DNA of 63,809 nucleotides, counting the filler, from Guillardia theta CCMP2712 (Eukaryota > Protista > Cryptophyta): NCBI RefSeq assembly GCF_000315625.1. It is 5 parts of 5 records of this genome, joined end to end, with 100 filler letters (N's around TTAATTAATTAA, not from the genome) between each part and the next. Parts side by side here need not be neighbours in the genome. Positions count along the whole stretch, not along the records: positions 1 to 26,310 come from NW_005434469.1; 4 more parts are not named here. One strand, 5' to 3'. Under the pieces are notes generated by a model. It saw only the letters and a program-made list of their open reading frames with translations, searched no databases and was not told where the DNA came from. Of this stretch, positions 1-63,809 are shown in pieces; position 1 is the stretch's first letter; every line of letters begins with the position of its first letter. Made by a program: the position numbers and the translations under genes.

Positions 1-98
1 TCAACATCTCCTCCTCCTCCTCCTCCTCCTCCTCCTCCTCCTCCTCCATCGTCTCCTCCTCCCTTCTCTCTCACTTCTGCTCCTGCTCTCCCCTTACC

Positions 99-2601
99 AT
101 CTTCTCCGGTGAGATTGCTGAAAGCACGAAGATCATTAGGCAGAGGTCCATGCTTGCAGCTTCTACCTGACATGAGCATCGTCATTACAGCAGCATCTTC
201 CTCCTCCTCCACTGCCTCCTTCCTCTACCTCTTCTTCGTCCTTCGTTGCCTTCCTCTCTCCTCTTCCTGGCTGCTCTATGTCTTCTTTCTCTCCATTCTG
301 TTCCCTCTTCACTCCTGCCCCCCCGAACTACCATACCTTCTCCTCCTCCTCGTCTCCCCCCCTCTCCTCCCCATCCTCCACTTCATCCTCCTCGCCCTCG
401 TCCACAACCACCACTCGCACCATCATGCTCCCCATCAACCTCTCGTAAGTCACATGGACTTGAACTTGACTCACATGTTCCAAAAGAGCATCTTTGGTGA
501 TGTCATTGACAAAACTTGTACACCTTGCAGCCGAAAATAATCAGTTTGAACGCTCAGCTCTAAACACTACTCATTACCGCGATTTGTCGTAGCCTTCCGA
601 TGTCTGAAGAATGCTAATCGCATTCTCTGAGAAATCGCAACCCCTGTTGCATCCAGTCAGCACTGTAGCGATGACAGTGCTGTTGGCGGTGATGGTCGGG
701 GAGGTGCAGGTGGAGGGGAAGGTGACAGTAATGGTGATGATAACAAGGAGGAGGAGGAGGAGAGGAGGAGGAGGAGAGGAGGAGGAGGAGGAGGAGGAGG
801 AGGAGGAGGAGGAGGAGGGCATACCATATTTGAGCTGTCGGATTCACTTCCAACAAGGGGAGGATCGTGTTCCCAACTCCACATCCGACCTGAGAGATGT
901 TCTCAGCAACACAACAACACAATCGCTCATCTCTCAGATTCAGCTCACTTCGATGATTTTCAACTTAGCATCTCTCAAACAATTCCATTCCTGTTGTGCT
1001 TGAATCAATTGTAACAAGACCGTCGGTGATGGCACAACAATCTTCACCTTGTCGAGGTAATGTCTATCCTTGAAGAATCTGTTCTCATTTACCTTGAATT
1101 GCTTTAGCCATCTTTATCATGTCAAAATCTCGTTCACCTTGTAAAAAACATCCCAGCATCTCCTCGCTTCTGTCTCGTATCTGTTCTTCCAAAACTCCGT
1201 CACCTGAACAATAAGAATTCACGTCATCCCTTGAAATCACACAGAGAAATTTCAAACTTACAGGCCTGTTGTCCTTGAGAAGGATTCTTTTCATCTCCTC
1301 CATGGAGACCTCTGTAGAACATAGAGACATCAACATGGCTCCCGGGAAACAAATCTCAACACTCATATACTACTTGCACATTCTCAACAAGCTTTTGTCA
1401 GTCACGAGTCATGATCTCAAACTTTTAGGTAATGACATCATTGAATGTTGCTCCACCTTCCCTCTCTACAACTCTCTTCAGCAGCGTCTTCACTCCTACC
1501 TCTTCCCCCCGCGCTCGTGTAGTAATCCCCGTCCTCTACTTTCCAAACTCCGTTGGCTGGGCACGAAAGTCAAGAGACAGCATCAGGACAAGGAGGGTAG
1601 AGGACAAGGAGGGTAGAGGACAAGGAGGGTAGAGGACAAGGAGGGTAGAGGACAAGGAGGTAGAGGACAAGGAGGGTAGAGGACAAGGAGGGTAGAGGAT
1701 AAGGAGGGTAGAGGACAAGGAGGGTAGAGGACAAGCGAGCAAGAGGACAAGGAGGGTAGAGGACAAGCGAGCAACGAAGCTTACCGAGCTGCTCCTGGTC
1801 AAACGGAGCCAAAAACTCAACGTCGTCGTCGTGCTCATCGTCCCTCGGCTCTATCCTCGTCATCTCAGATATCTCCACTGCTCTCCTCACCCCCCTGTCG
1901 AAAAATTTTCTTCAGCCTCCACGTCCACAAGAGCAGGCGGGCAAACCTCTCGAACGTCTCACTCCACGCCCTCGTTGCATCTCCCGCATGCTCCCACAAC
2001 CTCTCCACCGAGCTCTCAAACTTAGCATTGCCCGCCGATGCGACCCTCGATGTGCCACATTTTTGGATGCTTCCCCAACCTCCTCGTGAACTGTCCATTC
2101 CCATAACCTCAGCTTCGCTCGACCTGACATCTCGTCATCCACCGTACAAACTCCTCCAGCAACATCACCTGCTGGCAACGTTTGCATGATCCAATGATGA
2201 AGCTGCTTCCACAACAAGATGGCTCGGTGGGGCAGATGCAGAGAACCGTTCTTTCTCCCTCTCCTCTTCCTCTCGATTCGCTTCCAGGCTCTTCCAAACT
2301 TTGTACGTGAGGAAACCAGCGAGGAACGCTGTTCCTGTACAATCACCTCAGCTATAACGTACCCTCTCCCTCCCCCCTGCCCCCTGCCCCCTGCTCCGTC
2401 CCCCATTGCCCCCTGCTCCCTGCTCCGTCCCCCTTGCTCCCTTCTCCCTGCTCCGTCCCCCCTTGCTCCCTGTCCTCCCTGCTCCCTGCTCCCTGCTCCC
2501 TGCTCCCTGCTCCCTGCTCCCTGCTCCCTGCTCCCTCCTCCCTCCTCCCTCCTCCCTGCTCCCTCCTCCCTCCTCTTACCTATCGCCAAAGTCTTCTGCA
2601 T
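99..2601 (-). CDS. Multi-exon hypothetical protein with N-terminal hydrophobic anchor (3' end outside window or unresolved)
   Basis: ATG at 2601 gives MQKTLAIG; a GT..AG intron then joins in frame to TAFLAGFLTYKVWKSLEANREEEEREKE. Further exon-like segments (e.g. 1085-1366) alternate with microsatellite-filled introns. No family recognised. Confidence 0.45.
1585..1770. repeat. Intronic 16-bp minisatellite (AGGACAAGGAGGGTAG)n, about 11 copies
   Basis: Direct tandem copies visible, with minor variants. Confidence 0.9.
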
Positions 2602-2679
2602 GTGCACTCGGATCCCTGAACTTTTACTCAACTCGACCCAATTACCCGACCATTCACTCAAATTACCACCCCTGATACA

Positions 2680-3130
2680 ACAGTACCCCTACTTTATGTA
2701 TCTACTACCCGGTACTTTCACACTTTTTAAAACCTCGTCTTTTAAAGTAACGTCCACCCTTTTTTTAAAAAGTATTACATCCACCCCTCCAGTCTCCCCA
2801 ATTTGTACTACCCCAGTACTTTCCTTCAAGTACCCCGCCTTATCCCTCCTCAGTACCCCACCTCTTTGTAGCCTACCCCTTCATTTCACTATACCCCTAC
2901 CCCCACCATATATCGCCGATCACCTTCACTTTTCATATTACCCCACCCCTACACATGATATATTTTTGTACCCCCACCCCTTCATTTTGCATCCTGGACC
3001 CCCCGTTTTAGAACTGCAGTATGGCGCGAGGTACCCCCACCCCTCTTCTTTACTAGAAGATACCCTACTTTTAGCTCTGATTCTTTTTGGTACCCCTACC
3101 CCATCCATGACCCAAAAGTACCCCATCAAT
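2680..3130 (+). promoter_or_regulatory. Divergent intergenic region densely packed with TACCC(C) motifs
   Basis: About 15 TACCC motifs counted by eye in ~450 bp, all on one strand, between two head-to-head genes. Confidence 0.45.
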
Positions 3131-3504
3131 GTACTTGACCACAGGGGGGTGGTGGTTGTTGGCAGAGAAGCGACTGGGGGAGCGTGCTATTTGGTTGAGA
3201 AGAAATTATCGACAGGGGTATAATTTGACTTCAAGTCAAGGAGTGGTAATGATACCATCTGAGTTCAAAAAGACAGCAAATTAAATATATGATATATGGA
3301 AGGTGTCTTTTTCATGAAACTATTTATTTAAAATACAAGGATGGTTATAAACTATCAATTTTAGTCATATTTGACAAAATATATTACTCACAATCATATC
3401 CGTAGTTCTCAATGGAAAGAGGGTGGGCCCCTCGATGTTGGTGGCACCCACCTTTCCAATCCCCCCTCGGGAAAGAGGAGAGCCAAGGCGCTCGTGTGGC
3501 GGCC

Positions 3505-4416
3505 ATGGCGACGAGCAACCCGTTCGCGCTGCTCAATGACGAAGGAGAGGAGGAGGAGGGAGGGAAGATGCAGGTTCCCAAACCCGCTCTCTCCGCCGAT
3601 CAGAAGAAGCCTCCTGTCCAGGCCAAGAAGCCCGATGCTCCCGCTGAAGGCCAGGTGAAGAAGGACGGAGAGAGGTCGGGAGGGAACTCGCAGGGCAAGA
3701 AGCCAGCGGGGAAGGAGGAAGGAGGAAGATCCGAAGGCAGGGGCCAGAGAGGAGAAGGAGGTGGAAGGAACGGTCAGAACAAGCAAGACAAGGGTGACGG
3801 CGAGAGACGCCCCCGTCGTGATCGTGACAGAGGAGGAAGAGGACGGGGAACTGGAGCGAGAGGAGGAAACGGTCGCCGCGGTGGACACCAGAACGAGGAG
3901 CCAGCACGGGAGCTCACCGAGGAAGAAAAGGCTGCCGCCGCCGCCGCCGCCGCGGAGGAGGAGGAGGAGAGGAAGAGGGAGGAGGCCAAGATGACCTTGA
4001 CCGAGTACCTCAAGCAGAAGCAAGAGGAGAACGCCAGCAAGGAGGCGCTGAATGTTCGCAAGGTGGAGGAGATCGACATGAAGGGACTGAAGGTTCTCGA
4101 CAAGGAGGAGGAGGACGAGCTCAATGCGCTTGCTCATGACTCCAACAAGGGCCACAAGGCCAAGAAGAGCGGAAGGCAGGGCAAGGTCGAAGTCTTGACC
4201 GATCTCAACTTTCAGATCGCCTCCGGCGAGAGCGAGAGGAAGCCGCAGGGAGGCTCCCAGGGACGCGACAGGAACACAAGAGGAGGACGCCGAGGCGGTG
4301 GAGATCGCGGAGGGGCCAGAGGGGGAGGAGGAGGAGGAGGAGGAGGGGGACGGAGGACTGGGCCGTCGGTCGAGATCAACATCAGTGATGACTCAGCTTT
4401 CCCCAAGTTGGGTTAA
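3505..4416 (+). CDS. Stm1/SERBP1 (HABP4_PAI-RBP1)-like RGG RNA/ribosome-binding protein, single exon
   Basis: N-terminal MATSNPFALL, central EAKMTLTEYL, RGG boxes and C-terminal DDSAFPKLG are hallmarks of this family. Confidence 0.88.
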   Translation: MATSNPFALLNDEGEEEEGGKMQVPKPALSADQKKPPVQAKKPDAPAEGQVKKDGERSGGNSQGKKPAGKEEGGRSEGRGQRGEGGGRNGQNKQDKGDGERRPRRDRDRGGRGRGTGARGGNGRRGGHQNEEPARELTEEEKAAAAAAAAEEEEERKREEAKMTLTEYLKQKQEENASKEALNVRKVEEIDMKGLKVLDKEEEDELNALAHDSNKGHKAKKSGRQGKVEVLTDLNFQIASGESERKPQGGSQGRDRNTRGGRRGGGDRGGARGGGGGGGGGGRRTGPSVEINISDDSAFPKLG

Positions 4417-4829
4417 CTCGCTTGATGGCGCAGCTTGTTTGGTGTGCTCTTTCTCTCTCTCTCTTTGCATGCAAGGCAAGACCAAGATTTTGTTCAAATT
4501 TTCGCTATCGTCTTCCAATGCCGCTTCCCCTCTTTATCATGTCAAATGGGACGGGTATTCCCACCGGGCATGCGCTACCCACGTCGTGTAGTCACTTCAT
4601 TGTGCAGCAGAATGACAGTGCTGAAGGTTGTCAGTTGCGTGTTCCAACGACGCTCTTCTCTCTTGAACAGATTGCACACGGAGTTCGACGATGTCTTTAC
4701 GATTTTTTCTATACTCACATGTTGACATGCTCTTTCAGCATGGACATGTTTTCTTGTACGCAGAGCTGTTTGGATTATTTCTGCCCTGCTCGTTTAATAC
4801 ATATCGATTACCAAACTTGAAAGCGGCGA

Positions 4830-5633
4830 TCACGAGAAATCCGGCAGCAGCGCAGTCCAACCATCGAAGGCACTAAGGGCTTCGTTCAAGTATCCCCTCA
4901 CTTCCTCCATATTTCTCTTCTTCGCCGCCTTGTCCAGGTTCTGAAGAGCCTTGTTGAACTTGTTGGCGTTGTCGTCGGCCTTTGACTTGTCAACTTGGAG
5001 CTTCGCCTTCTTGATTTTATCTATCAGCAAGTTCATTCCATCCTTTCGAAGAGCCGTATCGTACAGCCTTGCCATCCTCCTCACGTCGTCCCATGCCGAG
5101 AAGTCGTCGGCCTGACCGTCAAGCTGCTTGAAAGCCTCCTGCATGTCCTTCTCCAACGTCTTCCTCCCCGAGATCAGGACCTCAGTTTGATTCTTCAGCG
5201 CGAGCATCTGCTTCTTCCTCTGCTCCGCTCTTGCCGCCTCCGCCTCCGCCTCCCTCTGACGAGCAAGCTCTCTCTCCTCCTCGAAGATGTCCCTGTACAC
5301 TCTCTTGGGAGGAGGTAGGTTCTTGGGCTGGTTGCATCCTAGCATACTCTGACAAACCCCGTCGTTCCCATCCGCCGCCTCTGCTGCCACCGCATCCTTG
5401 GAGAAGGAGGAGACTAGCTGAGCAGCGCCTAGTGTGGAGAGGAGGGAAAGGACGCTCCTCCTCCCAACCTGCTCGCCCTCTTGCTCGCTTAGACTCATCC
5501 TGGTCCTGCCAGGCAGAGCTGAGCGAGCTCGGTGCGCTCCCTTGCATTCTCGCAAGAGAGTCGCAGGATGTTGGAAAGAGGCCACGTCTCCAGCATAGAG
5601 CACAACAAGAGCGAGTAGGAGAGCGCGTTTCAT
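4830..5633 (-). CDS. PsbQ-like (OEE3 family) thylakoid lumen protein with tripartite targeting presequence
   Basis: Signal peptide MKRALLLALVVLYAGDVAS-F, a transit peptide, a twin-Arg signal GRRSVLSLL..AVAA, and a C-terminal helical domain WDDVRRMAR..LRKD..LQNLDKAAKKRN..YLNEALSAFD resembling PsbQ. Confidence 0.65.
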   Translation of the reverse strand: MKRALLLALVVLYAGDVASFQHPATLLRECKGAHRARSALPGRTRMSLSEQEGEQVGRRSVLSLLSTLGAAQLVSSFSKDAVAAEAADGNDGVCQSMLGCNQPKNLPPPKRVYRDIFEEERELARQREAEAEAARAEQRKKQMLALKNQTEVLISGRKTLEKDMQEAFKQLDGQADDFSAWDDVRRMARLYDTALRKDGMNLLIDKIKKAKLQVDKSKADDNANKFNKALQNLDKAAKKRNMEEVRGYLNEALSAFDGWTALLPDFS

Positions 5634-6783
5634 CGGAAGCGTCTTGAAACTGCGATGATGGTGGAGGTACTTCACGGATGAAGGATCGTGTAGATCTGAA
5701 AAGGAACTCTTGTGAGTACGTCGAATGCCAACCGAGTTCGAAGAGAGAGGAACGCAGCCATTTCACTGATTACGTAGATTGTACTTTGAGCATCCACTAA
5801 TTGCCAGCATGATTTACCACTCTTCTGATCTCGTGATGCTCAAATGCATTATTTCTCCTGCTGCTGCTGCTGCCCCTTGTGCTACTCCTACACCTGTTCC
5901 TGTCCGTGTTCCTGTTCCCCTGTTCCCCTGTTCCTGCTCTTCCCTCTTCTGCTTCCGTTCCTTTTCCTCGCCGAAGACCTACTGCTTTCCTTCGTGTTTT
6001 GAACATGTACCTTTTGCCACTTGATCGACGAGTGCTGTTCTCCTAGTTCCATGTTCATGTTTCCTACCTTGTATCCTTGACCTGCTCTACTCATCCTAGC
6101 TCTCTGCGTCCATTCCTACTTCGATCTCCTCCCACTCCATCCGATTTCCGTTCCTCCTCTTCCTCCAATTATCCGGATCCTTCTGATTCTCTTGATCCTC
6201 CTGATCCTCCTCGTCCTCCTCGTCGTCCTCCTCCTGATCACCTTCCTCTTCCTCCTCTTCCTCCTCTTCCTCCTCTTCCTCCTCTTCCCCCTCTTCCTCC
6301 TCTTCCCCCTCCTACTCATCTCCTCCTCCTCCTCCTCCTCCTCCTCCACCACCACCTCCTCCTCTCCCTTCTGAACACTTCCTCCGCCTGCATCGATCCT
6401 TTAGAACTACCACCCCCACCCACTCTCTCCTCCTTCAAAAGGACCCACCCCTCTGTACCCTCTGTCAGTGACTGAAACGGACAATCAAGTTTGACTGGTG
6501 AGGAGCGAATGAGAGGGAGGAGGAGGAGGAGGAGGGGGGGGAGGGGGACGAGGAAGGAAGAGGGGGAGGAGCAGGAGGAGGAGCAGGAGCAAGAGGAGGA
6601 GCAGGAGGAGCAGGAGGAGGAGCAGGAGGAGCAGGAGCAGGAGGAGATGACGAGAAGAAAGAAGGACGGCAAGAGGAAAGATATCAAGGAGTGGAATGGA
6701 CAAGCGTAAGCGTGCTGATCCAGGGAGGAGAAAAAGAAACTTGACATTGACTGGCCTCTCACTTGACATCTTATCTTCCTGCC

Positions 6784-7092
6784 ATGCAGCAAGTATCGGG
6801 GGTACCGAGGACAGCAGCGGGGCAGCAACAGGGAGCAGCGGAGAACATGGAGGGAGGGAGTCCGCAAGAGCGGATCGCCGCGCTGGAGATCAGGTTGCGA
6901 CTGACGCAGGACGCAGCTGAGGCGCAGGGGGTAAATCGCAGCCTCGAGTCGTTGATCTTTGCTGTCAAGGCGGAGGACGACCCTCCTTGAGAGAGGAGAA
7001 GAGTGAGAAGAGGAGGGGTGTTGGCCTGACCCCTCCTGCTCCTTCCTCTCCTGTCTCCTTCTTCCCTCCTTCCTCGTTCCTCGTTCTTCGTT

Positions 7093-7126
<34 letters not shown>

Positions 7127-7834
7127 TTCCTGCTCCTGCTCCTCCTCCTCCTCCTCCTCCTCCTCCTCCTCCCTCTCGTTTTCTTCTCCACTGCTACCAT
7201 GAGCAAAAACTCTGGAAACCTGCCTCCTCCACCACACCTTTTCTCCTCCTTCCTCCTAACCTCATCATGAGTGACATGGCCGATGGCAGGCGAGGCGGCA
7301 GAGAAGGCTGCGTTCCTGCTGGGAAATGAGAGCAAACTGCTGAGACGTCAGAATCATGAGCTGAAAACAGCGCTAAAGCAGCAGGGAGGACGGGGAGCGA
7401 GCAGGAGGGACGTGTACGAGGAAACAGTCATGTTCATGGACAGGTTCCTGACGGTAGGAGAGCTAGTAGAAGAGAGTGAAGCACTGCACGAGAGGATGAG
7501 GGAGTGCGAAGAGAGAGAGGAGAGGAGAGAGCGGGAGCTGGCGCAGGCAAGATATGGGGCGAAGCAGGTTGTAAGCGATGATGGATGTATCAACAGTTGC
7601 AGCTGACTGTTTGTTTGTGTTCTTGCAGGTGGATGGGATAGTAGAAAAGGTTCAGCTGCGAGTTGACGAGGTTGAGAAGACGATGAAGGTCAGTCAGAGA
7701 AATAGTCGTGTTCTTGATGTTTTGAACCTTGACTTGTACAGAGGCTGCAGACTGAGACGACAAGACAGGTTTTGATCTTCTTCAGTTCATATTCATCTTC
7801 TTCCCATGTTGAGTTTTATCTCCTGCTCCTGCTT

Positions 7835-7893
<59 letters not shown>

Positions 7894-10770
7894 CCTCTTG
7901 TTCCATTCCATGATGGCTATTCTCACAGATGGCAAGCAAGAATGTTTGACAGGATTCTCCCTCATGTATTTTCCTAACGCCGCTGCGTACAGAAATCCAA
8001 GTCTCAAAATCACCACTTGGATGAATCGACAACGGTATGTACCAGAGTTCCTGACGATTTCTATCGTTCAACGGCAATGATGTCATTCTTGACATTCATC
8101 GCAAACAATAGCTTCAACTTCACAAGAGGATTCAAAATCTTTCAGACGAGGTAAGATTAGACTCAGGAGTGAACGTCTGAATCGAGTAAGACGTTTCCTC
8201 GACCAGCTGAAGATCAAGGAGGTTGAAATAAGTGAGATGAAAGATCAACTTCACGTTGCCAAGGTTGTCAAATGAATATTTGAGAGGCTTTTGATGAGCG
8301 AAATTCTTGTGGCGATTCTTGATTTATTTTAATATTTAGCTGTCAAATATCATGTCTTTGTCTTGTCTTGACCTGTCTTGTCTTGTCCTGTCCTGTTTAC
8401 AGTGGCCTTTTCTTTTCTTGACCTACAGGTTTCTTGTCGTGTATTGACTTGTGTTGTCTTGTCGTATTGTGTACCGTAAAGTTGTATTCTCAATTCTACC
8501 TTGCTCTTGCTCTGTCATGCTTTTTCGGATGTTACAATCAATCTTTCGATCTGATCTCAAAAAAATTGTTTCCAGGTGCCGTATCACGAGCAAAGATGGC
8601 TGATAGAACGAAGTGCTTTCGAAGACAAGATTGAAGAATTGGAAAAGACTGTCAGTTGTTTGTTTACAGCCTTGCTGTTTTGCATGTCTGAACTTGCCGG
8701 ATAATAAAAGTGCAGGTTACGGGCATGTTTGCTGAGATCCAAGCAAAGAGCTACAAAGTCGACAAACTGGTAGCGATGATCACTTGGAAATGACTTGAAG
8801 CTCACTTGTGACTATCAATGCAGACAAAAGAGATTGAATCAATGAAGAAAGATGCGACCAGAAGAGAAGAATATTGCCAGGAGTTATCCAAGAAGTTTAT
8901 GTCACAGGTGCACAAATCATCATCGACAAGATTTGTAGCAAACAAATTACACACTAGTCTCATCCTTGATATGATATCATTTCTCCCATGTAGCGTTTCT
9001 CCTCACGTTTCTTGTTTGTTGTTGGTTTGTTTTTTTGATCTTTTGGTTCCGCAGGAAATAACCAAGAACGAGCAGCAAAAATCAACTGCCGATCTTGCAT
9101 TGCGCTATCAAGAGCTGCTCGAGGTATTTGTTGTTGTGTTAGAACGATGCCTCTGTTTCATCACGCAAGTTGAAACAAGTGAAACAGGAGCATTCATGGG
9201 TCAAGAAACTGCATGCGGTTGCCGAGGATCAGGTTTGCTGTTCAAACCATGTTTGTAACAACGACTATGTTTTTTGTGTTGTTGATCAGAAAGTGATGGT
9301 TTATCTTTATTGTTGATGAAGAAAATGATTAATTCATGGGAGACTGTTGAACCTCGACCTGAAAAATTACAATGTGCCCCTGTAGTTTGAAAATTTCTGG
9401 TTGTGTTTGAAGAAGGGATTTGGAGAGTTGTTGTACCATCACATGACACGATGGGTCAATCAGATAGTTCGCCTCCACGAAGAGCTTCATGATGCAAATA
9501 TGACGATGAAGGTGAAACTGTCCATGTTGTTTGATAAAGTGTTTATGATGTTTGCAGGAGCGAGAAGCAAACAAGATAGAGATTATGTCAAAGACAAATA
9601 GAATGGTTGATGATTGACATGAGATGAGAAATGAAACCTTGACACGATTGAAGATTGTCGACGTCGAAGAAGCGAAGATAATGCAAGAACAATTGCTACA
9701 AACGTTTGCGACAGCTGCGCATTCATGAAAAGTGATTGATCTTTGTGCAGAAAGCAGCAATTGAACAATGAGATGGGGTTGAAACAGATGCAAGTTGAGG
9801 AGACAAGAAAAAGTATTTGATGTGTTCAATGACAAATGTTTTGTCACATGTTATGCTGTAGCGTTGATCAGATACAACGAGCTGAACATGGAAATGAAGA
9901 TGACACAGGTAAAACCAATTCATATAGATGATGATGACGATGATGACGACGATGATGATGATTGAAAGAATGATATTGACATGATGGATAGGCTCAAATT
10001 GAACATCTGAAGAATATGTTGATGTAAGTCCTAGACGCAAGTCGATGTGAAAACTGAACGTCTACTCCTCTCCTCTCCTCTCCTCTCCTCTCCTCTCCTC
10101 TCCTCTCCTCTCCTCTCCTCTCCTCTCCTCTCCTCTCCTCTCCTCTCCTCTCCTCTCCTCTCCTCTCCTCTCCTCTCCTCTCCTCTCCTCTCCTCTCCTC
10201 TCCTCTCCTCTCCTCTCCTTTCCCCTTCCCCCTTCTTCTCTCTCCTCTCCTCTTCCCCCAGGGAGGCCGAGCAAGCAAATGTGTCTCTGCACGAGCAGCT
10301 ATCAGCCTCGATTGCTCGTGAGGAAAATCTCAAGAGACATTGTGATAAGGTGGTCAAGAAACCATGGAGTTTGACAACCTCTGAAGACTTTCGTCAGATT
10401 TCATGTGAATATCTGCAGAGAATTGAAATGATGAAGGCAAATTTTCGGAACGCCTCTGAATCTTAATCCTCATGTTGTTGTGTAGAGACCAGAACAGAAA
10501 ACAGTGATTATTACCCAACCCGACGATACAACGATGAAATTTTCAGGTAAAAAGACAACTTGTTGCTGTGTTGTACAAAAAGAAGACAAAGCGTACAAAA
10601 CTAGCTTGCACAGATGATTCTTTTCTTCCTCTGCTAACATGTTCTCTTCTTTGCTTTCTTCTCAGAAATGGAAAAATCCCTCAGAAAACTCAAAGAGCAA
10701 TTGAGGGTGATGCGATGAACTGCACTGTGGAACATATCATTCAAACGGTCTCTTGTTTGACGACACGTTG
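6784..10770 (+). CDS. Multi-exon long coiled-coil protein (boundaries approximate)
   Basis: Many short E/K/Q/L-rich exons flanked by AG/GT, e.g. ERIAALEIRLRLTQD, KLLRRQNHELKTALKQ, TKEIESMKKDATRREEYCQELSKKF, EAEQANVSLHEQLSASIAREENLKRHCDK. Confidence 0.55.
10064..10220. repeat. (CTCCT)n intronic microsatellite, representative of many (CCT, CAT, AAC, CTCCTG, AGAGC tracts)
   Basis: Directly visible; similar tracts occupy most long introns, e.g. 20220-20410 and 21525-21650. Confidence 0.95.
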
Positions 10771-11117
10771 ATTCCCTATTTTTCAGAAAGCTCAACATGA
10801 GATCGAAGAGAAAGATAGAAGATTGTTAGAGTAAGAACAAAACTCTTTCTAGCTCTCTCAGTGACTTTGTGCGGTTGATTCAGGTATGCAAGGTTGTCGG
10901 GACACAAAAGAAGCCAAAAGGTGAGAAAACAAATGAGAACCAACTGAGGATATGTAGGAGTCGGTTGTGATGCATGTTCGAGGATCCATATTTCCTCCAA
11001 GCATTTCATCATTTCACATTCATGCGTGTGCGTCTTCCAACTGCTTTCTGCTGTTGTCCTCGCTATTGTCATCGTCATCGTCATCATCTCCATCATCATC
11101 AGCATCATCATCATCAT

Positions 11118-11161
<44 letters not shown>

Positions 11162-11391
11162 GCATCATTTCCAATATCACTATCTAACAATTATCAGCGT
11201 TTCATGACAACACGTTTTCTTTTTCATGTGATACTAAATGTTTCGTTTGACAGCTGAAATCAGATCGAAATACGAATGAGCCATCTGCAAAGGTTCGCTG
11301 GCCATTTGAAATGTCTGATGTGCATTTGAAATTATGTGCGTCCAATCTGAAGTCTCATCGACATGTGGATGAAGAAAGCAAGATGAAAATT

Positions 11392-13939
11392 TCAGCTCAT
11401 CTACAGTCAGTGTTTGATAACCATCCTCCTCCTCTGCGGCCCTCGCCCGTCCTCCCCCAACCCTCCTCCTCCTGCTCCTCCTCCTGCTCCTCCTGCTCCT
11501 CCTGCTCCTCCTCCTCCTCCTCCTCCTCCTCCTCTCCTCTCCTCCTCCTCCTCCTTCTCCTTCTTCTTCTCCTCCTCCTCTTTCCTCCCTCTCCTCTCCT
11601 TCTCTTCTCCTCCCTCCTCCGCCACCACCTTCTCTGCTCGCTCTCTGCTCGCTCCCTCCTCCTTCTCCTTCTCCTCCTCCTTCTCCTCCTCCTCTCCTCC
11701 TCCTCCTCCTTCTCCTCCTCCTCCTCCTCCTCCTCCTCCTCCTCCTTCAATTTCTCAGCGTTTCCTCCTCCTCCAGNNNNNNNNNNNNNNNNNNNNNNNN
11801 NNNNNNNNNNNNNNNNNNNNNNNNNNNNNNNNNNNNNNNNNNNNNNNNNNNNNNNNNNNNNNNNNNNNNNNNNNNNGGGAGAGGGGCAGGGAGGGAGAGG
11901 GAGAGGGGCAGGGAGAGGGGCAGGGAGAGGGAGAGGGGCAGGGAGAGGGAGAGGGAGAGGGAGAGGGAGGAAAGAGGTGTGGGAGGAGCAGGACGATGAA
12001 CAGGACGATGAAGAGGACGAGAAGGACTAAGGCATCAAGAAGGAGAAGGAGGACGAGGAAGAGATGGTGAACCTCTCGGTCCATGTTTGATCTTGCCGTG
12101 TCTTCAAGGTGCCTTCTGAACACCTGAGAAGGTTCAGCAGCTTTTCACTTGGACAAGTTCACGTTACATCTGCAGAGAAGATAGTCGTCTTGGACAGCAT
12201 CTTGCTCAAGAACTCTTTTCTCCTGCAAGCTCAATCACGACCAAGTGTGTTGTGCTCGTTCAAACTGTTGTCAAACCTTGCAAGAAATGTCGGGAAGGGA
12301 AGGGGAGAGAACTCCATTTGCACGTTCTCCGCGTACTTGGAATATTTGCTTGGTTGAGATCCAAGAATTGACAAGTCGAGGTCGTTCAGGATGGCAAAAT
12401 CTCCTGTAGATGATGGAGTGAGAATATATACAGCGAGAACAATGCAGAAGAGACATTGCAAAATGATGGCTGGAGGTTACAGAGAGTGAGGAGTGAGTAT
12501 GAGTATGAAGTTATATGTATGTTTTCAGAATAAACAGATGAGAGGATGTTGTTGGCTTTTTCAACAGGGTGAAAATGAGATGGGGGAGAGTTTAGAAACA
12601 TGCAAGATTGTACAAGATGTGAGAAGGGAGAAACAAGATGTGTCTTGAAGTCAAAGCAAATCATTCCCTGACCTTTGAGTTCCCTGTCGTGATCAGCGTC
12701 GTGCTTCGTTGACATGATCATCTTACAAACAAGATCCTGCAGTCAAGACATGCCTTCAGAATCGTTCTTGATCTCTCATCAACACAACATGTACAGGATC
12801 ATTCTTCATTTCTCATGACAACAACATGAACATGTTGATTTCTAATCATCTTCACCTGATCTTCCCGCGAAATCTGTCGAGCTGCATTACAGAACGTCTG
12901 AAAGAATTTCACGCTTGCCTCCTCGTTGTCCTGGACAAGTTTCAGAAATCCTCACCATCCACCATTACAACGCACTGTTCTTGTAGCATCGTAGACAACA
13001 TCGTGAAAGAAGATCGCGAGGTACAACAGATCCTGCCTGTCGGCAGAGATTGCGAACTCTTGGAGCAGAACAAACATGTCCCGGAGATGATGCGTGTTAT
13101 GATAATACCTCCCAACACCAGAGTACTTCTGTCTTATCAACCTCCACCAACTTCTCTGTGTAGCGTCGTCGACCTTCAACGATCGGCAGCAGGAGAACCA
13201 TCTGCTACTGAGGAAGTTGTTTCCGTTGGAGTCTTGTTGCACTTGTATTGGGGGTTTGGATGACATCCTGTTCTTGACACCTTGCAGAGCTTTCTTGACC
13301 TGAGTAAGAAGTGAGTAGTAGGTGAGACAAAGGTAACATGATTGAAGTTTGCTGTGAAGCAAAATGGAGTGATTGTTGTTTGAGAAATCAGCAGAATGCG
13401 AATTGATATGACACTGGAAACAAACAACGATAGCAAAAAGAAACAAGATTGAGCGCGAAAGATAGAAATGTCGGCGACAAAGTTGTTTCACCTGTTGATT
13501 AGTTTGTTCCGTATCCCATTCGTTGGAGATGATGATATCACTTCGTTTCATTCTGTCCTGGTTGGTCATCTGCGCAGAAATTCTCTTCTTTGCATCCTAC
13601 AAGGAAGACCGATCATGACAAGGAAAGGTTGCTGTTCTCCACAAACTTGACCTCCTCGCTGATGTTGTTCCTCTTCATCAGCCTTTCCTTGGACTTCTCT
13701 TCAGGGACGATGACTGTCCATACCTGGGACAGACAAGTCAGTATGATCGAGCAAGCATATGATGAAGCTGTGCTGATGATGGAAGTCTTCTTGCGAAGCG
13801 AGGAAGGATCGAAAGGATAAGGAAAGCAAGTATGAAGAATGTAAATGGCAGATGGTACAACATGAGGGGGAAGGAGGAGAATGTTGGTTGAGGAGGAGGA
13901 GGAGGAGGAGGAATCGAGGGATGAGCAGAAGCGGGAGCA

Positions 13940-13972
<33 letters not shown>

Positions 13973-15474
13973 AAGTGAAAAAGGACAACTAGGATGTAGG
14001 GGGCAGGTGGAAAGAAGGAGAAGCATACGCATACGCATACGCATACGCTTACGCATACGCAGGAGCAGCAGCAGCAGGATCATATATCCACCTCATCAAC
14101 GAAGTCATCCCAGCACGCCTCCAGCAGTACCGCCGCCTCCATCACGCACAGCTCGACGCCTCTCTCCCTCATCCCCTTCATCTCCTCTACCGCAAGCTCC
14201 CTGATCGCTGGCCACACGATCCCGTTCAGGACTTTCATCTGCTCTGCGTCACCAAAGACGATGCTGGCCAGGGACCGTCGGTCAATCTCCCCAGAGGAAG
14301 GGTCGACCACCTGGCTACCGAACGCCTCCACAACCCTCTTGAACGTTTCGCTCCCCTTCAGGTACGCCCGGTGCCCGAGCTTGTCACAGTCAACAATCTC
14401 GCATCCTTCCTCCTTCAGCATCCCGGAGATCGTAGACTTCCCACTTGCTATCCCCCCCGTCAGCCCGACGATGTACGGGAGGACGTCAGGGGACGTACAC
14501 CGTACAAACTCCTCCTCTCCCACCTCTCCTCCTTGCCTGCACAGCGAGTTCACGTCCGCACCGTTGAACGAACCGAGCATCGTCCTCCTCAGCATAGTCG
14601 AGCTCATCTTGTTGGAATCATCTGCATCCTCGGGCCCCACAAGGTCCACCACGTCCACCACGAGCTCGTTCAGATTCCTGTCCACCCTCCGCTTGTTCAC
14701 GCTGTGCCCTCCCCGCTCCGTCTCCCTCGACACAACGATGCACTGCAGCTGCTCGTCAACGATGGAGGGGCCGAAGGGGTCGGAGATGGGGACTATCTCA
14801 TACCGCACGCTGTCTCGCAGCGACTGCAGCAGCTGCAGCAGCCGAACCTGCCGCTGCTCGAACGGCTGCATCACGTCCCTCATCGTCTTCCCCTCCAGCA
14901 AGGGGCCGGTTGAAACTCCGATTAGCACTCGCTCGCTCGCGCAGACGCAGGTCATAGAGAGGAGGAGCTTGTGCCCAGCATGGATGCGATCGAACGTTCC
15001 CCCTAGCACGACGTGCTGGAAGTTACCAGGGGGCAGCAGCATGCAAGTGCCTTCGTCCCATCCGAGGCTTGTCAGGCTGGAGCAGCATGGGAGGTCGAGC
15101 AACAGCTTCTGCATAGCAGGGAGCCTTCGCTCCGTCCTTCGTTCCATCCACCTGTCCACACAATCCTCCTCCTCCTTGCAGCAGATGATCGCCTCCGCGT
15201 CCTCCGCGCTCCTAGCGAGCCACGCCTCCTCGCTCGGGAGGAGGACGCGAGCGTCGAGACGGGGAGCAGAGAGGCTTAGAAGGTCGTAGATGAACTTGAG
15301 CCTCCCTTGGATGGCGGAGCGAGACTGCTGTGACCAGTCTCCCTCCAGCAGGATGTAGAGCCTGTCATGCGCGACGTCCGCCGCTCGCCGCATCCTCGCA
15401 CTGTCCTGCTCATTGGCTTCGAGCTGCATCCTGATCAGTCCGACGCGGACGGAGGAGCTTGCTGGAAGCGGCAT
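11392..15474 (-). CDS. COASY: Bifunctional CoA synthase (PPAT + dephospho-CoA kinase) fused to a C-terminal HD-superfamily phosphohydrolase
   Basis: PPAT motifs VLGGTFDRIHAGHK, ISDPFGPS, VVSRET and KMSST; DPCK P-loop GLTGGIASGKS. Phase-0 exons 13723-13652, 13596-13492 and 13299 onward continue without a stop into RYYHNTHH..FFHDVVYD..DNEEAS..DLDLSILG. First and last exons are uncertain. Confidence 0.88.
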
Positions 15475-15896
15475 GGCTGTGGCTGAGAAGAGACGAGGCG
15501 CCTGCGGGCTGGGGGCAACTAGAAGAGGGAAGAGAAGAAGGGAGACAACAAGACAGACTAACGTTGAGGAAGCCGTCTTGTTACGCCTGGTTATCTGAAG
15601 TACGAGAAAAGAAGGGAGGAGGAAGGAAGGAAGAAGGAGGAGAGGAGGGAGGGTGGGGAGAAAGAAGGAAGAAAAAGTCACACAACAGCAACATCAAAGA
15701 GGAGGAACACGGACAAGATCGCAAGTAAGTCTCTTCGCTCATGCTTTCTCCAACGTGCTCATCAACCCACTCATCATCCCCTCCGTATCATGACCTATCC
15801 TCTGATCCTTGCCCAACATTCCTTGCCCTGCTCCTGCTCTTCTTCGTCCTGCTCCTGCTCCTGCTGTTCCTGCTCCTACTCCTGCTCCCTCTCCCT

Positions 15897-15930
<34 letters not shown>

Positions 15931-15946
15931 CTCTCCCTCTCCTGAT

Positions 15947-16009
<63 letters not shown>

Positions 16010-16123
16010 TCTCATCTAAGGAACACTCTGAGGCAGACTCGTTCAGACTTCTTTGTAAAGAAAAAAAAGAAAAAAGAAAAAAAGCTCAGGGAAAAAACAG
16101 CTACAGGGTTTGTGGCGCCTACA

Positions 16124-19100
16124 ATGCTGGGGCATATCCTCAAGGAGCGGCGGCTGGCGATCAGAGGCAAGAGTATGGCGGGAGCGTCGGGCATGCTGAG
16201 GACACCTGTCATACCACACTAGCGCGTCCATGCATGCCCTGTCGCCTCCTGCTATTTAGCAGACGATCGACCCGTTCATTGCCTCCCCCTCGTCCTCTCC
16301 GCTGCAATGTTCGTTTCATGTCCTTGCCAGTGGTCTTATCAGCATCGCATTCACTGACGCTACTCATGTCGCTTGACTCTCGTATCTTCCTTCTCTCACT
16401 CCCTTGCAAGATTCACCAGAGTCACCCTCCCCCGTCCTCCTGACATGCCTTACTCCCTTGTGGACTTGTCGACATTTCTGACTCCCTTGCGCAGGCGGTA
16501 TTCAGATTGCCGTTCGGGTATGGGGGGAAGACCCGAGGACGATAACAAACCCAGCAGAAAGATGGATTGCAGTCCATGGTTGCCTCTTCTTCTTCTTCTT
16601 CTTCTTTGTCCTCGTCCCCGCCCCCCCTCTCCACTTCTCGCCCTCCTCCTCCTCCTCTTCCTCCTCCTCCTCCTCCTCGTCGTCCTCCTCCTCGTCCTCC
16701 TCCTCCTCCTCCTCCTCCTCCTCCTCCTCCTCTTCCTCCTCCTCCTCCAAAGTTGAAGTCTCGGAGCAGGATGGCTGGACAACGCTGGGTCCTTCGATTT
16801 CTTGGCGCCGCTGCTGCTGAAGCGAGGAGCGAAGTCGATCGCATGCATCGACCTGGCAGGTGTGAGGGAACGAGGATGGTAGCAATGGAGCTGTTGATCG
16901 GTAAAACAGGCCATGGGCAGTCGGACTGGAGGTCGACGGGTACATACCATGTGGTCGACAATGTCGCGGACGTGATCTATACCGCCGACGCTCTTGAGTG
17001 GAAACAGTTTTCCCTGTGGGTTGTTTGTATTTGTTGCCTCAGAGAGTTGTCAGGTTGGTGATTGTTGTGCTTCCTGTGGTTGCAGGATCGGCCATTCCCT
17101 GGGCGGATGTATCTCCCAGACTGTGAGGACGATGTTGTGAAGGTGGCAGATAACACTGCAAGAGCAGATAGCAGCAGCTATGCCTGACCGCGTTCTCCGA
17201 CTAGTATCCATAGAAGCGATGGGATTCTGGGCTCAGGTGAGGCCGCGACAATGCAGCATGACGGGTGGGTGAAGAGGGAATCAGGACTCGCATACCTTCG
17301 TGAAGAACATCCGAAGAAGCCTGCTGGATAAGCCGAGGGGAGGGAACATGCAGTGAGTTCCTTCTGTTGTCTATCTACCCCGTCTCAAACTCGAGCGATC
17401 AGTCTAAAGCCTTTATCCACCCACCGTTCGATCACTCGCTCGCTCGCTCGCTCCTCTCATTCTTTCCTGCGGTCATTCATACCATCATCCTTTCCTCACA
17501 TCGATCATCTCCCATGTTACATCCTCTTGGCTCCTCCTGCTCTTCTAACTTCTCACTCTCCTCCTCCTCCTCCTCCTCCTCCTCCTCCTCCTCCTCCTCC
17601 TCCTCTTCCTCCTCTTCCTCCTCCTCCTCCTCCTCCTCTTCCTCCTCTTCCTCCTCCTCCTCCTATAGGATCTACCCTTCCCTCGAAGAATGTGCCGTGC
17701 GAAGAAGTGCGACTACCTCCTTGGGGTCATTGTCTAAGGTCAGCGCTGTACCCTCCAAACAACATTCTTTCCTTCCTCAACTCTTCTAACTCTCACCGCT
17801 ACCCCTACCCCTCCTCTCCTCTCCTCTCCTCGCCTCGCCTCGCCTCTCCTCTCCTCTCCTCTCCTCTCCTCTCCTCTCCTCTCCTCCTCTCCTCTCCTCT
17901 TCTCTCCTCTCCTCTCCTCACCTCTCCTCTCCTATCCTCTCCTTCCATTTGTGTCCTTCCCTCTATCCCCTTGTCTTCTCTTCTCACTTGTTTTGCAGGA
18001 AGCTGCCATGACGATGGTAGAGAGAGGAACGAGAAAAAGCGACTGCGATATGGGTTACATCTGGTCTTCCGATCCGAACCTGCTGGCCCCATCAAGACAC
18101 AGGCAACATGAAACACTGTTTGCTTGATGTGATTACTTTGAAGTCCATCATAGATGTTGAGATGTCTCTTTTCATATCTCTGAGTTTTGATGAGATTTAT
18201 CTTCTGAATGTTTTCAATCCTTGGCTTCCTTTTGCTGTCTGTTGTTGCGCGTGATACTTTGCGTGATACTGTGTATTAGTCCGTCAGTTCGATGCTGTTA
18301 GTATCTTTACATCTCCCCATTGGCTCTTTGCTACTGTGTTCGATCCTGCATTTCACTTGTCTCATTCGGAATGGAGAGCAGGGTGGATGAGATTGTGGCA
18401 AGATCAATCCTCAGCCATATCGAATGTCCTCAACTGATCATAGTCTGTCGGTAAGGGTGGCTGAGTATGATAGTACTCGATGTACTGACATGTCTATGAT
18501 TACAGGGATGGGATTTGGAAAGATGCTGCCCCGTTTGGATTGACGCTCTTCTCTGTAAACTCTTGTCTTGCTTACCAAGTGTTGTGGTTGTCAAACGATT
18601 TGGAAGAAATTGAAGTCCTGGCTCGATTTGTTTGCTTCTCTTGTCAAAATTGTTGATTTTGTCTCCACCGCCTGCCCAAAAGACAGTTGGAGAAAATCGG
18701 AGCAGTGTGTTGGCATTTGTGCTGTCCTTTGCTGGCATGCATGTGAAATTCTTGTGCGTTGTATTTTAGAAGTGCTGCACTTGATATGAAAGAATCTGAA
18801 ATCTGAAATTCTTGCCATTGAGTTGGATGTATCAGATTCCTTGGGGAGTTACAATTTTCTTCGGTAAGATGTCAACACAAACCAAGATTTGCAACTGATT
18901 GTTCCGGCCAGCCAACTTTGCCGCAAGGGTTGTACACGTGATGACAAAGGGATTTACCCCAATCAGGCAAGGGAAACAAGTCAAAAATGTTTGGTGTTGA
19001 CATTTTTGAAGTGCGGAGATCTCGAAAGAAGCTGGAGTGATAGGAAAGATCCGATTCGTCTACATGATGCTGTTTCGAAGGTGGCTCGTGTGCAGGTGAA

Positions 19101-19422
19101 GTCGAACAGCAAGTCTCGACATTTCTTAAGATATGTTGTGGATGTTTGTTCTAGCATGTTTTGTTTCTTTCATGTCCTGATAGTTGCTTTCTTGCTTTCA
19201 TCTGCTCTTTCCATCATTTCACTTCAAGTTTCTCTCTTTCTCTTACCATCTCACTTCATCACAACCTCACACTTTCATTACTGCAGGACTTCCAAGTTCG
19301 TGCACATGAACTCTGGTGGCCATCACCCGCATCTTATGGAGCCCGAGGAGGTAGCGGGGCACATCGGAGACTGGCTGGGAAAGGAAGGAGGAGATAAGAG
19401 GCTGAAGATCAAACAAGAGTGA
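16124..19422 (+). CDS. Alpha/beta-fold serine hydrolase, SERHL-like (multi-exon)
   Basis: Spliced motifs IAVHG|WLDNAGSFDFLAP, IDLAG|HGQS, nucleophile elbow GHSLGG (~17090) and catalytic His in GGHHPHLMEPEEVA. Confidence 0.85.
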
Positions 19423-19577
19423 CTGACTAGTTTGACAACTTGCAATCTCAAGAGATGCTGGAGGAATTTGCATCATTGCTCAGATGACAATTTCTGGATC
19501 ATGACATGAATATGAGAGGCAAACGCTCACGGGCGTCATGGAGCAGAAGTTTTCTTTCATTATCGCAATTTGCTACT

Positions 19578-25470
<5,893 letters not shown>

Positions 25471-25537
25471 TGAGGGTTGCCTGCAGCATGGTCAGCAGGA
25501 GGTTGATGAAGGGAGGAATGAAGGTTCTGTTGTGTGT

Positions 25538-25606
25538 GTGTTGAGAAACTGAGATTGAGTGCTGAAAAACTGAGATTGAGTGTTGAGAAACTGAGATTGA
25601 GTGTTG
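25538..25606. repeat. 21-bp tandem repeat (GTGTTGAGAAACTGAGATTGA) x3 just upstream of AK-HSDH
   Basis: Three near-identical direct copies. Confidence 0.85.
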
Positions 25607-26413
25607 GTGATTGCATCCTAATCTACTCCTTCGCACTTCCTTCACGCCCTTCACTTCCCCCGAACATTTCTTGTCTTGCGCCTTGCAATATTCGTGCCCA
25701 AGGTAGACAGCAGAGTGCAGGAGAGTTTCTCAATCTCATTGGTTTCATCATATGAAATAAATGAATTGCTCACTTTGCTCATAAACACATTCTTCATACT
25801 CTCCCATGGTCCTAGATAACTGCAACCAACTGCTGATACCGTAACAGCTAGTTAGGGGCATCTCCCTCCTTCAGCCATCAGATCCTGCCGATCCTACCAT
25901 CGGTACTTCAACGAATCTACTTTCTCCCTGCGCTCTCTCCTTCCCTCCATCCTGTCTTTCCTCCCAACTCCGCCATTCCTCTAGGTAAACCTACGTCATC
26001 ACATATAACCACACCTACAATAGCTTTTCCTTCACAAATCTTGATATTCACTCCTCTGCAATATCCTGCTCTCACTCTGCATGTATCTCTATCTCATCCT
26101 CCTCTCCTCCTCTCATCTTCTCTTCCTCTCCTCCTCCTCCTCTCCCTCCTGCTGTACTACGCCACGGCCGCCATCGGGGGAATCAAAGCAGCGCGTGCTT
26201 TTTTTTAATCACCCTACCCTCGATGAACCCGAGATACACAATGAAAAGTGGGGTGGGGGTGGGCTGTTCCAAGTCCCCAAAAAGGAAAAAAGAGCATAAA
26301 TTGTGTAAAANNNNNNNNNNNNNNNNNNNNNNNNNNNNNNNNNNNNNNNNNNNNTTAATTAATTAANNNNNNNNNNNNNNNNNNNNNNNNNNNNNNNNNN
26401 NNNNNNNNNNTGA

Positions 26414-27372
26414 ATGCAGCAAGCTAGCTTATCCTCCTGGGACGCAGCTCACAACCATGGCGACATTCAAGTCCCAGGCCAGACCAGGGCAGCAGCTCCG
26501 CCCACGAGCTTGCTCGGGCTACGAGTCCAGCACCAAGTGCGAAAAGTCCTCAGGCAAGGAAGTCGCACAGGACAGCAGCGACGCGTCCATCTCCAAGGGC
26601 TCGGGCCCGACGGCTCGCTGGAGGGCTCGAGCAGCCCGACGTCAAGCTTCCCGTCCAAGTCGAAGACGTCGTCGGACGCGGACCGGTCGGAGCAGCACGG
26701 CTCGCAGGAGCAGCCGCCGGGGGCGTCCATGAGGGATCTGCAGGAGGCGCTGGGGCAGAAGGGGGGGGGAGGGGGCAGCAGCGAGGACAGGAAGTCGAGC
26801 GACAGCGAGGAGCCCAAGGACCCTTTCTCCGACTCGGGGTCGAGCGCGAGCTGTCCGTCGGCGTCCTCGGCGGGGGAGAAGAGCAGAGCGCTGGAGCAGC
26901 AGGAGGATGAAGATGAGGGGAGGGATGCGATGTCAGATGAGACAGAAGACACGTGGCCTGGGGAGAGGAAGCACGGACGCGAGAGCACGTCCAAGACGTC
27001 CAGCGGGGGGGAAGTCAGGGCGGTGATTGACCGCCGAACAGCAGGGGAGATAGCATCGCTGCTGCACCAGATGATGGAGCAGCAGGAGCAGATCATGGCG
27101 CAGCAGCGGCAGATCCTAGAGAGGGGTATCCAGCCCGGAGTGGAAGGAATGATTGGAGCGGTGCTCATGACTTTTTGCGAGCTGATTGCCAAGATGGAGG
27201 CATGGGGCGAAGGGCTGGAGTTGGTGGAGGAAGCAGAAGCAGAAGCAGGCTGATTGCCAAGATGGAGGCATGGGGCGAAGGGCTGGAGTTGGTGGAGGAA
27301 GCAGAAGCAGAAGCCAAAGCTCACGGAAAGGGACGTGACCGCAGGGCGATGGCAGCAATGGTGTCGCGATGA
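26414..27372 (+). CDS. HTH-family type A copy, 5'-truncated by a gap, with a 68-bp duplication causing a premature stop at 27253
   Basis: Matches the C-terminal half of 30192-31500; the segment at 27181 is repeated at 27249. Confidence 0.55.
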
Positions 27373-27496
27373 AGTGAGCTTGAAGCCAGTGAAGTAGTTT
27401 GCGATGAAACGTGAGCAATCAGCCTCGCGGCATGATTGAATAGGTTGAAGAGCCTGAAGCACGTGCTGTACATTTCATTCATCTCACAGACAGGCC

Positions 27497-28735
27497 CTAG
27501 TGTTTCGGTTGAGAGCTGTTGATCATACCCGCAAGCATCGACGAGATTTGAGCATGCAAGCGTTGCAGCAGCAGGTACTCCTGGTTGCTTCCTCCTGTGA
27601 CGTTGCCCTGCTGCCAAAACAACGGAGGACTTACCACCACCCCTCCTGTCGCCTGCCACCCCTGATGCCCTGCCTGCCCTCCGACCTCCGTACCCTGCCA
27701 CTGGGCAGTGGGAGCACTGCTGCTCCCCTGCCCCCCTCCTCCATACCTCTGTACACAAGCCTGCGCCCCTCCAAAAGATGCCTCAACACCCCCTCCCTGC
27801 CCCGGCGACCTCGACTGGTATCCCCCAAGCCCTCGGACATCCACCCCCTGAAGCCACTGCAACCCCTGCCTCCAAGCCTCTCTCTCGGACTTGAGCTGAC
27901 CAGCTGCGCTCAAGCCTGCCCAGCTCGCTCCNNNNNNNNNNNNNNNNNNNNNNNNNNNNNNNNNNNNNNNNNNNNNNNNNNNNNNNNNNNNNNNNNNNNN
28001 NNNNNNNNNNNNNNNNNNNNNNNNNNNNNNNNNNNNNNNNNNNNNNGACAGGTGCTGAGCGCGTATCTCCAAGATCTGCTTCTGCTGCGCAATGATCTGC
28101 CCCTGCTGCTCTGTCATATGTCGCAGCAGCCCCGCTATCTCTCCTGCCGTCTGACTGTCGATACCCTCCCCCCCTTGCGACTTCTTGAACGTGCTCTCGC
28201 GCCTGTGCTTCCTCTCTCCCGGCTGGGGCTCTGCCTCGGGCTGCGTGCCCTCCCTCCACTTGGACACTGGCTTCCCGCCTCCCTTGCCTCCCTGCTGCTG
28301 CGTTTCCCCGGCACCCGACGAGTGCAGCGCTTCTCCTGCCCGTGCATGCCTCCCCGCCTCCCCTCCTGCCCCTCCTCGCTCGCCGTGCTGCTCCAGCGCT
28401 CTGCTCTTCTCCCCCGCCGAGGACGCCGACGGACAGCTCGCACTCGACCCCGAGTCGGAGAAAGGGTCCTTGGGCTCCTCGCTGTCGCTCGACTTCCTGT
28501 CCTCGCTGCTGCCCCCTCCCCCCCCCTTCTGCCCCAGCGCCTCCTGCAGATCCCTCATGGACGCCCTCGGCGGCTGCCCCTGCGAGCCGTGGTGCTCCGA
28601 CCGGCCCGCGTCCGACGACGTCGTCGACTTGGACGGGAAGCTTGACGTCGGGCTGCTCGAGCCCTCCAGCGAGCCGTCGGGCCCGGAGCCCTTGGAGATG
28701 GACGCGTCGCTGCTCTCCTCTGGCGACTCCTTGCC
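27497..28735 (-). CDS. HTH-family type B copy (start lies in a gap)
   Basis: Shares the Ser-rich core and the TAGEIAGLLRHMTEQQ coiled coil; ends LAGMINSSQPKH. Confidence 0.6.
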   Translation of the reverse strand, partial: GKESPEESSDASISKGSGPDGSLEGSSSPTSSFPSKSTTSSDAGRSEHHGSQGQPPRASMRDLQEALGQKGGGGGSSEDRKSSDSEEPKDPFSDSGSSASCPSASSAGEKSRALEQHGERGGAGGEAGRHARAGEALHSSGAGETQQQGGKGGGKPVSKWREGTQPEAEPQPGERKHRRESTFKKSQGGEGIDSQTAGEIAGLLRHMTEQQGQIIAQQKQILEIRAQHLXXXXXXXXXXXXXXXXXXXXXXXXXXXXXXXXXXXXXXXGASWAGLSAAGQLKSEREAWRQGLQWLQGVDVRGLGGYQSRSPGQGGGVEASFGGAQACVQRYGGGGQGSSSAPTAQWQGTEVGGQAGHQGWQATGGVVVSPPLFWQQGNVTGGSNQEYLLLQRLHAQISSMLAGMINSSQPKH

Positions 28736-29391
28736 NNNNNNNNNNNNNNNNNNNNNNNNNNNNNNNNNNNNNNNNNNNNNNNNNNNNNNNNNNNNNNNNN
28801 NNNNNNNNNNNNNNNNNNNNNNNNNNNNNNNNNNNNNNNNNNNNNNNNNNNNNNNNNNNNNNNNNNNNNNNNNNNNNNNNNNNNNNNNNNNNNNNNNNNN
28901 NNNNNNNNNNNNNNNNNNNNNNNNNNNNNNNNNNNNNNNNNNNNNNNNNNNNNNNNNNNNNNNNNNNNNNNNNNNNNNNNNNNNNNNNNNNNNNNNNNNN
29001 NNNNNNNNNNNNNNNNNNNNNNNNNNNNNNNNNNNNNNNNNNNNNNNNNNNNNNNNNNNNNNNNNNNNNNNNNNNNNNNNNNNNNNNNNNNNNNNNNNNN
29101 NNNNNNNNNNNNNNNNNNNNNNNNNNNNNNNNNNNNNNNNNNNNNNNNNNNNNNNNNNNNNNNNNNNNNNNNNNNNNNNNNNNNNNNNNNNNNNNNNNNN
29201 NNNNNNNNNNNNNNNNNNNNNNNNNNNNNNNNNNNNNNNNNNNNNNNNNNNNNNNNNNNNNNNNNNNNNNNNNNNNNNNNNNNNNNNNNNNNNNNNNNNN
29301 NNNNNNNNNNNNNNNNNNNNNNNNNNNNNNNNNNNNNNNNNNNNNNNNNNNNNNNNNNNNNNNNNNNNNNNNNNNNNNNNNNNNNNNNNNN

Positions 29392-29920
29392 GGGGATAGT
29401 GCAGCGAGCATAGAGGCTCAGTTGTAGAATGAGAGAGGTGTAGGGGTACAGAAACTAGAAGAGTAGGGATATGATATAGAGGATCGAGAGAGATTTTTGA
29501 AAAGGAGAGGTTTTGATAAGTTCAACAAGAGTTTTAGCTCTCCTATAAATTACCCCGGCGTGAATCGATGACAAATAGCGTCATTAAGCTCGAGGGTACT
29601 GGCCGTGAGAAGCAGGGGGGTAGGGGGATAGTGCAGCGAGCATAGAGGCTCAGTTGTAGAATGAGAGAGGTGTAGGGGTACAGAAACTAGACGAGTTGGG
29701 ATATGATATAGAGGATCGAGAGAGGGTTTTTGAAAAGGAGAGGTTTTGATAAGTTCAACAAGAGTTTTAGCTCTCCTATAAATTACCCCGGCGTGAACCG
29801 ATCCATAAAAGGGTACTGGCAGCGAGAAGCAGGGGGGTAAGGGGATAGTGCAGCGATCATAGAGGATCAGTTGTAGAATGAGAGAGGGGTAGGGGTACAG
29901 AAACTAGCAGGATGAGGATA
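29392..29920 (+). repeat. ~220-232-bp direct repeats in the divergent spacer (3 copies visible), full units carrying TATAAATTACCCC
   Basis: GGGGATAGTGCAGCGA recurs at 29392, 29624 and 29841. Confidence 0.85.
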
Positions 29921-30191
29921 TAATAATAGGCATTGTCTGGATGACGCTCATGCGATGTCCGAAAGGTCTCTTTTTCGTAACGGCCACCAACACACCCCCC
30001 ACCCCCTCTGGGAGATCCTAAATCTTACCCCTAAGGCTTCTCACGCCTTGTACGGGCAGGGTGCTGGATTGAGTAGGTGGGGTCTTGATCTCAAGCCCTA
30101 TAGCCGGTACCTTGCCCCGTCCGCACCGCATCGAACTACTCCCGCACCAGCTTACGCTGAAGGCAACTCATTCATGCAAGCCGGATAGGGA

Positions 30192-31500
30192 ATGCAGGCG
30201 AACCACTCCGATATGCACACCGACATGCCGACCTCTTCCGAAGAGCATGCGTCGTTACATCCAACACAAGATACACACCTCGGCAATGCTGATCCGCCTG
30301 CGCATGCAGATCAGCAGAGCGACCTCCCCTCGCATGAGACCATCCTCTCCTCGAAGCTCGCGGCCGAGATCTACGCCGAGCGATGCCTCAAGGCTGGGCA
30401 TGCAACCGTCGAGAGCGCCTTCGTTGCCAGCAAGTACGGCACTAGCCCCAAGACCGTACGCTACATCTGGAGCCGCCGGACCTGGGGCTGATGCCACCNN
30501 NNNNNNNNNNNNNNNNNNNNNNNNNNNNNNNNNNNNNNNNNNNNNNNNNNNNNNNNNNNNNNNNNNNNNNNNNNNNNNNNNNNNNNNNNNNNNNNNNNNN
30601 NNNNNNNNNNNNNNNNNNNNNNNNNNNNNNNNNNNNNNNNNNNNNNNNNNNNNNNNNNNNNNNNNNNNNNNNNNNNNNNNNNNNNNNNNNNNNNNNNNNN
30701 NNNNNNNNNNNNNNNNNNNNNNNNNNNNNNNNNNNNNNNNNNNNNNNNNNNNNNNNNNNNNNNNNNNNNNNNNNNNNNNNNNNNNNNNNNNNNNNTCCGG
30801 GCCCGACGGCTCGCTGGAGGGCTCGAGCAGCCCGACGTCAAGCTTCCCGTCCAAGTCGACGACGTCGTCGGACGCGGCCCGGTCGGAGCAGCACGGCTCG
30901 CAGGAGCAGCCGCCGGGGGCGTCCATGAGGGATCTGCAGGAGGCGCTGGGGCAGAAGGGGGGGGGAGGGGGCAGCAGCGAGGACAGGAAGTCGAGCGAGG
31001 GGGGGGAGCCCAAGGACCCTTTCTCCGACTCGGGGTCGAGCGCGAGCTGTCCGTCGGCGTCCTCGGCGGGGGAGAAGAGCAGAGCGCTGGAGCAGCAGGA
31101 GGATGAAGATGAGGGGAGGGATGCGATGTCAGATGAGACAGAAGACACGTGGCCTGGGGAGAGGAAGCACGGACGCGAGAGCACGTCCAAGACGTCCAGC
31201 GGGGGGGAAGTCAGGGCGGTGATTGACCGCCGAACAGCAGGGGAGATAGCATCGCTGCTGCACCAGATGATGGAGCAGCAGGAGCAGATCATGGCGCAGC
31301 AGCGGCAGATCCTAGAGAGGGGTATCCAGCCCGGAGTGGAAGGAATGATTGGAGCGGTGCTCATGACTTTTTGCGAGCTGATTGCCAAGATGGAGGCATG
31401 GGGCGAAGGGCTGGAGTTGGTGGAGGAAGCAGAAGCAGAAGCCAAAGCTCACGGAAAGGGACGCCACCTTGGGGCGATGGCAGCAGTAGTGTCGCAATGA
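30192..31500 (+). CDS. Putative HTH DNA-binding protein, type A (gapped; apparent frameshift at the gap edge)
   Basis: LAAEIYAERCLKAGHATVESAFVASKYGTSPKTVR.IWSRRTW, a Ser-rich linker and a Q-rich coiled coil. Confidence 0.65.
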
Positions 31501-31688
31501 AGGCCTGTATGGACAGCGAACTGAAGAGTTTCTTTTCAAGGACACTACCTTGAACCTCATAGACAGTGGGCTTGAAGGCAGTGAAGTAGTTTGCTATGAA
31601 ACGTGAGCAATCAGCCTCGCGGCATGATTAAATAGGTTGAAGAGCCTGAAGCACGTGCTGTACATTTCATTCATCTCACAGACAGGCC

Positions 31689-33473
31689 CTAGTGTTTCGG
31701 TTGAGAGCTGTTGATCATACCCGCAAGCATCGACAAGATTTGAGCATGCAAGCGTTGCAGCAGCAGGTACTCCTGGTTGCTTCCTCCTGTGACGTTGCTC
31801 TGCTGCCAAAACAACGGAGGACTTACCACCACCCCTCCTGTCGCCTGCCACCCCTGATGCCCTGCCTGCCCTCCGACCTCCGTACCATGCCACTGGGCAG
31901 TGGGAGCACTGCTGCTCCCCTGCCCCCCTCCTCCATACCTCTGTACACAAGCCTGAGCCCCTCCAAAAGATGCCTCAACACCCCCTCCCTGCCCCGGCGA
32001 CCTCGACTGGTATCCCCCAAGCCCTCGGGACATCAACCCCCTGCAGCCCCTGCAGCCCCTGGCTCCAAGCCTCTCTCCCCGCCATGAGCTGACCAGCTGC
32101 GCTCAAGCCTGCCCAGCTCGCTCCCCCGCCTCCTACTACTGCACCTCCCCCGCGAGGCTTCATCCAGCTGGCTCCTCCGCGTGTCCATCCCCAGACAATG
32201 TTGCGTCCTCTGAGCTCCCGACAATGAGCTCCNNNNNNNNNNNNNNNNNNNNNNNNNNNNNNNNNNNNNNNNNNNNNNNNNNNNNNNNNNNNNNNNNNNN
32301 NNNNNNNNNNNNNNNNNNNNNNNNNNNNNNNNNNNNNNNNNNNNNNNNNNNNNNNNNNNNNNNNNNNNNNNNNNNNNNNNNNNNNNNNNNNNNNNNNNNN
32401 NNNNNNNNNNNNNNNNNNNNNNNNNNNNNNNNNNNNNNNNNNNNNNNNNNNNNNNNNNNNNNNNNNNNNNNNNNNNNNNNNNNNNNNNNNNNNNNNNNNN
32501 NNNNNNNNNNNNNNNNNNNNNNNNNNNNNNNNNNNNNNNNNNNNNNNNCCCGGAGCATGCTTCCCCGCCTTCCCCTCCTCTTCCGGTCTCGCTCCCCGTG
32601 CTGCGCAAGCGCTCTGCTCTTCTCCCCCGCCGAGGACGCCGACGGACAGCTCGCGCTCGACCCCGAGTCGGAGAAAGGGTCCTTGGGCTCCTCCCTGTCG
32701 CTGTCGCTCGACTTTCTGTCCTCGCTGCTGCCCCCTCCCCCCGCCTCCTGCCCCAGCGCCTCCTGCAGATCCGTCATGGATGCCCTCGGCGGCTGCCCCT
32801 GCGAGCCGTGGTGCTCCGACCGGCCCGCGTCCGACGACGTCGTCGACTTGGACGGGAAGCTTGACGTCGGGCTGCTCGAGCCCTCCGGCGAGCCGTCGGG
32901 CCCGGAGCCCTTGGAGATGGACGCGTCGCTGCTCTCCTCTGGCGACTCCTTACCCGAGGACTTGTCGCACTTGGTGCTGGCCTCGGAGCCCGAGCACAGC
33001 TCGTGCGCGGAGCTGCTGCCCTGGCTAGCCTGGGACTTGATGTCAGCCATGGAGGGAGCTGCGGCGCCGGAGGACAAGCTGCTGCTGCATCCACCATGGT
33101 CGTCGTCGCGCTTGCGCTTCTTGCTGTCGGGCTGCATGGGATGGTCCTTGCCCTCCTCCTTGGCCGCCATGAGCGACCTCTCCTCCTCGGTCCAGAGAGG
33201 CCTGGTGGCATCGGCCCAGGTCCGGCGGCTCCAGATGTCGCGGACGGTCTTGGGGCTAGTGCCGTACTTGCTGGCAACGAAGGCGCTCTCGACGGTTGCA
33301 TGCCCGGCCTTGAGGCATCGCTCGGCGTAGATCTCGGCCGCGAGCCTTGAGGACAGGGTTCTCTTCTTTGCTTGAGGCGCGTCGGATCGAGCTGACGTTG
33401 CCGACGTTGCCGATGAGGCTGACGAGAGGTCAAGCAGGTGGTTGAACATGGTATGGTGGTTGTGCGAGTTCAT
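31689..33473 (-). CDS. Putative HTH DNA-binding protein, type B (gapped)
   Basis: MNSHNHH N-terminus, the same HTH-like block, KKRKR NLS and Ser-rich region. Confidence 0.65.
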
Positions 33474-34394
33474 CGCTGAGACAAGGAGACGCGATCGTGG
33501 TGGCGCTAGAGAGGAGGAGCGTGCATAGACTGAGGGCTGCTGCGGGGATGCTAGACAAGGAGGATGGAAGAGAACAGATGCATGATGGGGGGTATCTCTT
33601 TGAGGAGATCGCGCTGGAGCAGGGCGGGTGGGGTTATGGGCGGATGCCTTTTTCGTGGGAGGGAGGAGGGCACGGACGGGGAGGGGGTACGGGTGGGGGT
33701 ACTTGATGGAAATCAAGGGGTCCATGAAGCTTGAGGCGACTGGCAGCGAGAAGCAGGGGGGGTAGGGGATAGTGCAGCGAGCATAGAGGCTCAGTTGTAG
33801 AATGAGAGAGGTGTAGGGGTACGGAACCTAGAAGAGTAGGGATATGATATAGAGGATCGAGAGAGATTTTTGAAAAGGAGAGGTTTTGATAAGTTCAACA
33901 AGAGTTTTAGCTCTCCTATAAATTACCCCGGCGTGAACCGATCATAAATAGCGTCATTAAGCTCGAGGCGACTGGCAGCGGGAAGCAGGGGGGTAGGGGG
34001 ATAGTGCAGCGAGCATAGAGGCTCAGTTGTAGAATGAGAGAGGTGTAGGGGTACAGAAGCTATCGAGATGAGGATATAATTTAGAGGATCGAGAATGGAT
34101 ACCTGTCTTTTATAAATTACCCCGTCCGGATGACGTTGATGCGATGTCCGAAAGGACTCTTTTTCGTAAGGGCCAACCAGTACACACCCCACCCCCTCTG
34201 GGAGATCCTAAATCTTACCCCTAAGGCTTCTCACGCCTTGTACGGGCAGGGTGCTGGATTGAGTAGGTGGGGTCTCGATCTCAAGCCCTATAGCCGGTAC
34301 CTTGCCCCGTCCGAACGGAGTACCGCATCGAACTACTCCCGCACCAGCTTACGCTGAAGGCAACTCATTCATGCACCCTAAAGCCGGATAGGGA
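33474..34394. promoter_or_regulatory. Bidirectional spacer between type B and type A genes, with two ~231-bp direct repeats
   Basis: Repeat copies begin at ~33734 and ~33965; TATAAATTACCCC occurs twice. The same spacer recurs at 37780-38582. Confidence 0.6.
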
Positions 34395-35705
34395 ATGCAG
34401 GCGAACCACTCCGATATGCACACCGACATGCCGACCTCTTCCGAAGAGCATGCGTCGTTACATCCACCACAAGATACACACCTCGGCAATGCTGATCCGC
34501 CTGCGCATGAAGATCAGCAGAGCGACCTCCCCTCGCATGAGACCATGCTGTCCGCGAAGCTCGCGGCCGAGATCTACGCCGAGCGATGCCTCAGGCCGGG
34601 GCATGCAACCGTCGAGAGCGCCTTCGTTGCCAGCAAGTACGGCACTAGCCCCAAGACCGTCCGCGACATCTGGAGCCGCCGGACCTGGCCCGATGCCACC
34701 AGGCCTCTCTGGACCGAGGAGGAGAGGTCGCTCATGGCGGGCCAAGGAGGAGGGCAAGGACCATCCCATGCNNNNNNNNNNNNNNNNNNNNNNNNNNNNN
34801 NNNNNNNNNNNNNNNNNNNNNNNNNNNNNNNNNNNNNNNNNNNNNNNNNNNNNNNNNNNNNNNNNNNNNNNNNNNNNNNNNNNNNNNNNNNNNNNNNNNN
34901 NNNNNNNNNNNNNNNNNNNNNNNNNNNNNNNNNNNNNNNNNNNNNNNNNNNNNNNNNNNNNNNNNNNNNNNNNNNNNNNNNNNNNNNNNNNNNNNNNNNN
35001 NNNNNNNNNNNNNNNNNNNNNNNNNNNNNNNNNNNNNNNNNNNNNNNNNNNNNNNNNNNNNNNNNNNNNNNNNNNNNNNNNNNNNNNNNNNNNNNNNNNN
35101 NNNNNNNNNNNNNNNNNNNNNNNNNNNNNNNNNNNNNNNNNNNNNNNNNNNNNNNNNNNNNNNNNNNNNNNNNNNNNNNNNNNNNNNNGAAAGTCGAGCG
35201 ACAGCGAGGAGCCCAAAGAACCCTTTCTCCGACTCGGGGTCGAGCGCGAGCTGTCCGTCGGCGTCCTCGGCGGGAGAAAAAGAGCAGAGCGCTGGAGCAG
35301 CAGGAGGATGAAGAGGAGGGGAGGGATGCGATGTCAGATGAGACAGAAGACACGTGGCCTGGGGAGAGGAAGCACAGGCGCGAGAGCACGTCCAAGACGT
35401 CCAGCAGGGAGAAGGTCAGGGCGGTGATTGACCGCCGAACAGCAGGGGAGATAGCATCGCTGCTGCACCAGATGATGGAGCAGCAGGAGCAGATCATGGC
35501 GCAGCAGCGACAGATCCTAGAGAGGGGTATCCAGCCCGGAGTGGAAGGAATGATTGGAGCGGTGCTCATGACTTTTTGCGAGCTGATTGCCAAGATGGAG
35601 GCATGGGGCGAAGGGCTGGAGTTGGTGGAGGAAGCAGAAGCAGAAGCCAAAGCTCACGGAAAGGGACGCCACCTTGGGGCGATGGCAGCAGTAGTGTCGC
35701 AATGA
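34395..35705 (+). CDS. Putative HTH DNA-binding protein, type A (gapped)
   Basis: Near-identical to 30192-31500. Confidence 0.65.
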   Translation: MQANHSDMHTDMPTSSEEHASLHPPQDTHLGNADPPAHEDQQSDLPSHETMLSAKLAAEIYAERCLRPGHATVESAFVASKYGTSPKTVRDIWSRRTWPDATRPLWTEEERSLMAGQGGGQGPSHXXXXXXXXXXXXXXXXXXXXXXXXXXXXXXXXXXXXXXXXXXXXXXXXXXXXXXXXXXXXXXXXXXXXXXXXXXXXXXXXXXXXXXXXXXXXXXXXXXXXXXXXXXXXXXXXXXXXXXXXXXXXXXXXXXXXXXXXXXXXKVERQRGAQRTLSPTRGRARAVRRRPRREKKSRALEQQEDEEEGRDAMSDETEDTWPGERKHRRESTSKTSSREKVRAVIDRRTAGEIASLLHQMMEQQEQIMAQQRQILERGIQPGVEGMIGAVLMTFCELIAKMEAWGEGLELVEEAEAEAKAHGKGRHLGAMAAVVSQ

Positions 35706-35893
35706 AGGCCTGTATGGACAGCGAACTGAAGAGTTTCTTTTCAAGGACACTACCTTGAACCTCATAGACAGTGGGCTTGAAGGCAGTGAAGTAGTTTGCT
35801 ATGAAACGTGAGCAATCAGCCTCGCGGCATGATTAAATAGGTTGAAGAGCCTGAAGCACGTGCTGTACATTTCATTCATCTCACAGACAGGCC

Positions 35894-37364
35894 CTAGTGT
35901 TTCGGTTGAGAGCTGTTGATCATACCCGCAAGCATCGACAAGATTTGAGCATGCAAGCGTTGCAGCAGCAGGTACTCCTGGTTGCTTCCTCCTGTGACGT
36001 TGCTCTGCTGCCAAAACAACGGAGGACTTACCACCACCCCTCCTGTCGCCTGCCACCCCTGATGCCCTGCCTGCCCTCCGACCTCCGTACCATGCCACTG
36101 GGCAGTGGGAGCACTGCTGCTCCCCTGCCCCCCTCCTCCATACCTCTGTACACAAGCCTGAGCCCCTCCAAAAGATGCCTCAACACCCCCTCCCTGCCCC
36201 GGCGACCTCGACTGGTATCCCCCAAGCCCTCGGACATCAACCCCCTGCAGCCCCTGCAGCCCCTGGCTCCAAGCCTCTCTCCCCGCCATGAGCTGACCAG
36301 CTGCGCTCAAGCCTGCCCAGCTCGCTCCCCCGCCTCCTACTACTGCACCTCCCCCGCAAGCCTCATCCAGCTGCTCCTCCCCGCGTCCATCCCCTGACCA
36401 GCTTGCGTCCTCTGAGCTCCCGACAAGCTCCGTTGCTCCACCGCCGACAGGTGCTGAGCGCGTATCTCCAAGATCTGCTTCTGCTGCGCAATGATCTGCC
36501 CCTGCTGCTCTGTCATATGTCGCAGCAGCCCCGCTATCTCTCCTGCCGTCTGACTGTCGATACCCTCCGCCCCTTGCGACTTCTTGGAGGTGCTCTCGCG
36601 CCTGTGCTTCCTCTCTCCCGGCTGGGGCTCTGTCTCGGGCTGCGTGCCCTCCCTCCACNNNNNNNNNNNNNNNNNNNNNNNNNNNNNNNNNNNNNNNNNN
36701 NNNNNNNNNNNNNNNNNNNNNNNNNNNNNNNNNNNNNNNNNNNNNNNNNNNNNNNNNNNNNNNNNNNNNNNNNNNNNNNNNNNNNNNNNNNNNNNNNNNN
36801 NNNNNNNNNNNNNNNNNNNNNNNNNNNNNNNNNNNNNNNNNNNNNNNNNNNNNNNNNNNNNNNNNNNNNNNNNNNNNNNNNNNNNNNNNNNNNNNNNNNN
36901 NNNNNNNNNNNNNNNNNNNNNNNNNNNNNNNNNNNNNNNNNNNNNNNNNNNNNNNNNNNNNNNNNNNNNNNNNNNNNNNNNNNNNNNNNNNNNNNNNNNN
37001 NNNNNNNNNNNNNNNNNNNNNNNNNNNNNNNNNNNNNNNNNNNNNNNNNNNNNNNNNNNNNNNNNNNNNNNCGGCGAGCCGTCGGGCCCGGAGCCCTTGG
37101 AGATGGACGCGTCGCTGCTCTCCTCTGGCGACTCCTTGCCCGAGGACTTGTCGCACTTGGTGCTGGCCTCGGAGCCCGAGCACAGCTCGTGCGCGGAGCT
37201 GCTGCCCTGGCTGGCCTGGGACTTGATGTCAGCCATGGCGGGAGCTGCGGCGCCGGAGGACAAGCTGCTGCTGCATCCACCATGGTCGTCGTCGCGCTTG
37301 CGCTTCTTGCTGTCGGGCTGCATGGGATGGTCCTTGCCCTCCTCCTTGGCCGCCATGAGCGACC
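35894..37364 (-). CDS. HTH-family type B copy (HTH and start lie in a gap)
   Basis: Near-identical to the other type B copies. Confidence 0.6.
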
Positions 37365-38582
37365 NNNNNNNNNNNNNNNNNNNNNNNNNNNNNNNNNNNN
37401 NNNNNNNNNNNNNNNNNNNNNNNNNNNNNNNNNNNNNNNNNNNNNNNNNNNNNNNNNNNNNNNNNNNNNNNNNNNNNNNNNNNNNNNNNNNNNNNNNNNN
37501 NNNNNNNNNNNNNNNNNNNNNNNNNNNNNNNNNNNNNNNNNNNNNNNNNNNNNNNNNNNNNNNNNNNNNNNNNNNNNNNNNNNNNNNNNNNNNNNNNNNN
37601 NNNNNNNNNNNNNNNNNNNNNNNNNNNNNNNNNNNNNNNNNNNNNNNNNNNNNNNNNNNNNNNNNNNNNNNNNNNNNNNNNNNNNNNNNNNNNNNNNNNN
37701 NNNNNNNNNNNNNNNNNNNNNNNNNNNNNNNNNNNNNNNNNNNNNNNNNNNNNNNNNNNNNNNNNNNNNNNNNNNNNNNATCTCTTTGAGGAGATCGCGC
37801 TGGAGCAGGGCGGGTGGGGTTATGGGCGGATGCCTTTTTCGTGGGAGGGAGGAGGGCACGGACGGGGAGGGGGTACGGGTGGGGGTACTTGATGGAAATC
37901 AAGGGGTCCATGAAGCTTGAGGCGACTGGCAGCGAGAAGCAGGGGGGTAGGGGGATAGTGCAGCGAGCATAGAGGCTCAGTTGTAGAATGAGAGAGGTGT
38001 AGGGGTACAGAACCTAGAAGAGTAGGGATATGATATAGAGGATCGAGAGAGATTTTTGAAAAGGAGAGGTTTTGATAAGTTCAACAAGAGTTTTAGCTCT
38101 CCTATAAATTACCCCGGCGTGAACCGATCATAAATAGCGTCATTTTAAAAGCTCGAGGCGACTGGCAGCGGGAAGCAGGGGGGTAGGGGGATAGTGCAGC
38201 GAGCATAGAGGCTCAGTTGCAGAATGAGAGAGGTGTAGGGGTACAGAAGCTATCGGGATGAGGATATAATTTAGAGGATCGAGAATGGATACCTGTCTTA
38301 TAAATTACCCCGTCCGGATGACGTTGATGCGATGTCCGAAAGGACTCTTTTTCGTAAGGGCCAACCAGTACACACCCCACCCCCTCTGGGAGATCCTAAA
38401 TCTTACCCCTAAGGCTTCTCACGCCTTGTACGGGCAGGGTGCTGGATTGAGTAGGTGGGGTCTCGATCTCAAGCCCTATAGCCGGTACCTTGCCCCGTCC
38501 GAACGGAGTACCGCATCGAACTACTCCCGCACCAGCTTACGCTGAAGGCAACTCATTCATGCACCCTAAAGCCGGATAGGGA

Positions 38583-40591
38583 ATGCAGGCGAACCACTCC
38601 GATATGCACACCGACATGCCGACCTCTTCCGAAGAGCATGCGTCGTTACATCCACCACAAGATACACACCTCGGCAATGCTGATCCGCCTGCGCATGAAG
38701 ATCAGCAGAGCGACCTCCCCTCGCATGAGACCATGCTGTCCGCGAAGCTCGCGGCCGAGATCTACGCCGAGCGATGCCTCAAGGCCGGGCATGCAACCGT
38801 CGAGAGCGCCTTCGTTGCCAGCAAGTACGGCACTAGCCCCAAGACCGTCCGCGACATCTGGAGCCGCCGGACCTGGGCCGATGCCACCAGGCCTCTCTGG
38901 ACCGAGGAGGAGAGGTCGCTCATGGCGGCCAAGGAGGAGGGCAAGGACCATCCCATGCAGCCCGACAGCAAGAAGCGCAAGCGCGACGACGACCACGCTG
39001 GATGCAGCAGCAGCTTGTCCTCCGGCGCCGCAGCTCCCGCCATGGCGGACATCAAGTCCCAGGCCAGCCAGGGCGGCAGCTCCGCGCACGAGCTGTGCTG
39101 GGGCTCCGAGGCCAGCACCAAGTGCGACAAGTCCTCGGGCAAGGAGTCGCCAGAGGAGAGCAGCGACGCGTCCATCTCCAAGGGCTCCGGGCCCGACGGC
39201 TCGCCGGAGGGCTCGAGCAGCCCGACGTCAAGCTTCCCGTCCAAGTCGACGACGTCGTCGGACGCGGGCCGGTCGGAGCAGCACGGCTCGCAGGGGCAGC
39301 CGCCGGGGGCGTCCATGACGGATCTGCAGGAGGCGCTGGGGCAGGATGGGGGGGGAGGGGGCAGCAGCGAGGACAGAAAGTCGAGCGACAGCGAAGAGCC
39401 CAAAGACCCTGGACCCTTTCTCCGANNNNNNNNNNNNNNNNNNNNNNNNNNNNNNNNNNNNNNNNNNNNNNNNNNNNNNNNNNNNNNNNNNNNNNNNNNN
39501 NNNNNNNNNNNNNNNNNNNNNNNNNNNNNNNNNNNNNNNNNNNNNNNNNNNNNNNNNNNNNNNNNNNNNNNNNNNNNNNNNNNNNNNNNNNNNNNNNNNN
39601 NNNNNNNNNNNNNNNNNNNNNNNNNNNNNNNNNNNNNNNNNNNNNNNNNNNNNNNNNNNNNNNNNNNNNNNNNNNNNNNNNNNNNNNNNNNNNNNNNNNN
39701 NNNNNNNNNNNNNNNNNNNNNNNNNNNNNNNNNNNNNNNNNNNGGGTTTGAGGAGGTGGGGAGGCGGCAGCAGCGAGGACAGAAAGTCGAGCGACAGCGA
39801 GGAGCCCAAGGACCCTTTCTCCGACTCGGGGGTCGAGCGCGAGCTGTCCGTCGGCGTCCTCGGCGGGGGAGAAGAGCAGAGCGCTTGCGCAGCACGCTGA
39901 GCGAGCAGGGGCAGGAGGGGAGGCGGGGAAGCATAATTGGATGCCCGAGGCAGAGCCCCAGCCGGGAGAGAGGAAGCACAGGCGCGAGAGCACGTTCAAG
40001 AAGTCGCAAGGGGGGGAGGGTATCGACAGTCAGACGGCAGGGGAGATAGCGGGGCTGCTGCGACATATGACGGAGCAGCAGGAGCAGATCATTGCGCAGC
40101 AGAAGTTAATATTAGAAAGGGGGCTTACGCCAAACATGGATGCTTTGGTTCATAGGGCTTTGAATACTGTTGGGCATTTGAGGGCGGAAATGGAAGCTTG
40201 GAGCCGAGATAAAAATATGAAAGTTCGTGGGCTAACTGGGATGGATATACAAGACCAGTCAGTCAGGTGCGACCCCCCCGCCTTTCACGAATGCAAGGGT
40301 TCACCTTATGTTGGCTGCCGGCCCGAGCAAGTGGCAGGACAGGCACAGCCAGAAACAGAGCGAGCACGGGTGTTTGAAGGTACACAGGGTGACAATCATC
40401 AGGGGCATGGGGAAGAAGGTGTTCGTCAGGAAGTGCATCCAGAGCGGCAGGCGAACTATGGAATCGGGGGATCAGTGCTTGAGCAGGAACAGTCGATAGC
40501 GCCTGGAAGCCTGCAACGTTTATTGCTGCATCTGATACTTTCTCAGATCTCTTCCACATTGCTCGGCTTGAATCGCACAGAACCTTCATGA
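38583..40591 (+). CDS. Putative HTH DNA-binding protein, chimeric/divergent terminal copy
   Basis: Type A N-terminus (MQANHSD), type B-like middle (ESTFKKSQGGEGIDSQTAGEIAGLLRHMTEQQ) and a diverged C-terminus ending LQRLLLHLILSQISSTLLGLNRTEPS. Frame across the gap is unresolved. Confidence 0.6.
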
Positions 40592-41059
40592 CAGTGGACT
40601 TCATGTAATAAATGTCCTTATAGCACAATGATGGCATATGCGAGGGAGTGCAACGGATTTGAAAGAACTGGCTGTGTTTTGTCGTGGTTTCGTGGACCTG
40701 TCTTTATGTGGTATTTACTTAAAGTGTTGTAGGTCATGCTTACATACTTTGAACAAGATCAGTAGCCCATGCTGTATTGTCGAGCGAAAACATCATAGCA
40801 AAAATTAGGCATTTTGTATTACATGGCTCCATGCCTCGATTCAGAGCACGGGTATCCAGGTTTGCCTTTCGCGCGTGGACATTAGGAGGGAATGACTGTA
40901 AAGCCATCGGTTGCGAGTCTTTCGTTGTCCCAAATCTCATGACGAGATCCCTTGAAGCTAAGGGTTTCTGCTCTATGTCTAGTTCACTTCCACCCAAGCC
41001 CTCACACCTGGTGCCTCGGTAGAGGAGGCTTGACCCAGACGGACACTGTCGCACAGGCC

Positions 41060-41750
41060 ATACGGCGACCCGCGCCATGGCAGCGATATCGCTTTGGCCG
41101 CCGCCGAAGGAATGAGACGCATACCTGAACGCACCCGCGATGATGGCAGCGAAGGGCAGGGAGGCCTTGAGCTGACGAAAGATCCTGGACCGGATGCGTT
41201 TGCATGTCCGATCACCTCAGACAACTTGCGAGGCCCAGAGAAAATCCAGCGCTGCCGTTTCCTTGTTCGCCGAGCGATCCGCCAGCCACCACAGAAATCG
41301 CAACGCATCATCCTGCAAGAGTCCGTCAGTGCTGACGATGATGGGAAGAAAGGCCGGGCCTTTGGCGGGACGATGGTGCTGAACATAGCCCTCGGATGTT
41401 CCTCTGTGCTGCTCAGTGCTTGCCGCAGTGCCGTTTGCACCGAGCCAGGTCCGGTATCCCATGTCATTGTCAAAAACATGTGACATGCTGAAGTCCAGGA
41501 TTAACCCATGCCATCGGCCTCCAGTAGCTTGCAACTTCGCGTAGGTTCAAAGTCCCCTACGTGATGATCTTCAGGGTCAGGTTGGGAAACGTTCTGCCTG
41601 GTGCCGGGAAAGCCTTGCACATGGACGCGGCATCGCACTCCTGAATCTTTGTTGAGGGTGCTGAGGACGACATTGCACTTCAGATGCACATCAGTCCATG
41701 ACGGGCTGCGGTTCCTGCAGGTCGCCATGTGTATGGTAGGGTGCAACAAC
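41060..41750 (-). pseudogene. Decayed 3' end of an RLE-type (CRE/R2-like) non-LTR retrotransposon
   Basis: Collinear frameshifted motifs: HMATC...H (zinc-knuckle remnant), LILDFSMSH, AFLPIIVSTDGLLQDDALRFLWWLA and AAAKA. Confidence 0.55.
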
Positions 41751-42954
41751 TCTGTCCTAGGGCTACTCCTAGCAGCTTCTAGGCGAGTACCACCATCCTA
41801 TTTCCATTCTGATAGTGGGTCTTAGTACAGACTATCCCCAGGTAGGGCCACAAATTGTAGATATGGTGGACCCTACCCCCTGTTGAAAATGCATTATATA
41901 AGGAAACACCCCTGGATTGCTCGCTGTATGTCCGCTAGGCTCCGATATAGGGCTCGGCTCCTCCATTGCAACAGATAACCAAATATTGACTAATTAGTGG
42001 GTAAATGCTGTTATCTAATATACAGTCAGATCAAATATAATCGTTTTGTGGCTAATTTAACTATTGGAGTGTTATTTTTAGTTGAGGCCGTACGAGTTTC
42101 GATTCTTTGCGGACCCCCACCCTAAATACAACTGGATCCACCCCTACCCCTAGTCAAGACCATAAAGTACCCTCCTCCCAGGAGCGGTGCCCTACTAGTC
42201 TCCCTTTTTACTGAATGTACCCCTCTCTTGGACCGGCTGCACCCCACTACCCCATCGAAAGAATTGTCTACCCCTACCCCCCTTTGTCGTTGCCATTTAC
42301 CTTTCACCCCCCTTGCTTCCGTCCCTCCTTTGTCTTGCCGCAACCCTGGCACTGTCCTCGTAACAAGCAACCCCCTACTGTTCCCTCCCCGCCTGCCTTG
42401 CTGCATTCGCATGCTCGTGCTCTTTCCCACTCTCTCTCTCCCCCTCCCAGACTCTTTCACCCCCCTCCCTCCTCGTCTCTTGCTCCTTGTGTGTCCACGA
42501 CTCCCCTCCAGTCTTCAGCTGCCTCCTTGCTCGTATTCCCTTAAATGCAAATGGCTGCCTCGCCCTTGGATCTTTTTCATCAGTGTATTTGTTCTGAAAT
42601 TTAACCCCTGACTGTCATCATTATACAACCCATCCCAACCCATCCCAACCCATTTCGTCCTATCCTGTCTGACCCAAACTCGTCACGTCCTGTGCCAAGT
42701 CATTTCACCCCCTCCCATTTCAACCCGTCCAATCTTGCCACGTGGTCTTGTTCCTAGGTCCCAAGACTCACATCCTTTTTTCCATGACAGAAATTTATTT
42801 CTCGGGACCTCCACTGGCATGGCAGTTTCTGCTCAAGGTAATGGTTGAATAACGAAAGATCATCTAAGTATAACGCGGGGTGAAATGAGAGCTGTTACAA
42901 GACCTTTCCTCTTGATCTTTCCAGCATCTTCTGAATTTCTACATCTTGGCAGGA

Positions 42955-45659
42955 GCTGCGATGGAAGCAAAACCTCTTAAATCATACAGAATGCAATCTC
43001 GGTGCATATTTAGGAAGCATCTAACTACCTTAATGGCAACTGCTTGTTCCTTTGGATTTGTTTCCTTCGCGTCGGCCAACACGTTGAAGTAGAGCGTTCA
43101 TCTTTCTTAACAGGCCATTTGCTGAGCATCTTCACAGGCTTGAACGACGGCCGAAGATGTTTTCAGCATCTTCCAACTTCCGCAACTCGTTTGGAAACGC
43201 TGGGATGCAAGATGAGACGAAAGATTCGAGCCAAGCAGTGAGGAAATGCGAACGTGTCTACATACGTTGACATGTTGAAGATGCCGCGCGAACCCGCCGA
43301 GCACATCTTGAAGAATGTAACATCTTGTATGGCACGTTGACGTTGTGTGACCAACATGTCGACTTAACAGAAAACTTCACTCGAACACATCGACAATCTC
43401 GTAACAGCTCTCTTGAAGCTCGAAATGAGTGTGATAGTATTCAGGACCTGCAAGTGGAGCTGAACATCTCCCTTTCCGGTTCCAGAGCGCAAAGTCTTGA
43501 CGACATCATGAAGAAACAGGTAGCAGAGGGAGTTTGCGCAGGCCACTCTGACGTGAAAGGGTTTGAAAGACTCAGGCGTACTTCTTGAGGTCCGATGAAG
43601 AAAACATCGCAACCTCCACAACTAAGACTGCTTCAACCCATCGCTCTCATTTCTCCTCTATTCCTACGCGATTTGAATTTGAAAACAAGGATGTTGACTC
43701 TCTGTGGAAGTACAAGAATGAGCAAGCAGAGGTGCAGAAGCAATCCAAGACCGTAATGGAGACCAAGAAGCTCGCCGCTGTCAAGAACCTTGATCTGCAG
43801 CTTCACAAAATGATGAACTCACGTGGTAAGGTCATGATGAGTGGCATGCGAGCTTAATGGTTTGTCCCTTGGGGCGGTGCTGTGCCAGCATGAACAAGAC
43901 GGTCATCCACTGATATCACTCACATGTATCTTGTAGATCAATTGCTTTCAGATGCTGCAATTGCCAAGGAAGGCACATCTTCCTCTGCAGACGAGAATAA
44001 TTCTCAGCTCGAGCAATCTCTGGTCTTGAAAGAGCAGTTGAAAGCTGCGCTTGAAAGGTCTGGTCTTGATCATGTCCTAGCACCTCCTGAATGGTGGCAT
44101 GCGATGTAGAGTGGAGAAAGCAGAGAAGGAGATTCAGCTGCTGCGGTCGGCGATTGGCATGTGATTGCAGCTGCACGAGACTTTCATAGGGGTGACAGAA
44201 ACGGTGCAGGAGGTCGTGGGTTAAAGAGCCTTCGGAGCAGCCATCCCATCGAGATCAAACTGTAAGTTTTGTTGTCTTGAATCATTAACGGGGCATGCTG
44301 CAATGAAGCTATGCAGTGCGATGAAAATCTGAACCTTGCTTGCATGCTATGAAATTGATGGCAAATGCGTTGCAAAACTTCGGTATTTCTGTTTACATGG
44401 CATGCTTCTTATGAGATCACATATACGAGAAGGTGCGCTAGGGACCTGCTGAAATGACCCGTTTGACCAGGTGATGGCCAACGGAGGCGATAGACGGATC
44501 TCTTCCATGCAGGAGAGCGCAATGACGTACCTGGAGACAAGACTGAGGACATTGTGGAGGACTGCGAACGACAAGCAGAAGGATGCAACCAGCTTGCTGC
44601 AAGCGCAGGGCCCCTCGAGGAAGGAGCTCGTGAACAGCATCATCAGCTTGCAGAAGCGATTCAACAAGTTCAGGTTGCTCCTTGTTTGTCCCTCTCCTCC
44701 GCCCACCTCATCTTCTGCGTCGCTCATGTCTTGCATTGCTCTCACACTCTTCCGTCCTTCCCCCCAGACCCTGAATCGTTGCTGAGCAGGGACACCACGT
44801 CGAACATTCAGGATCCCGAGGCGTCTGAGCAGCAGATCACCAAGGCTCTGAGTGACATGGCCCACCGCCAACATGGGAGGAGGGAGGAAGAGGCGTTTCA
44901 ATCAGGCAGGACGGTCAACGAACAGGAGGAGGCGACCAACGGATTCTTCAGTGGATGGCGGACGAGCTGGAGGTGGAAGAAATTCTTTGGTCACAGGAGG
45001 GAGGAGGCGAGTGGAGGATACAGAGGTGATCACTTCGAGGAGCGAGGGAGTGAAAGAGAATGTCCTGCTCCTCACGCCGATGAAGTTCAGGTTGATCATT
45101 CAAACTCGAGTGAGCAGTATCCTGACGAGTGTCTCTTTCTGCGGGCGTCTTGCCTTTGCGTTGTTCATTCGTTGCGAATCGTTTCTGTGCTTGTTGCCGC
45201 TCCTCGTGGCTCTCTTGTTTCTTTCCTCTCTCTCTCTTTGTCTCTTCCACCTCTCGAAATGCTGCAGTTCGTCCTCATAGAAGAACTTCAACGGTGCAGA
45301 GCGCAAGTCCAGGTGCGAATCTGGCTGATCTTACCACCCTCCAACATTCACAACCAACATCCCATCCACATCAACCGCATCCTTCACAATCTCTTGGCTC
45401 CTCTCCTTCCGCAGTGACCTCCCGCGTGAGCAGGAGGCGAACCTGTGGGCAAGCTTGCTGTCCCATCGTACGCATGTGCTGCATGCTGTTACGGCTGTTT
45501 GCGGCCTCTCACGCTCTTTCAGGGTAGCGTGCAGGACACATGGCAGCTGGGGTCCTGGCAAGGGACGTTTGTGCAAGACTCGGATACTGAGATCGATATG
45601 ACACTCAAGATCCTTGAGATGAAACAGGTTTCCTCCCCTCCTCCTCCTCCTCCTCCTCC

Positions 45660-45690
<31 letters not shown>

Positions 45691-47760
45691 TATCATCATC
45701 ACTCCTCCTCACTCCCTCTCGTCCTCCTCCTCCTCTGTGTAGTCTTGTTGACAACCTTTTTCTTCTCTCTCAATTCTTTGCCTGCACACTCCTTCATCCT
45801 CTTTCAACACCGGCAGTATTGCCGCTAGTCCTAGCATGCACTGAGGCATTGAAATCCTGTTCCTGCCATCACCTGTTTTATTTCATGCACGCTTTCTTGC
45901 TCTGTTTCCCATGTTGCTGCGGATCTCTCCCTCCTTCTCTGTGGTTTTATGCCATTCTCCCTGACAGCAAGCTGCTGTTGCAGGAGGATGGAGCGTGCAG
46001 GGGAGAAATCATGTGGTCTGATGGCCAGGGGGTGACAGAGTTCCGCGGACAAGTACGGGGAATGCAGATAGACATCGAGGTGAGACTATCATCTTGAATC
46101 CTCCTCCTCTTCCTCCTCTTCCTCCTCTTCCTCCTCTTCTTCCTCTTCCTCCTTTTTTTCTTCTCCTGAGCTGAGGAGACGGGGCTCCGTAGCCTGCGCG
46201 AGCTCAACTTTCTCCTAGGAGGTCAACGTTCTGCGAGACACGTCAGGTGGGCAATTCCTTCCTGGGACGAGGTACAGGATGATCAAAGAGGTAATTTTGT
46301 CAACTCTGCGCCTCTTCCTCCTTCCTCCTCATCTGTCACCTTCTCTGCTTGCCTTCTCGTAGCCAATTCCCTTCCTCGCTGCATCTTCGCATCAGCTGCA
46401 TGCTCTCCCTCCCATCATGTACACTCTTCGCCGTGTGCCCCGCACCCTCCCCGTCCTGCCTCCTCACTTGCCGTTACTAGGGCGAAGAGATGCGAGGGAC
46501 ATGGATCCATCCAGCCTTGGCTGTATGGGGGCTCCTCCACCTCCGAACCTCCTCCTCCTCCCCCAACGAAGACTCTCGATCCTCCGTTGAGAAACTCAAG
46601 AGCCTGCGCTACATTGTGGGGAGGACGGTACCACTGCTGGGAGAGGACGAGCACCTGGAGGGCAAAGAGGTCTCCTTCCTGAGCAGCCCCTTCGTGCTCG
46701 CGGGGGGAGGTGAGGAGGAGAGAAAGGCTCGTGCTGATCTGACATGCTGCCAAGACACGGACTTCTTCTGCACCGCGTGCTTCCTCTCCATGTGCAACGT
46801 TGCCCTGCTTGTGGTCATGGCCTTCATGTGTCAGAGGCGCAGCAGTACTCCTGCTCCAGCTCAGGAGGAGGAGGAAAAACAGGCTGATGGGGACGAGGAT
46901 GCGGTGGAGCTGCTCAAGAGTGCTTCTTCACTGGAGTCCTCTACTGGTAACATGCCTGAAAACCCCTCCACTACCTTCAAGAGAGTCTTGCGTGGGCACG
47001 AGATTCCGGTCGAGTCTTTCCAGGTCTCTTTCGCTCTTCCGTCCATTCAACCACTATGTCTTTGGCTTCGCTCTCTACCTCACTCCTCCTCCTCGACCTC
47101 CTCCTCCTCCTCCTCGACCTCCTCCTCCTTCTCCTCGACCTCCTCCTTCTCCTCGACCTCCTCCTTCTCCTCCTCCTCCTCCTCCTCCTTCTCCTCCTCT
47201 GATTCTTTTTCATCCTTCTATTACCACCCTCACTCCCGCTTCAACTCCGACTGCGATTGCCATACTTCTGCCCTCCATCTTCATCTTCGCTCTTTGTTCT
47301 TACTCTCACTTGTTGTTCAGGCCGTCGCGCGATCAGTCATGAAGAAGTCTCCCCTTGCTTCCTCCATCTCCTCCTCGTCCAAGGCCTCCAGCGATCGCTG
47401 GAGCACGTCAGCAGTCGATCGCTCCTCTACAGCTCAGGAGCAGCCGGACCCGGCATCCAGCGCCTTTGCCGAGTCAATGCAGGAGGAGGAGCAGGAGCAG
47501 AGGCCTTGTCATCAATCACTGACGGAGAGCATGGTGACCCTGCTGCTCCTGTTCCTGTACCTCCCTGCTCCTCCGTTCCTCTTCCACTTTCTGCTCCTGC
47601 CCTGACCATGATCGGCAGAGCGTCGAAGGCGGAGAAAGAAGCTGGCAGGAGGAAGACTTCGGCGTTGGATCGCAGGCTAACGGCAGGAGCGCTTGCTTCA
47701 GCTCTACCAGCAGCTGGTCAAGGATTCACGAGCTGGACCAGGGGTGGTGTGGTGAGTCCT
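42955..47760 (+). CDS. Uncharacterised multi-exon gene(s): coiled-coil region, beta-rich domain, one TM helix, Ser-rich tail
   Basis: Series of AG/GT-bounded exons; 45523-45627, 45984-46079, 46219-46290 and 46481 onward splice in frame. TM-like segment FCTACFLSMCNVALLVVMAFMC. May be two genes. Confidence 0.5.
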
Positions 47761-48762
47761 GTGTTTCTAAGCTGTTTCCTCCTCCACCACCACCTCCTCC
47801 TCCTTCTCCTTCTTCCCCTTCTTCCTCCTCTCCTCCTTTNNNNNNNNNNNNNNNNNNNNNNNNNNNNNNNNNNNNNNNNNNNNTTAATTAATTAANNNNN
47901 NNNNNNNNNNNNNNNNNNNNNNNNNNNNNNNNNNNNNNNATAGTTCATCGATCTTACACTTGCGATCTATTTGCAATCAAGTTGCCTACACGACTGACAT
48001 GCCTTATGCTTATGTGCTTGGTTGACACAGAGAGGAGGAAGTATGGGTCTTGTAGAATGCCAACCAAAACAACAATCAATTGCCTAATCAGAGAGATCCT
48101 TTACGAGAAACAATCTTGACACCAAACAACTCTACAGTCAGAGATGTGCTCGAAGCTCAATCATACGAAAGAGGGTTGTGGATGCTTGATCACCAAAAAC
48201 GAGCAAATTCTCCATCTTGCAATGAGCATCAAAAGGATTCGAAAACAGCCCTAGGCTCTAGAATCCATGGTGATGCTGATTCCTACAGCTTCCTTTGAAA
48301 AACAAGCTCGAGCTGTTTGAAACGTCGTCTTGCAGTATGCCGCAAAAAGTACAAACATTCACACATGATTCAACCTTGGATGGCCTGGTGCTTGAATACG
48401 ATGAAAGAGCCATTGGCTGAGAGCCATCTGGGATGCAAACAAACGCCGCCTGCGCCGGTGGGTGCGGATGCAGCAATGGGGGAAGGGTAGGGCAGGCGAT
48501 TTTGGTTGTATATGCACCCCCCAGGCGTGTAAAAGCGTGTAAGGTCAAAAATAGTTTTAATGTTTGAAACCTTGTTGTTTGGAGGAAGCAAGAATACTTG
48601 TAAACCTAAAACTGCTCGACACGGTCCCCGATTCAAACATACTTTCAACCATTATCGAAGTTTCTGGTACAAATTTTCAGTGCGCCGACCATTCAAAAAT
48701 CCTGGGCTGAGGTACCCCGCTCGAAAATGATCAAAAGCGAGCATTAGAAAATGCCATGGAAT

Positions 48763-49846
48763 GATCAGGCCCCCGGCCAATCTCCGGACACTTAGCCTCC
48801 TGGCGGGCCTCCAGGGGGTCTGAGGCGGGGCTGAAGGCTGCAGTCGGTCTACTGACGGGCCCGGCCGGCAGGATCCGTCGAGAAACAGGGGGGTCAAGGG
48901 AGGTTTTCTTCCCCCTGGGAGAAATGTCCTATGGGTTTTTGGATCTGCGATATAAAAAAGTCTTGTCTCGGTCACGTGATGTGTCACGTGACCGGTCAGG
49001 TGAGCCTGTCAGCCGGGTCACGGCCCCTGTCAGCCGGCTGACATGTCACGGGCCTGCTGACACGGTCCGCTGACCGGTCACGGCCGCCCGGAGAGATCAG
49101 GCCCCCGGCCAATCTCCGGACACTTAGCCTCCTGGCGGGTCTCAGGGGTCTGAGGCGGGGCTGAAGGCTGCAGTCGGTCTACTGACGGGCCCGGCCGGCA
49201 GGATCCGTCTAGAAACAGGGGGTCAAGGGGAGGTTTTCTCCCCCTGGGAGAAATGTCCTATGGGTTTTTGGATCTGCGATATAAAAAAGTCTTGTCTCGG
49301 TCACGTGATGTGTCACGTGACCGGTCAGGTGAGCCTGTCAGCCGGGTCACGGCCCCTGTCAGCCGGCTGACATGTCACGGGCCTGCTGACACGGTCCGCT
49401 GACCGGTCACGGCCGCCCGGAGAGATCAGGCCCCCGGCCAATCTCCGGACACTTAGCCTCCTGGCGGGCCTCCAGGGGGTCTGAGGCGGGGCTGAAGGCT
49501 GCAGTCGGTCTACTGACGGGCCCGGCCGGCAGGATCCGTCGAGAAACAGGGGGGTCAAGGGAGGTTTTCTTCCCCCTGGGAGAAATGTCCTATGGGTTTT
49601 TGGATCTGCGATATAAAAAAGTCGTGCACCAGCGAGCTTTGATGTGTCACGTGACCGGTCAGGTGAGCCTGTCAGCCGGGTCACGGCCCCTGTCAGCCGG
49701 CTGACATGTCACGGGCCTGCTGACACGGTCCGCTGACCGGTCACGGCCGCCCGGAGAGATCAGGCCCCCGGCCAATCTCCGGACACTTAGCCTCCTGGCG
49801 GGCCTCCAGGGGGTCTGAGGCGGGGCTGAAGGCTGCAGTCGGTCTA
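48763..49846. repeat. ~332-bp GC-rich satellite, left arm (3.3 units)
   Basis: GATCAGGCCCCCGG recurs at 48763, 49095, 49424 and 49758. Confidence 0.95.
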
Positions 49847-50770
49847 TGTTGAAGTTCCCAGTAACCTTCTCTCCACAGACGGTGACACAGTCACAGTAGC
49901 AGTGACACCCGAAGTAGACAGTGATAGCACCGACTGCAAGTTTCTGTAGCAGTGGTAATAGATATCACGAATGGTGGCCGCGCAGGAATGATATCAGGAT
50001 ACAGAGAACAAACGGAGGTGATAAGAGATTGGTATAGATGGTCAAGCTTGTTTACTTCAAGCAATCCAGTCTCACAGAGACTATACACCTCGTTCTCCTT
50101 TCCCTGTCCTGCCAATGCGTGCGGCCCTTCTTCCTCTTCCTCGGTCCCTAAAATAGGGGCTGCCCGGTCCTAGGAACTACCACTACCGGTACTCTACGCT
50201 TCTTATCTGCGATATGATTCTTCGACCGGTCCGAGGCCTGGTTCCGTACCTTGAGGGTCCCCTGAGAAAGAGTCATAGGCTTGACATGACGAGGTCTTCG
50301 ATTCTCATCCAATGCTCTCTGTGAAGTTGATGTAGCTGCTCCCTTGACCTTGACAGGTCCTGTGTCTCCGTAGGAGCATGCTTGGAGGTGGTCTCGTGCA
50401 TTCCTTGTATGTCCTCCGCTAAGATGATCATGATAGTACTGTCTTCTTTGATCAGACCCCTTGTTCTCCCATGTCCATGACTTCAGGGGTGATGCTTCCA
50501 ATCTCCCCTTGAGCGTAGCCATATCCTACCACCGTGTCATCTGCTGTCCTGTCGTGGATTGGTATAAGCTGACTCGCTTATCTCCTGCTGCCATCCACGA
50601 GTCCTAGGCTCTTGCTGTCTTCTTCATGATTCTCCTACGTCGTCCTTATTGTAGCTGTTGCTGTCCTCTCCAGGGACGCATTCCGAGGCTCTAAGCATCT
50701 GTGCACTTGAGCCACGTCGATTACTTGGCATTGTCTGAGGTGAAGCTTCCTCCTATCAGGTGCTTCAACA
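49847..50770 (-). repeat. 3' LTR
   Basis: TG..CA ends with an 8-bp terminal inverted repeat; apparently identical to 58162-59085. Confidence 0.97.
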
Positions 50771-50779
50771 CCCTCCCTT
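50771..50779 (-). other. Polypurine tract AAGGGAGGG
   Basis: Immediately precedes the 3' LTR on the minus strand. Confidence 0.9.
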
Positions 50780-51973
50780 GGCTCTTGTGTGCCGATGCCA
50801 GCATTGTTGCTTTGCCGCGCCTCCATTGACGGTGTCAGGCTTGTCAAATTTGACTATGCCTTTCAAATGACCTGCTGCGGTTGACTCTTCGCGCGTCGTC
50901 GCCGCAGTATCATCCCTCCCTTGCCTAGAGTAGGCGGGAGCTGTTGCTTGACAGCAAGGTGGACTCATGCTTGGTCTCTGGTCGTCTGCCTTGAAGCTGT
51001 ATGGTCTTGCTCATCAGACTTGATATTCCTCTTTCCATAAGCGATCAGCCTCTTGACTTGACTTTCGCAGTAGGGCTGTGCATGGTACTGAAAGGTTCTC
51101 CTCAGCGCCCATCAGCACTGATGTGCCTGGCGGCTTGGGACCTCCTTCATTTCTGCAGCATCATTTCATAACTTCGATCGAAGGTATGTCTTCATCGTCT
51201 GCTTCTTCGTCTTGCGAAGGCTTGGCGCTTCAAGCTGCCTTTCATTTCTTCAACTCTACTGTAGAGTTGGTTTGTGTCATCATATCGCCATCGTGAGATC
51301 GTGGCATGCAATGAGGCTTTGGGACGTCTCCCTTCCTCGGTCTTCACAACCTTCAAGCTTTCATCTGCCGTGCTCTGCTTGCCGCTTTCAATCATCGCGG
51401 TGCTTGACCAGTGGAATCATGAGGTAATTCCTCTCCTCACTGTTGGCCACGTACAGGCTTTGAGGTTGGATTGAAAACAGCTCTTGTCACTTTTGACATT
51501 CAGAGCAACTTTGATCAGGACTGATCCCTCCATCATCGAGATTTTCTCGCTGTCATGTCACCCCTCAGCTTCTTTGCCACACTCATCATCATGGTGGGAG
51601 AGCTGTATTGTGGCCTCGTCGTCATCTTGTGCGACTCCTGGCTCTGCTTGGGGGATCCCTGTGACTCGTCCATGTCACTTGACATAGGGATGATGCGAGG
51701 CTCGATGCTGATGTCATCATCAGATGTTCTCAGAGGTTCAGCCTGTCATGAAGTTCAGTATTCAGGTATGATAGTGAAAAGATATGATATTCCCTGATTT
51801 TGATTGTTCATTTCAGTAGTGAACCCTCCCTGACTGTCTCTGGTGTCGAACAGATGACCTCAGGCTGAAGTGGGTCCCCTGTGACTTCGCATCATCCATC
51901 TCCCTCCCTGACGAGGTACAGGGAGCTCGGCTAGCTTGACAAGGTCTTGCATGAAGCAGCGGCGTAATGAAGG

Positions 51974-54900
51974 TCAAACGGAGACCTGAGACATGTCGTT
52001 GCCGAACAAGAACGATGCTAGCTGACGAATTTTGGAGACTGGGCAGATCTTGGTGAGAATGTCCGCAGGGTTGTATGTAGTAGCAATCTTCACAGCGATG
52101 ATTTCGTTTTCATCCACCATCTGAAGAGTGAACCGATGTCGTATTGCAATATGCTTAAGCTTCGAAAATGCGCGACGGTCCCTCAGCAGATGGATGACCG
52201 CTGCATTATCAACGAGAATGATTGTTGGGTCACGCTGTACAAACCCCAGTTCAAGCAGGATGGATCGCAGCGTCCGTATCGCCTTCGCACAGTTGGAGCA
52301 ACTGTACAGCTCGGCTTCCGTACTCGATAAGCTGACGACCTTCTGCAATTTGCTGGAGAAGTTAACTGGACCGCCGTTAAAAGAAATCACAATCCCTCCT
52401 TGAGAACGACGTGTAATTGGATCTGTTCCCCAGGTGGAATCACTCGCAGCTATCAGAGTGTTGTGATAATGCTGTTGATTGAAGAATGTACCCGATTGGG
52501 AGAACGTTAAGCTCTGTTCACGAGTGTTATAAACGTATTGAGTCAGATGGATTACGGCCTTGACGTCGCTAACCCGAGGCCGTTTGGCAAATCGGCTCAG
52601 CAGGCTGACCGCAAAACATATATCTGGCCTGGTCGCGGCGGTGAGGTACAGAAGTGAACCTAGCAGAGCTTGGTACAGTCGAATTTGCTTCTCATTCAAC
52701 ACCAGATCATCCTCTAGGTGGTAGGAGGAGACATAATCGTGTGGTAAGACGCTTCGCACTGACTTTTGAGGTATTTCGAATCGCTCAACAATCTGATGGA
52801 TAAAATGTGTCTGGTTGAGCTCGACGGTGCCTTTAGCCAAGTCTTGTGTTATTTTGACTCCCAGGAATGTTCCAGTCGCCTGAGGGGACTCGGAAAATTC
52901 AAAATGGTCAGAGAGTTTGAGCAGAAATTCAGACAAGATTGCTTCTGACTGAGAAGCCAGCAAAATATCGTCAACGAAGATGGTCCCAATGATTCGATGA
53001 CCACTGGCATTCTCGTAGACAAAAAGTACCTCGTCGACGCCGACTAGACGACATCCCATCTTCTTCAGAGTCTTCGTGAAACATTTGAACCAACTCCGCG
53101 GGCTGGTTGACAGGCCATACAGGCTTTTCTTCAGACGAAGTAGTCTTCCCCTTGGTAAGGCGAGCTGTTCTGGAGGTAACATGTAAATTTCCTCGTCGAT
53201 ATCTGCATTCAAAAACGCGGTCGAAATATCTCGCATCGTCAACAACCAGGCGTTTCCAGCGGCAATTGCACAAATGAGCCTAACGTTCTGGAAATCTGAC
53301 GTTGGAGCATATACTGGACCATCAGTGGGAACTAGATTGCCCAGGATGACCAACCTCGCCTTAAATTTCGCAATCTCACCTTCAGTATTGTATTTCAAAG
53401 TATACACCCATTGGAATGGAGCGATCTTCGCCTTTCGGTTGCTGGGATAATCCACTTCTTCCCACACTCCCTTTTCCTTCATACTGTTGAGTTCTTTAAG
53501 CTCAGCTTGCAACCATTGGTGTCTTTCTGCGCTCAGCAACATTTGCTTTCTGGTCTTCGGAGCTTGGATTCTACCGGTAGTGTCGATCCTGCTGCTGGCC
53601 GAATTGTCTGCCGCACTTGTCTGCAATAATTGAACTGTATTTCCCTGAGCTTCTGAGACATCCATGAATTTACACATGTAGGCTGTCAGCATTTTGCTGT
53701 GAGACGCTTGCTCCGGCCCGACGTTCGTCTGGTTACTGTCGTCCTCGGCAGGCTGAGATATTCCCCTTGCACAGAAAGAATAGGCCGTTTCTGCCGTCCG
53801 GGATTGATTAAACATTCCTGTCAAGGTCGATTGGCTTCCTGACCGTCTAGAACGAATCATTGTGACCAGATTCACGCGTTCAGATGTCAGACGTAGTTTC
53901 GGGTCCGTTGTAGGAACAATAATCCAATCATTGTCTGAATCGTCATATTTGATTTTCAAGTAAAATGCCCCGTTTCTGAACACAATCTGCGTTATCGTCG
54001 CAGCCCTTGTTCCATATGTTACTTTGCGGTTGACATACTGCCGTTCCATTAAGGTCCGATCCGATCGAAAATCGCTTCTTGTACGTTTTCTGCCGACTTC
54101 GCCGTCCTCGCTTCCCAGCACAGATTCCCCAGTAGTTGTCGATAGCTTCTGATCTGCGGACTGTTCAGGTTGCCAGTCTGCATCGTGTCCATCGTCTTCA
54201 CTGGACTCTGCCATACTGCCATCCGAGGCTTCCGAGCTGGTTGCTCCATGATCATTCTGAGTTGAGCAATGTTCATCCACCTCGCGCAGTCCAACATACT
54301 CCTGTCCTGGGGGTAGATGCAGTCTACTGGTCCTTCTGAAATGAAAGAAGGTCTCATCAAATCTTGCTTGTCGCGTATGTATCACCTTGTTGGTAGCTGG
54401 ATTGAATACCAAGTACCCTGGTTGGTAACCCATGTGAGCCTCTGAATTTCCCAGGTTAACAGCAGTAATAGCAGGCATATCATTCTTCAATTTCTCCTCG
54501 TTGGCAACAAATACCGTACATCCGAATACCTTCAATTTATCATAGTCGAATTCTCGTCCCTGATAAAGTTGCCATGGAGAGAGGCCGTCCCGATTCGTCA
54601 GGTTGGGTAAACTGTTGAAGATCAGCGTTGCTTGTTGGACGGAGAAGTGCCAGAAGCGCTGCGGGACTTGTGCTTGGTACGAGATTGCTCGATGGATGGT
54701 AGTCACTGTTCGGATCGCCCTCTCTGCTCGACCGTTGGCAGCACTTGTGTAGTCCGGGGTAAAATTCCAGATAATCCCCTTCATCTTCACGAATGATTGC
54801 AACTGTAGGTTTGCGAACTCTGAGCCATTGTCGCTGACTACTGTTATGACTGCTGGTCGGCCTGAACGTTCTTCCTGCAAGATCAAACTCTGCATGACTT

Positions 54901-57900
54901 CCTTAGTTTCGCCTTTTGACGTTAACGGAATCGTAATAATAAATCCACTGTAGGCATCGACCACGACCAAGAAGTAACGAAATCTTCCTGGCTCCGAGAC
55001 TGTCCCCATGTCCTTCAAATCCACATTCCACTGGCTATTAATCCTTTCGGCTCTGTCTTGTCGGTAACCGCCTTGGGTTTTGATAGGTAGCTTTGAGAAT
55101 TTGCTGGTTTGACAAACATGACAAGGACCTGCTGTGCGATGGGTTGGACTGTATGTCACTTTGTTGTTCCCCCCTTTTGCCAACATCCTTTGAACTCTGC
55201 CTGACGTATGCCCAAGTCTCCAGTGCCACAGAATGGTTGGAATTGGGTTGAATGGGGAGGCTGGAATGTCCTTGCTGCTCAAGGATTTCAGTGATACCTT
55301 GTCTTCTTCAGCAGTGGAGGGCTCTGCTGCACACTTTGTCAGTAGGGCCGCTGCCTCAGTATTACGGCTGCTTGACTGTGCTGCGATGACAAGTGAGTGT
55401 CGAGACTTATCAACTGCTGCTTTAAGCACATAGATTCCCTCCCAAAGGTGTACAGGTAACAGTAAGTTATCTGGCATACGAACCCAAGATCCAGTTGACT
55501 TCCCTGACAGTTCCACAGTTGTCTCTTCTCCAAGAAATTGACTCATTGAAAAGATGGTGAGCGGAGTCTCCGCACAGACCATTGCTGTGATTACGAATGT
55601 ATGTGCGATAGTAACATTTCCATTGCTTGTAATTGCACATTGCACTCTCATTTCTCCTTCTTCCTCGCACGTGAATGTCTCCCCGCTGGCTGTGCTGACA
55701 ACAGTGGCTTGTAGACTTTTACGCACATTCGTCAATAGAGATCTGTCACCGCAGAGACTGATATTAGCTCCGGTATCGAGTAGCATATGGTGACAACCCG
55801 GTAAGTGTACGTTCAGGAACGCCTTAGCTCTGAGCAATTTTTCGATATCAAGGCAGACGTGCACCCTGCGCATAACTCGTCGTACATGAATGTCACCTGA
55901 TTGAAATGGATTATCTGTATCTGAGGCTTCCTGACAAGAATCCACTTCTTCTCGTTCGCCAAGCCTCTGGCTCACATTTCTTGTTCTCCTATCCGAGGTT
56001 GCTGGTGCCTGACCTATCAAGGCCACATCGTCCACTGCCGATCGACCATCTGTCAGGTACAGGACCCTCCTCTCATTTGCATGAGGAGCGGCTTGTCTCC
56101 GCGACACTGATACTTCTGTCCGGCTGGAATGATCAGGAGCAAGTCTCTCCATCAGTCGGTCTGTCAAAATATCGAGTTTTTCCTCCAGCAATGCAACACG
56201 ACTGTTGTCATACATACGAGTCCCGGGATCGTGCCTCATGCCCCTAGTCGCATGTCCAGGCCCGTGTCCCCTCTGTCTCCTTCTTTGCCACGAATCTCCC
56301 GAGCTGCCCGCAGTGCCGCCTGCTGCTCGTCCTACAACCGAGTCCTCCTGCTCTTCGTCAGATTGCACCCGAGGCTGGTGATCGTCACGGTGCGGGATCA
56401 GAGGGCCCGTCCAGTGCTCTCGTCGTCCTCTGCGACCTGGTTGCATCCGCCCTCGTCCCCCACGATTGGCTCCCTTCCCTCTTGGATTGAAGCGACCTCT
56501 CCCATCGTGTTGCCTGTATGATGGAGCTCCTTCGCAGCTGCCGTTGCCTTCTTCTCGCGTCTGCAACGCTTGCTGTTCTTGCGATCTGCCGCGTGAGGGA
56601 TTTCGCCATTGTCCTCGCCGATGAGTGTTACCATGGGCCTGCCAGGGAGAATGATCAGGGGCTTGTTGCTGATCATACCGGATCGGATTGCCATCCGGGA
56701 GTGACTGCGAGTCACGCCATCCTCCGCCGCGCGAGTCCGAACCACGATGTCTACCATGCTGGAATCCTCGTCCCGGTTCATGGTTATTCCTGCCATGTCG
56801 AGCACCACTTGATCCTGGCTCTGACGATGGATGATCGGAATGTTTGGTGGCCCCTGTTTGAGCATGGCCCAAGTTGGCAGTCTTATGACGCAGTGTCGGC
56901 CCTTCATACTGTCTTCGCGCCTTGTGCTCGGCGTAGATATTAGAAATTCTGCGCTGAACTTCCGACATGGTTATCAATCTTCCCTCAGCAGCCTGTATCC
57001 TCCCCAAGAAAGATACTTCGTCGATCTTCGACGTCTTACATTTGCCCAGAAGACTCCGCACTAATTCCTTTTCCAAGTCAACAACTTCTTGAGTGCCACC
57101 CGTCGAGATTGCTTCTTTCCTTTTCAACTGCTTGAGGAGGGAGCAAACCTCTAGGGGGATGTCAAGCAGTTTCTCGAAGTCATCAACTTCAGCCTCCGAG
57201 ACTAGACTCTTGACGCGGTCAATCAGATTTCTCGGTGCTGTACGGTTCCTGAATTGAAGTGATATCCAATATTTCACATAAGAGAATCCGAGGTATCCAG
57301 ACAGAGGATAATCTTCTTGCCCCGACAGTCGTAATGCTCTAGGAAAGATCTCCGTCAGTCGATTTTTGAAGAACTGATTGATTTCTTCCGTAATCTCCAT
57401 CACGTCTTTGTATAGGGCCGCAATGCCCTGTACTGTTTTATCATTTGTCAAATCCCAAGGTAATCTCTGCCTCAGTCTTGCCCTTCTGCTTTCCCCGCTA
57501 GCAGTGACTTCTGCATCGATTAACCACTGGTAGTTTTCTTGGTCCTCAGGCTCCTGTGACTCCTCCTGGAACTCGTCGAAACATCTCTTCAGATCGGTTA
57601 CAGTTGCCTCTACTCGCTTGATGGACTTGAACGGCCAGTTTTTCCTGAGAAAAACTCCCACGACGATTCCTTTCCATTCGATTGTCGTGTAAAACTTTCC
57701 TTCGTCATCATCGAAATCTACATGCTCTTCCCAAGACGTAAGACTCTTCTCCAGCCTGGAACCCAAGTTTACACCGTCTTCTTCGGTGATCGGGAACAAT
57801 GACAAGATATTCATGAACACGTCTCGTAGTCCTGGCCTGACTCGTTCGAGAGTTGTAAAAAACGGATTGAGCGTACCCCACATTTCCTCCTCCGTTTTGA

Positions 57901-58000
57901 AAACATTGTTGCCCGAATTATCCTTCAGCTTAGTCAGGTCAATGCTTGTTTTTGAGAACGCTTCATGAATTTCCATTGCCATTTTGATATCAGAACCCAT
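51974..58000 (-). CDS. Copia gag-pol polyprotein, 2008 aa, uninterrupted
   Basis: Protease LLDTGA; LWHWRLGH..CHVC zinc domain; integrase VD..SDNGSEF..NGRAER; RT KARLV, DISTAFLN, KSLYGL, FVDD; RNase H SDSTW, SSTEAE, VDN, ADILTK. Confidence 0.98.
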   Translation of the reverse strand: MGSDIKMAMEIHEAFSKTSIDLTKLKDNSGNNVFKTEEEMWGTLNPFFTTLERVRPGLRDVFMNILSLFPITEEDGVNLGSRLEKSLTSWEEHVDFDDDEGKFYTTIEWKGIVVGVFLRKNWPFKSIKRVEATVTDLKRCFDEFQEESQEPEDQENYQWLIDAEVTASGESRRARLRQRLPWDLTNDKTVQGIAALYKDVMEITEEINQFFKNRLTEIFPRALRLSGQEDYPLSGYLGFSYVKYWISLQFRNRTAPRNLIDRVKSLVSEAEVDDFEKLLDIPLEVCSLLKQLKRKEAISTGGTQEVVDLEKELVRSLLGKCKTSKIDEVSFLGRIQAAEGRLITMSEVQRRISNIYAEHKARRQYEGPTLRHKTANLGHAQTGATKHSDHPSSEPGSSGARHGRNNHEPGRGFQHGRHRGSDSRGGGWRDSQSLPDGNPIRYDQQQAPDHSPWQAHGNTHRRGQWRNPSRGRSQEQQALQTREEGNGSCEGAPSYRQHDGRGRFNPRGKGANRGGRGRMQPGRRGRREHWTGPLIPHRDDHQPRVQSDEEQEDSVVGRAAGGTAGSSGDSWQRRRQRGHGPGHATRGMRHDPGTRMYDNSRVALLEEKLDILTDRLMERLAPDHSSRTEVSVSRRQAAPHANERRVLYLTDGRSAVDDVALIGQAPATSDRRTRNVSQRLGEREEVDSCQEASDTDNPFQSGDIHVRRVMRRVHVCLDIEKLLRAKAFLNVHLPGCHHMLLDTGANISLCGDRSLLTNVRKSLQATVVSTASGETFTCEEEGEMRVQCAITSNGNVTIAHTFVITAMVCAETPLTIFSMSQFLGEETTVELSGKSTGSWVRMPDNLLLPVHLWEGIYVLKAAVDKSRHSLVIAAQSSSRNTEAAALLTKCAAEPSTAEEDKVSLKSLSSKDIPASPFNPIPTILWHWRLGHTSGRVQRMLAKGGNNKVTYSPTHRTAGPCHVCQTSKFSKLPIKTQGGYRQDRAERINSQWNVDLKDMGTVSEPGRFRYFLVVVDAYSGFIITIPLTSKGETKEVMQSLILQEERSGRPAVITVVSDNGSEFANLQLQSFVKMKGIIWNFTPDYTSAANGRAERAIRTVTTIHRAISYQAQVPQRFWHFSVQQATLIFNSLPNLTNRDGLSPWQLYQGREFDYDKLKVFGCTVFVANEEKLKNDMPAITAVNLGNSEAHMGYQPGYLVFNPATNKVIHTRQARFDETFFHFRRTSRLHLPPGQEYVGLREVDEHCSTQNDHGATSSEASDGSMAESSEDDGHDADWQPEQSADQKLSTTTGESVLGSEDGEVGRKRTRSDFRSDRTLMERQYVNRKVTYGTRAATITQIVFRNGAFYLKIKYDDSDNDWIIVPTTDPKLRLTSERVNLVTMIRSRRSGSQSTLTGMFNQSRTAETAYSFCARGISQPAEDDSNQTNVGPEQASHSKMLTAYMCKFMDVSEAQGNTVQLLQTSAADNSASSRIDTTGRIQAPKTRKQMLLSAERHQWLQAELKELNSMKEKGVWEEVDYPSNRKAKIAPFQWVYTLKYNTEGEIAKFKARLVILGNLVPTDGPVYAPTSDFQNVRLICAIAAGNAWLLTMRDISTAFLNADIDEEIYMLPPEQLALPRGRLLRLKKSLYGLSTSPRSWFKCFTKTLKKMGCRLVGVDEVLFVYENASGHRIIGTIFVDDILLASQSEAILSEFLLKLSDHFEFSESPQATGTFLGVKITQDLAKGTVELNQTHFIHQIVERFEIPQKSVRSVLPHDYVSSYHLEDDLVLNEKQIRLYQALLGSLLYLTAATRPDICFAVSLLSRFAKRPRVSDVKAVIHLTQYVYNTREQSLTFSQSGTFFNQQHYHNTLIAASDSTWGTDPITRRSQGGIVISFNGGPVNFSSKLQKVVSLSSTEAELYSCSNCAKAIRTLRSILLELGFVQRDPTIILVDNAAVIHLLRDRRAFSKLKHIAIRHRFTLQMVDENEIIAVKIATTYNPADILTKICPVSKIRQLASFLFGNDMSQVSV

Positions 58001-58109
58001 GTTTGACTCCAGGCTCAGCTGTTACTACCGTTGTCACTCCACAGATACTCTCCAGCTGATGTCAATCCGAATGTGAGAGTAAGAGTCCACTGGTTGCCGT
58101 GATACAAGG

Positions 58110-58161
58110 TTTCTCGAGAAATAGAATATCTAGGCACTGATATTCTAAAATTTTTAGAATA
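58110..58161 (-). other. Palindromic leader at the PBS position (no TGG tRNA-3'-end PBS)
   Basis: The minus strand after the LTR reads TATTCTAAAA-A-TTTTAGAATA-TCAGTGCCTA-GATATTCTA-TTTCTCGAGAAA. Confidence 0.85.
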
Positions 58162-59085
58162 TGTTGAAGTTCCCAGTAACCTTCTCTCCACAGACGGTGA
58201 CACAGTCACAGTAGCAGTGACACCCGAAGTAGACAGTGATAGCACCGACTGCAAGTTTCTGTAGCAGTGGTAATAGATATCACGAATGGTGGCCGCGCAG
58301 GAATGATATCAGGATACAGAGAACAAACGGAGGTGATAAGAGATTGGTATAGATGGTCAAGCTTGTTTACTTCAAGCAATCCAGTCTCACAGAGACTATA
58401 CACCTCGTTCTCCTTTCCCTGTCCTGCCAATGCGTGCGGCCCTTCTTCCTCTTCCTCGGTCCCTAAAATAGGGGCTGCCCGGTCCTAGGAACTACCACTA
58501 CCGGTACTCTACGCTTCTTATCTGCGATATGATTCTTCGACCGGTCCGAGGCCTGGTTCCGTACCTTGAGGGTCCCCTGAGAAAGAGTCATAGGCTTGAC
58601 ATGACGAGGTCTTCGATTCTCATCCAATGCTCTCTGTGAAGTTGATGTAGCTGCTCCCTTGACCTTGACAGGTCCTGTGTCTCCGTAGGAGCATGCTTGG
58701 AGGTGGTCTCGTGCATTCCTTGTATGTCCTCCGCTAAGATGATCATGATAGTACTGTCTTCTTTGATCAGACCCCTTGTTCTCCCATGTCCATGACTTCA
58801 GGGGTGATGCTTCCAATCTCCCCTTGAGCGTAGCCATATCCTACCACCGTGTCATCTGCTGTCCTGTCGTGGATTGGTATAAGCTGACTCGCTTATCTCC
58901 TGCTGCCATCCACGAGTCCTAGGCTCTTGCTGTCTTCTTCATGATTCTCCTACGTCGTCCTTATTGTAGCTGTTGCTGTCCTCTCCAGGGACGCATTCCG
59001 AGGCTCTAAGCATCTGTGCACTTGAGCCACGTCGATTACTTGGCATTGTCTGAGGTGAAGCTTCCTCCTATCAGGTGCTTCAACA
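58162..59085 (-). repeat. 5' LTR
   Basis: Direct repeat of 49847-50770. Confidence 0.97.
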
Positions 59086-60522
59086 GTCTACTGACGGGCC
59101 CGGCCGGCAGGATCCGTCGAGAAACAGGGGGGTCAAGGGAGGTTTTCTTCCCCCTGGGAGAAATGTCCTATGGGTTTTNNNNNNNNNNNNNNNNNNNNNN
59201 NNNNNNNNNNNNNNNNNNNNNNNNNNNNNNNNNNNNNNNNNNNNNNNNNNNNNNNNNNNNNNNNNNNNNNNNNNNNNNNNNNNNNNNNNNNNNNNNNNNN
59301 NNNNNNNNNNNNNNNNNNNNNNNNNNNNNNNNNNNNNNNNNNNNNNNNNNNNNNNNNNNNNNNNNNNNNNNNNNNNNNNNNNNNNNNNNNNNNNNNNNNN
59401 NNNNNNNNNNNNNNNNNNNNNNNNNNNNNNNNNNNNNNNNNNNNNNNNNNNNNNNNNNNNNNNNNNNNNNNNNNNNNNNNNNNNNNNNNNNNNNNNNNNN
59501 NNNNNNNNNNNNNNNNNNNNNNNNNNNNNNNNNNNNNNNNNNNNNNNNNNNNNNNNNNNNNNNNNNNNNNNNNNNNNNNNNNNNNNNNNNNNNNNNNNNN
59601 NNNNNNNNNNNNNNNNNNNNNNNNNNNNNNNNNNNNNTGACACGGTCCGCTGATTGCGGACCGGTCACGGCCGCCCGGAGAGATCAGGCCCCCGGTCTGT
59701 GCACTTGAGCCACGTCGATTACTTGGCATTGTCTGAGGTGAAGCTTCCTCCTATCAGGTGCTTCAACAGTCTACTGACGGGCCCGGCCGGCAGGATCCGT
59801 CGAGAAACAGGGGGGTCAAGGGAGGTTTTCTTCCCCCTGGGAGAAATGTCCTATGGGTTTTTGGATCTGCGATATAAAAAAGTCTTGTCTCGGTCACGTG
59901 ATGTGTCACGTGACCGGTCAGGTGAGCCTGTCAGCCGGGTCACGGCCCCTGTCAGCCGGCTGACATGTCACGGGCCTGCTGACACGGTCCGCTGACCGGT
60001 CACGGCCGCCCGGAGAGATCAGGCCCCCGGCCAATCTCCGGACACTTAGCCTCCTGGCGGGCCTCCAGGGGGTCTGAGGCGGGGCTGAAGGCTGCAGTCG
60101 GTCTACTGACCGGCCCGGCCGGCAGGATCCGTCGAGAAACAGGGGGGTCAAGGGAGGTTTTCTTCCCCCTGGGAGAAATGTCCTATGGGTTTTTGGATCT
60201 GCGATATAAAAAAGTCTTGTCTCGGTCACGTGATGTGTCACGTGACCGGTCAGGTGAGCCTGTCAGCCGGGTCACGGCCCCTGTCAGCCGGCTGACATGT
60301 CACGGGCCTGCTGACACGGTCCGCTGACCGGTCACGGCCGCCCGGAGAGATCAGGCCCCCGGCCAATCTCCGGACACTTAGCCTCCTGGCGGGCCTCCAG
60401 GGGGTCTGAGGCGGGGCTGAAGGCTGCAGTCGGTCTACTGACGGGCCCGGCCGGCAGGATCCGTCGAGAAACAGGGGGGTCAAGGGAGGTTTTCTTCCCC
60501 CTGGGAGAAATGTCCTATGGGT
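59086..60522. repeat. ~332-bp satellite, right arm (gapped)
   Basis: Resumes in register after the TSD; unit starts at 60017 and 60349. Confidence 0.95.
59696..59768 (-). mobile_element. 73-bp LTR terminal fragment at the same GTCTA satellite position
   Basis: Identical to 59013-59085 and followed by GTCTACTGACGGG. Confidence 0.7.
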
Positions 60523-61479
60523 TGTCCGTCGGCTAAGATCTGCTTGAATAATAGAACNNNNNNNNNNNNNNNNNNNNNNNNNNNNNNNNNNNNNNNNNNN
60601 NTTAATTAATTAANNNNNNNNNNNNNNNNNNNNNNNNNNNNNNNNNNNNNNNNNNNNTCCCAGCAAGTGCCTTTGCTTCCATTTCCGCATCCAGCCAAGT
60701 AAGTGCCCGGAGGACACTGGATCTCCGAGCATTCGTGACATACTCGATTCGAATANNNNNNNNNNNNNNNNNNNNNNNNNNNNNNNNNNNNNNNNNNNNN
60801 NNNNNNNNNNNNNNNNNNNNNNNNNNNNNNNNNNNNNNNNNNNNNNNNNNNNNNNNNNNNNNNNNNNNNNNNNNNNNNNNNNNNNNNNNNNNNNNNNNNN
60901 NNNNNNNNNNNNNNNNNNNNNNNNNNNNNNNNNNNNNNNNNNNNNNNNNNNNNNNNNNNNNNNNNNNNNNNNNNNNNNNNNNNNNNNNNNNNNNNNNNNN
61001 NNNNNNNNNNNNNNNNNNNNNNNNNNNNNNNNNNNNNNNNNNNNNNNNNNNNNNNNNNNNNNNNNNNNNNNNNNNNNNNNNNNNNNNNNNNNNNNNNNNN
61101 NNNNNNNNNNNNNNNNNNNNNNNNNNNNNNNNNNNNNNNNNNNNNNNNNNNNNNNNNNNNNNNNNNNNNNNNNNNNNNNNNNNNNNNNNNNNNNNNNNNN
61201 NNNNNNNNNNNNNNNNNNNNNNNNNNNNNNNNNNNNNNNNNNNNNNNNNNNNNNNNNNNNNNNNNNNNNNNNNNNNNNNNNNNNNNNNNNNNNNNNNNNN
61301 NNNNNNNNNNNNNNNNNNNNNNNNNNNNNNNNNNNNNNNNNNNNNNNNNNNNNNNNNNNNNNNNCTCTCGGCCCTGCCCTGCCCTATTCCCTCTATCAGC
61401 CCCCTTCCTCGCTTGCCCTTGTTCTTCCGCTCCAAGCCTTTGCCTTCCTCGTCTCTACCCTGCAGCTCCCACTGCTTGC

Positions 61480-62683
61480 TTACCGTTGCTCCGCCCTCCG
61501 CAGCCTGTCAAGTACTCCCCGGCCCTGCAGCTCCCGCACCCTGTGCACGTCCCGTTCGACTGACCCCCGCATCCGGTCAGGTACTCCCCGGCCTTGCACG
61601 CCTCTGCCGGGCACGCCCTGCACTCGCCCTCGCTGCCTCTCCCGCACCCGGCCAGGTACTTGCCGTCCTCGCACGCGATCGCACTGCAGTTGCGACATGT
61701 CGTGTCTGACGTCCCNNNNNNNNNNNNNNNNNNNNNNNNNNNNNNNNNNNNNNNNNNNNNNNNNNNNNNNNNNNNNNNNNNNNNNNNNNNNNNNNNNNNN
61801 NNNNNNNNNNNNNNNNNNNNNNNNNNNNNNNNNNNNNNNNNNNNNNNNNNNNNNNNNNNNNNNNNNNNNNNNNNNNNNNNNNNNNNNNNNNNNNNNNNNN
61901 NNNNNNNNNNNNNNNNNNNNNNNNNNNNNNNNNNNNNNNNNNNNNNNNNNNNNNNNNNNNNNNNNNNNNNNNNNNNNNNNNNNNNNNNNNNNNNAGCTCC
62001 CGCACCCTGTGCACGTCCCGTTCGACTGACCCCCGCACCCGGTCAAGTACTCCCCGGCCATGCACGCCTCTGCCGGGCACGCCCTGCACTCGCCCTCGCT
62101 GCCTCTCCCGCACCCGGCCAGGTACTTGCCGTCCTCGCAAGCGATCGCACTGCAGTTGCGACATGTCGTGTCTGACGTCCCATTACACGGAAAGCTTTCA
62201 AACTGATTATCTGAACAACTTGAGCAAGACGTACATCGACCTGCAGCAAATCCTAAGACAAAACAACAAAAGCAACATTACGAGTACCACTGATAAGAAA
62301 TCCGTGAGGACACAACGAGAAAAACGAGCAGCTCGTCCCGCTATACCCCTCGTAGCAGTCGCACTCCCCCGTCTGCCCGTTGCACCGCCCGTTCCCGCTG
62401 CAGTTCTTGAGCATGTCGCACTCCTCCGTGCAGCTCGCTCCGTACGAGTTCCTCCCGCACACTCCTCCCTCTCCTCCGCCCCCGCCCGTCCCCTCTGAGC
62501 AGCTCGTCCCGCTATACCCCTCGTAGCAGTCGCACTCCCCCGTCTGCCCGTTGCACCGCCCGTTCCCGCTGCAGTTCTTGAGCATGTCGCACTCCTCCGT
62601 GCAGCTCGCTCCGTACGAGTTCCTCCCGCACACTCCTCCTCCTCCTCCTCCCCCGCCCCCGCCCGTCCCCTCTGAGCAGCTCG
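61480..62683 (-). CDS. Fragment of a Cys-rich extracellular protein with tandem EGF-like and TNFR/furin-like repeats
   Basis: CSGNGRCNGQTGECDCYEGYSGTSC occurs in two tandem copies of a 159-bp unit; CRNCSAIACEDGKYLAGCGRGSEGECRAC..GEYLTGCGG is also repeated. Broken by gaps. Confidence 0.75.
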
Positions 62684-63809
62684 NNNNNNNNNNNNNNNNN
62701 NNNNNNNNNNNNNNNNNNNNNNNNNNNTTAATTAATTAANNNNNNNNNNNNNNNNNNNNNNNNNNNNNNNNNNNNNNNNNNNNACTCCTCTCCTCTCCTC
62801 TCCTCTTCTCTCCTCTCCTCTCCTCTCTCCCTTTCTTACCTGAATCCTCACCACTCAACACCTTCAGAAATTCAAGCACAGCCTCTGCAAGATTCAATCG
62901 CTCTATCGAGGTTTTGTTGCAAGAAAGAAGGTCTCTTCTTCCTCTTCTCTCTCCTTCATGTCAACCTCCCTACAGGTCAAGCACCTCAAGCAAGAGTTCG
63001 ACATGGGTTACACTTGGCCGCACATGAAGGTGAATGTCTTTCTCTTCTTCTTATCCCTTGCTTGTTGACAAAACATGTCAGGCTGCTCTCAGAATCCAAG
63101 GACGATTCCGCGGGATCAAAGTGTGTTGATGCTGCACATGATCGTCATCTCCAGCTTCCTCCTCCTTTTTCTCCTTGTCCTTCTCCTCTCTCCTCCTCTC
63201 TCCTCCTCCTCCTCCTCCTCCTCTTTCAGCCTCCTCTTCCTCCTCTTCCTCCTCCTGCTTCTCCTCTTTATTGTTGTCATTGCTGCTGCATTGGTCGTTG
63301 TTGTCACTGTGCCAGGTGTTCTGAGGTGATCAAACAGGCAAGATTGCGGTACAAGTACAAGATGACAGTGATGAAGCAGTGGAAGGTCAGTGACTGAGAG
63401 CTTCTTATTGACGAGTTTGTCTAACATGTCACTTGTTCCTTTCAGAAATTGTCATCTCTCGTGCTGTTGCGAAGTTTTCTGAGGCTGACGGAACTGATCA
63501 AGAGAGCTCTTGCGGTGACTGAATGACTCACTGACTGAGCGATGATGATGATGATGGTGATGGTGGTGGTGATGATGATGGAGATGATGATGATGATGAT
63601 GATGAGGATGAGGATGAGGATGAGGATGAGGATGAGGATGATCATGCTGATGGTGGTGGTGGTGGTGGTGGTGGTGATTATGACGATGAAAAAAAGATGT
63701 GGATGATGAATAACGAAGTGGAAGGGAGGAGCAGGAGGAGGAGATGGGGGAGGGAAGAAATTAGAGAGATGGCGGATAAGCAGGAGGAAGGAAACGAGGA
63801 GGAGGAGGA

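Follow-up and report, generated by a model that had tools for sequence, protein, structure and literature searches.

The pathway to CoA is regarded as closed, with five steps. To our knowledge one accessory hydrolase is known for it, the DUF89 domain of PANK4, where it is joined to a pantothenate kinase. This phosphatase acts on 4'-phosphopantetheine, an intermediate of the pathway; it restrains or cleans up CoA synthesis and regulates CoA levels (PMC9352595). The NAD pathway has a comparable arrangement. NadD is fused to the HD hydrolase YqeK in mycoplasma, and nadD-yqeK clusters are found in Gram-positive bacteria. The fusion has proofreading activity, and YqeK hydrolyses wrong-base products of NadD (PMC9426524). 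A third relevant system is animal COASY, in which PPAT is followed by DPCK. The typical animal protein is ~390-570 aa and ends after DPCK.

The cryptophyte Guillardia theta CCMP2712 has a gene that combines features of these systems. It lies in a 63,809-nucleotide stretch (the window, meaning all the DNA that was analysed, filler included), and all positions count along it. The encoded protein has the domain order and motifs of animal COASY, with 34-45% identity over exon 1, but it adds an HD hydrolase domain of ~210 residues. We argue from the sequence that this fusion of PPAT, DPCK and HD hydrolase is very probably a real single gene. As in PANK4, a CoA-pathway enzyme is fused to a metal-dependent phosphatase, here a predicted one. 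However, DUF89 and HD have unrelated folds, and PANK4 belongs to the first steps of the pathway whereas PPAT-DPCK-HD belongs to the last. The likeness to NadD-YqeK is that an HD hydrolase is paired, by fusion or gene clustering, with a cofactor adenylyltransferase of the same nucleotidyltransferase superfamily, particularly in minimal genomes. The HD families differ, since YqeK (8wmy) reaches only Z 6.6 over 112 residues against a model of the homologous domain of P0003. NadD-YqeK serves the NAD pathway and this fusion the CoA pathway; hydrolase activity has been assayed for YqeK, whereas here it is predicted.

Structure of the Guillardia theta gene

The gene model, read from the sequence, has nine exons on the minus strand from 15474 to at least 12073, and every intron is GT-AG (Table 1). 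Its 5' end was set at the first in-frame ATG, and an additional exon may lie upstream.

Table 1. Exons and associated features of the PPAT-DPCK-HD gene, with positions in the Pfam CoaE (of 180) and HD (of 210) profiles
Feature	Position	Strand	Content and evidence
Exon 1	15474-14093	-	N-terminal region, PPAT, first two thirds of DPCK; CoaE 1-122
Exon 2	13723-13652	-	DPCK, 24 codons; CoaE 126-149; collinear tblastn with homologues; AG/GT borders
Exon 3	13596-13492	-	DPCK, 35 codons; CoaE 150-177, E 1.9e-4; collinear tblastn
Intron 3	13491-13300	-	192 bases, stop-free, in frame; within ORF 12952-13569
Exon 4	13299-12976	-	Fusion point: DPCK C-terminal helix, linker, HD 3-82
Exon 5	12930-12856	-	HD 84-104, DNEE-S motif; HD profile and collinear tblastn
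Exon 6	12736-12673	-	HD 110-124, I-x2-T-K-H; ends phase 1; E 0.012 alone (weak), in order
Exon 7	12403-12277	-	HD 128-166, D-L-D-L-S-I-L-G; ends phase 2; E 4.3e-11 and tblastn
Exon 8	12222-12168	-	HD 170-186; E 0.017 alone (weak), in order
Exon 9 (minimum extent)	12123-12073	-	HD 189-204; next four codons still fit 205-208
Assembly gap	11777-11876		Microsatellites on both sides

Searches were run with single exons. Exon 1 matches NCBIfam NF001985 at 111.1 bits (cut-off 104) and PF01467 (CTP_transf_like) at 28.6 bits (cut-off 21), and it contains the H-x-G-H motif of nucleotidyltransferases within GGTFDRIHAGH. The PPAT domain is an archaeal/eukaryotic-type phosphopantetheine adenylyltransferase. 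DPCK lies C-terminal to it, with the P-loop GGIASGKST. TIGR00152 gives 95.3 bits on exon 1 alone (cut-off 65.55), and the domain is complete, as exons 1 to 3 tile positions 1-177 of Pfam CoaE in order. The HD family profile was built in this analysis from our alignment A2 and run with hmmsearch. Its positions 3 to 208 fall on exons 4 to 9 in order and without overlap, and exon 4 alone has an E of 2.9e-25. The T-x-H variant of exon 6 is also present in the bacterial members P0130, P0139 and P0141.

Exon 4 is where the domains meet. One open frame runs through the DPCK C-terminal helix, a linker of ~30 residues and the start of HD (80 positions, with the motifs R-x-Y-H-x3-H and F-H-D). The preliminary description had placed the end of DPCK and the start of HD in one exon without a stop, and this is what we find; every peptide string it quoted is present on the minus strand. 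It also proposed phase-0 splicing, which is true of the junctions from exon 1 to exon 6 and of exon 8 to 9, but exons 6 and 7 are joined in phase 1 and exons 7 and 8 in phase 2. Its 3' limit at 11392 is unsupported, as the sequence from 12072 down consists of microsatellite repeats, with (GAGGGA)n at 11877-11969 and (CCT)95 at 11462-11746, and the N gap between these two. The gap starts 196 bases past the last conserved HD codon, and the exon 9 frame runs open into it (ORF 11755-12123 passes through the gap), so that no stop codon is visible. Only the stop codon and the 3' end are concealed, and the fusion is unaffected.

Homologues and the HD family

At least 11 proteins of other protists (621-825 aa) have PPAT, DPCK and HD in one ORF. 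CoaE and the full HD profile occur together in P0003, P0011, P0016, P0017, P0019, P0020, P0039, P0040, P0161, P0239 and P0154. In P0152, whose 759-aa ORF comes from a complete MMETSP transcript, CoaE occupies 326-525 and HD 547-752. The three-domain gene that had been proposed is real and recurs as single ORFs. Exon 1 is 54-56% identical to P0001-P0003 over its entire length, exon 4 aligns with fused homologues across the junction with exon 3, and P0003 and P0002 skip intron 3 (both by tblastn). A region-restricted word search for long HD-bearing proteins found only two. In a quick tree, made from a quick search and with a weak backbone, the eukaryotic fused HD domains form a group (SH-aLRT 89) to which the main clade of bacterial fusions (99) does not belong. 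A literature search found no report of the PPAT-DPCK-HD or CoaD-HD architecture.

The HD family is very large: at 50% identity it falls into 19,909 clusters. Most members are stand-alone bacterial proteins of ~210 aa. They are the same domain as that of Guillardia theta from end to end, with 31-40% identity and the same invariant residues, but unfused where Guillardia theta has the domain joined to PPAT-DPCK. JGI names six of our set (P0127, P0135, P0141, P0143, P0149 and P0153) 'predicted metal-dependent HD superfamily phosphohydrolase'. The added domain belongs to this family, which would be the COG4339-type HD family of the preliminary description. By reading, 18 of the 21 invariant columns of the alignment are kept, among them both His of Y-H-x3-H, the H-D, the N-E, the His of T-x-H and the D-x-D. 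The departures are in I-R-R-E-Y, where Q stands for R and F for Y, and in D-N-E-E-x-S-A, where V stands for A. The gathering score of Pfam HD (PF01966, cut-off 22) is reached neither by exon 4 (13.1 bits) nor by P0003:535-752 (16.9 bits), and the domain has no sequence match in Pfam, NCBIfam or the PDB, where there were only chance hits. No paper on the family, and no activity for any member, came up in a literature search. The family has other fusion partners too, such as the DUF3267 zincin-like peptidase of P0157. P0192, P0231, P0301 and P0278 carry N-terminal extensions that gave no matches.

The structural comparisons use an AlphaFold model of the homologous domain P0003:540-752 and not of the Guillardia theta protein itself. 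It has ten helices and a pLDDT of 97.8. By this model the added domain is an all-helical HD fold with the H...HD...D residues. The model is closest to the catalytic domains of class I phosphodiesterases, at Z 14.2-15.3 over ~205 residues, but a Z of up to ~13-14 also occurs among unrelated helical models. HD hydrolases rank next: 2pq7 at Z 14.1, YpgQ (5dqv) at 10.9 and YedJ (3gw7) at 10.8. Foldseek with the same model returned nothing at E 1e-3 or better. One can ask if the domain is simply a class I cyclic-nucleotide phosphodiesterase, since these also share Y-H-x3-H followed by H-D. We reject this. The identity is 9-17%, the phosphodiesterase catalytic domain has ~300 residues against ~210 here, and the Foldseek E is ~4e-3. 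The PROSITE signature of that family, which we take to be H-D-x2-H-x-[AG]-x2-[NQ], is absent, as the Guillardia theta domain reads H-D-V-V-Y-D (H-D-x2-Y).

CoaD-HD in Patescibacteria

The same HD domain is fused to a bacterial-type CoaD in Patescibacteria. In L027, L028 and L052 TIGR01510 matches over its full length at 135-142 bits (cut-off 103.3), and a CoaD profile built here finds the fusion in L016, L080, L091, L106, L107 and L108 too. In five of these genomes coaE is directly upstream. It overlaps CoaD-HD stop-to-start in L027, L052, L106 and L108 and is spaced by two bases in L028. The L052 fusion gene spans 7527-8633. L100 has coaD and HD as separate, overlapping genes. The fusion proteins are 41-89% identical to that of L052, which implies that the arrangement is old, and it has been retained in genomes of 0.6-1.5 Mb. 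CoaD-HD is a second, independent link of the HD family to the last CoA steps, and it is new. The preliminary description read the Guillardia theta fusion as a Rosetta-stone link to CoA metabolism, and this second case, often just downstream of coaE, supports that reading.

The stand-alone genes look different. No coaD or coaE was found within 8 kb of ~75 loci in Planctomycetota, Actinomycetota, Deinococcota and other phyla. The 80-locus set was retrieved with a single protein (P0156), which biases it towards Planctomycetota and Actinomycetota. Neighbours do cluster in these 80 loci (DUF4031, UvrD, P450, ClpB, RecJ, ValRS), but this is lineage-restricted synteny and we discount it. Three further metagenomic contexts of HD genes have no CoA genes, and five stand-alone copies in Patescibacteria have no coaD or coaE within 4 kb. 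Since most stand-alone loci are without CoA neighbours, the CoA link may apply to a subset of the family only.

Possible roles of the HD domain

Going by sequence, the gene probably encodes a three-domain CoA synthase in which the HD domain would hydrolyse a nucleotide that PPAT or DPCK makes or mis-makes. That is the likeliest role, whether the nucleotide is a product or a by-product. The balance of the evidence also favours a CoA-pathway compound as what the domain acts on. Our first preference would be a proofreading diphosphatase that removes the dephospho-CoA analogues formed when PPAT uses the wrong NTP, by analogy with YqeK and its fusion to NadD. The next would be an enzyme that takes the 3'(2')-phosphate off the ribose in CoA, iso-CoA or 3',5'-ADP; a kinase would then be coupled to a phosphatase that opposes it or serves repair. 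Third comes a hydrolytic reversal of the PPAT step, which would serve as a valve on CoA levels. Taken singly, none of these is likely. We propose only tentatively that the family is a novel enzyme of CoA quality control or turnover. As a proofreading diphosphatase it would act on mis-nucleotidylated dephospho-CoA, as a 3'(2')-phosphatase on CoA, iso-CoA or 3',5'-ADP. If this is true, there is a new step in a textbook pathway, present in bacteria and many protists. It would be a second accessory hydrolase, tied to the last two CoA steps by independent fusions in protists and in minimal-genome Patescibacteria. The CoA link is also the first testable function for this very large uncharacterised family. 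The PPAT/CoaD-HD fusions also broaden what NadD-YqeK suggested, namely that adenylyltransferases of cofactor pathways keep company with proofreaders of the HD type (PMC9426524).

An alternative is that two adjacent genes have been misjoined, a COASY and a stand-alone HD gene starting at the Met that follows the DPCK helix in exon 4. There is an in-frame ATG 11 codons into that exon, and P0001, which is 81% identical to P0002, stops after DPCK and has no HD. We consider this extremely unlikely. One stop-free exon holds both the C-terminal helix of DPCK and the beginning of HD. Intron 3 is itself in frame and stop-free, so DPCK and HD share a frame even if it is retained. The homologues are contiguous across the same point, including the complete MMETSP transcript ORF, and the rest of the genome has no second copy of the family. 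Granting a single gene, one can still imagine that the HD domain has a general role in nucleotide housekeeping (on Ap4A, NTP or oxidised nucleotides, for example) and was fused by chance or for co-expression, with no CoA substrate. The mostly stand-alone members without CoA neighbours speak for this, as does the fusion to DUF3267, and as do related HD folds such as those of the NTP pyrophosphohydrolase YpgQ and the Ap4A hydrolase YqeK. However, both fusions concern the same pair of steps. They are independent and their PPATs are non-orthologous, being NF001985-type in eukaryotes and TIGR01510 CoaD in bacteria. The bacterial fusion is kept in very small genomes at 41-89% identity, and the eukaryotic one is maintained across a diverse clade. 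We therefore hold housekeeping to be unlikely and a CoA-pathway compound the better reading.

The domain could also be a non-catalytic regulatory or scaffolding module, for example one that senses CoA or nucleotides and controls PPAT and DPCK. Animal COASY is relevant here. It had been described as ending right after the DPCK helix, which is correct for typical animal proteins but not for ctenophore COASY. The latter has a 230-residue tail that matches 185 columns of the HD profile collinearly and has lost every signature residue. Judged by sequence, this tail looks like a decayed copy of the HD domain, which suggests that the domain can be tolerated without catalysis. The tail of Salpingoeca punica COASY has no similarity to the HD profile. 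The Guillardia theta domain is itself substituted at two invariant positions of I-R-R-E-Y. Even so, we find a non-catalytic role very unlikely and keep to a hydrolase, as the His/Asp signature is retained in the Guillardia theta copy and in all fused protist and bacterial copies.

Exon structure of the three-domain gene

Nine exons with GT-AG borders were read from the sequence on the minus strand. Searches were run exon by exon and the exons were never joined. Exon 1 carries both PPAT (NF001985, 111.1 bits against a curated cut-off of 104) and DPCK (TIGR00152, 95.3 bits against a curated cut-off of 65.55). The Pfam CoaE profile (180 positions) runs in order over e1 to e3. The HD profile (210 positions, from A2, our alignment of the HD family) then tiles e4 to e9 in order and without overlap, with E-values of 2.9e-25 (exon 4) and 4.3e-11 (exon 7). 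The C-terminal helix of DPCK, the linker and the start of the HD domain all lie within exon 4. The intron ahead of it is 192 bases long, in frame and free of stops, which means the DPCK and HD parts share one frame whether or not this intron is removed.

The three-domain PPAT-DPCK-HD gene of the preliminary description is confirmed by the exon reading and by the profile matches in that order. Its assignment of the added domain to an HD phosphohydrolase family also holds, since several of the stand-alone relatives (~210 aa) are named "predicted metal-dependent HD superfamily phosphohydrolase". The 3' end, which it had put at 11392, is corrected: below 12073 there are microsatellites and the N gap, and nothing there can be called coding. 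The gap lies 196 bases past the last conserved codon on the 3' side, and the frame of exon 9 is still open where it reaches the gap, which leaves the stop codon unseen. The fusion is independent of this gap.

Coordinates of the exons and other features (counted from the start of C205:52930-79239)
Feature	Position	Strand	Basis	Profile positions matched
e1	15474-14093	-	GT-AG model	CoaE 1-122
e2	13723-13652	-	GT-AG model	CoaE 126-149
e3	13596-13492	-	GT-AG model	CoaE 150-177
e4	13299-12976	-	GT-AG model	HD 3-82
e5	12930-12856	-	GT-AG model	HD 84-104
e6	12736-12673	-	GT-AG model	HD 110-124
e7	12403-12277	-	GT-AG model	HD 128-166
e8	12222-12168	-	GT-AG model	HD 170-186
e9	12123-12073 or further	-	GT-AG model	HD 189-208
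(GAGGGA)n	11877-11969			
N run	11777-11876			
(CCT)95	11462-11746			
CTCCT array	10065-10253			
CTCCT array	17811-17943			
CTCCT array	21004-21196			
654-aa ORF	23506-25470	-	by eye	
281-aa ORF	4830-5675	-	by eye	

Simple repeats are abundant here (39 rows of tandem repeats over 26 kb). The assembly gap falls within a tandem-repeat tract, between the (GAGGGA)n and (CCT)95 runs, and a CTCCT pentanucleotide array is found at three sites. Two other open reading frames were judged by eye from their translations. The longer is aspartate kinase-like with a long N-terminal extension, and may be the front part of a bifunctional aspartokinase/homoserine dehydrogenase. The shorter has a hydrophobic, signal-peptide-like start followed by A-S-F, which resembles the bipartite plastid-targeting leaders of cryptophytes.

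Eukaryotic relatives and the HD family

The three-domain gene is COASY in a new variant. In a word search with exon 1 the best named match is from the cryptophyte Baffinella. The same search returns typical animal COASY of ~390-570 aa as well as longer unnamed metagenome and transcriptome proteins, which differ in adding the HD domain after DPCK. The CoaE and HD profiles both match eleven homologues (P0003, P0011, P0016, P0017, P0019, P0020, P0039, P0040, P0154, P0161 and P0239); in another, P0002, the HD copy is truncated. P0152, which clusters with P0003 at 90%, has both domains in its complete MMETSP transcript ORF (759 aa). Using tblastn, five of these proteins are collinear with the exons and cross the e3/e4 junction. 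No second HD-family copy was found elsewhere in the genome (87,145,349 bases, 669 contigs).

The family itself is large. HMMER against 1.84 billion representatives gives 19,909 matches at E <=1e-3 and 7,704 at <=1e-30, mostly ~210 aa. In the ESM Atlas its members form bacterial clusters that share no Pfam family. The HD domain falls below the Pfam threshold (HD model, 13-17 bits against 22), has no NCBIfam match above threshold and no PDB match by sequence. Of the 21 invariant residues of A2, the copy described here retains 18 by our reading, including every signature His, Asp, Asn and Glu. It has Q for R and F for Y in I-R-R-E-Y, and V for A after D-N-E-E-x-S.

The AlphaFold model of the homologous domain P0003:540-752 has ten helices and a pLDDT of 97.8. 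Its top VIA-align matches are class I cyclic-nucleotide phosphodiesterase catalytic domains (Z 14.2-15.3 over ~205 residues), followed among HD hydrolases by 2pq7 (14.1), YpgQ (10.9) and YedJ (10.8). Helical models often score Z 13-14 against unrelated chains, and the Foldseek E is only ~4e-3, so the predicted fold is read as "HD/PDE-type" and no further.

Several side observations concern the copies. The same genome has a separate DPCK gene (G000:C3:225738-226515, PF01121, 70.8 bits), so the fused gene is not its sole DPCK. P0001 (577 aa) shares 81% identity with the fused P0002 across 565 residues but stops soon after DPCK without an HD domain; it may represent an isoform, a truncated contig or a loss of the domain in its lineage. 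P0157 (408 aa) has the HD domain fused to DUF3267, a putative zincin peptidase without relation to CoA. Ctenophore COASY (P0038 of Mnemiopsis leidyi, P0047, P0058, P0100 and P0061) has a 230-residue C-terminal tail (residues ~500-730). Over 185 columns of the HD profile this tail aligns collinearly (hhalign E 6.5e-4, probability 27%), but it has lost all HD signature residues. It may be a decayed HD remnant, and if so the fusion predates animals.

Bacterial fusions of CoaD with the HD domain

We retrieved 80 bacterial loci using the homologue P0156 as query. In three from Paceibacterota (L027, L028 and L052) a 369-aa protein has CoaD and then HD. Its first 165 residues are a full-length CoaD (TIGR01510, 135-142 bits against 103.3). 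In all three, coaE (TIGR00152) is the gene immediately upstream and has the same orientation; in L027 and L052 the coaE stop overlaps the fusion start, and in L028 it ends two bases short of it. The CoaD profile reveals further fusions in L080 and L016. Among 301 genomes of the phylum, G001 and G084 have full fusions (G084 with 41% identity to that of L052), and other arrangements are CoaD-CoaE fusions or coaD adjoining coaE. Among 201 genomes of the same order, full fusions occur in G001, G451 (71%), G308 (57%) and G410 (50%), with coaE immediately upstream in G451 and G410. G498 has coaD and HD as separate, overlapping genes, and in five genomes the HD gene stands alone, with neither coaD nor coaE within 4 kb.

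We conclude that the HD family was joined to the last steps of CoA synthesis at least twice. The eukaryotic PPAT is of the NF001985 type and the bacterial CoaD of the TIGR01510 type, and the domain order also differs. In a quick tree whose backbone is weak, the eukaryotic fused HD domains form one group (SH-aLRT 89) apart from the main bacterial fusion clade (99).

The L016 fusion is from a 4.2 Mb genome (G003) binned as Planctomycetota and is 75% identical to the fusion of Paceibacterota. Elsewhere that genome encodes HD and CoaD in separate genes of its own, and either the contig with the fusion was mis-binned or the gene was transferred. Two Patescibacteria loci (L097 of G088 and L099 of G089) have ~380-aa open frames matching the CoaD and CoaE profiles; these would join CoaD to CoaE in bacteria, by analogy with COASY in eukaryotes.

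The other ~75 of the 80 loci have no coaD or coaE within 8 kb of the HD gene. These loci belong to Planctomycetota, Actinomycetota, Deinococcota, Verrucomicrobiota, Gemmatimonadota and Myxococcota. The neighbours that recur in them are lineage-specific (DUF4031, UvrD, P450, ClpB, RecJ, ValRS), and three metagenomic contexts of the HD gene hold no CoA-related genes. In 19 actinomycete loci (L029, L033, L036, L038, L040 and 14 others; for example L076:8577-8840) a small DUF4031 gene (PF13223, E 3e-34) lies a median of 70 bases from the HD gene. This may be plain synteny among relatives.

Candidate reactions in the CoA pathway

The preliminary description had drawn a Rosetta-stone link between the HD family and CoA metabolism, and had named a survey of bacterial coaD/coaE-HD fusions or neighbourhoods as a check. 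CoaD-HD fusions do exist, often with coaE directly upstream, and they strengthen the link; the function of the HD domain in the pathway is still what we hypothesize. No paper was found on this HD family or on the fusion. The new COASY variant offers a promising lead on what is a very large, uncharacterised family.

We rank first a scenario where the HD domain would be a proofreading diphosphatase for mis-nucleotidylated dephospho-CoA. The precedent is YqeK. In mycoplasmas this HD domain is fused to NadD, in Gram-positive bacteria its gene clusters with nadD, and it hydrolyses the wrong-base NaAD analogues NadD makes (PMC9426524). This ranking rests on that precedent, on CoaD and PPAT being in the same adenylyltransferase superfamily as NadD, and on the CoaD-HD fusions likewise occurring in minimal genomes. 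Ranked after proofreading, the domain might hydrolyse the 3'(2')-phosphate on the ribose of CoA, iso-CoA or 3',5'-ADP. Such a role would suit both its phosphodiesterase-like fold and its place in the eukaryotic protein, where it follows DPCK directly. MESH1, an HD enzyme, takes the 2'-phosphate off NADPH; in the E. coli CCA-adding enzyme, the HD domain acts as a 2'-nucleotidase and a 2',3'-cyclic phosphodiesterase. One can also imagine, in third place, that the PPAT step is reversed by hydrolysis. That CoA synthesis can be restrained by a phosphatase fused to one of the pathway's enzymes is seen in PANK4 with its DUF89 domain (PMC9352595).

What the first reader, a model, noticed from the sequence alone, without database searches (positions are those of the whole stretch)
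26411..40591. Tandem array of divergently paired, paralogous HTH-like transcription factors
Seen: seven gene copies alternate +,-,+,-,+,-,+ with a ~4.2-kb period. Types A and B share a near-identical nucleotide core (HTH-like block VASKYGTSPKTVRDIWSRRTW, KKRKR, Ser-rich region) but differ in N-terminus and in the C-terminal coiled coil and tail. Knowledge: the pattern 'A..YG.S..TV.DI...RTW' fits a helix-turn-helix recognition helix like those at the ends of phage HNH endonucleases and Psq/CENP-B-type domains. Inference: a co-expressed homo/heterodimeric regulator pair driven from one bidirectional promoter, amplified as a cassette and homogenised by gene conversion. The layout is loosely analogous to basidiomycete HD1/HD2 pairs, with no homology implied.
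Basis: partly seen in the sequence, partly recalled or inferred. Interest (0 to 1): 0.75.

Follow-up and report, generated by a model that had tools for sequence, protein, structure and literature searches.

The report
Tandem array of paired HTH-protein genes
A cryptophyte alga (Guillardia theta) carries a real ~4.2-kb tandem repeat in which each unit holds two head-to-head paralogous genes for probable nuclear DNA-binding proteins, built on a widespread helix-turn-helix domain that no Pfam family covers and kept nearly identical in their middle parts by gene conversion.

Summary
The piece is Guillardia theta CCMP2712 nuclear scaffold JH993075.1. It carries seven gene copies in +,-,+,-,+,-,+ order with a 4186-4205 bp period. 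Every copy is broken by assembly gaps, and the left edge of the array lies in a 2,410-N gap.

A and B types have unrelated N-termini. At the first residue of the conserved block they switch sharply to a ~750-nt core of 96-100% nucleotide identity (HTH block, KKRKR, Ser-rich region). The coil region is 60-80% identical and the tails are unrelated. Core variants do not sort by type, which indicates concerted evolution. A second pair 18 kb away shows the same mosaic.

The 60-aa block folds with confidence (pLDDT 88.5) into a short helical bundle. Its best structural matches, at Z about 5, are HTH DNA-binding domains. No Pfam family reaches threshold. A profile of the block finds 3,374 protein clusters, mostly from eukaryote-like metagenome contigs. 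Some relatives also carry RWP-RK, some repeat the domain in tandem, and one is a GIY-YIG homing endonuclease.

The likeliest reading is a lineage-amplified family of nuclear HTH regulators. Co-expression and heterodimerisation are untested. B2 and B3 need frame changes, so some copies may be decaying or mis-sequenced.

The parts
26411..27253 (+). A1: 3' two-thirds of an A-type gene (Ser-rich core, coil at 27038-27121, short A tail). Its 5' end, including the HTH block, lies in the 2,410-N gap left of the piece.
   Evidence: ORF 26414-27253 is database protein P0003. The gap is at L003 7588-9997. Coil position.
27497..28735 (-). B1: 3' part of a B-type gene (Ser-rich core, B-specific insert, coil at 28067-28150, Gly/Gln-rich tail, terminal LLLQRL motif at 27542-27574). 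It is interrupted by gap 27932-28046, and its 5' part with the HTH block lies in gap 28736-29391.
   Evidence: Frame translations; tblastn of Hanusia phi transcript P0002 residues 68-283 onto 28732-28064; motif positions.
29392..30191 (.). Shared 5' intergenic region of the head-to-head pair B1/A2. It holds overlapping ~232-bp direct repeats, and the motif TATAAATTACCCCG occurs at 29544 and 29777.
   Evidence: blastn self-matches 29392-29711 to 29624-29929; motif search.
30192..31500 (+). A2: A-type gene (unique 50-aa N-terminus, HTH block cut at gap 30499-30795, Ser-rich core, coil at 31234-31317, short A tail).
   Evidence: ORFs; tblastn of P0001 and P0004. The gap length of 297 equals the length implied by paralogs.
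31689..33725 (-). B2: B-type gene and the most complete B N-terminal half (unique N-terminus, HTH block 33180-33356, KKRKR 33108-33122, Ser-rich core). Gap at 32233-32548. The tail has one extra C relative to B3, and a frame change is needed upstream of the tail.
   Evidence: ORF 32160-33725; motifs; frame analysis.
33726..34394 (.). Shared 669-bp 5' intergenic region of pair B2/A3 (candidate bidirectional promoter). Two ~140-bp direct repeats lie 232 bp apart, each followed by TATAAATTACCCCG (at 33917 and 34111).
   Evidence: Sequence; repeats; motif found 6 times against 0 expected.
34395..35705 (+). A3: A-type gene (HTH block 34548-34724, gap 34772-35188, coil 35439-35522). It corresponds to annotated GUITHDRAFT_117464.
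35894..37911 (-). B3: B-type gene (start at 37911, KKRKR 37294-37308, coil 36466-36549, tail to 35894). Gaps at 36659-37071 and 37365-37779; the second hides the HTH block. The main frame stops at 36340, and the tail continues in another frame.
37912..38582 (.). Shared 671-bp 5' intergenic region of pair B3/A4, 99% identical to 33726-34394.
   Evidence: blastn match 33594-34771 to 37780-38958 at 98.7%; motif at 38103 and 38299.
38583..40591 (+). A4: terminal, chimeric copy (annotated GUITHDRAFT_117466). It has an A-type N-terminus, HTH block 38736-38912, KKRKR 38970-38984, the core, a doubtful gap at 39426-39743, a B-like coil at 40034-40117, a long C-terminus, and the terminal motif at 40520-40552 that is shared with B and with the second pair.
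   Evidence: C-terminal model.

Best explanation
This is a real, recently amplified tandem array in the nuclear genome of the cryptophyte Guillardia theta. Each ~4.2-kb unit carries two paralogous, apparently intronless genes arranged head-to-head.

Both genes encode the same module order: a variable N-terminus, a ~60-residue three- to four-helix HTH-type domain, a basic KKRKR stretch (a likely nuclear localisation signal), a conserved Ser-rich acidic region, and a ~30-residue heptad-like helix. In type B and in the terminal copy A4 there follow a Gly/Gln-rich stretch and a short amphipathic C-terminal helix (LLLxLL).

The most likely function is sequence-specific DNA binding in the nucleus, that is, a lineage-expanded family of transcription regulators that oligomerise through the helix. 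The short A form lacks the Gly/Gln-rich stretch and the terminal helix. It would then be a partner or modulator of the long B form.

The ~750-nt stretch encoding the HTH block through the Ser-rich region is kept 96-100% identical between A and B by gene conversion, while the ends diverge. Paired proteins therefore share one DNA-binding specificity but differ in their other modules.

Shown here: the array, the mosaic identity pattern, the predicted fold, and the size of the family. Inferred only: DNA binding, nuclear location, dimerisation, co-expression from the shared 670-bp intergenic region, and the intactness of individual copies.
For: Origin: Guillardia theta CCMP2712 scaffold JH993075.1.

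Array and orientation.

Mosaic: A4 vs B2 identity is ~40% upstream of 38736 and 93-100% from there to ~39400. A2 vs B1 identity is 92-100% up to ~31090, then 42-82% through the coil, then unalignable.

Concerted evolution: in 231 shared core columns A1-B1 differ at 5 sites, A1-A2 at 6, B1-B2 at 6 and A2-B2 at 14, so variants do not sort by type.

Second pair: GUITHDRAFT_117472 and 165776 show the same pattern. Core residues ~55-285 are 98-100% identical in nucleotides with almost no synonymous differences, while the flanks are 37-60% identical.

Domain fold: AF2 pLDDT 88.5 with helices 4-16, 25-32, 36-43 and 49-55. Foldseek and VIA rows are dominated by HTH DNA-binding domains.

Family size: the profile search finds 3,374 clusters at E<=1e-3 and 1,186 at E<=1e-10.

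Contexts fitting DNA binding: a separate RWP-RK domain in P0071 and P0119 (E ~1e-12), tandem domain repeats in P0008, and the GIY-YIG homing endonuclease P0090.

Transcription and conservation: the module order is conserved in Hanusia phi transcripts P0002 and P0005.

C-terminal model: helix 30-61 at pLDDT ~90 and terminal helix 190-211 at ~76.
Against: - No curated family threshold is met by the window proteins.
- Structural Z-scores of 4-5.5 lie within the range the tool describes as common for small helical models.
- There is no expression data for the array copies themselves.
- B2 and B3 need frame changes between the coil region and the tail. B2 has a 1-nt insertion relative to an otherwise identical B3 tail.
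- Among copy-specific differences, nonsynonymous changes are at least as frequent as synonymous ones (1 vs 6, 4 vs 8, 3 vs 9). This gives no sign of purifying selection on the youngest duplicates.
- Every copy is gapped, so no complete A or B ORF is actually read.
Confidence: 0.6

Rival explanations
1. The array is mostly a young, neutrally decaying duplication. One or a few copies, or only the intact paralogs GUITHDRAFT_117472 and 165776 outside the window, are functional, and the rest are pseudogenes. The A/B pairing would then have no functional meaning.
For: B2 and B3 need frame changes, and B2 has a 1-nt insertion in a tail otherwise identical to B3. Differences between copies are mainly nonsynonymous. 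A1 carries a perfect 68-bp tandem duplication that alters its 3' end. The annotators produced only partial gene models.
Against: The frame problems sit in G/C-rich runs inside a repeat that the assembler could not close, so consensus errors are equally likely. The long ORFs are otherwise open. The core stays 96-100% identical. The module order is conserved in transcripts of a sister genus.
Confidence: 0.25
2. Assembly artefact: a single unit, or two alleles, was over-assembled into several tandem copies.
For: There are eight gaps in 14 kb. B2 and B3 tails differ at 0 of 435 positions. One gap has overlapping flanks. The left boundary is hidden in a 2,410-N gap.
Against: The copies carry distinct substitutions: B1 vs B2/B3 13 of 435, A2 vs A3 10 of 429, A2 vs A4 17 of 307. 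Unit 1 is ~180 bp longer. A4 has a unique C-terminus and runs into unique flanking DNA. Seven gap sizes taken from paired ends agree with the paralog-implied lengths.
Confidence: 0.08
3. A selfish or mobile-element-derived cassette: the HTH would be the DNA-binding arm of a transposase or homing endonuclease, and the repeat unit would be a mobile or virus-derived element rather than host regulators.
For: Relatives of the domain match the HTH modules of phage HNH and GIY-YIG endonucleases and transposase HTH families (ISL3, IstA, Tc3). Four matches occur in viral contigs, one of them a giant-virus MAG.
Against: The unit has no nuclease or transposase domain, and the two genes plus two spacers fill its 4.2 kb. 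DNA left of the array has no similarity to it. Only 4 viral loci were found against 34 metagenome loci and thousands of clusters. The neighbours are ordinary host genes.
Confidence: 0.05

Closest known systems
HTH DNA-binding modules of phage and giant-virus homing endonucleases (PHROG 59 'HNH endonuclease', PHROG 6156 'endonuclease', GIY-YIG proteins with repeated HTH)
   Same: The sequence pattern is shared: helix 1 'LT.E.A..I', then '..LA..(F/Y)GVS..T(V/I)..I', then a conserved W shortly after the recognition helix. Relatives of the window domain hit these PHROGs (E 2e-5 to 2.6e-10). The domain profile finds the GIY-YIG protein P0090 at E 6e-16.
   Different: The Guillardia proteins have no nuclease domain. 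Their own domain does not reach significance against these PHROGs. The extended RDIW..RTW...T.PLW signature is specific to the eukaryotic family. The context here is an NLS, a Ser-rich region and a coil.
Pfam HTH clan families HTH_28, CENP-B_N (Psq type), HTH_23 and HTH_Tnp_ISL3
   Same: Short three-helix HTH. Sub-threshold sequence hits fall on the helix 2-turn-helix 3 part. Structural matches include CENP-B, Tc3 and IstA HTH domains.
   Different: All hits for the window proteins fall below the gathering scores (13.2 against 25 bits). The family has its own conserved Trp-rich extension after helix 3. No Pfam model covers it.
RWP-RK transcription factors (NIN-like proteins, MID/minus-dominance)
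   Same: An algal or plant HTH-like DNA-binding domain with a Trp after the recognition helix. Some members of the present family also carry a true RWP-RK domain downstream (P0071, P0119).
   Different: It is a separate domain. The window proteins lack the RWPxRK motif and give no RWP-RK hit.
Basidiomycete HD1/HD2 mating-type gene pairs (from general knowledge)
   Same: Two divergently transcribed genes for DNA-binding proteins, proposed to work as a pair.
   Different: There is no homeodomain homology. Here the two partners share an almost identical DNA-binding core instead of two different homeodomain classes. The pair is amplified in tandem. Heterodimerisation is untested.
Macrosatellite arrays that encode a transcription factor in every unit, such as D4Z4/DUX4 (from general knowledge)
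   Same: Kilobase-scale tandem units each carry an intronless ORF for an HTH-type DNA-binding protein, and the copies are homogenised by concerted evolution.
   Different: Each unit here holds two inverted paralogs. The domain is unrelated to homeobox, the copy number seen is small, and the organism is a cryptophyte.

Membership tests
Tri-helical HTH DNA-binding fold | Compact bundle with helix 2-turn-helix 3 (the recognition helix) packed on helix 1 | tested here: met
   AF2 on an 18-sequence alignment gives pLDDT 88.5 and pTM 0.75, with helices 4-16, 25-32, 36-43 and 49-55.
Tri-helical HTH DNA-binding fold | Structural similarity to solved HTH domains clearly above background | tested here: inconclusive
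   Best Foldseek E is 1.2. VIA Z is 4.4-5.5 to IstA, Reb1, DeoR, Tc3 and CENP-B, but also to an Atg complex chain. The tool states that Z under 8 may reflect only a common arrangement.
Pfam HTH_28 (PF13518) | Score at or above the gathering cutoff of 25 bits | tested here: not met
   13.2 bits (E 0.1) for A4 and 11.6 bits for B2.
Pfam CENP-B_N / Psq-type HTH (PF04218) | Score at or above the gathering cutoff of 21.2 bits on the window protein | tested here: not met
   No hit at E<=1 for the window proteins. Only relatives give weak hits (P0008 22.9 bits with no stretch passing, P0010 15.3 bits).
Homing-endonuclease HTH module (PHROG 59 / 6156) | Significant profile match of the DNA-binding module | tested here: inconclusive
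   The window domain hits only phrog_4151 'DNA binding protein' at E 0.032. Relatives L020, L004 and P0008 hit phrog_59 and phrog_6156 at E 2e-5 to 2.6e-10. The link is transitive, through profile A2.
Homing endonuclease (HNH or GIY-YIG) | Presence of a nuclease catalytic domain | tested here: not met
   No HNH or GIY-YIG hit in any A or B piece, nor in P0035 or P0183.
RWP-RK transcription factors (PF02042) | RWPxRK motif and a Pfam match | tested here: not met
   No Pfam hit.
HD1/HD2 homeodomain pair | Homeodomains of two classes in divergently transcribed genes | tested here: not met
   The divergent layout is present, but there is no Homeodomain Pfam hit. Homeodomain structures appear only among weak Foldseek rows with E>1.
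Coiled-coil dimerisation segment | Long amphipathic helix with heptad spacing that pairs with a partner | tested here: inconclusive
   The monomer AF2 model gives helix 30-61 at pLDDT ~90. Read by eye, hydrophobic residues recur at 3-4 spacing with Gln at some core positions. No multimer prediction was available.

The most novel reading that the evidence does not exclude
The RDIW..RTW block defines a large eukaryotic (mainly algal) family of DNA-binding domains that no Pfam family covers and that descends from the HTH arms of homing endonucleases. In Guillardia its members form a macrosatellite-like array of divergent A/B pairs. Recurrent gene conversion confined to the DNA-binding and Ser-rich core keeps one binding specificity, while the dimerisation and effector ends diversify. 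This would be a system of obligate long-form/short-form heterodimeric regulators, possibly tied to life-stage or mating identity in cryptophytes.
Probability: 0.12. Interest if true: 0.75.

Novelty: new variant of a known kind. Interest (0 to 1): 0.45.

Why it matters
Cryptophyte gene regulation is almost unstudied, and these genes are annotated only as hypothetical proteins. The work shows three things.

First, the conserved block belongs to a very large family (3,374 clusters at 50% identity) that no Pfam model covers. It deserves its own domain definition and a binding-site determination.

Second, the family links eukaryotic putative regulators with the DNA-binding arms of homing endonucleases.

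Third, in two independent paralog pairs gene conversion is confined to the same HTH-to-Ser-rich segment. This is a clean natural case of segmental concerted evolution that fixes DNA-binding specificity while the partner and effector modules diverge.

It also flags a locus in the reference assembly that needs long reads.

Tried and rejected
- Word-indexed protein searches restricted to the domain found only 15 and 10 candidates, all Guillardia or Hanusia. The exhaustive profile search was needed.
- Sequence search of PDB chains gave nothing significant, with a single protein or with the profile (best AsnC at E 0.21).
- tblastn of the domain against 50,697 phage records found no match.
- The ESM Atlas gave only unnamed clusters and weak HTH leads.
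- A literature search for the motif strings and locus tags found nothing relevant.
- Rfam found no RNA family in the piece.
- TRF found no short-period array that explains the unit.
- The sigma-70 promoter scan does not apply to a eukaryote and found nothing.
- A transposon reading was rejected because there is no transposase or nuclease and the unit has no room for one.
- An intron as the explanation of the B frame change was rejected. The alignment to the intact paralog P0183 and to Hanusia P0002 is collinear and leaves no room for an intron.
The annotators' spliced model P0001, which jumps gap 39426-39743, was used only as the database returned it. ORFs read through N-runs were not used as evidence.


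Full report
**Origin.** The piece 26411-47839 is nuclear DNA of the cryptophyte Guillardia theta CCMP2712, scaffold JH993075.1 (231,663 bp). Database proteins GUITHDRAFT_117466 (P0001) and GUITHDRAFT_117464 (P0004) and an unnamed ORF (P0003) map onto it. The piece begins directly after a 2,410-N gap. The DNA to the left of that gap has no similarity to the array. The left boundary and the true copy number are therefore unknown.

**Observation.**
- Direct-repeat families recur at 4186-4205 bp (4373 bp for the first unit). Inverted repeats of up to 659 nt are 93-98% complementary.
- ORFs and tblastn with relatives give seven copies in +,-,+,-,+,-,+ order:
  - A1 26411-27253
  - B1 27497-28735+
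  - A2 30192-31500
  - B2 31689-33725
  - A3 34395-35705
  - B3 35894-37911
  - A4 38583-40591
- B and the following A are head-to-head across 669-671 bp. A and the following B are tail-to-tail across 188 bp.
- The quoted peptide strings are present.

**Gaps, tested first as requested.**
- There are eight N-runs inside the array.
- For seven of them the flanks map collinearly onto a gap-free paralog, and the implied missing length is close to the N-run:

| Gap | N-run (nt) | Length implied by paralogs (nt) |
|---|---|---|
| 27932-28046 | 115 | 117 |
| 28736-29391 | 656 | 810 |
| 30499-30795 | 297 | 297 |
| 32233-32548 | 316 | 298 |
| 34772-35188 | 417 | 416-423 |
| 36659-37071 | 413 | 407 |
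| 37365-37779 | 415 | 415 |

- The lengths do not preserve frame. ORFs that run through N are not evidence, and I used only gap-free pieces.
- The flanks of gap 39426-39743 overlap each other by ~87 bp at 93.5% identity. This is probably an unresolved join rather than missing sequence.
- All gaps fall in or next to the part shared by A and B. That is where an assembler would fail.

**Anatomy of the genes.** Alignment of gap-free pieces with two intact single-exon paralogs and two transcripts gives one module order. The paralogs are P0035 (GUITHDRAFT_117472) and P0183 (GUITHDRAFT_165776), on the same scaffold. The transcripts are P0002 and P0005 from Hanusia phi, which belongs to the same family, Geminigeraceae. 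The modules are:
1. a variable N-terminus;
2. the ~60-aa conserved block;
3. a basic KKRKR or KRRK stretch;
4. a conserved Ser-rich acidic region;
5. a helix of the form TAGEIA.LL..M.EQQ.QI.AQQ..ILE;
6. in B, A4, P0035 and P0183 only, a Gly/Gln-rich stretch and a terminal LLLxLL-type motif.

A1-A3 end soon after the helix with their own short tail. A4 is a chimera with an A N-terminus, a B-like helix and a long C-terminus.

**Mosaic identity.**
- A4 and B2 are ~40% identical in nucleotides upstream of 38736. That position is the first residue of the conserved block. From there they are 93-100% identical for about 690 nt.
- A2 and B1 stay 92-100% identical to ~31090 (...EKSRALEQ). They then fall to 42-82% through the helix and become unalignable.
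- In the shared core the variants do not sort by type. A1-B1 differ at 5 sites, A1-A2 at 6, B1-B2 at 6 and A2-B2 at 14, over 231 columns. This is the signature of concerted evolution between the inverted paralogs.
- The second pair shows the same mosaic. P0035 and P0183 lie in tandem, 1.1 kb apart, 18 kb to the right, beyond three unrelated genes.
  - Core residues ~55-285 are 98-100% identical in nucleotides, with almost no synonymous differences.
  - The flanks are 37-60% identical.
- The absence of synonymous differences argues for conversion rather than purifying selection. Confinement to the same segment in two independent pairs is the most unusual feature of the locus.

**The conserved block.**
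- Pfam gives only HTH_28 at 13.2 bits against a cutoff of 25. PDB sequence searches are not significant.
- A metagenome scan returned 34 loci that encode the block.
- An 18-sequence alignment of the block (A2) was used as a profile against 1.84 billion cluster representatives. It found 3,374 proteins at E<=1e-3 and 1,186 at E<=1e-10.
- The named hits are 'hypothetical protein'. Those carrying an organism name or transcriptome tag are Guillardia, Hanusia or MMETSP transcripts (MMETSP is a marine-protist transcriptome set). The rest come from metagenome contigs that look eukaryotic.
- Another Guillardia member, GUITHDRAFT_121120, lies on a different scaffold.
- Only four matches occur in viral contigs.
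- Architectures among relatives fit DNA binding:
  - two or three tandem copies of the domain (P0008 and others);
  - the domain followed by a true RWP-RK domain (P0071 and P0119, E ~1e-12);
  - a GIY-YIG homing endonuclease with repeated HTH modules (P0090).
- Relatives hit PHROG 59 'HNH endonuclease' and PHROG 6156 'endonuclease' in their DNA-binding parts (E 2e-5 to 2.6e-10). The window domain itself reaches only E 0.032 against a phage 'DNA binding protein' family, and tblastn finds no phage match.

**Fold.**
- AlphaFold2 on alignment A2 gives pLDDT 88.5, with helices 4-16, 25-32, 36-43 and 49-55.
- Foldseek rows (E>1) are almost all HTH proteins: AsnC, sigma region 4, homeodomains and GerE.
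- The wide VIA search gives Z 4.4-5.5 to the IstA transposase HTH, Reb1, DeoR, Tc3, CENP-B, Myb and Lrp. One unrelated chain ranks first, and the tool warns that such Z values are common for small helical models.
- The fold is consistent with an HTH. Significance is not established.
- The C-terminal model of A4 has a confident helix at 30-61 (pLDDT ~90). A second helix spans 64-98, residues 99-186 are disordered, and a terminal helix spans 190-211.

**Integrity and selection.**
- In B3 the main frame stops at 36340, while the conserved tail continues in another frame.
- In B2 the change lies further upstream. B2 also has one extra C in a tail that is otherwise identical to B3 (0 substitutions in 435 nt).
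- The alignment to intact relatives is collinear, so an intron does not explain the frame change.
- These may be consensus errors in G/C-rich runs of an unresolved repeat, or they may be real lesions.
- Differences among copies are mostly nonsynonymous (1 vs 6, 4 vs 8 and 3 vs 9 synonymous vs nonsynonymous codons). The youngest duplicates show no detectable purifying selection.
- The family as a whole is conserved across genera.

**Shared spacer.**
- Each head-to-head spacer carries ~140-bp direct repeats 232 bp apart (overlapping ~232-bp repeats in unit 1).
- TATAAATTACCCCG occurs twice per spacer, always in the A direction. That is six matches against none expected, but they are copies of one repeat and not independent.
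- Bidirectional promoter function is plausible and untested.

**Verdict.**
The HTH-like fold, the cassette amplification and the gene conversion are supported. Co-expression and heterodimerisation are open.
- The best reading, with confidence about 0.6, is a lineage-amplified family of nuclear HTH regulators with segmental concerted evolution.
- It is a new variant of a known kind: an HTH domain family that no Pfam model covers, in an unusual paired tandem layout.
- Constraints:
  - no contig looked human;

Noticed in passing
window 27181-27314: A perfect 68-bp tandem duplication (2.0 copies, 100% match) sits at the 3' end of A1. It changes the C-terminus relative to A2 and A3. It could be real or an assembly stutter.
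   Followed up: partly
window 39426-39743: The 318-N gap in A4 has flanks that overlap each other by ~87 bp at 93.5% identity. It is probably a false gap. The annotators' model GUITHDRAFT_117466 bridges it with an intron.
   Followed up: yes
window 32557-33528 (+), equal to L002 3975-4946: The public annotation has a 225-aa gene model on the + strand, antisense to B2. Homology to the conserved domain and to Hanusia transcripts supports the - strand, so the + model is probably spurious (a long antisense ORF in GC-rich DNA).
   Followed up: partly
scaffold JH993075.1 133743-137859 (L038 10001-14117), outside the window: Two intact single-exon paralogs, GUITHDRAFT_117472 (475 aa) and GUITHDRAFT_165776 (517 aa), lie in tandem 18 kb right of the array. 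They show the same core-only nucleotide identity (98-100%) with diverged ends.
   Followed up: yes
window 45631-45735, 46099-46153, 47078-47199: TCC/CCT trinucleotide and 9- and 21-nt repeats give poly-Ser, poly-Pro, poly-His, poly-Met and poly-Arg runs in several frames inside a 742-aa annotated gene (about window 42819-47605). The ORFs tested there have no Pfam match.
   Followed up: partly
P0026 (metagenome ORF, 1,282 aa, 36-kb contig): It matches the recognition-helix part of the profile 19 times (...KRYTSPTTVQQIWS...) within a ~59-aa repeat that recurs along nearly the whole ORF. It looks like a DNA tandem repeat derived from a fragment of such a gene and read as protein.
   Followed up: no
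L044 3001-3180 (IMG/VR GVMAG-M-3300021379-1, 39.9-kb contig): One giant-virus MAG contig encodes a relative of the domain (35% identity over residues 2-61). It could be a viral copy or a eukaryotic contig binned as viral.
   Followed up: no
L040 15523-18244 (ENA contig_16610, 64.8 kb): A metagenome contig that carries a two-domain family member also encodes proteins with weak EsV-1-7 cysteine-rich motif hits. This hints that some relatives come from stramenopile-like algae or their viruses.
   Followed up: no
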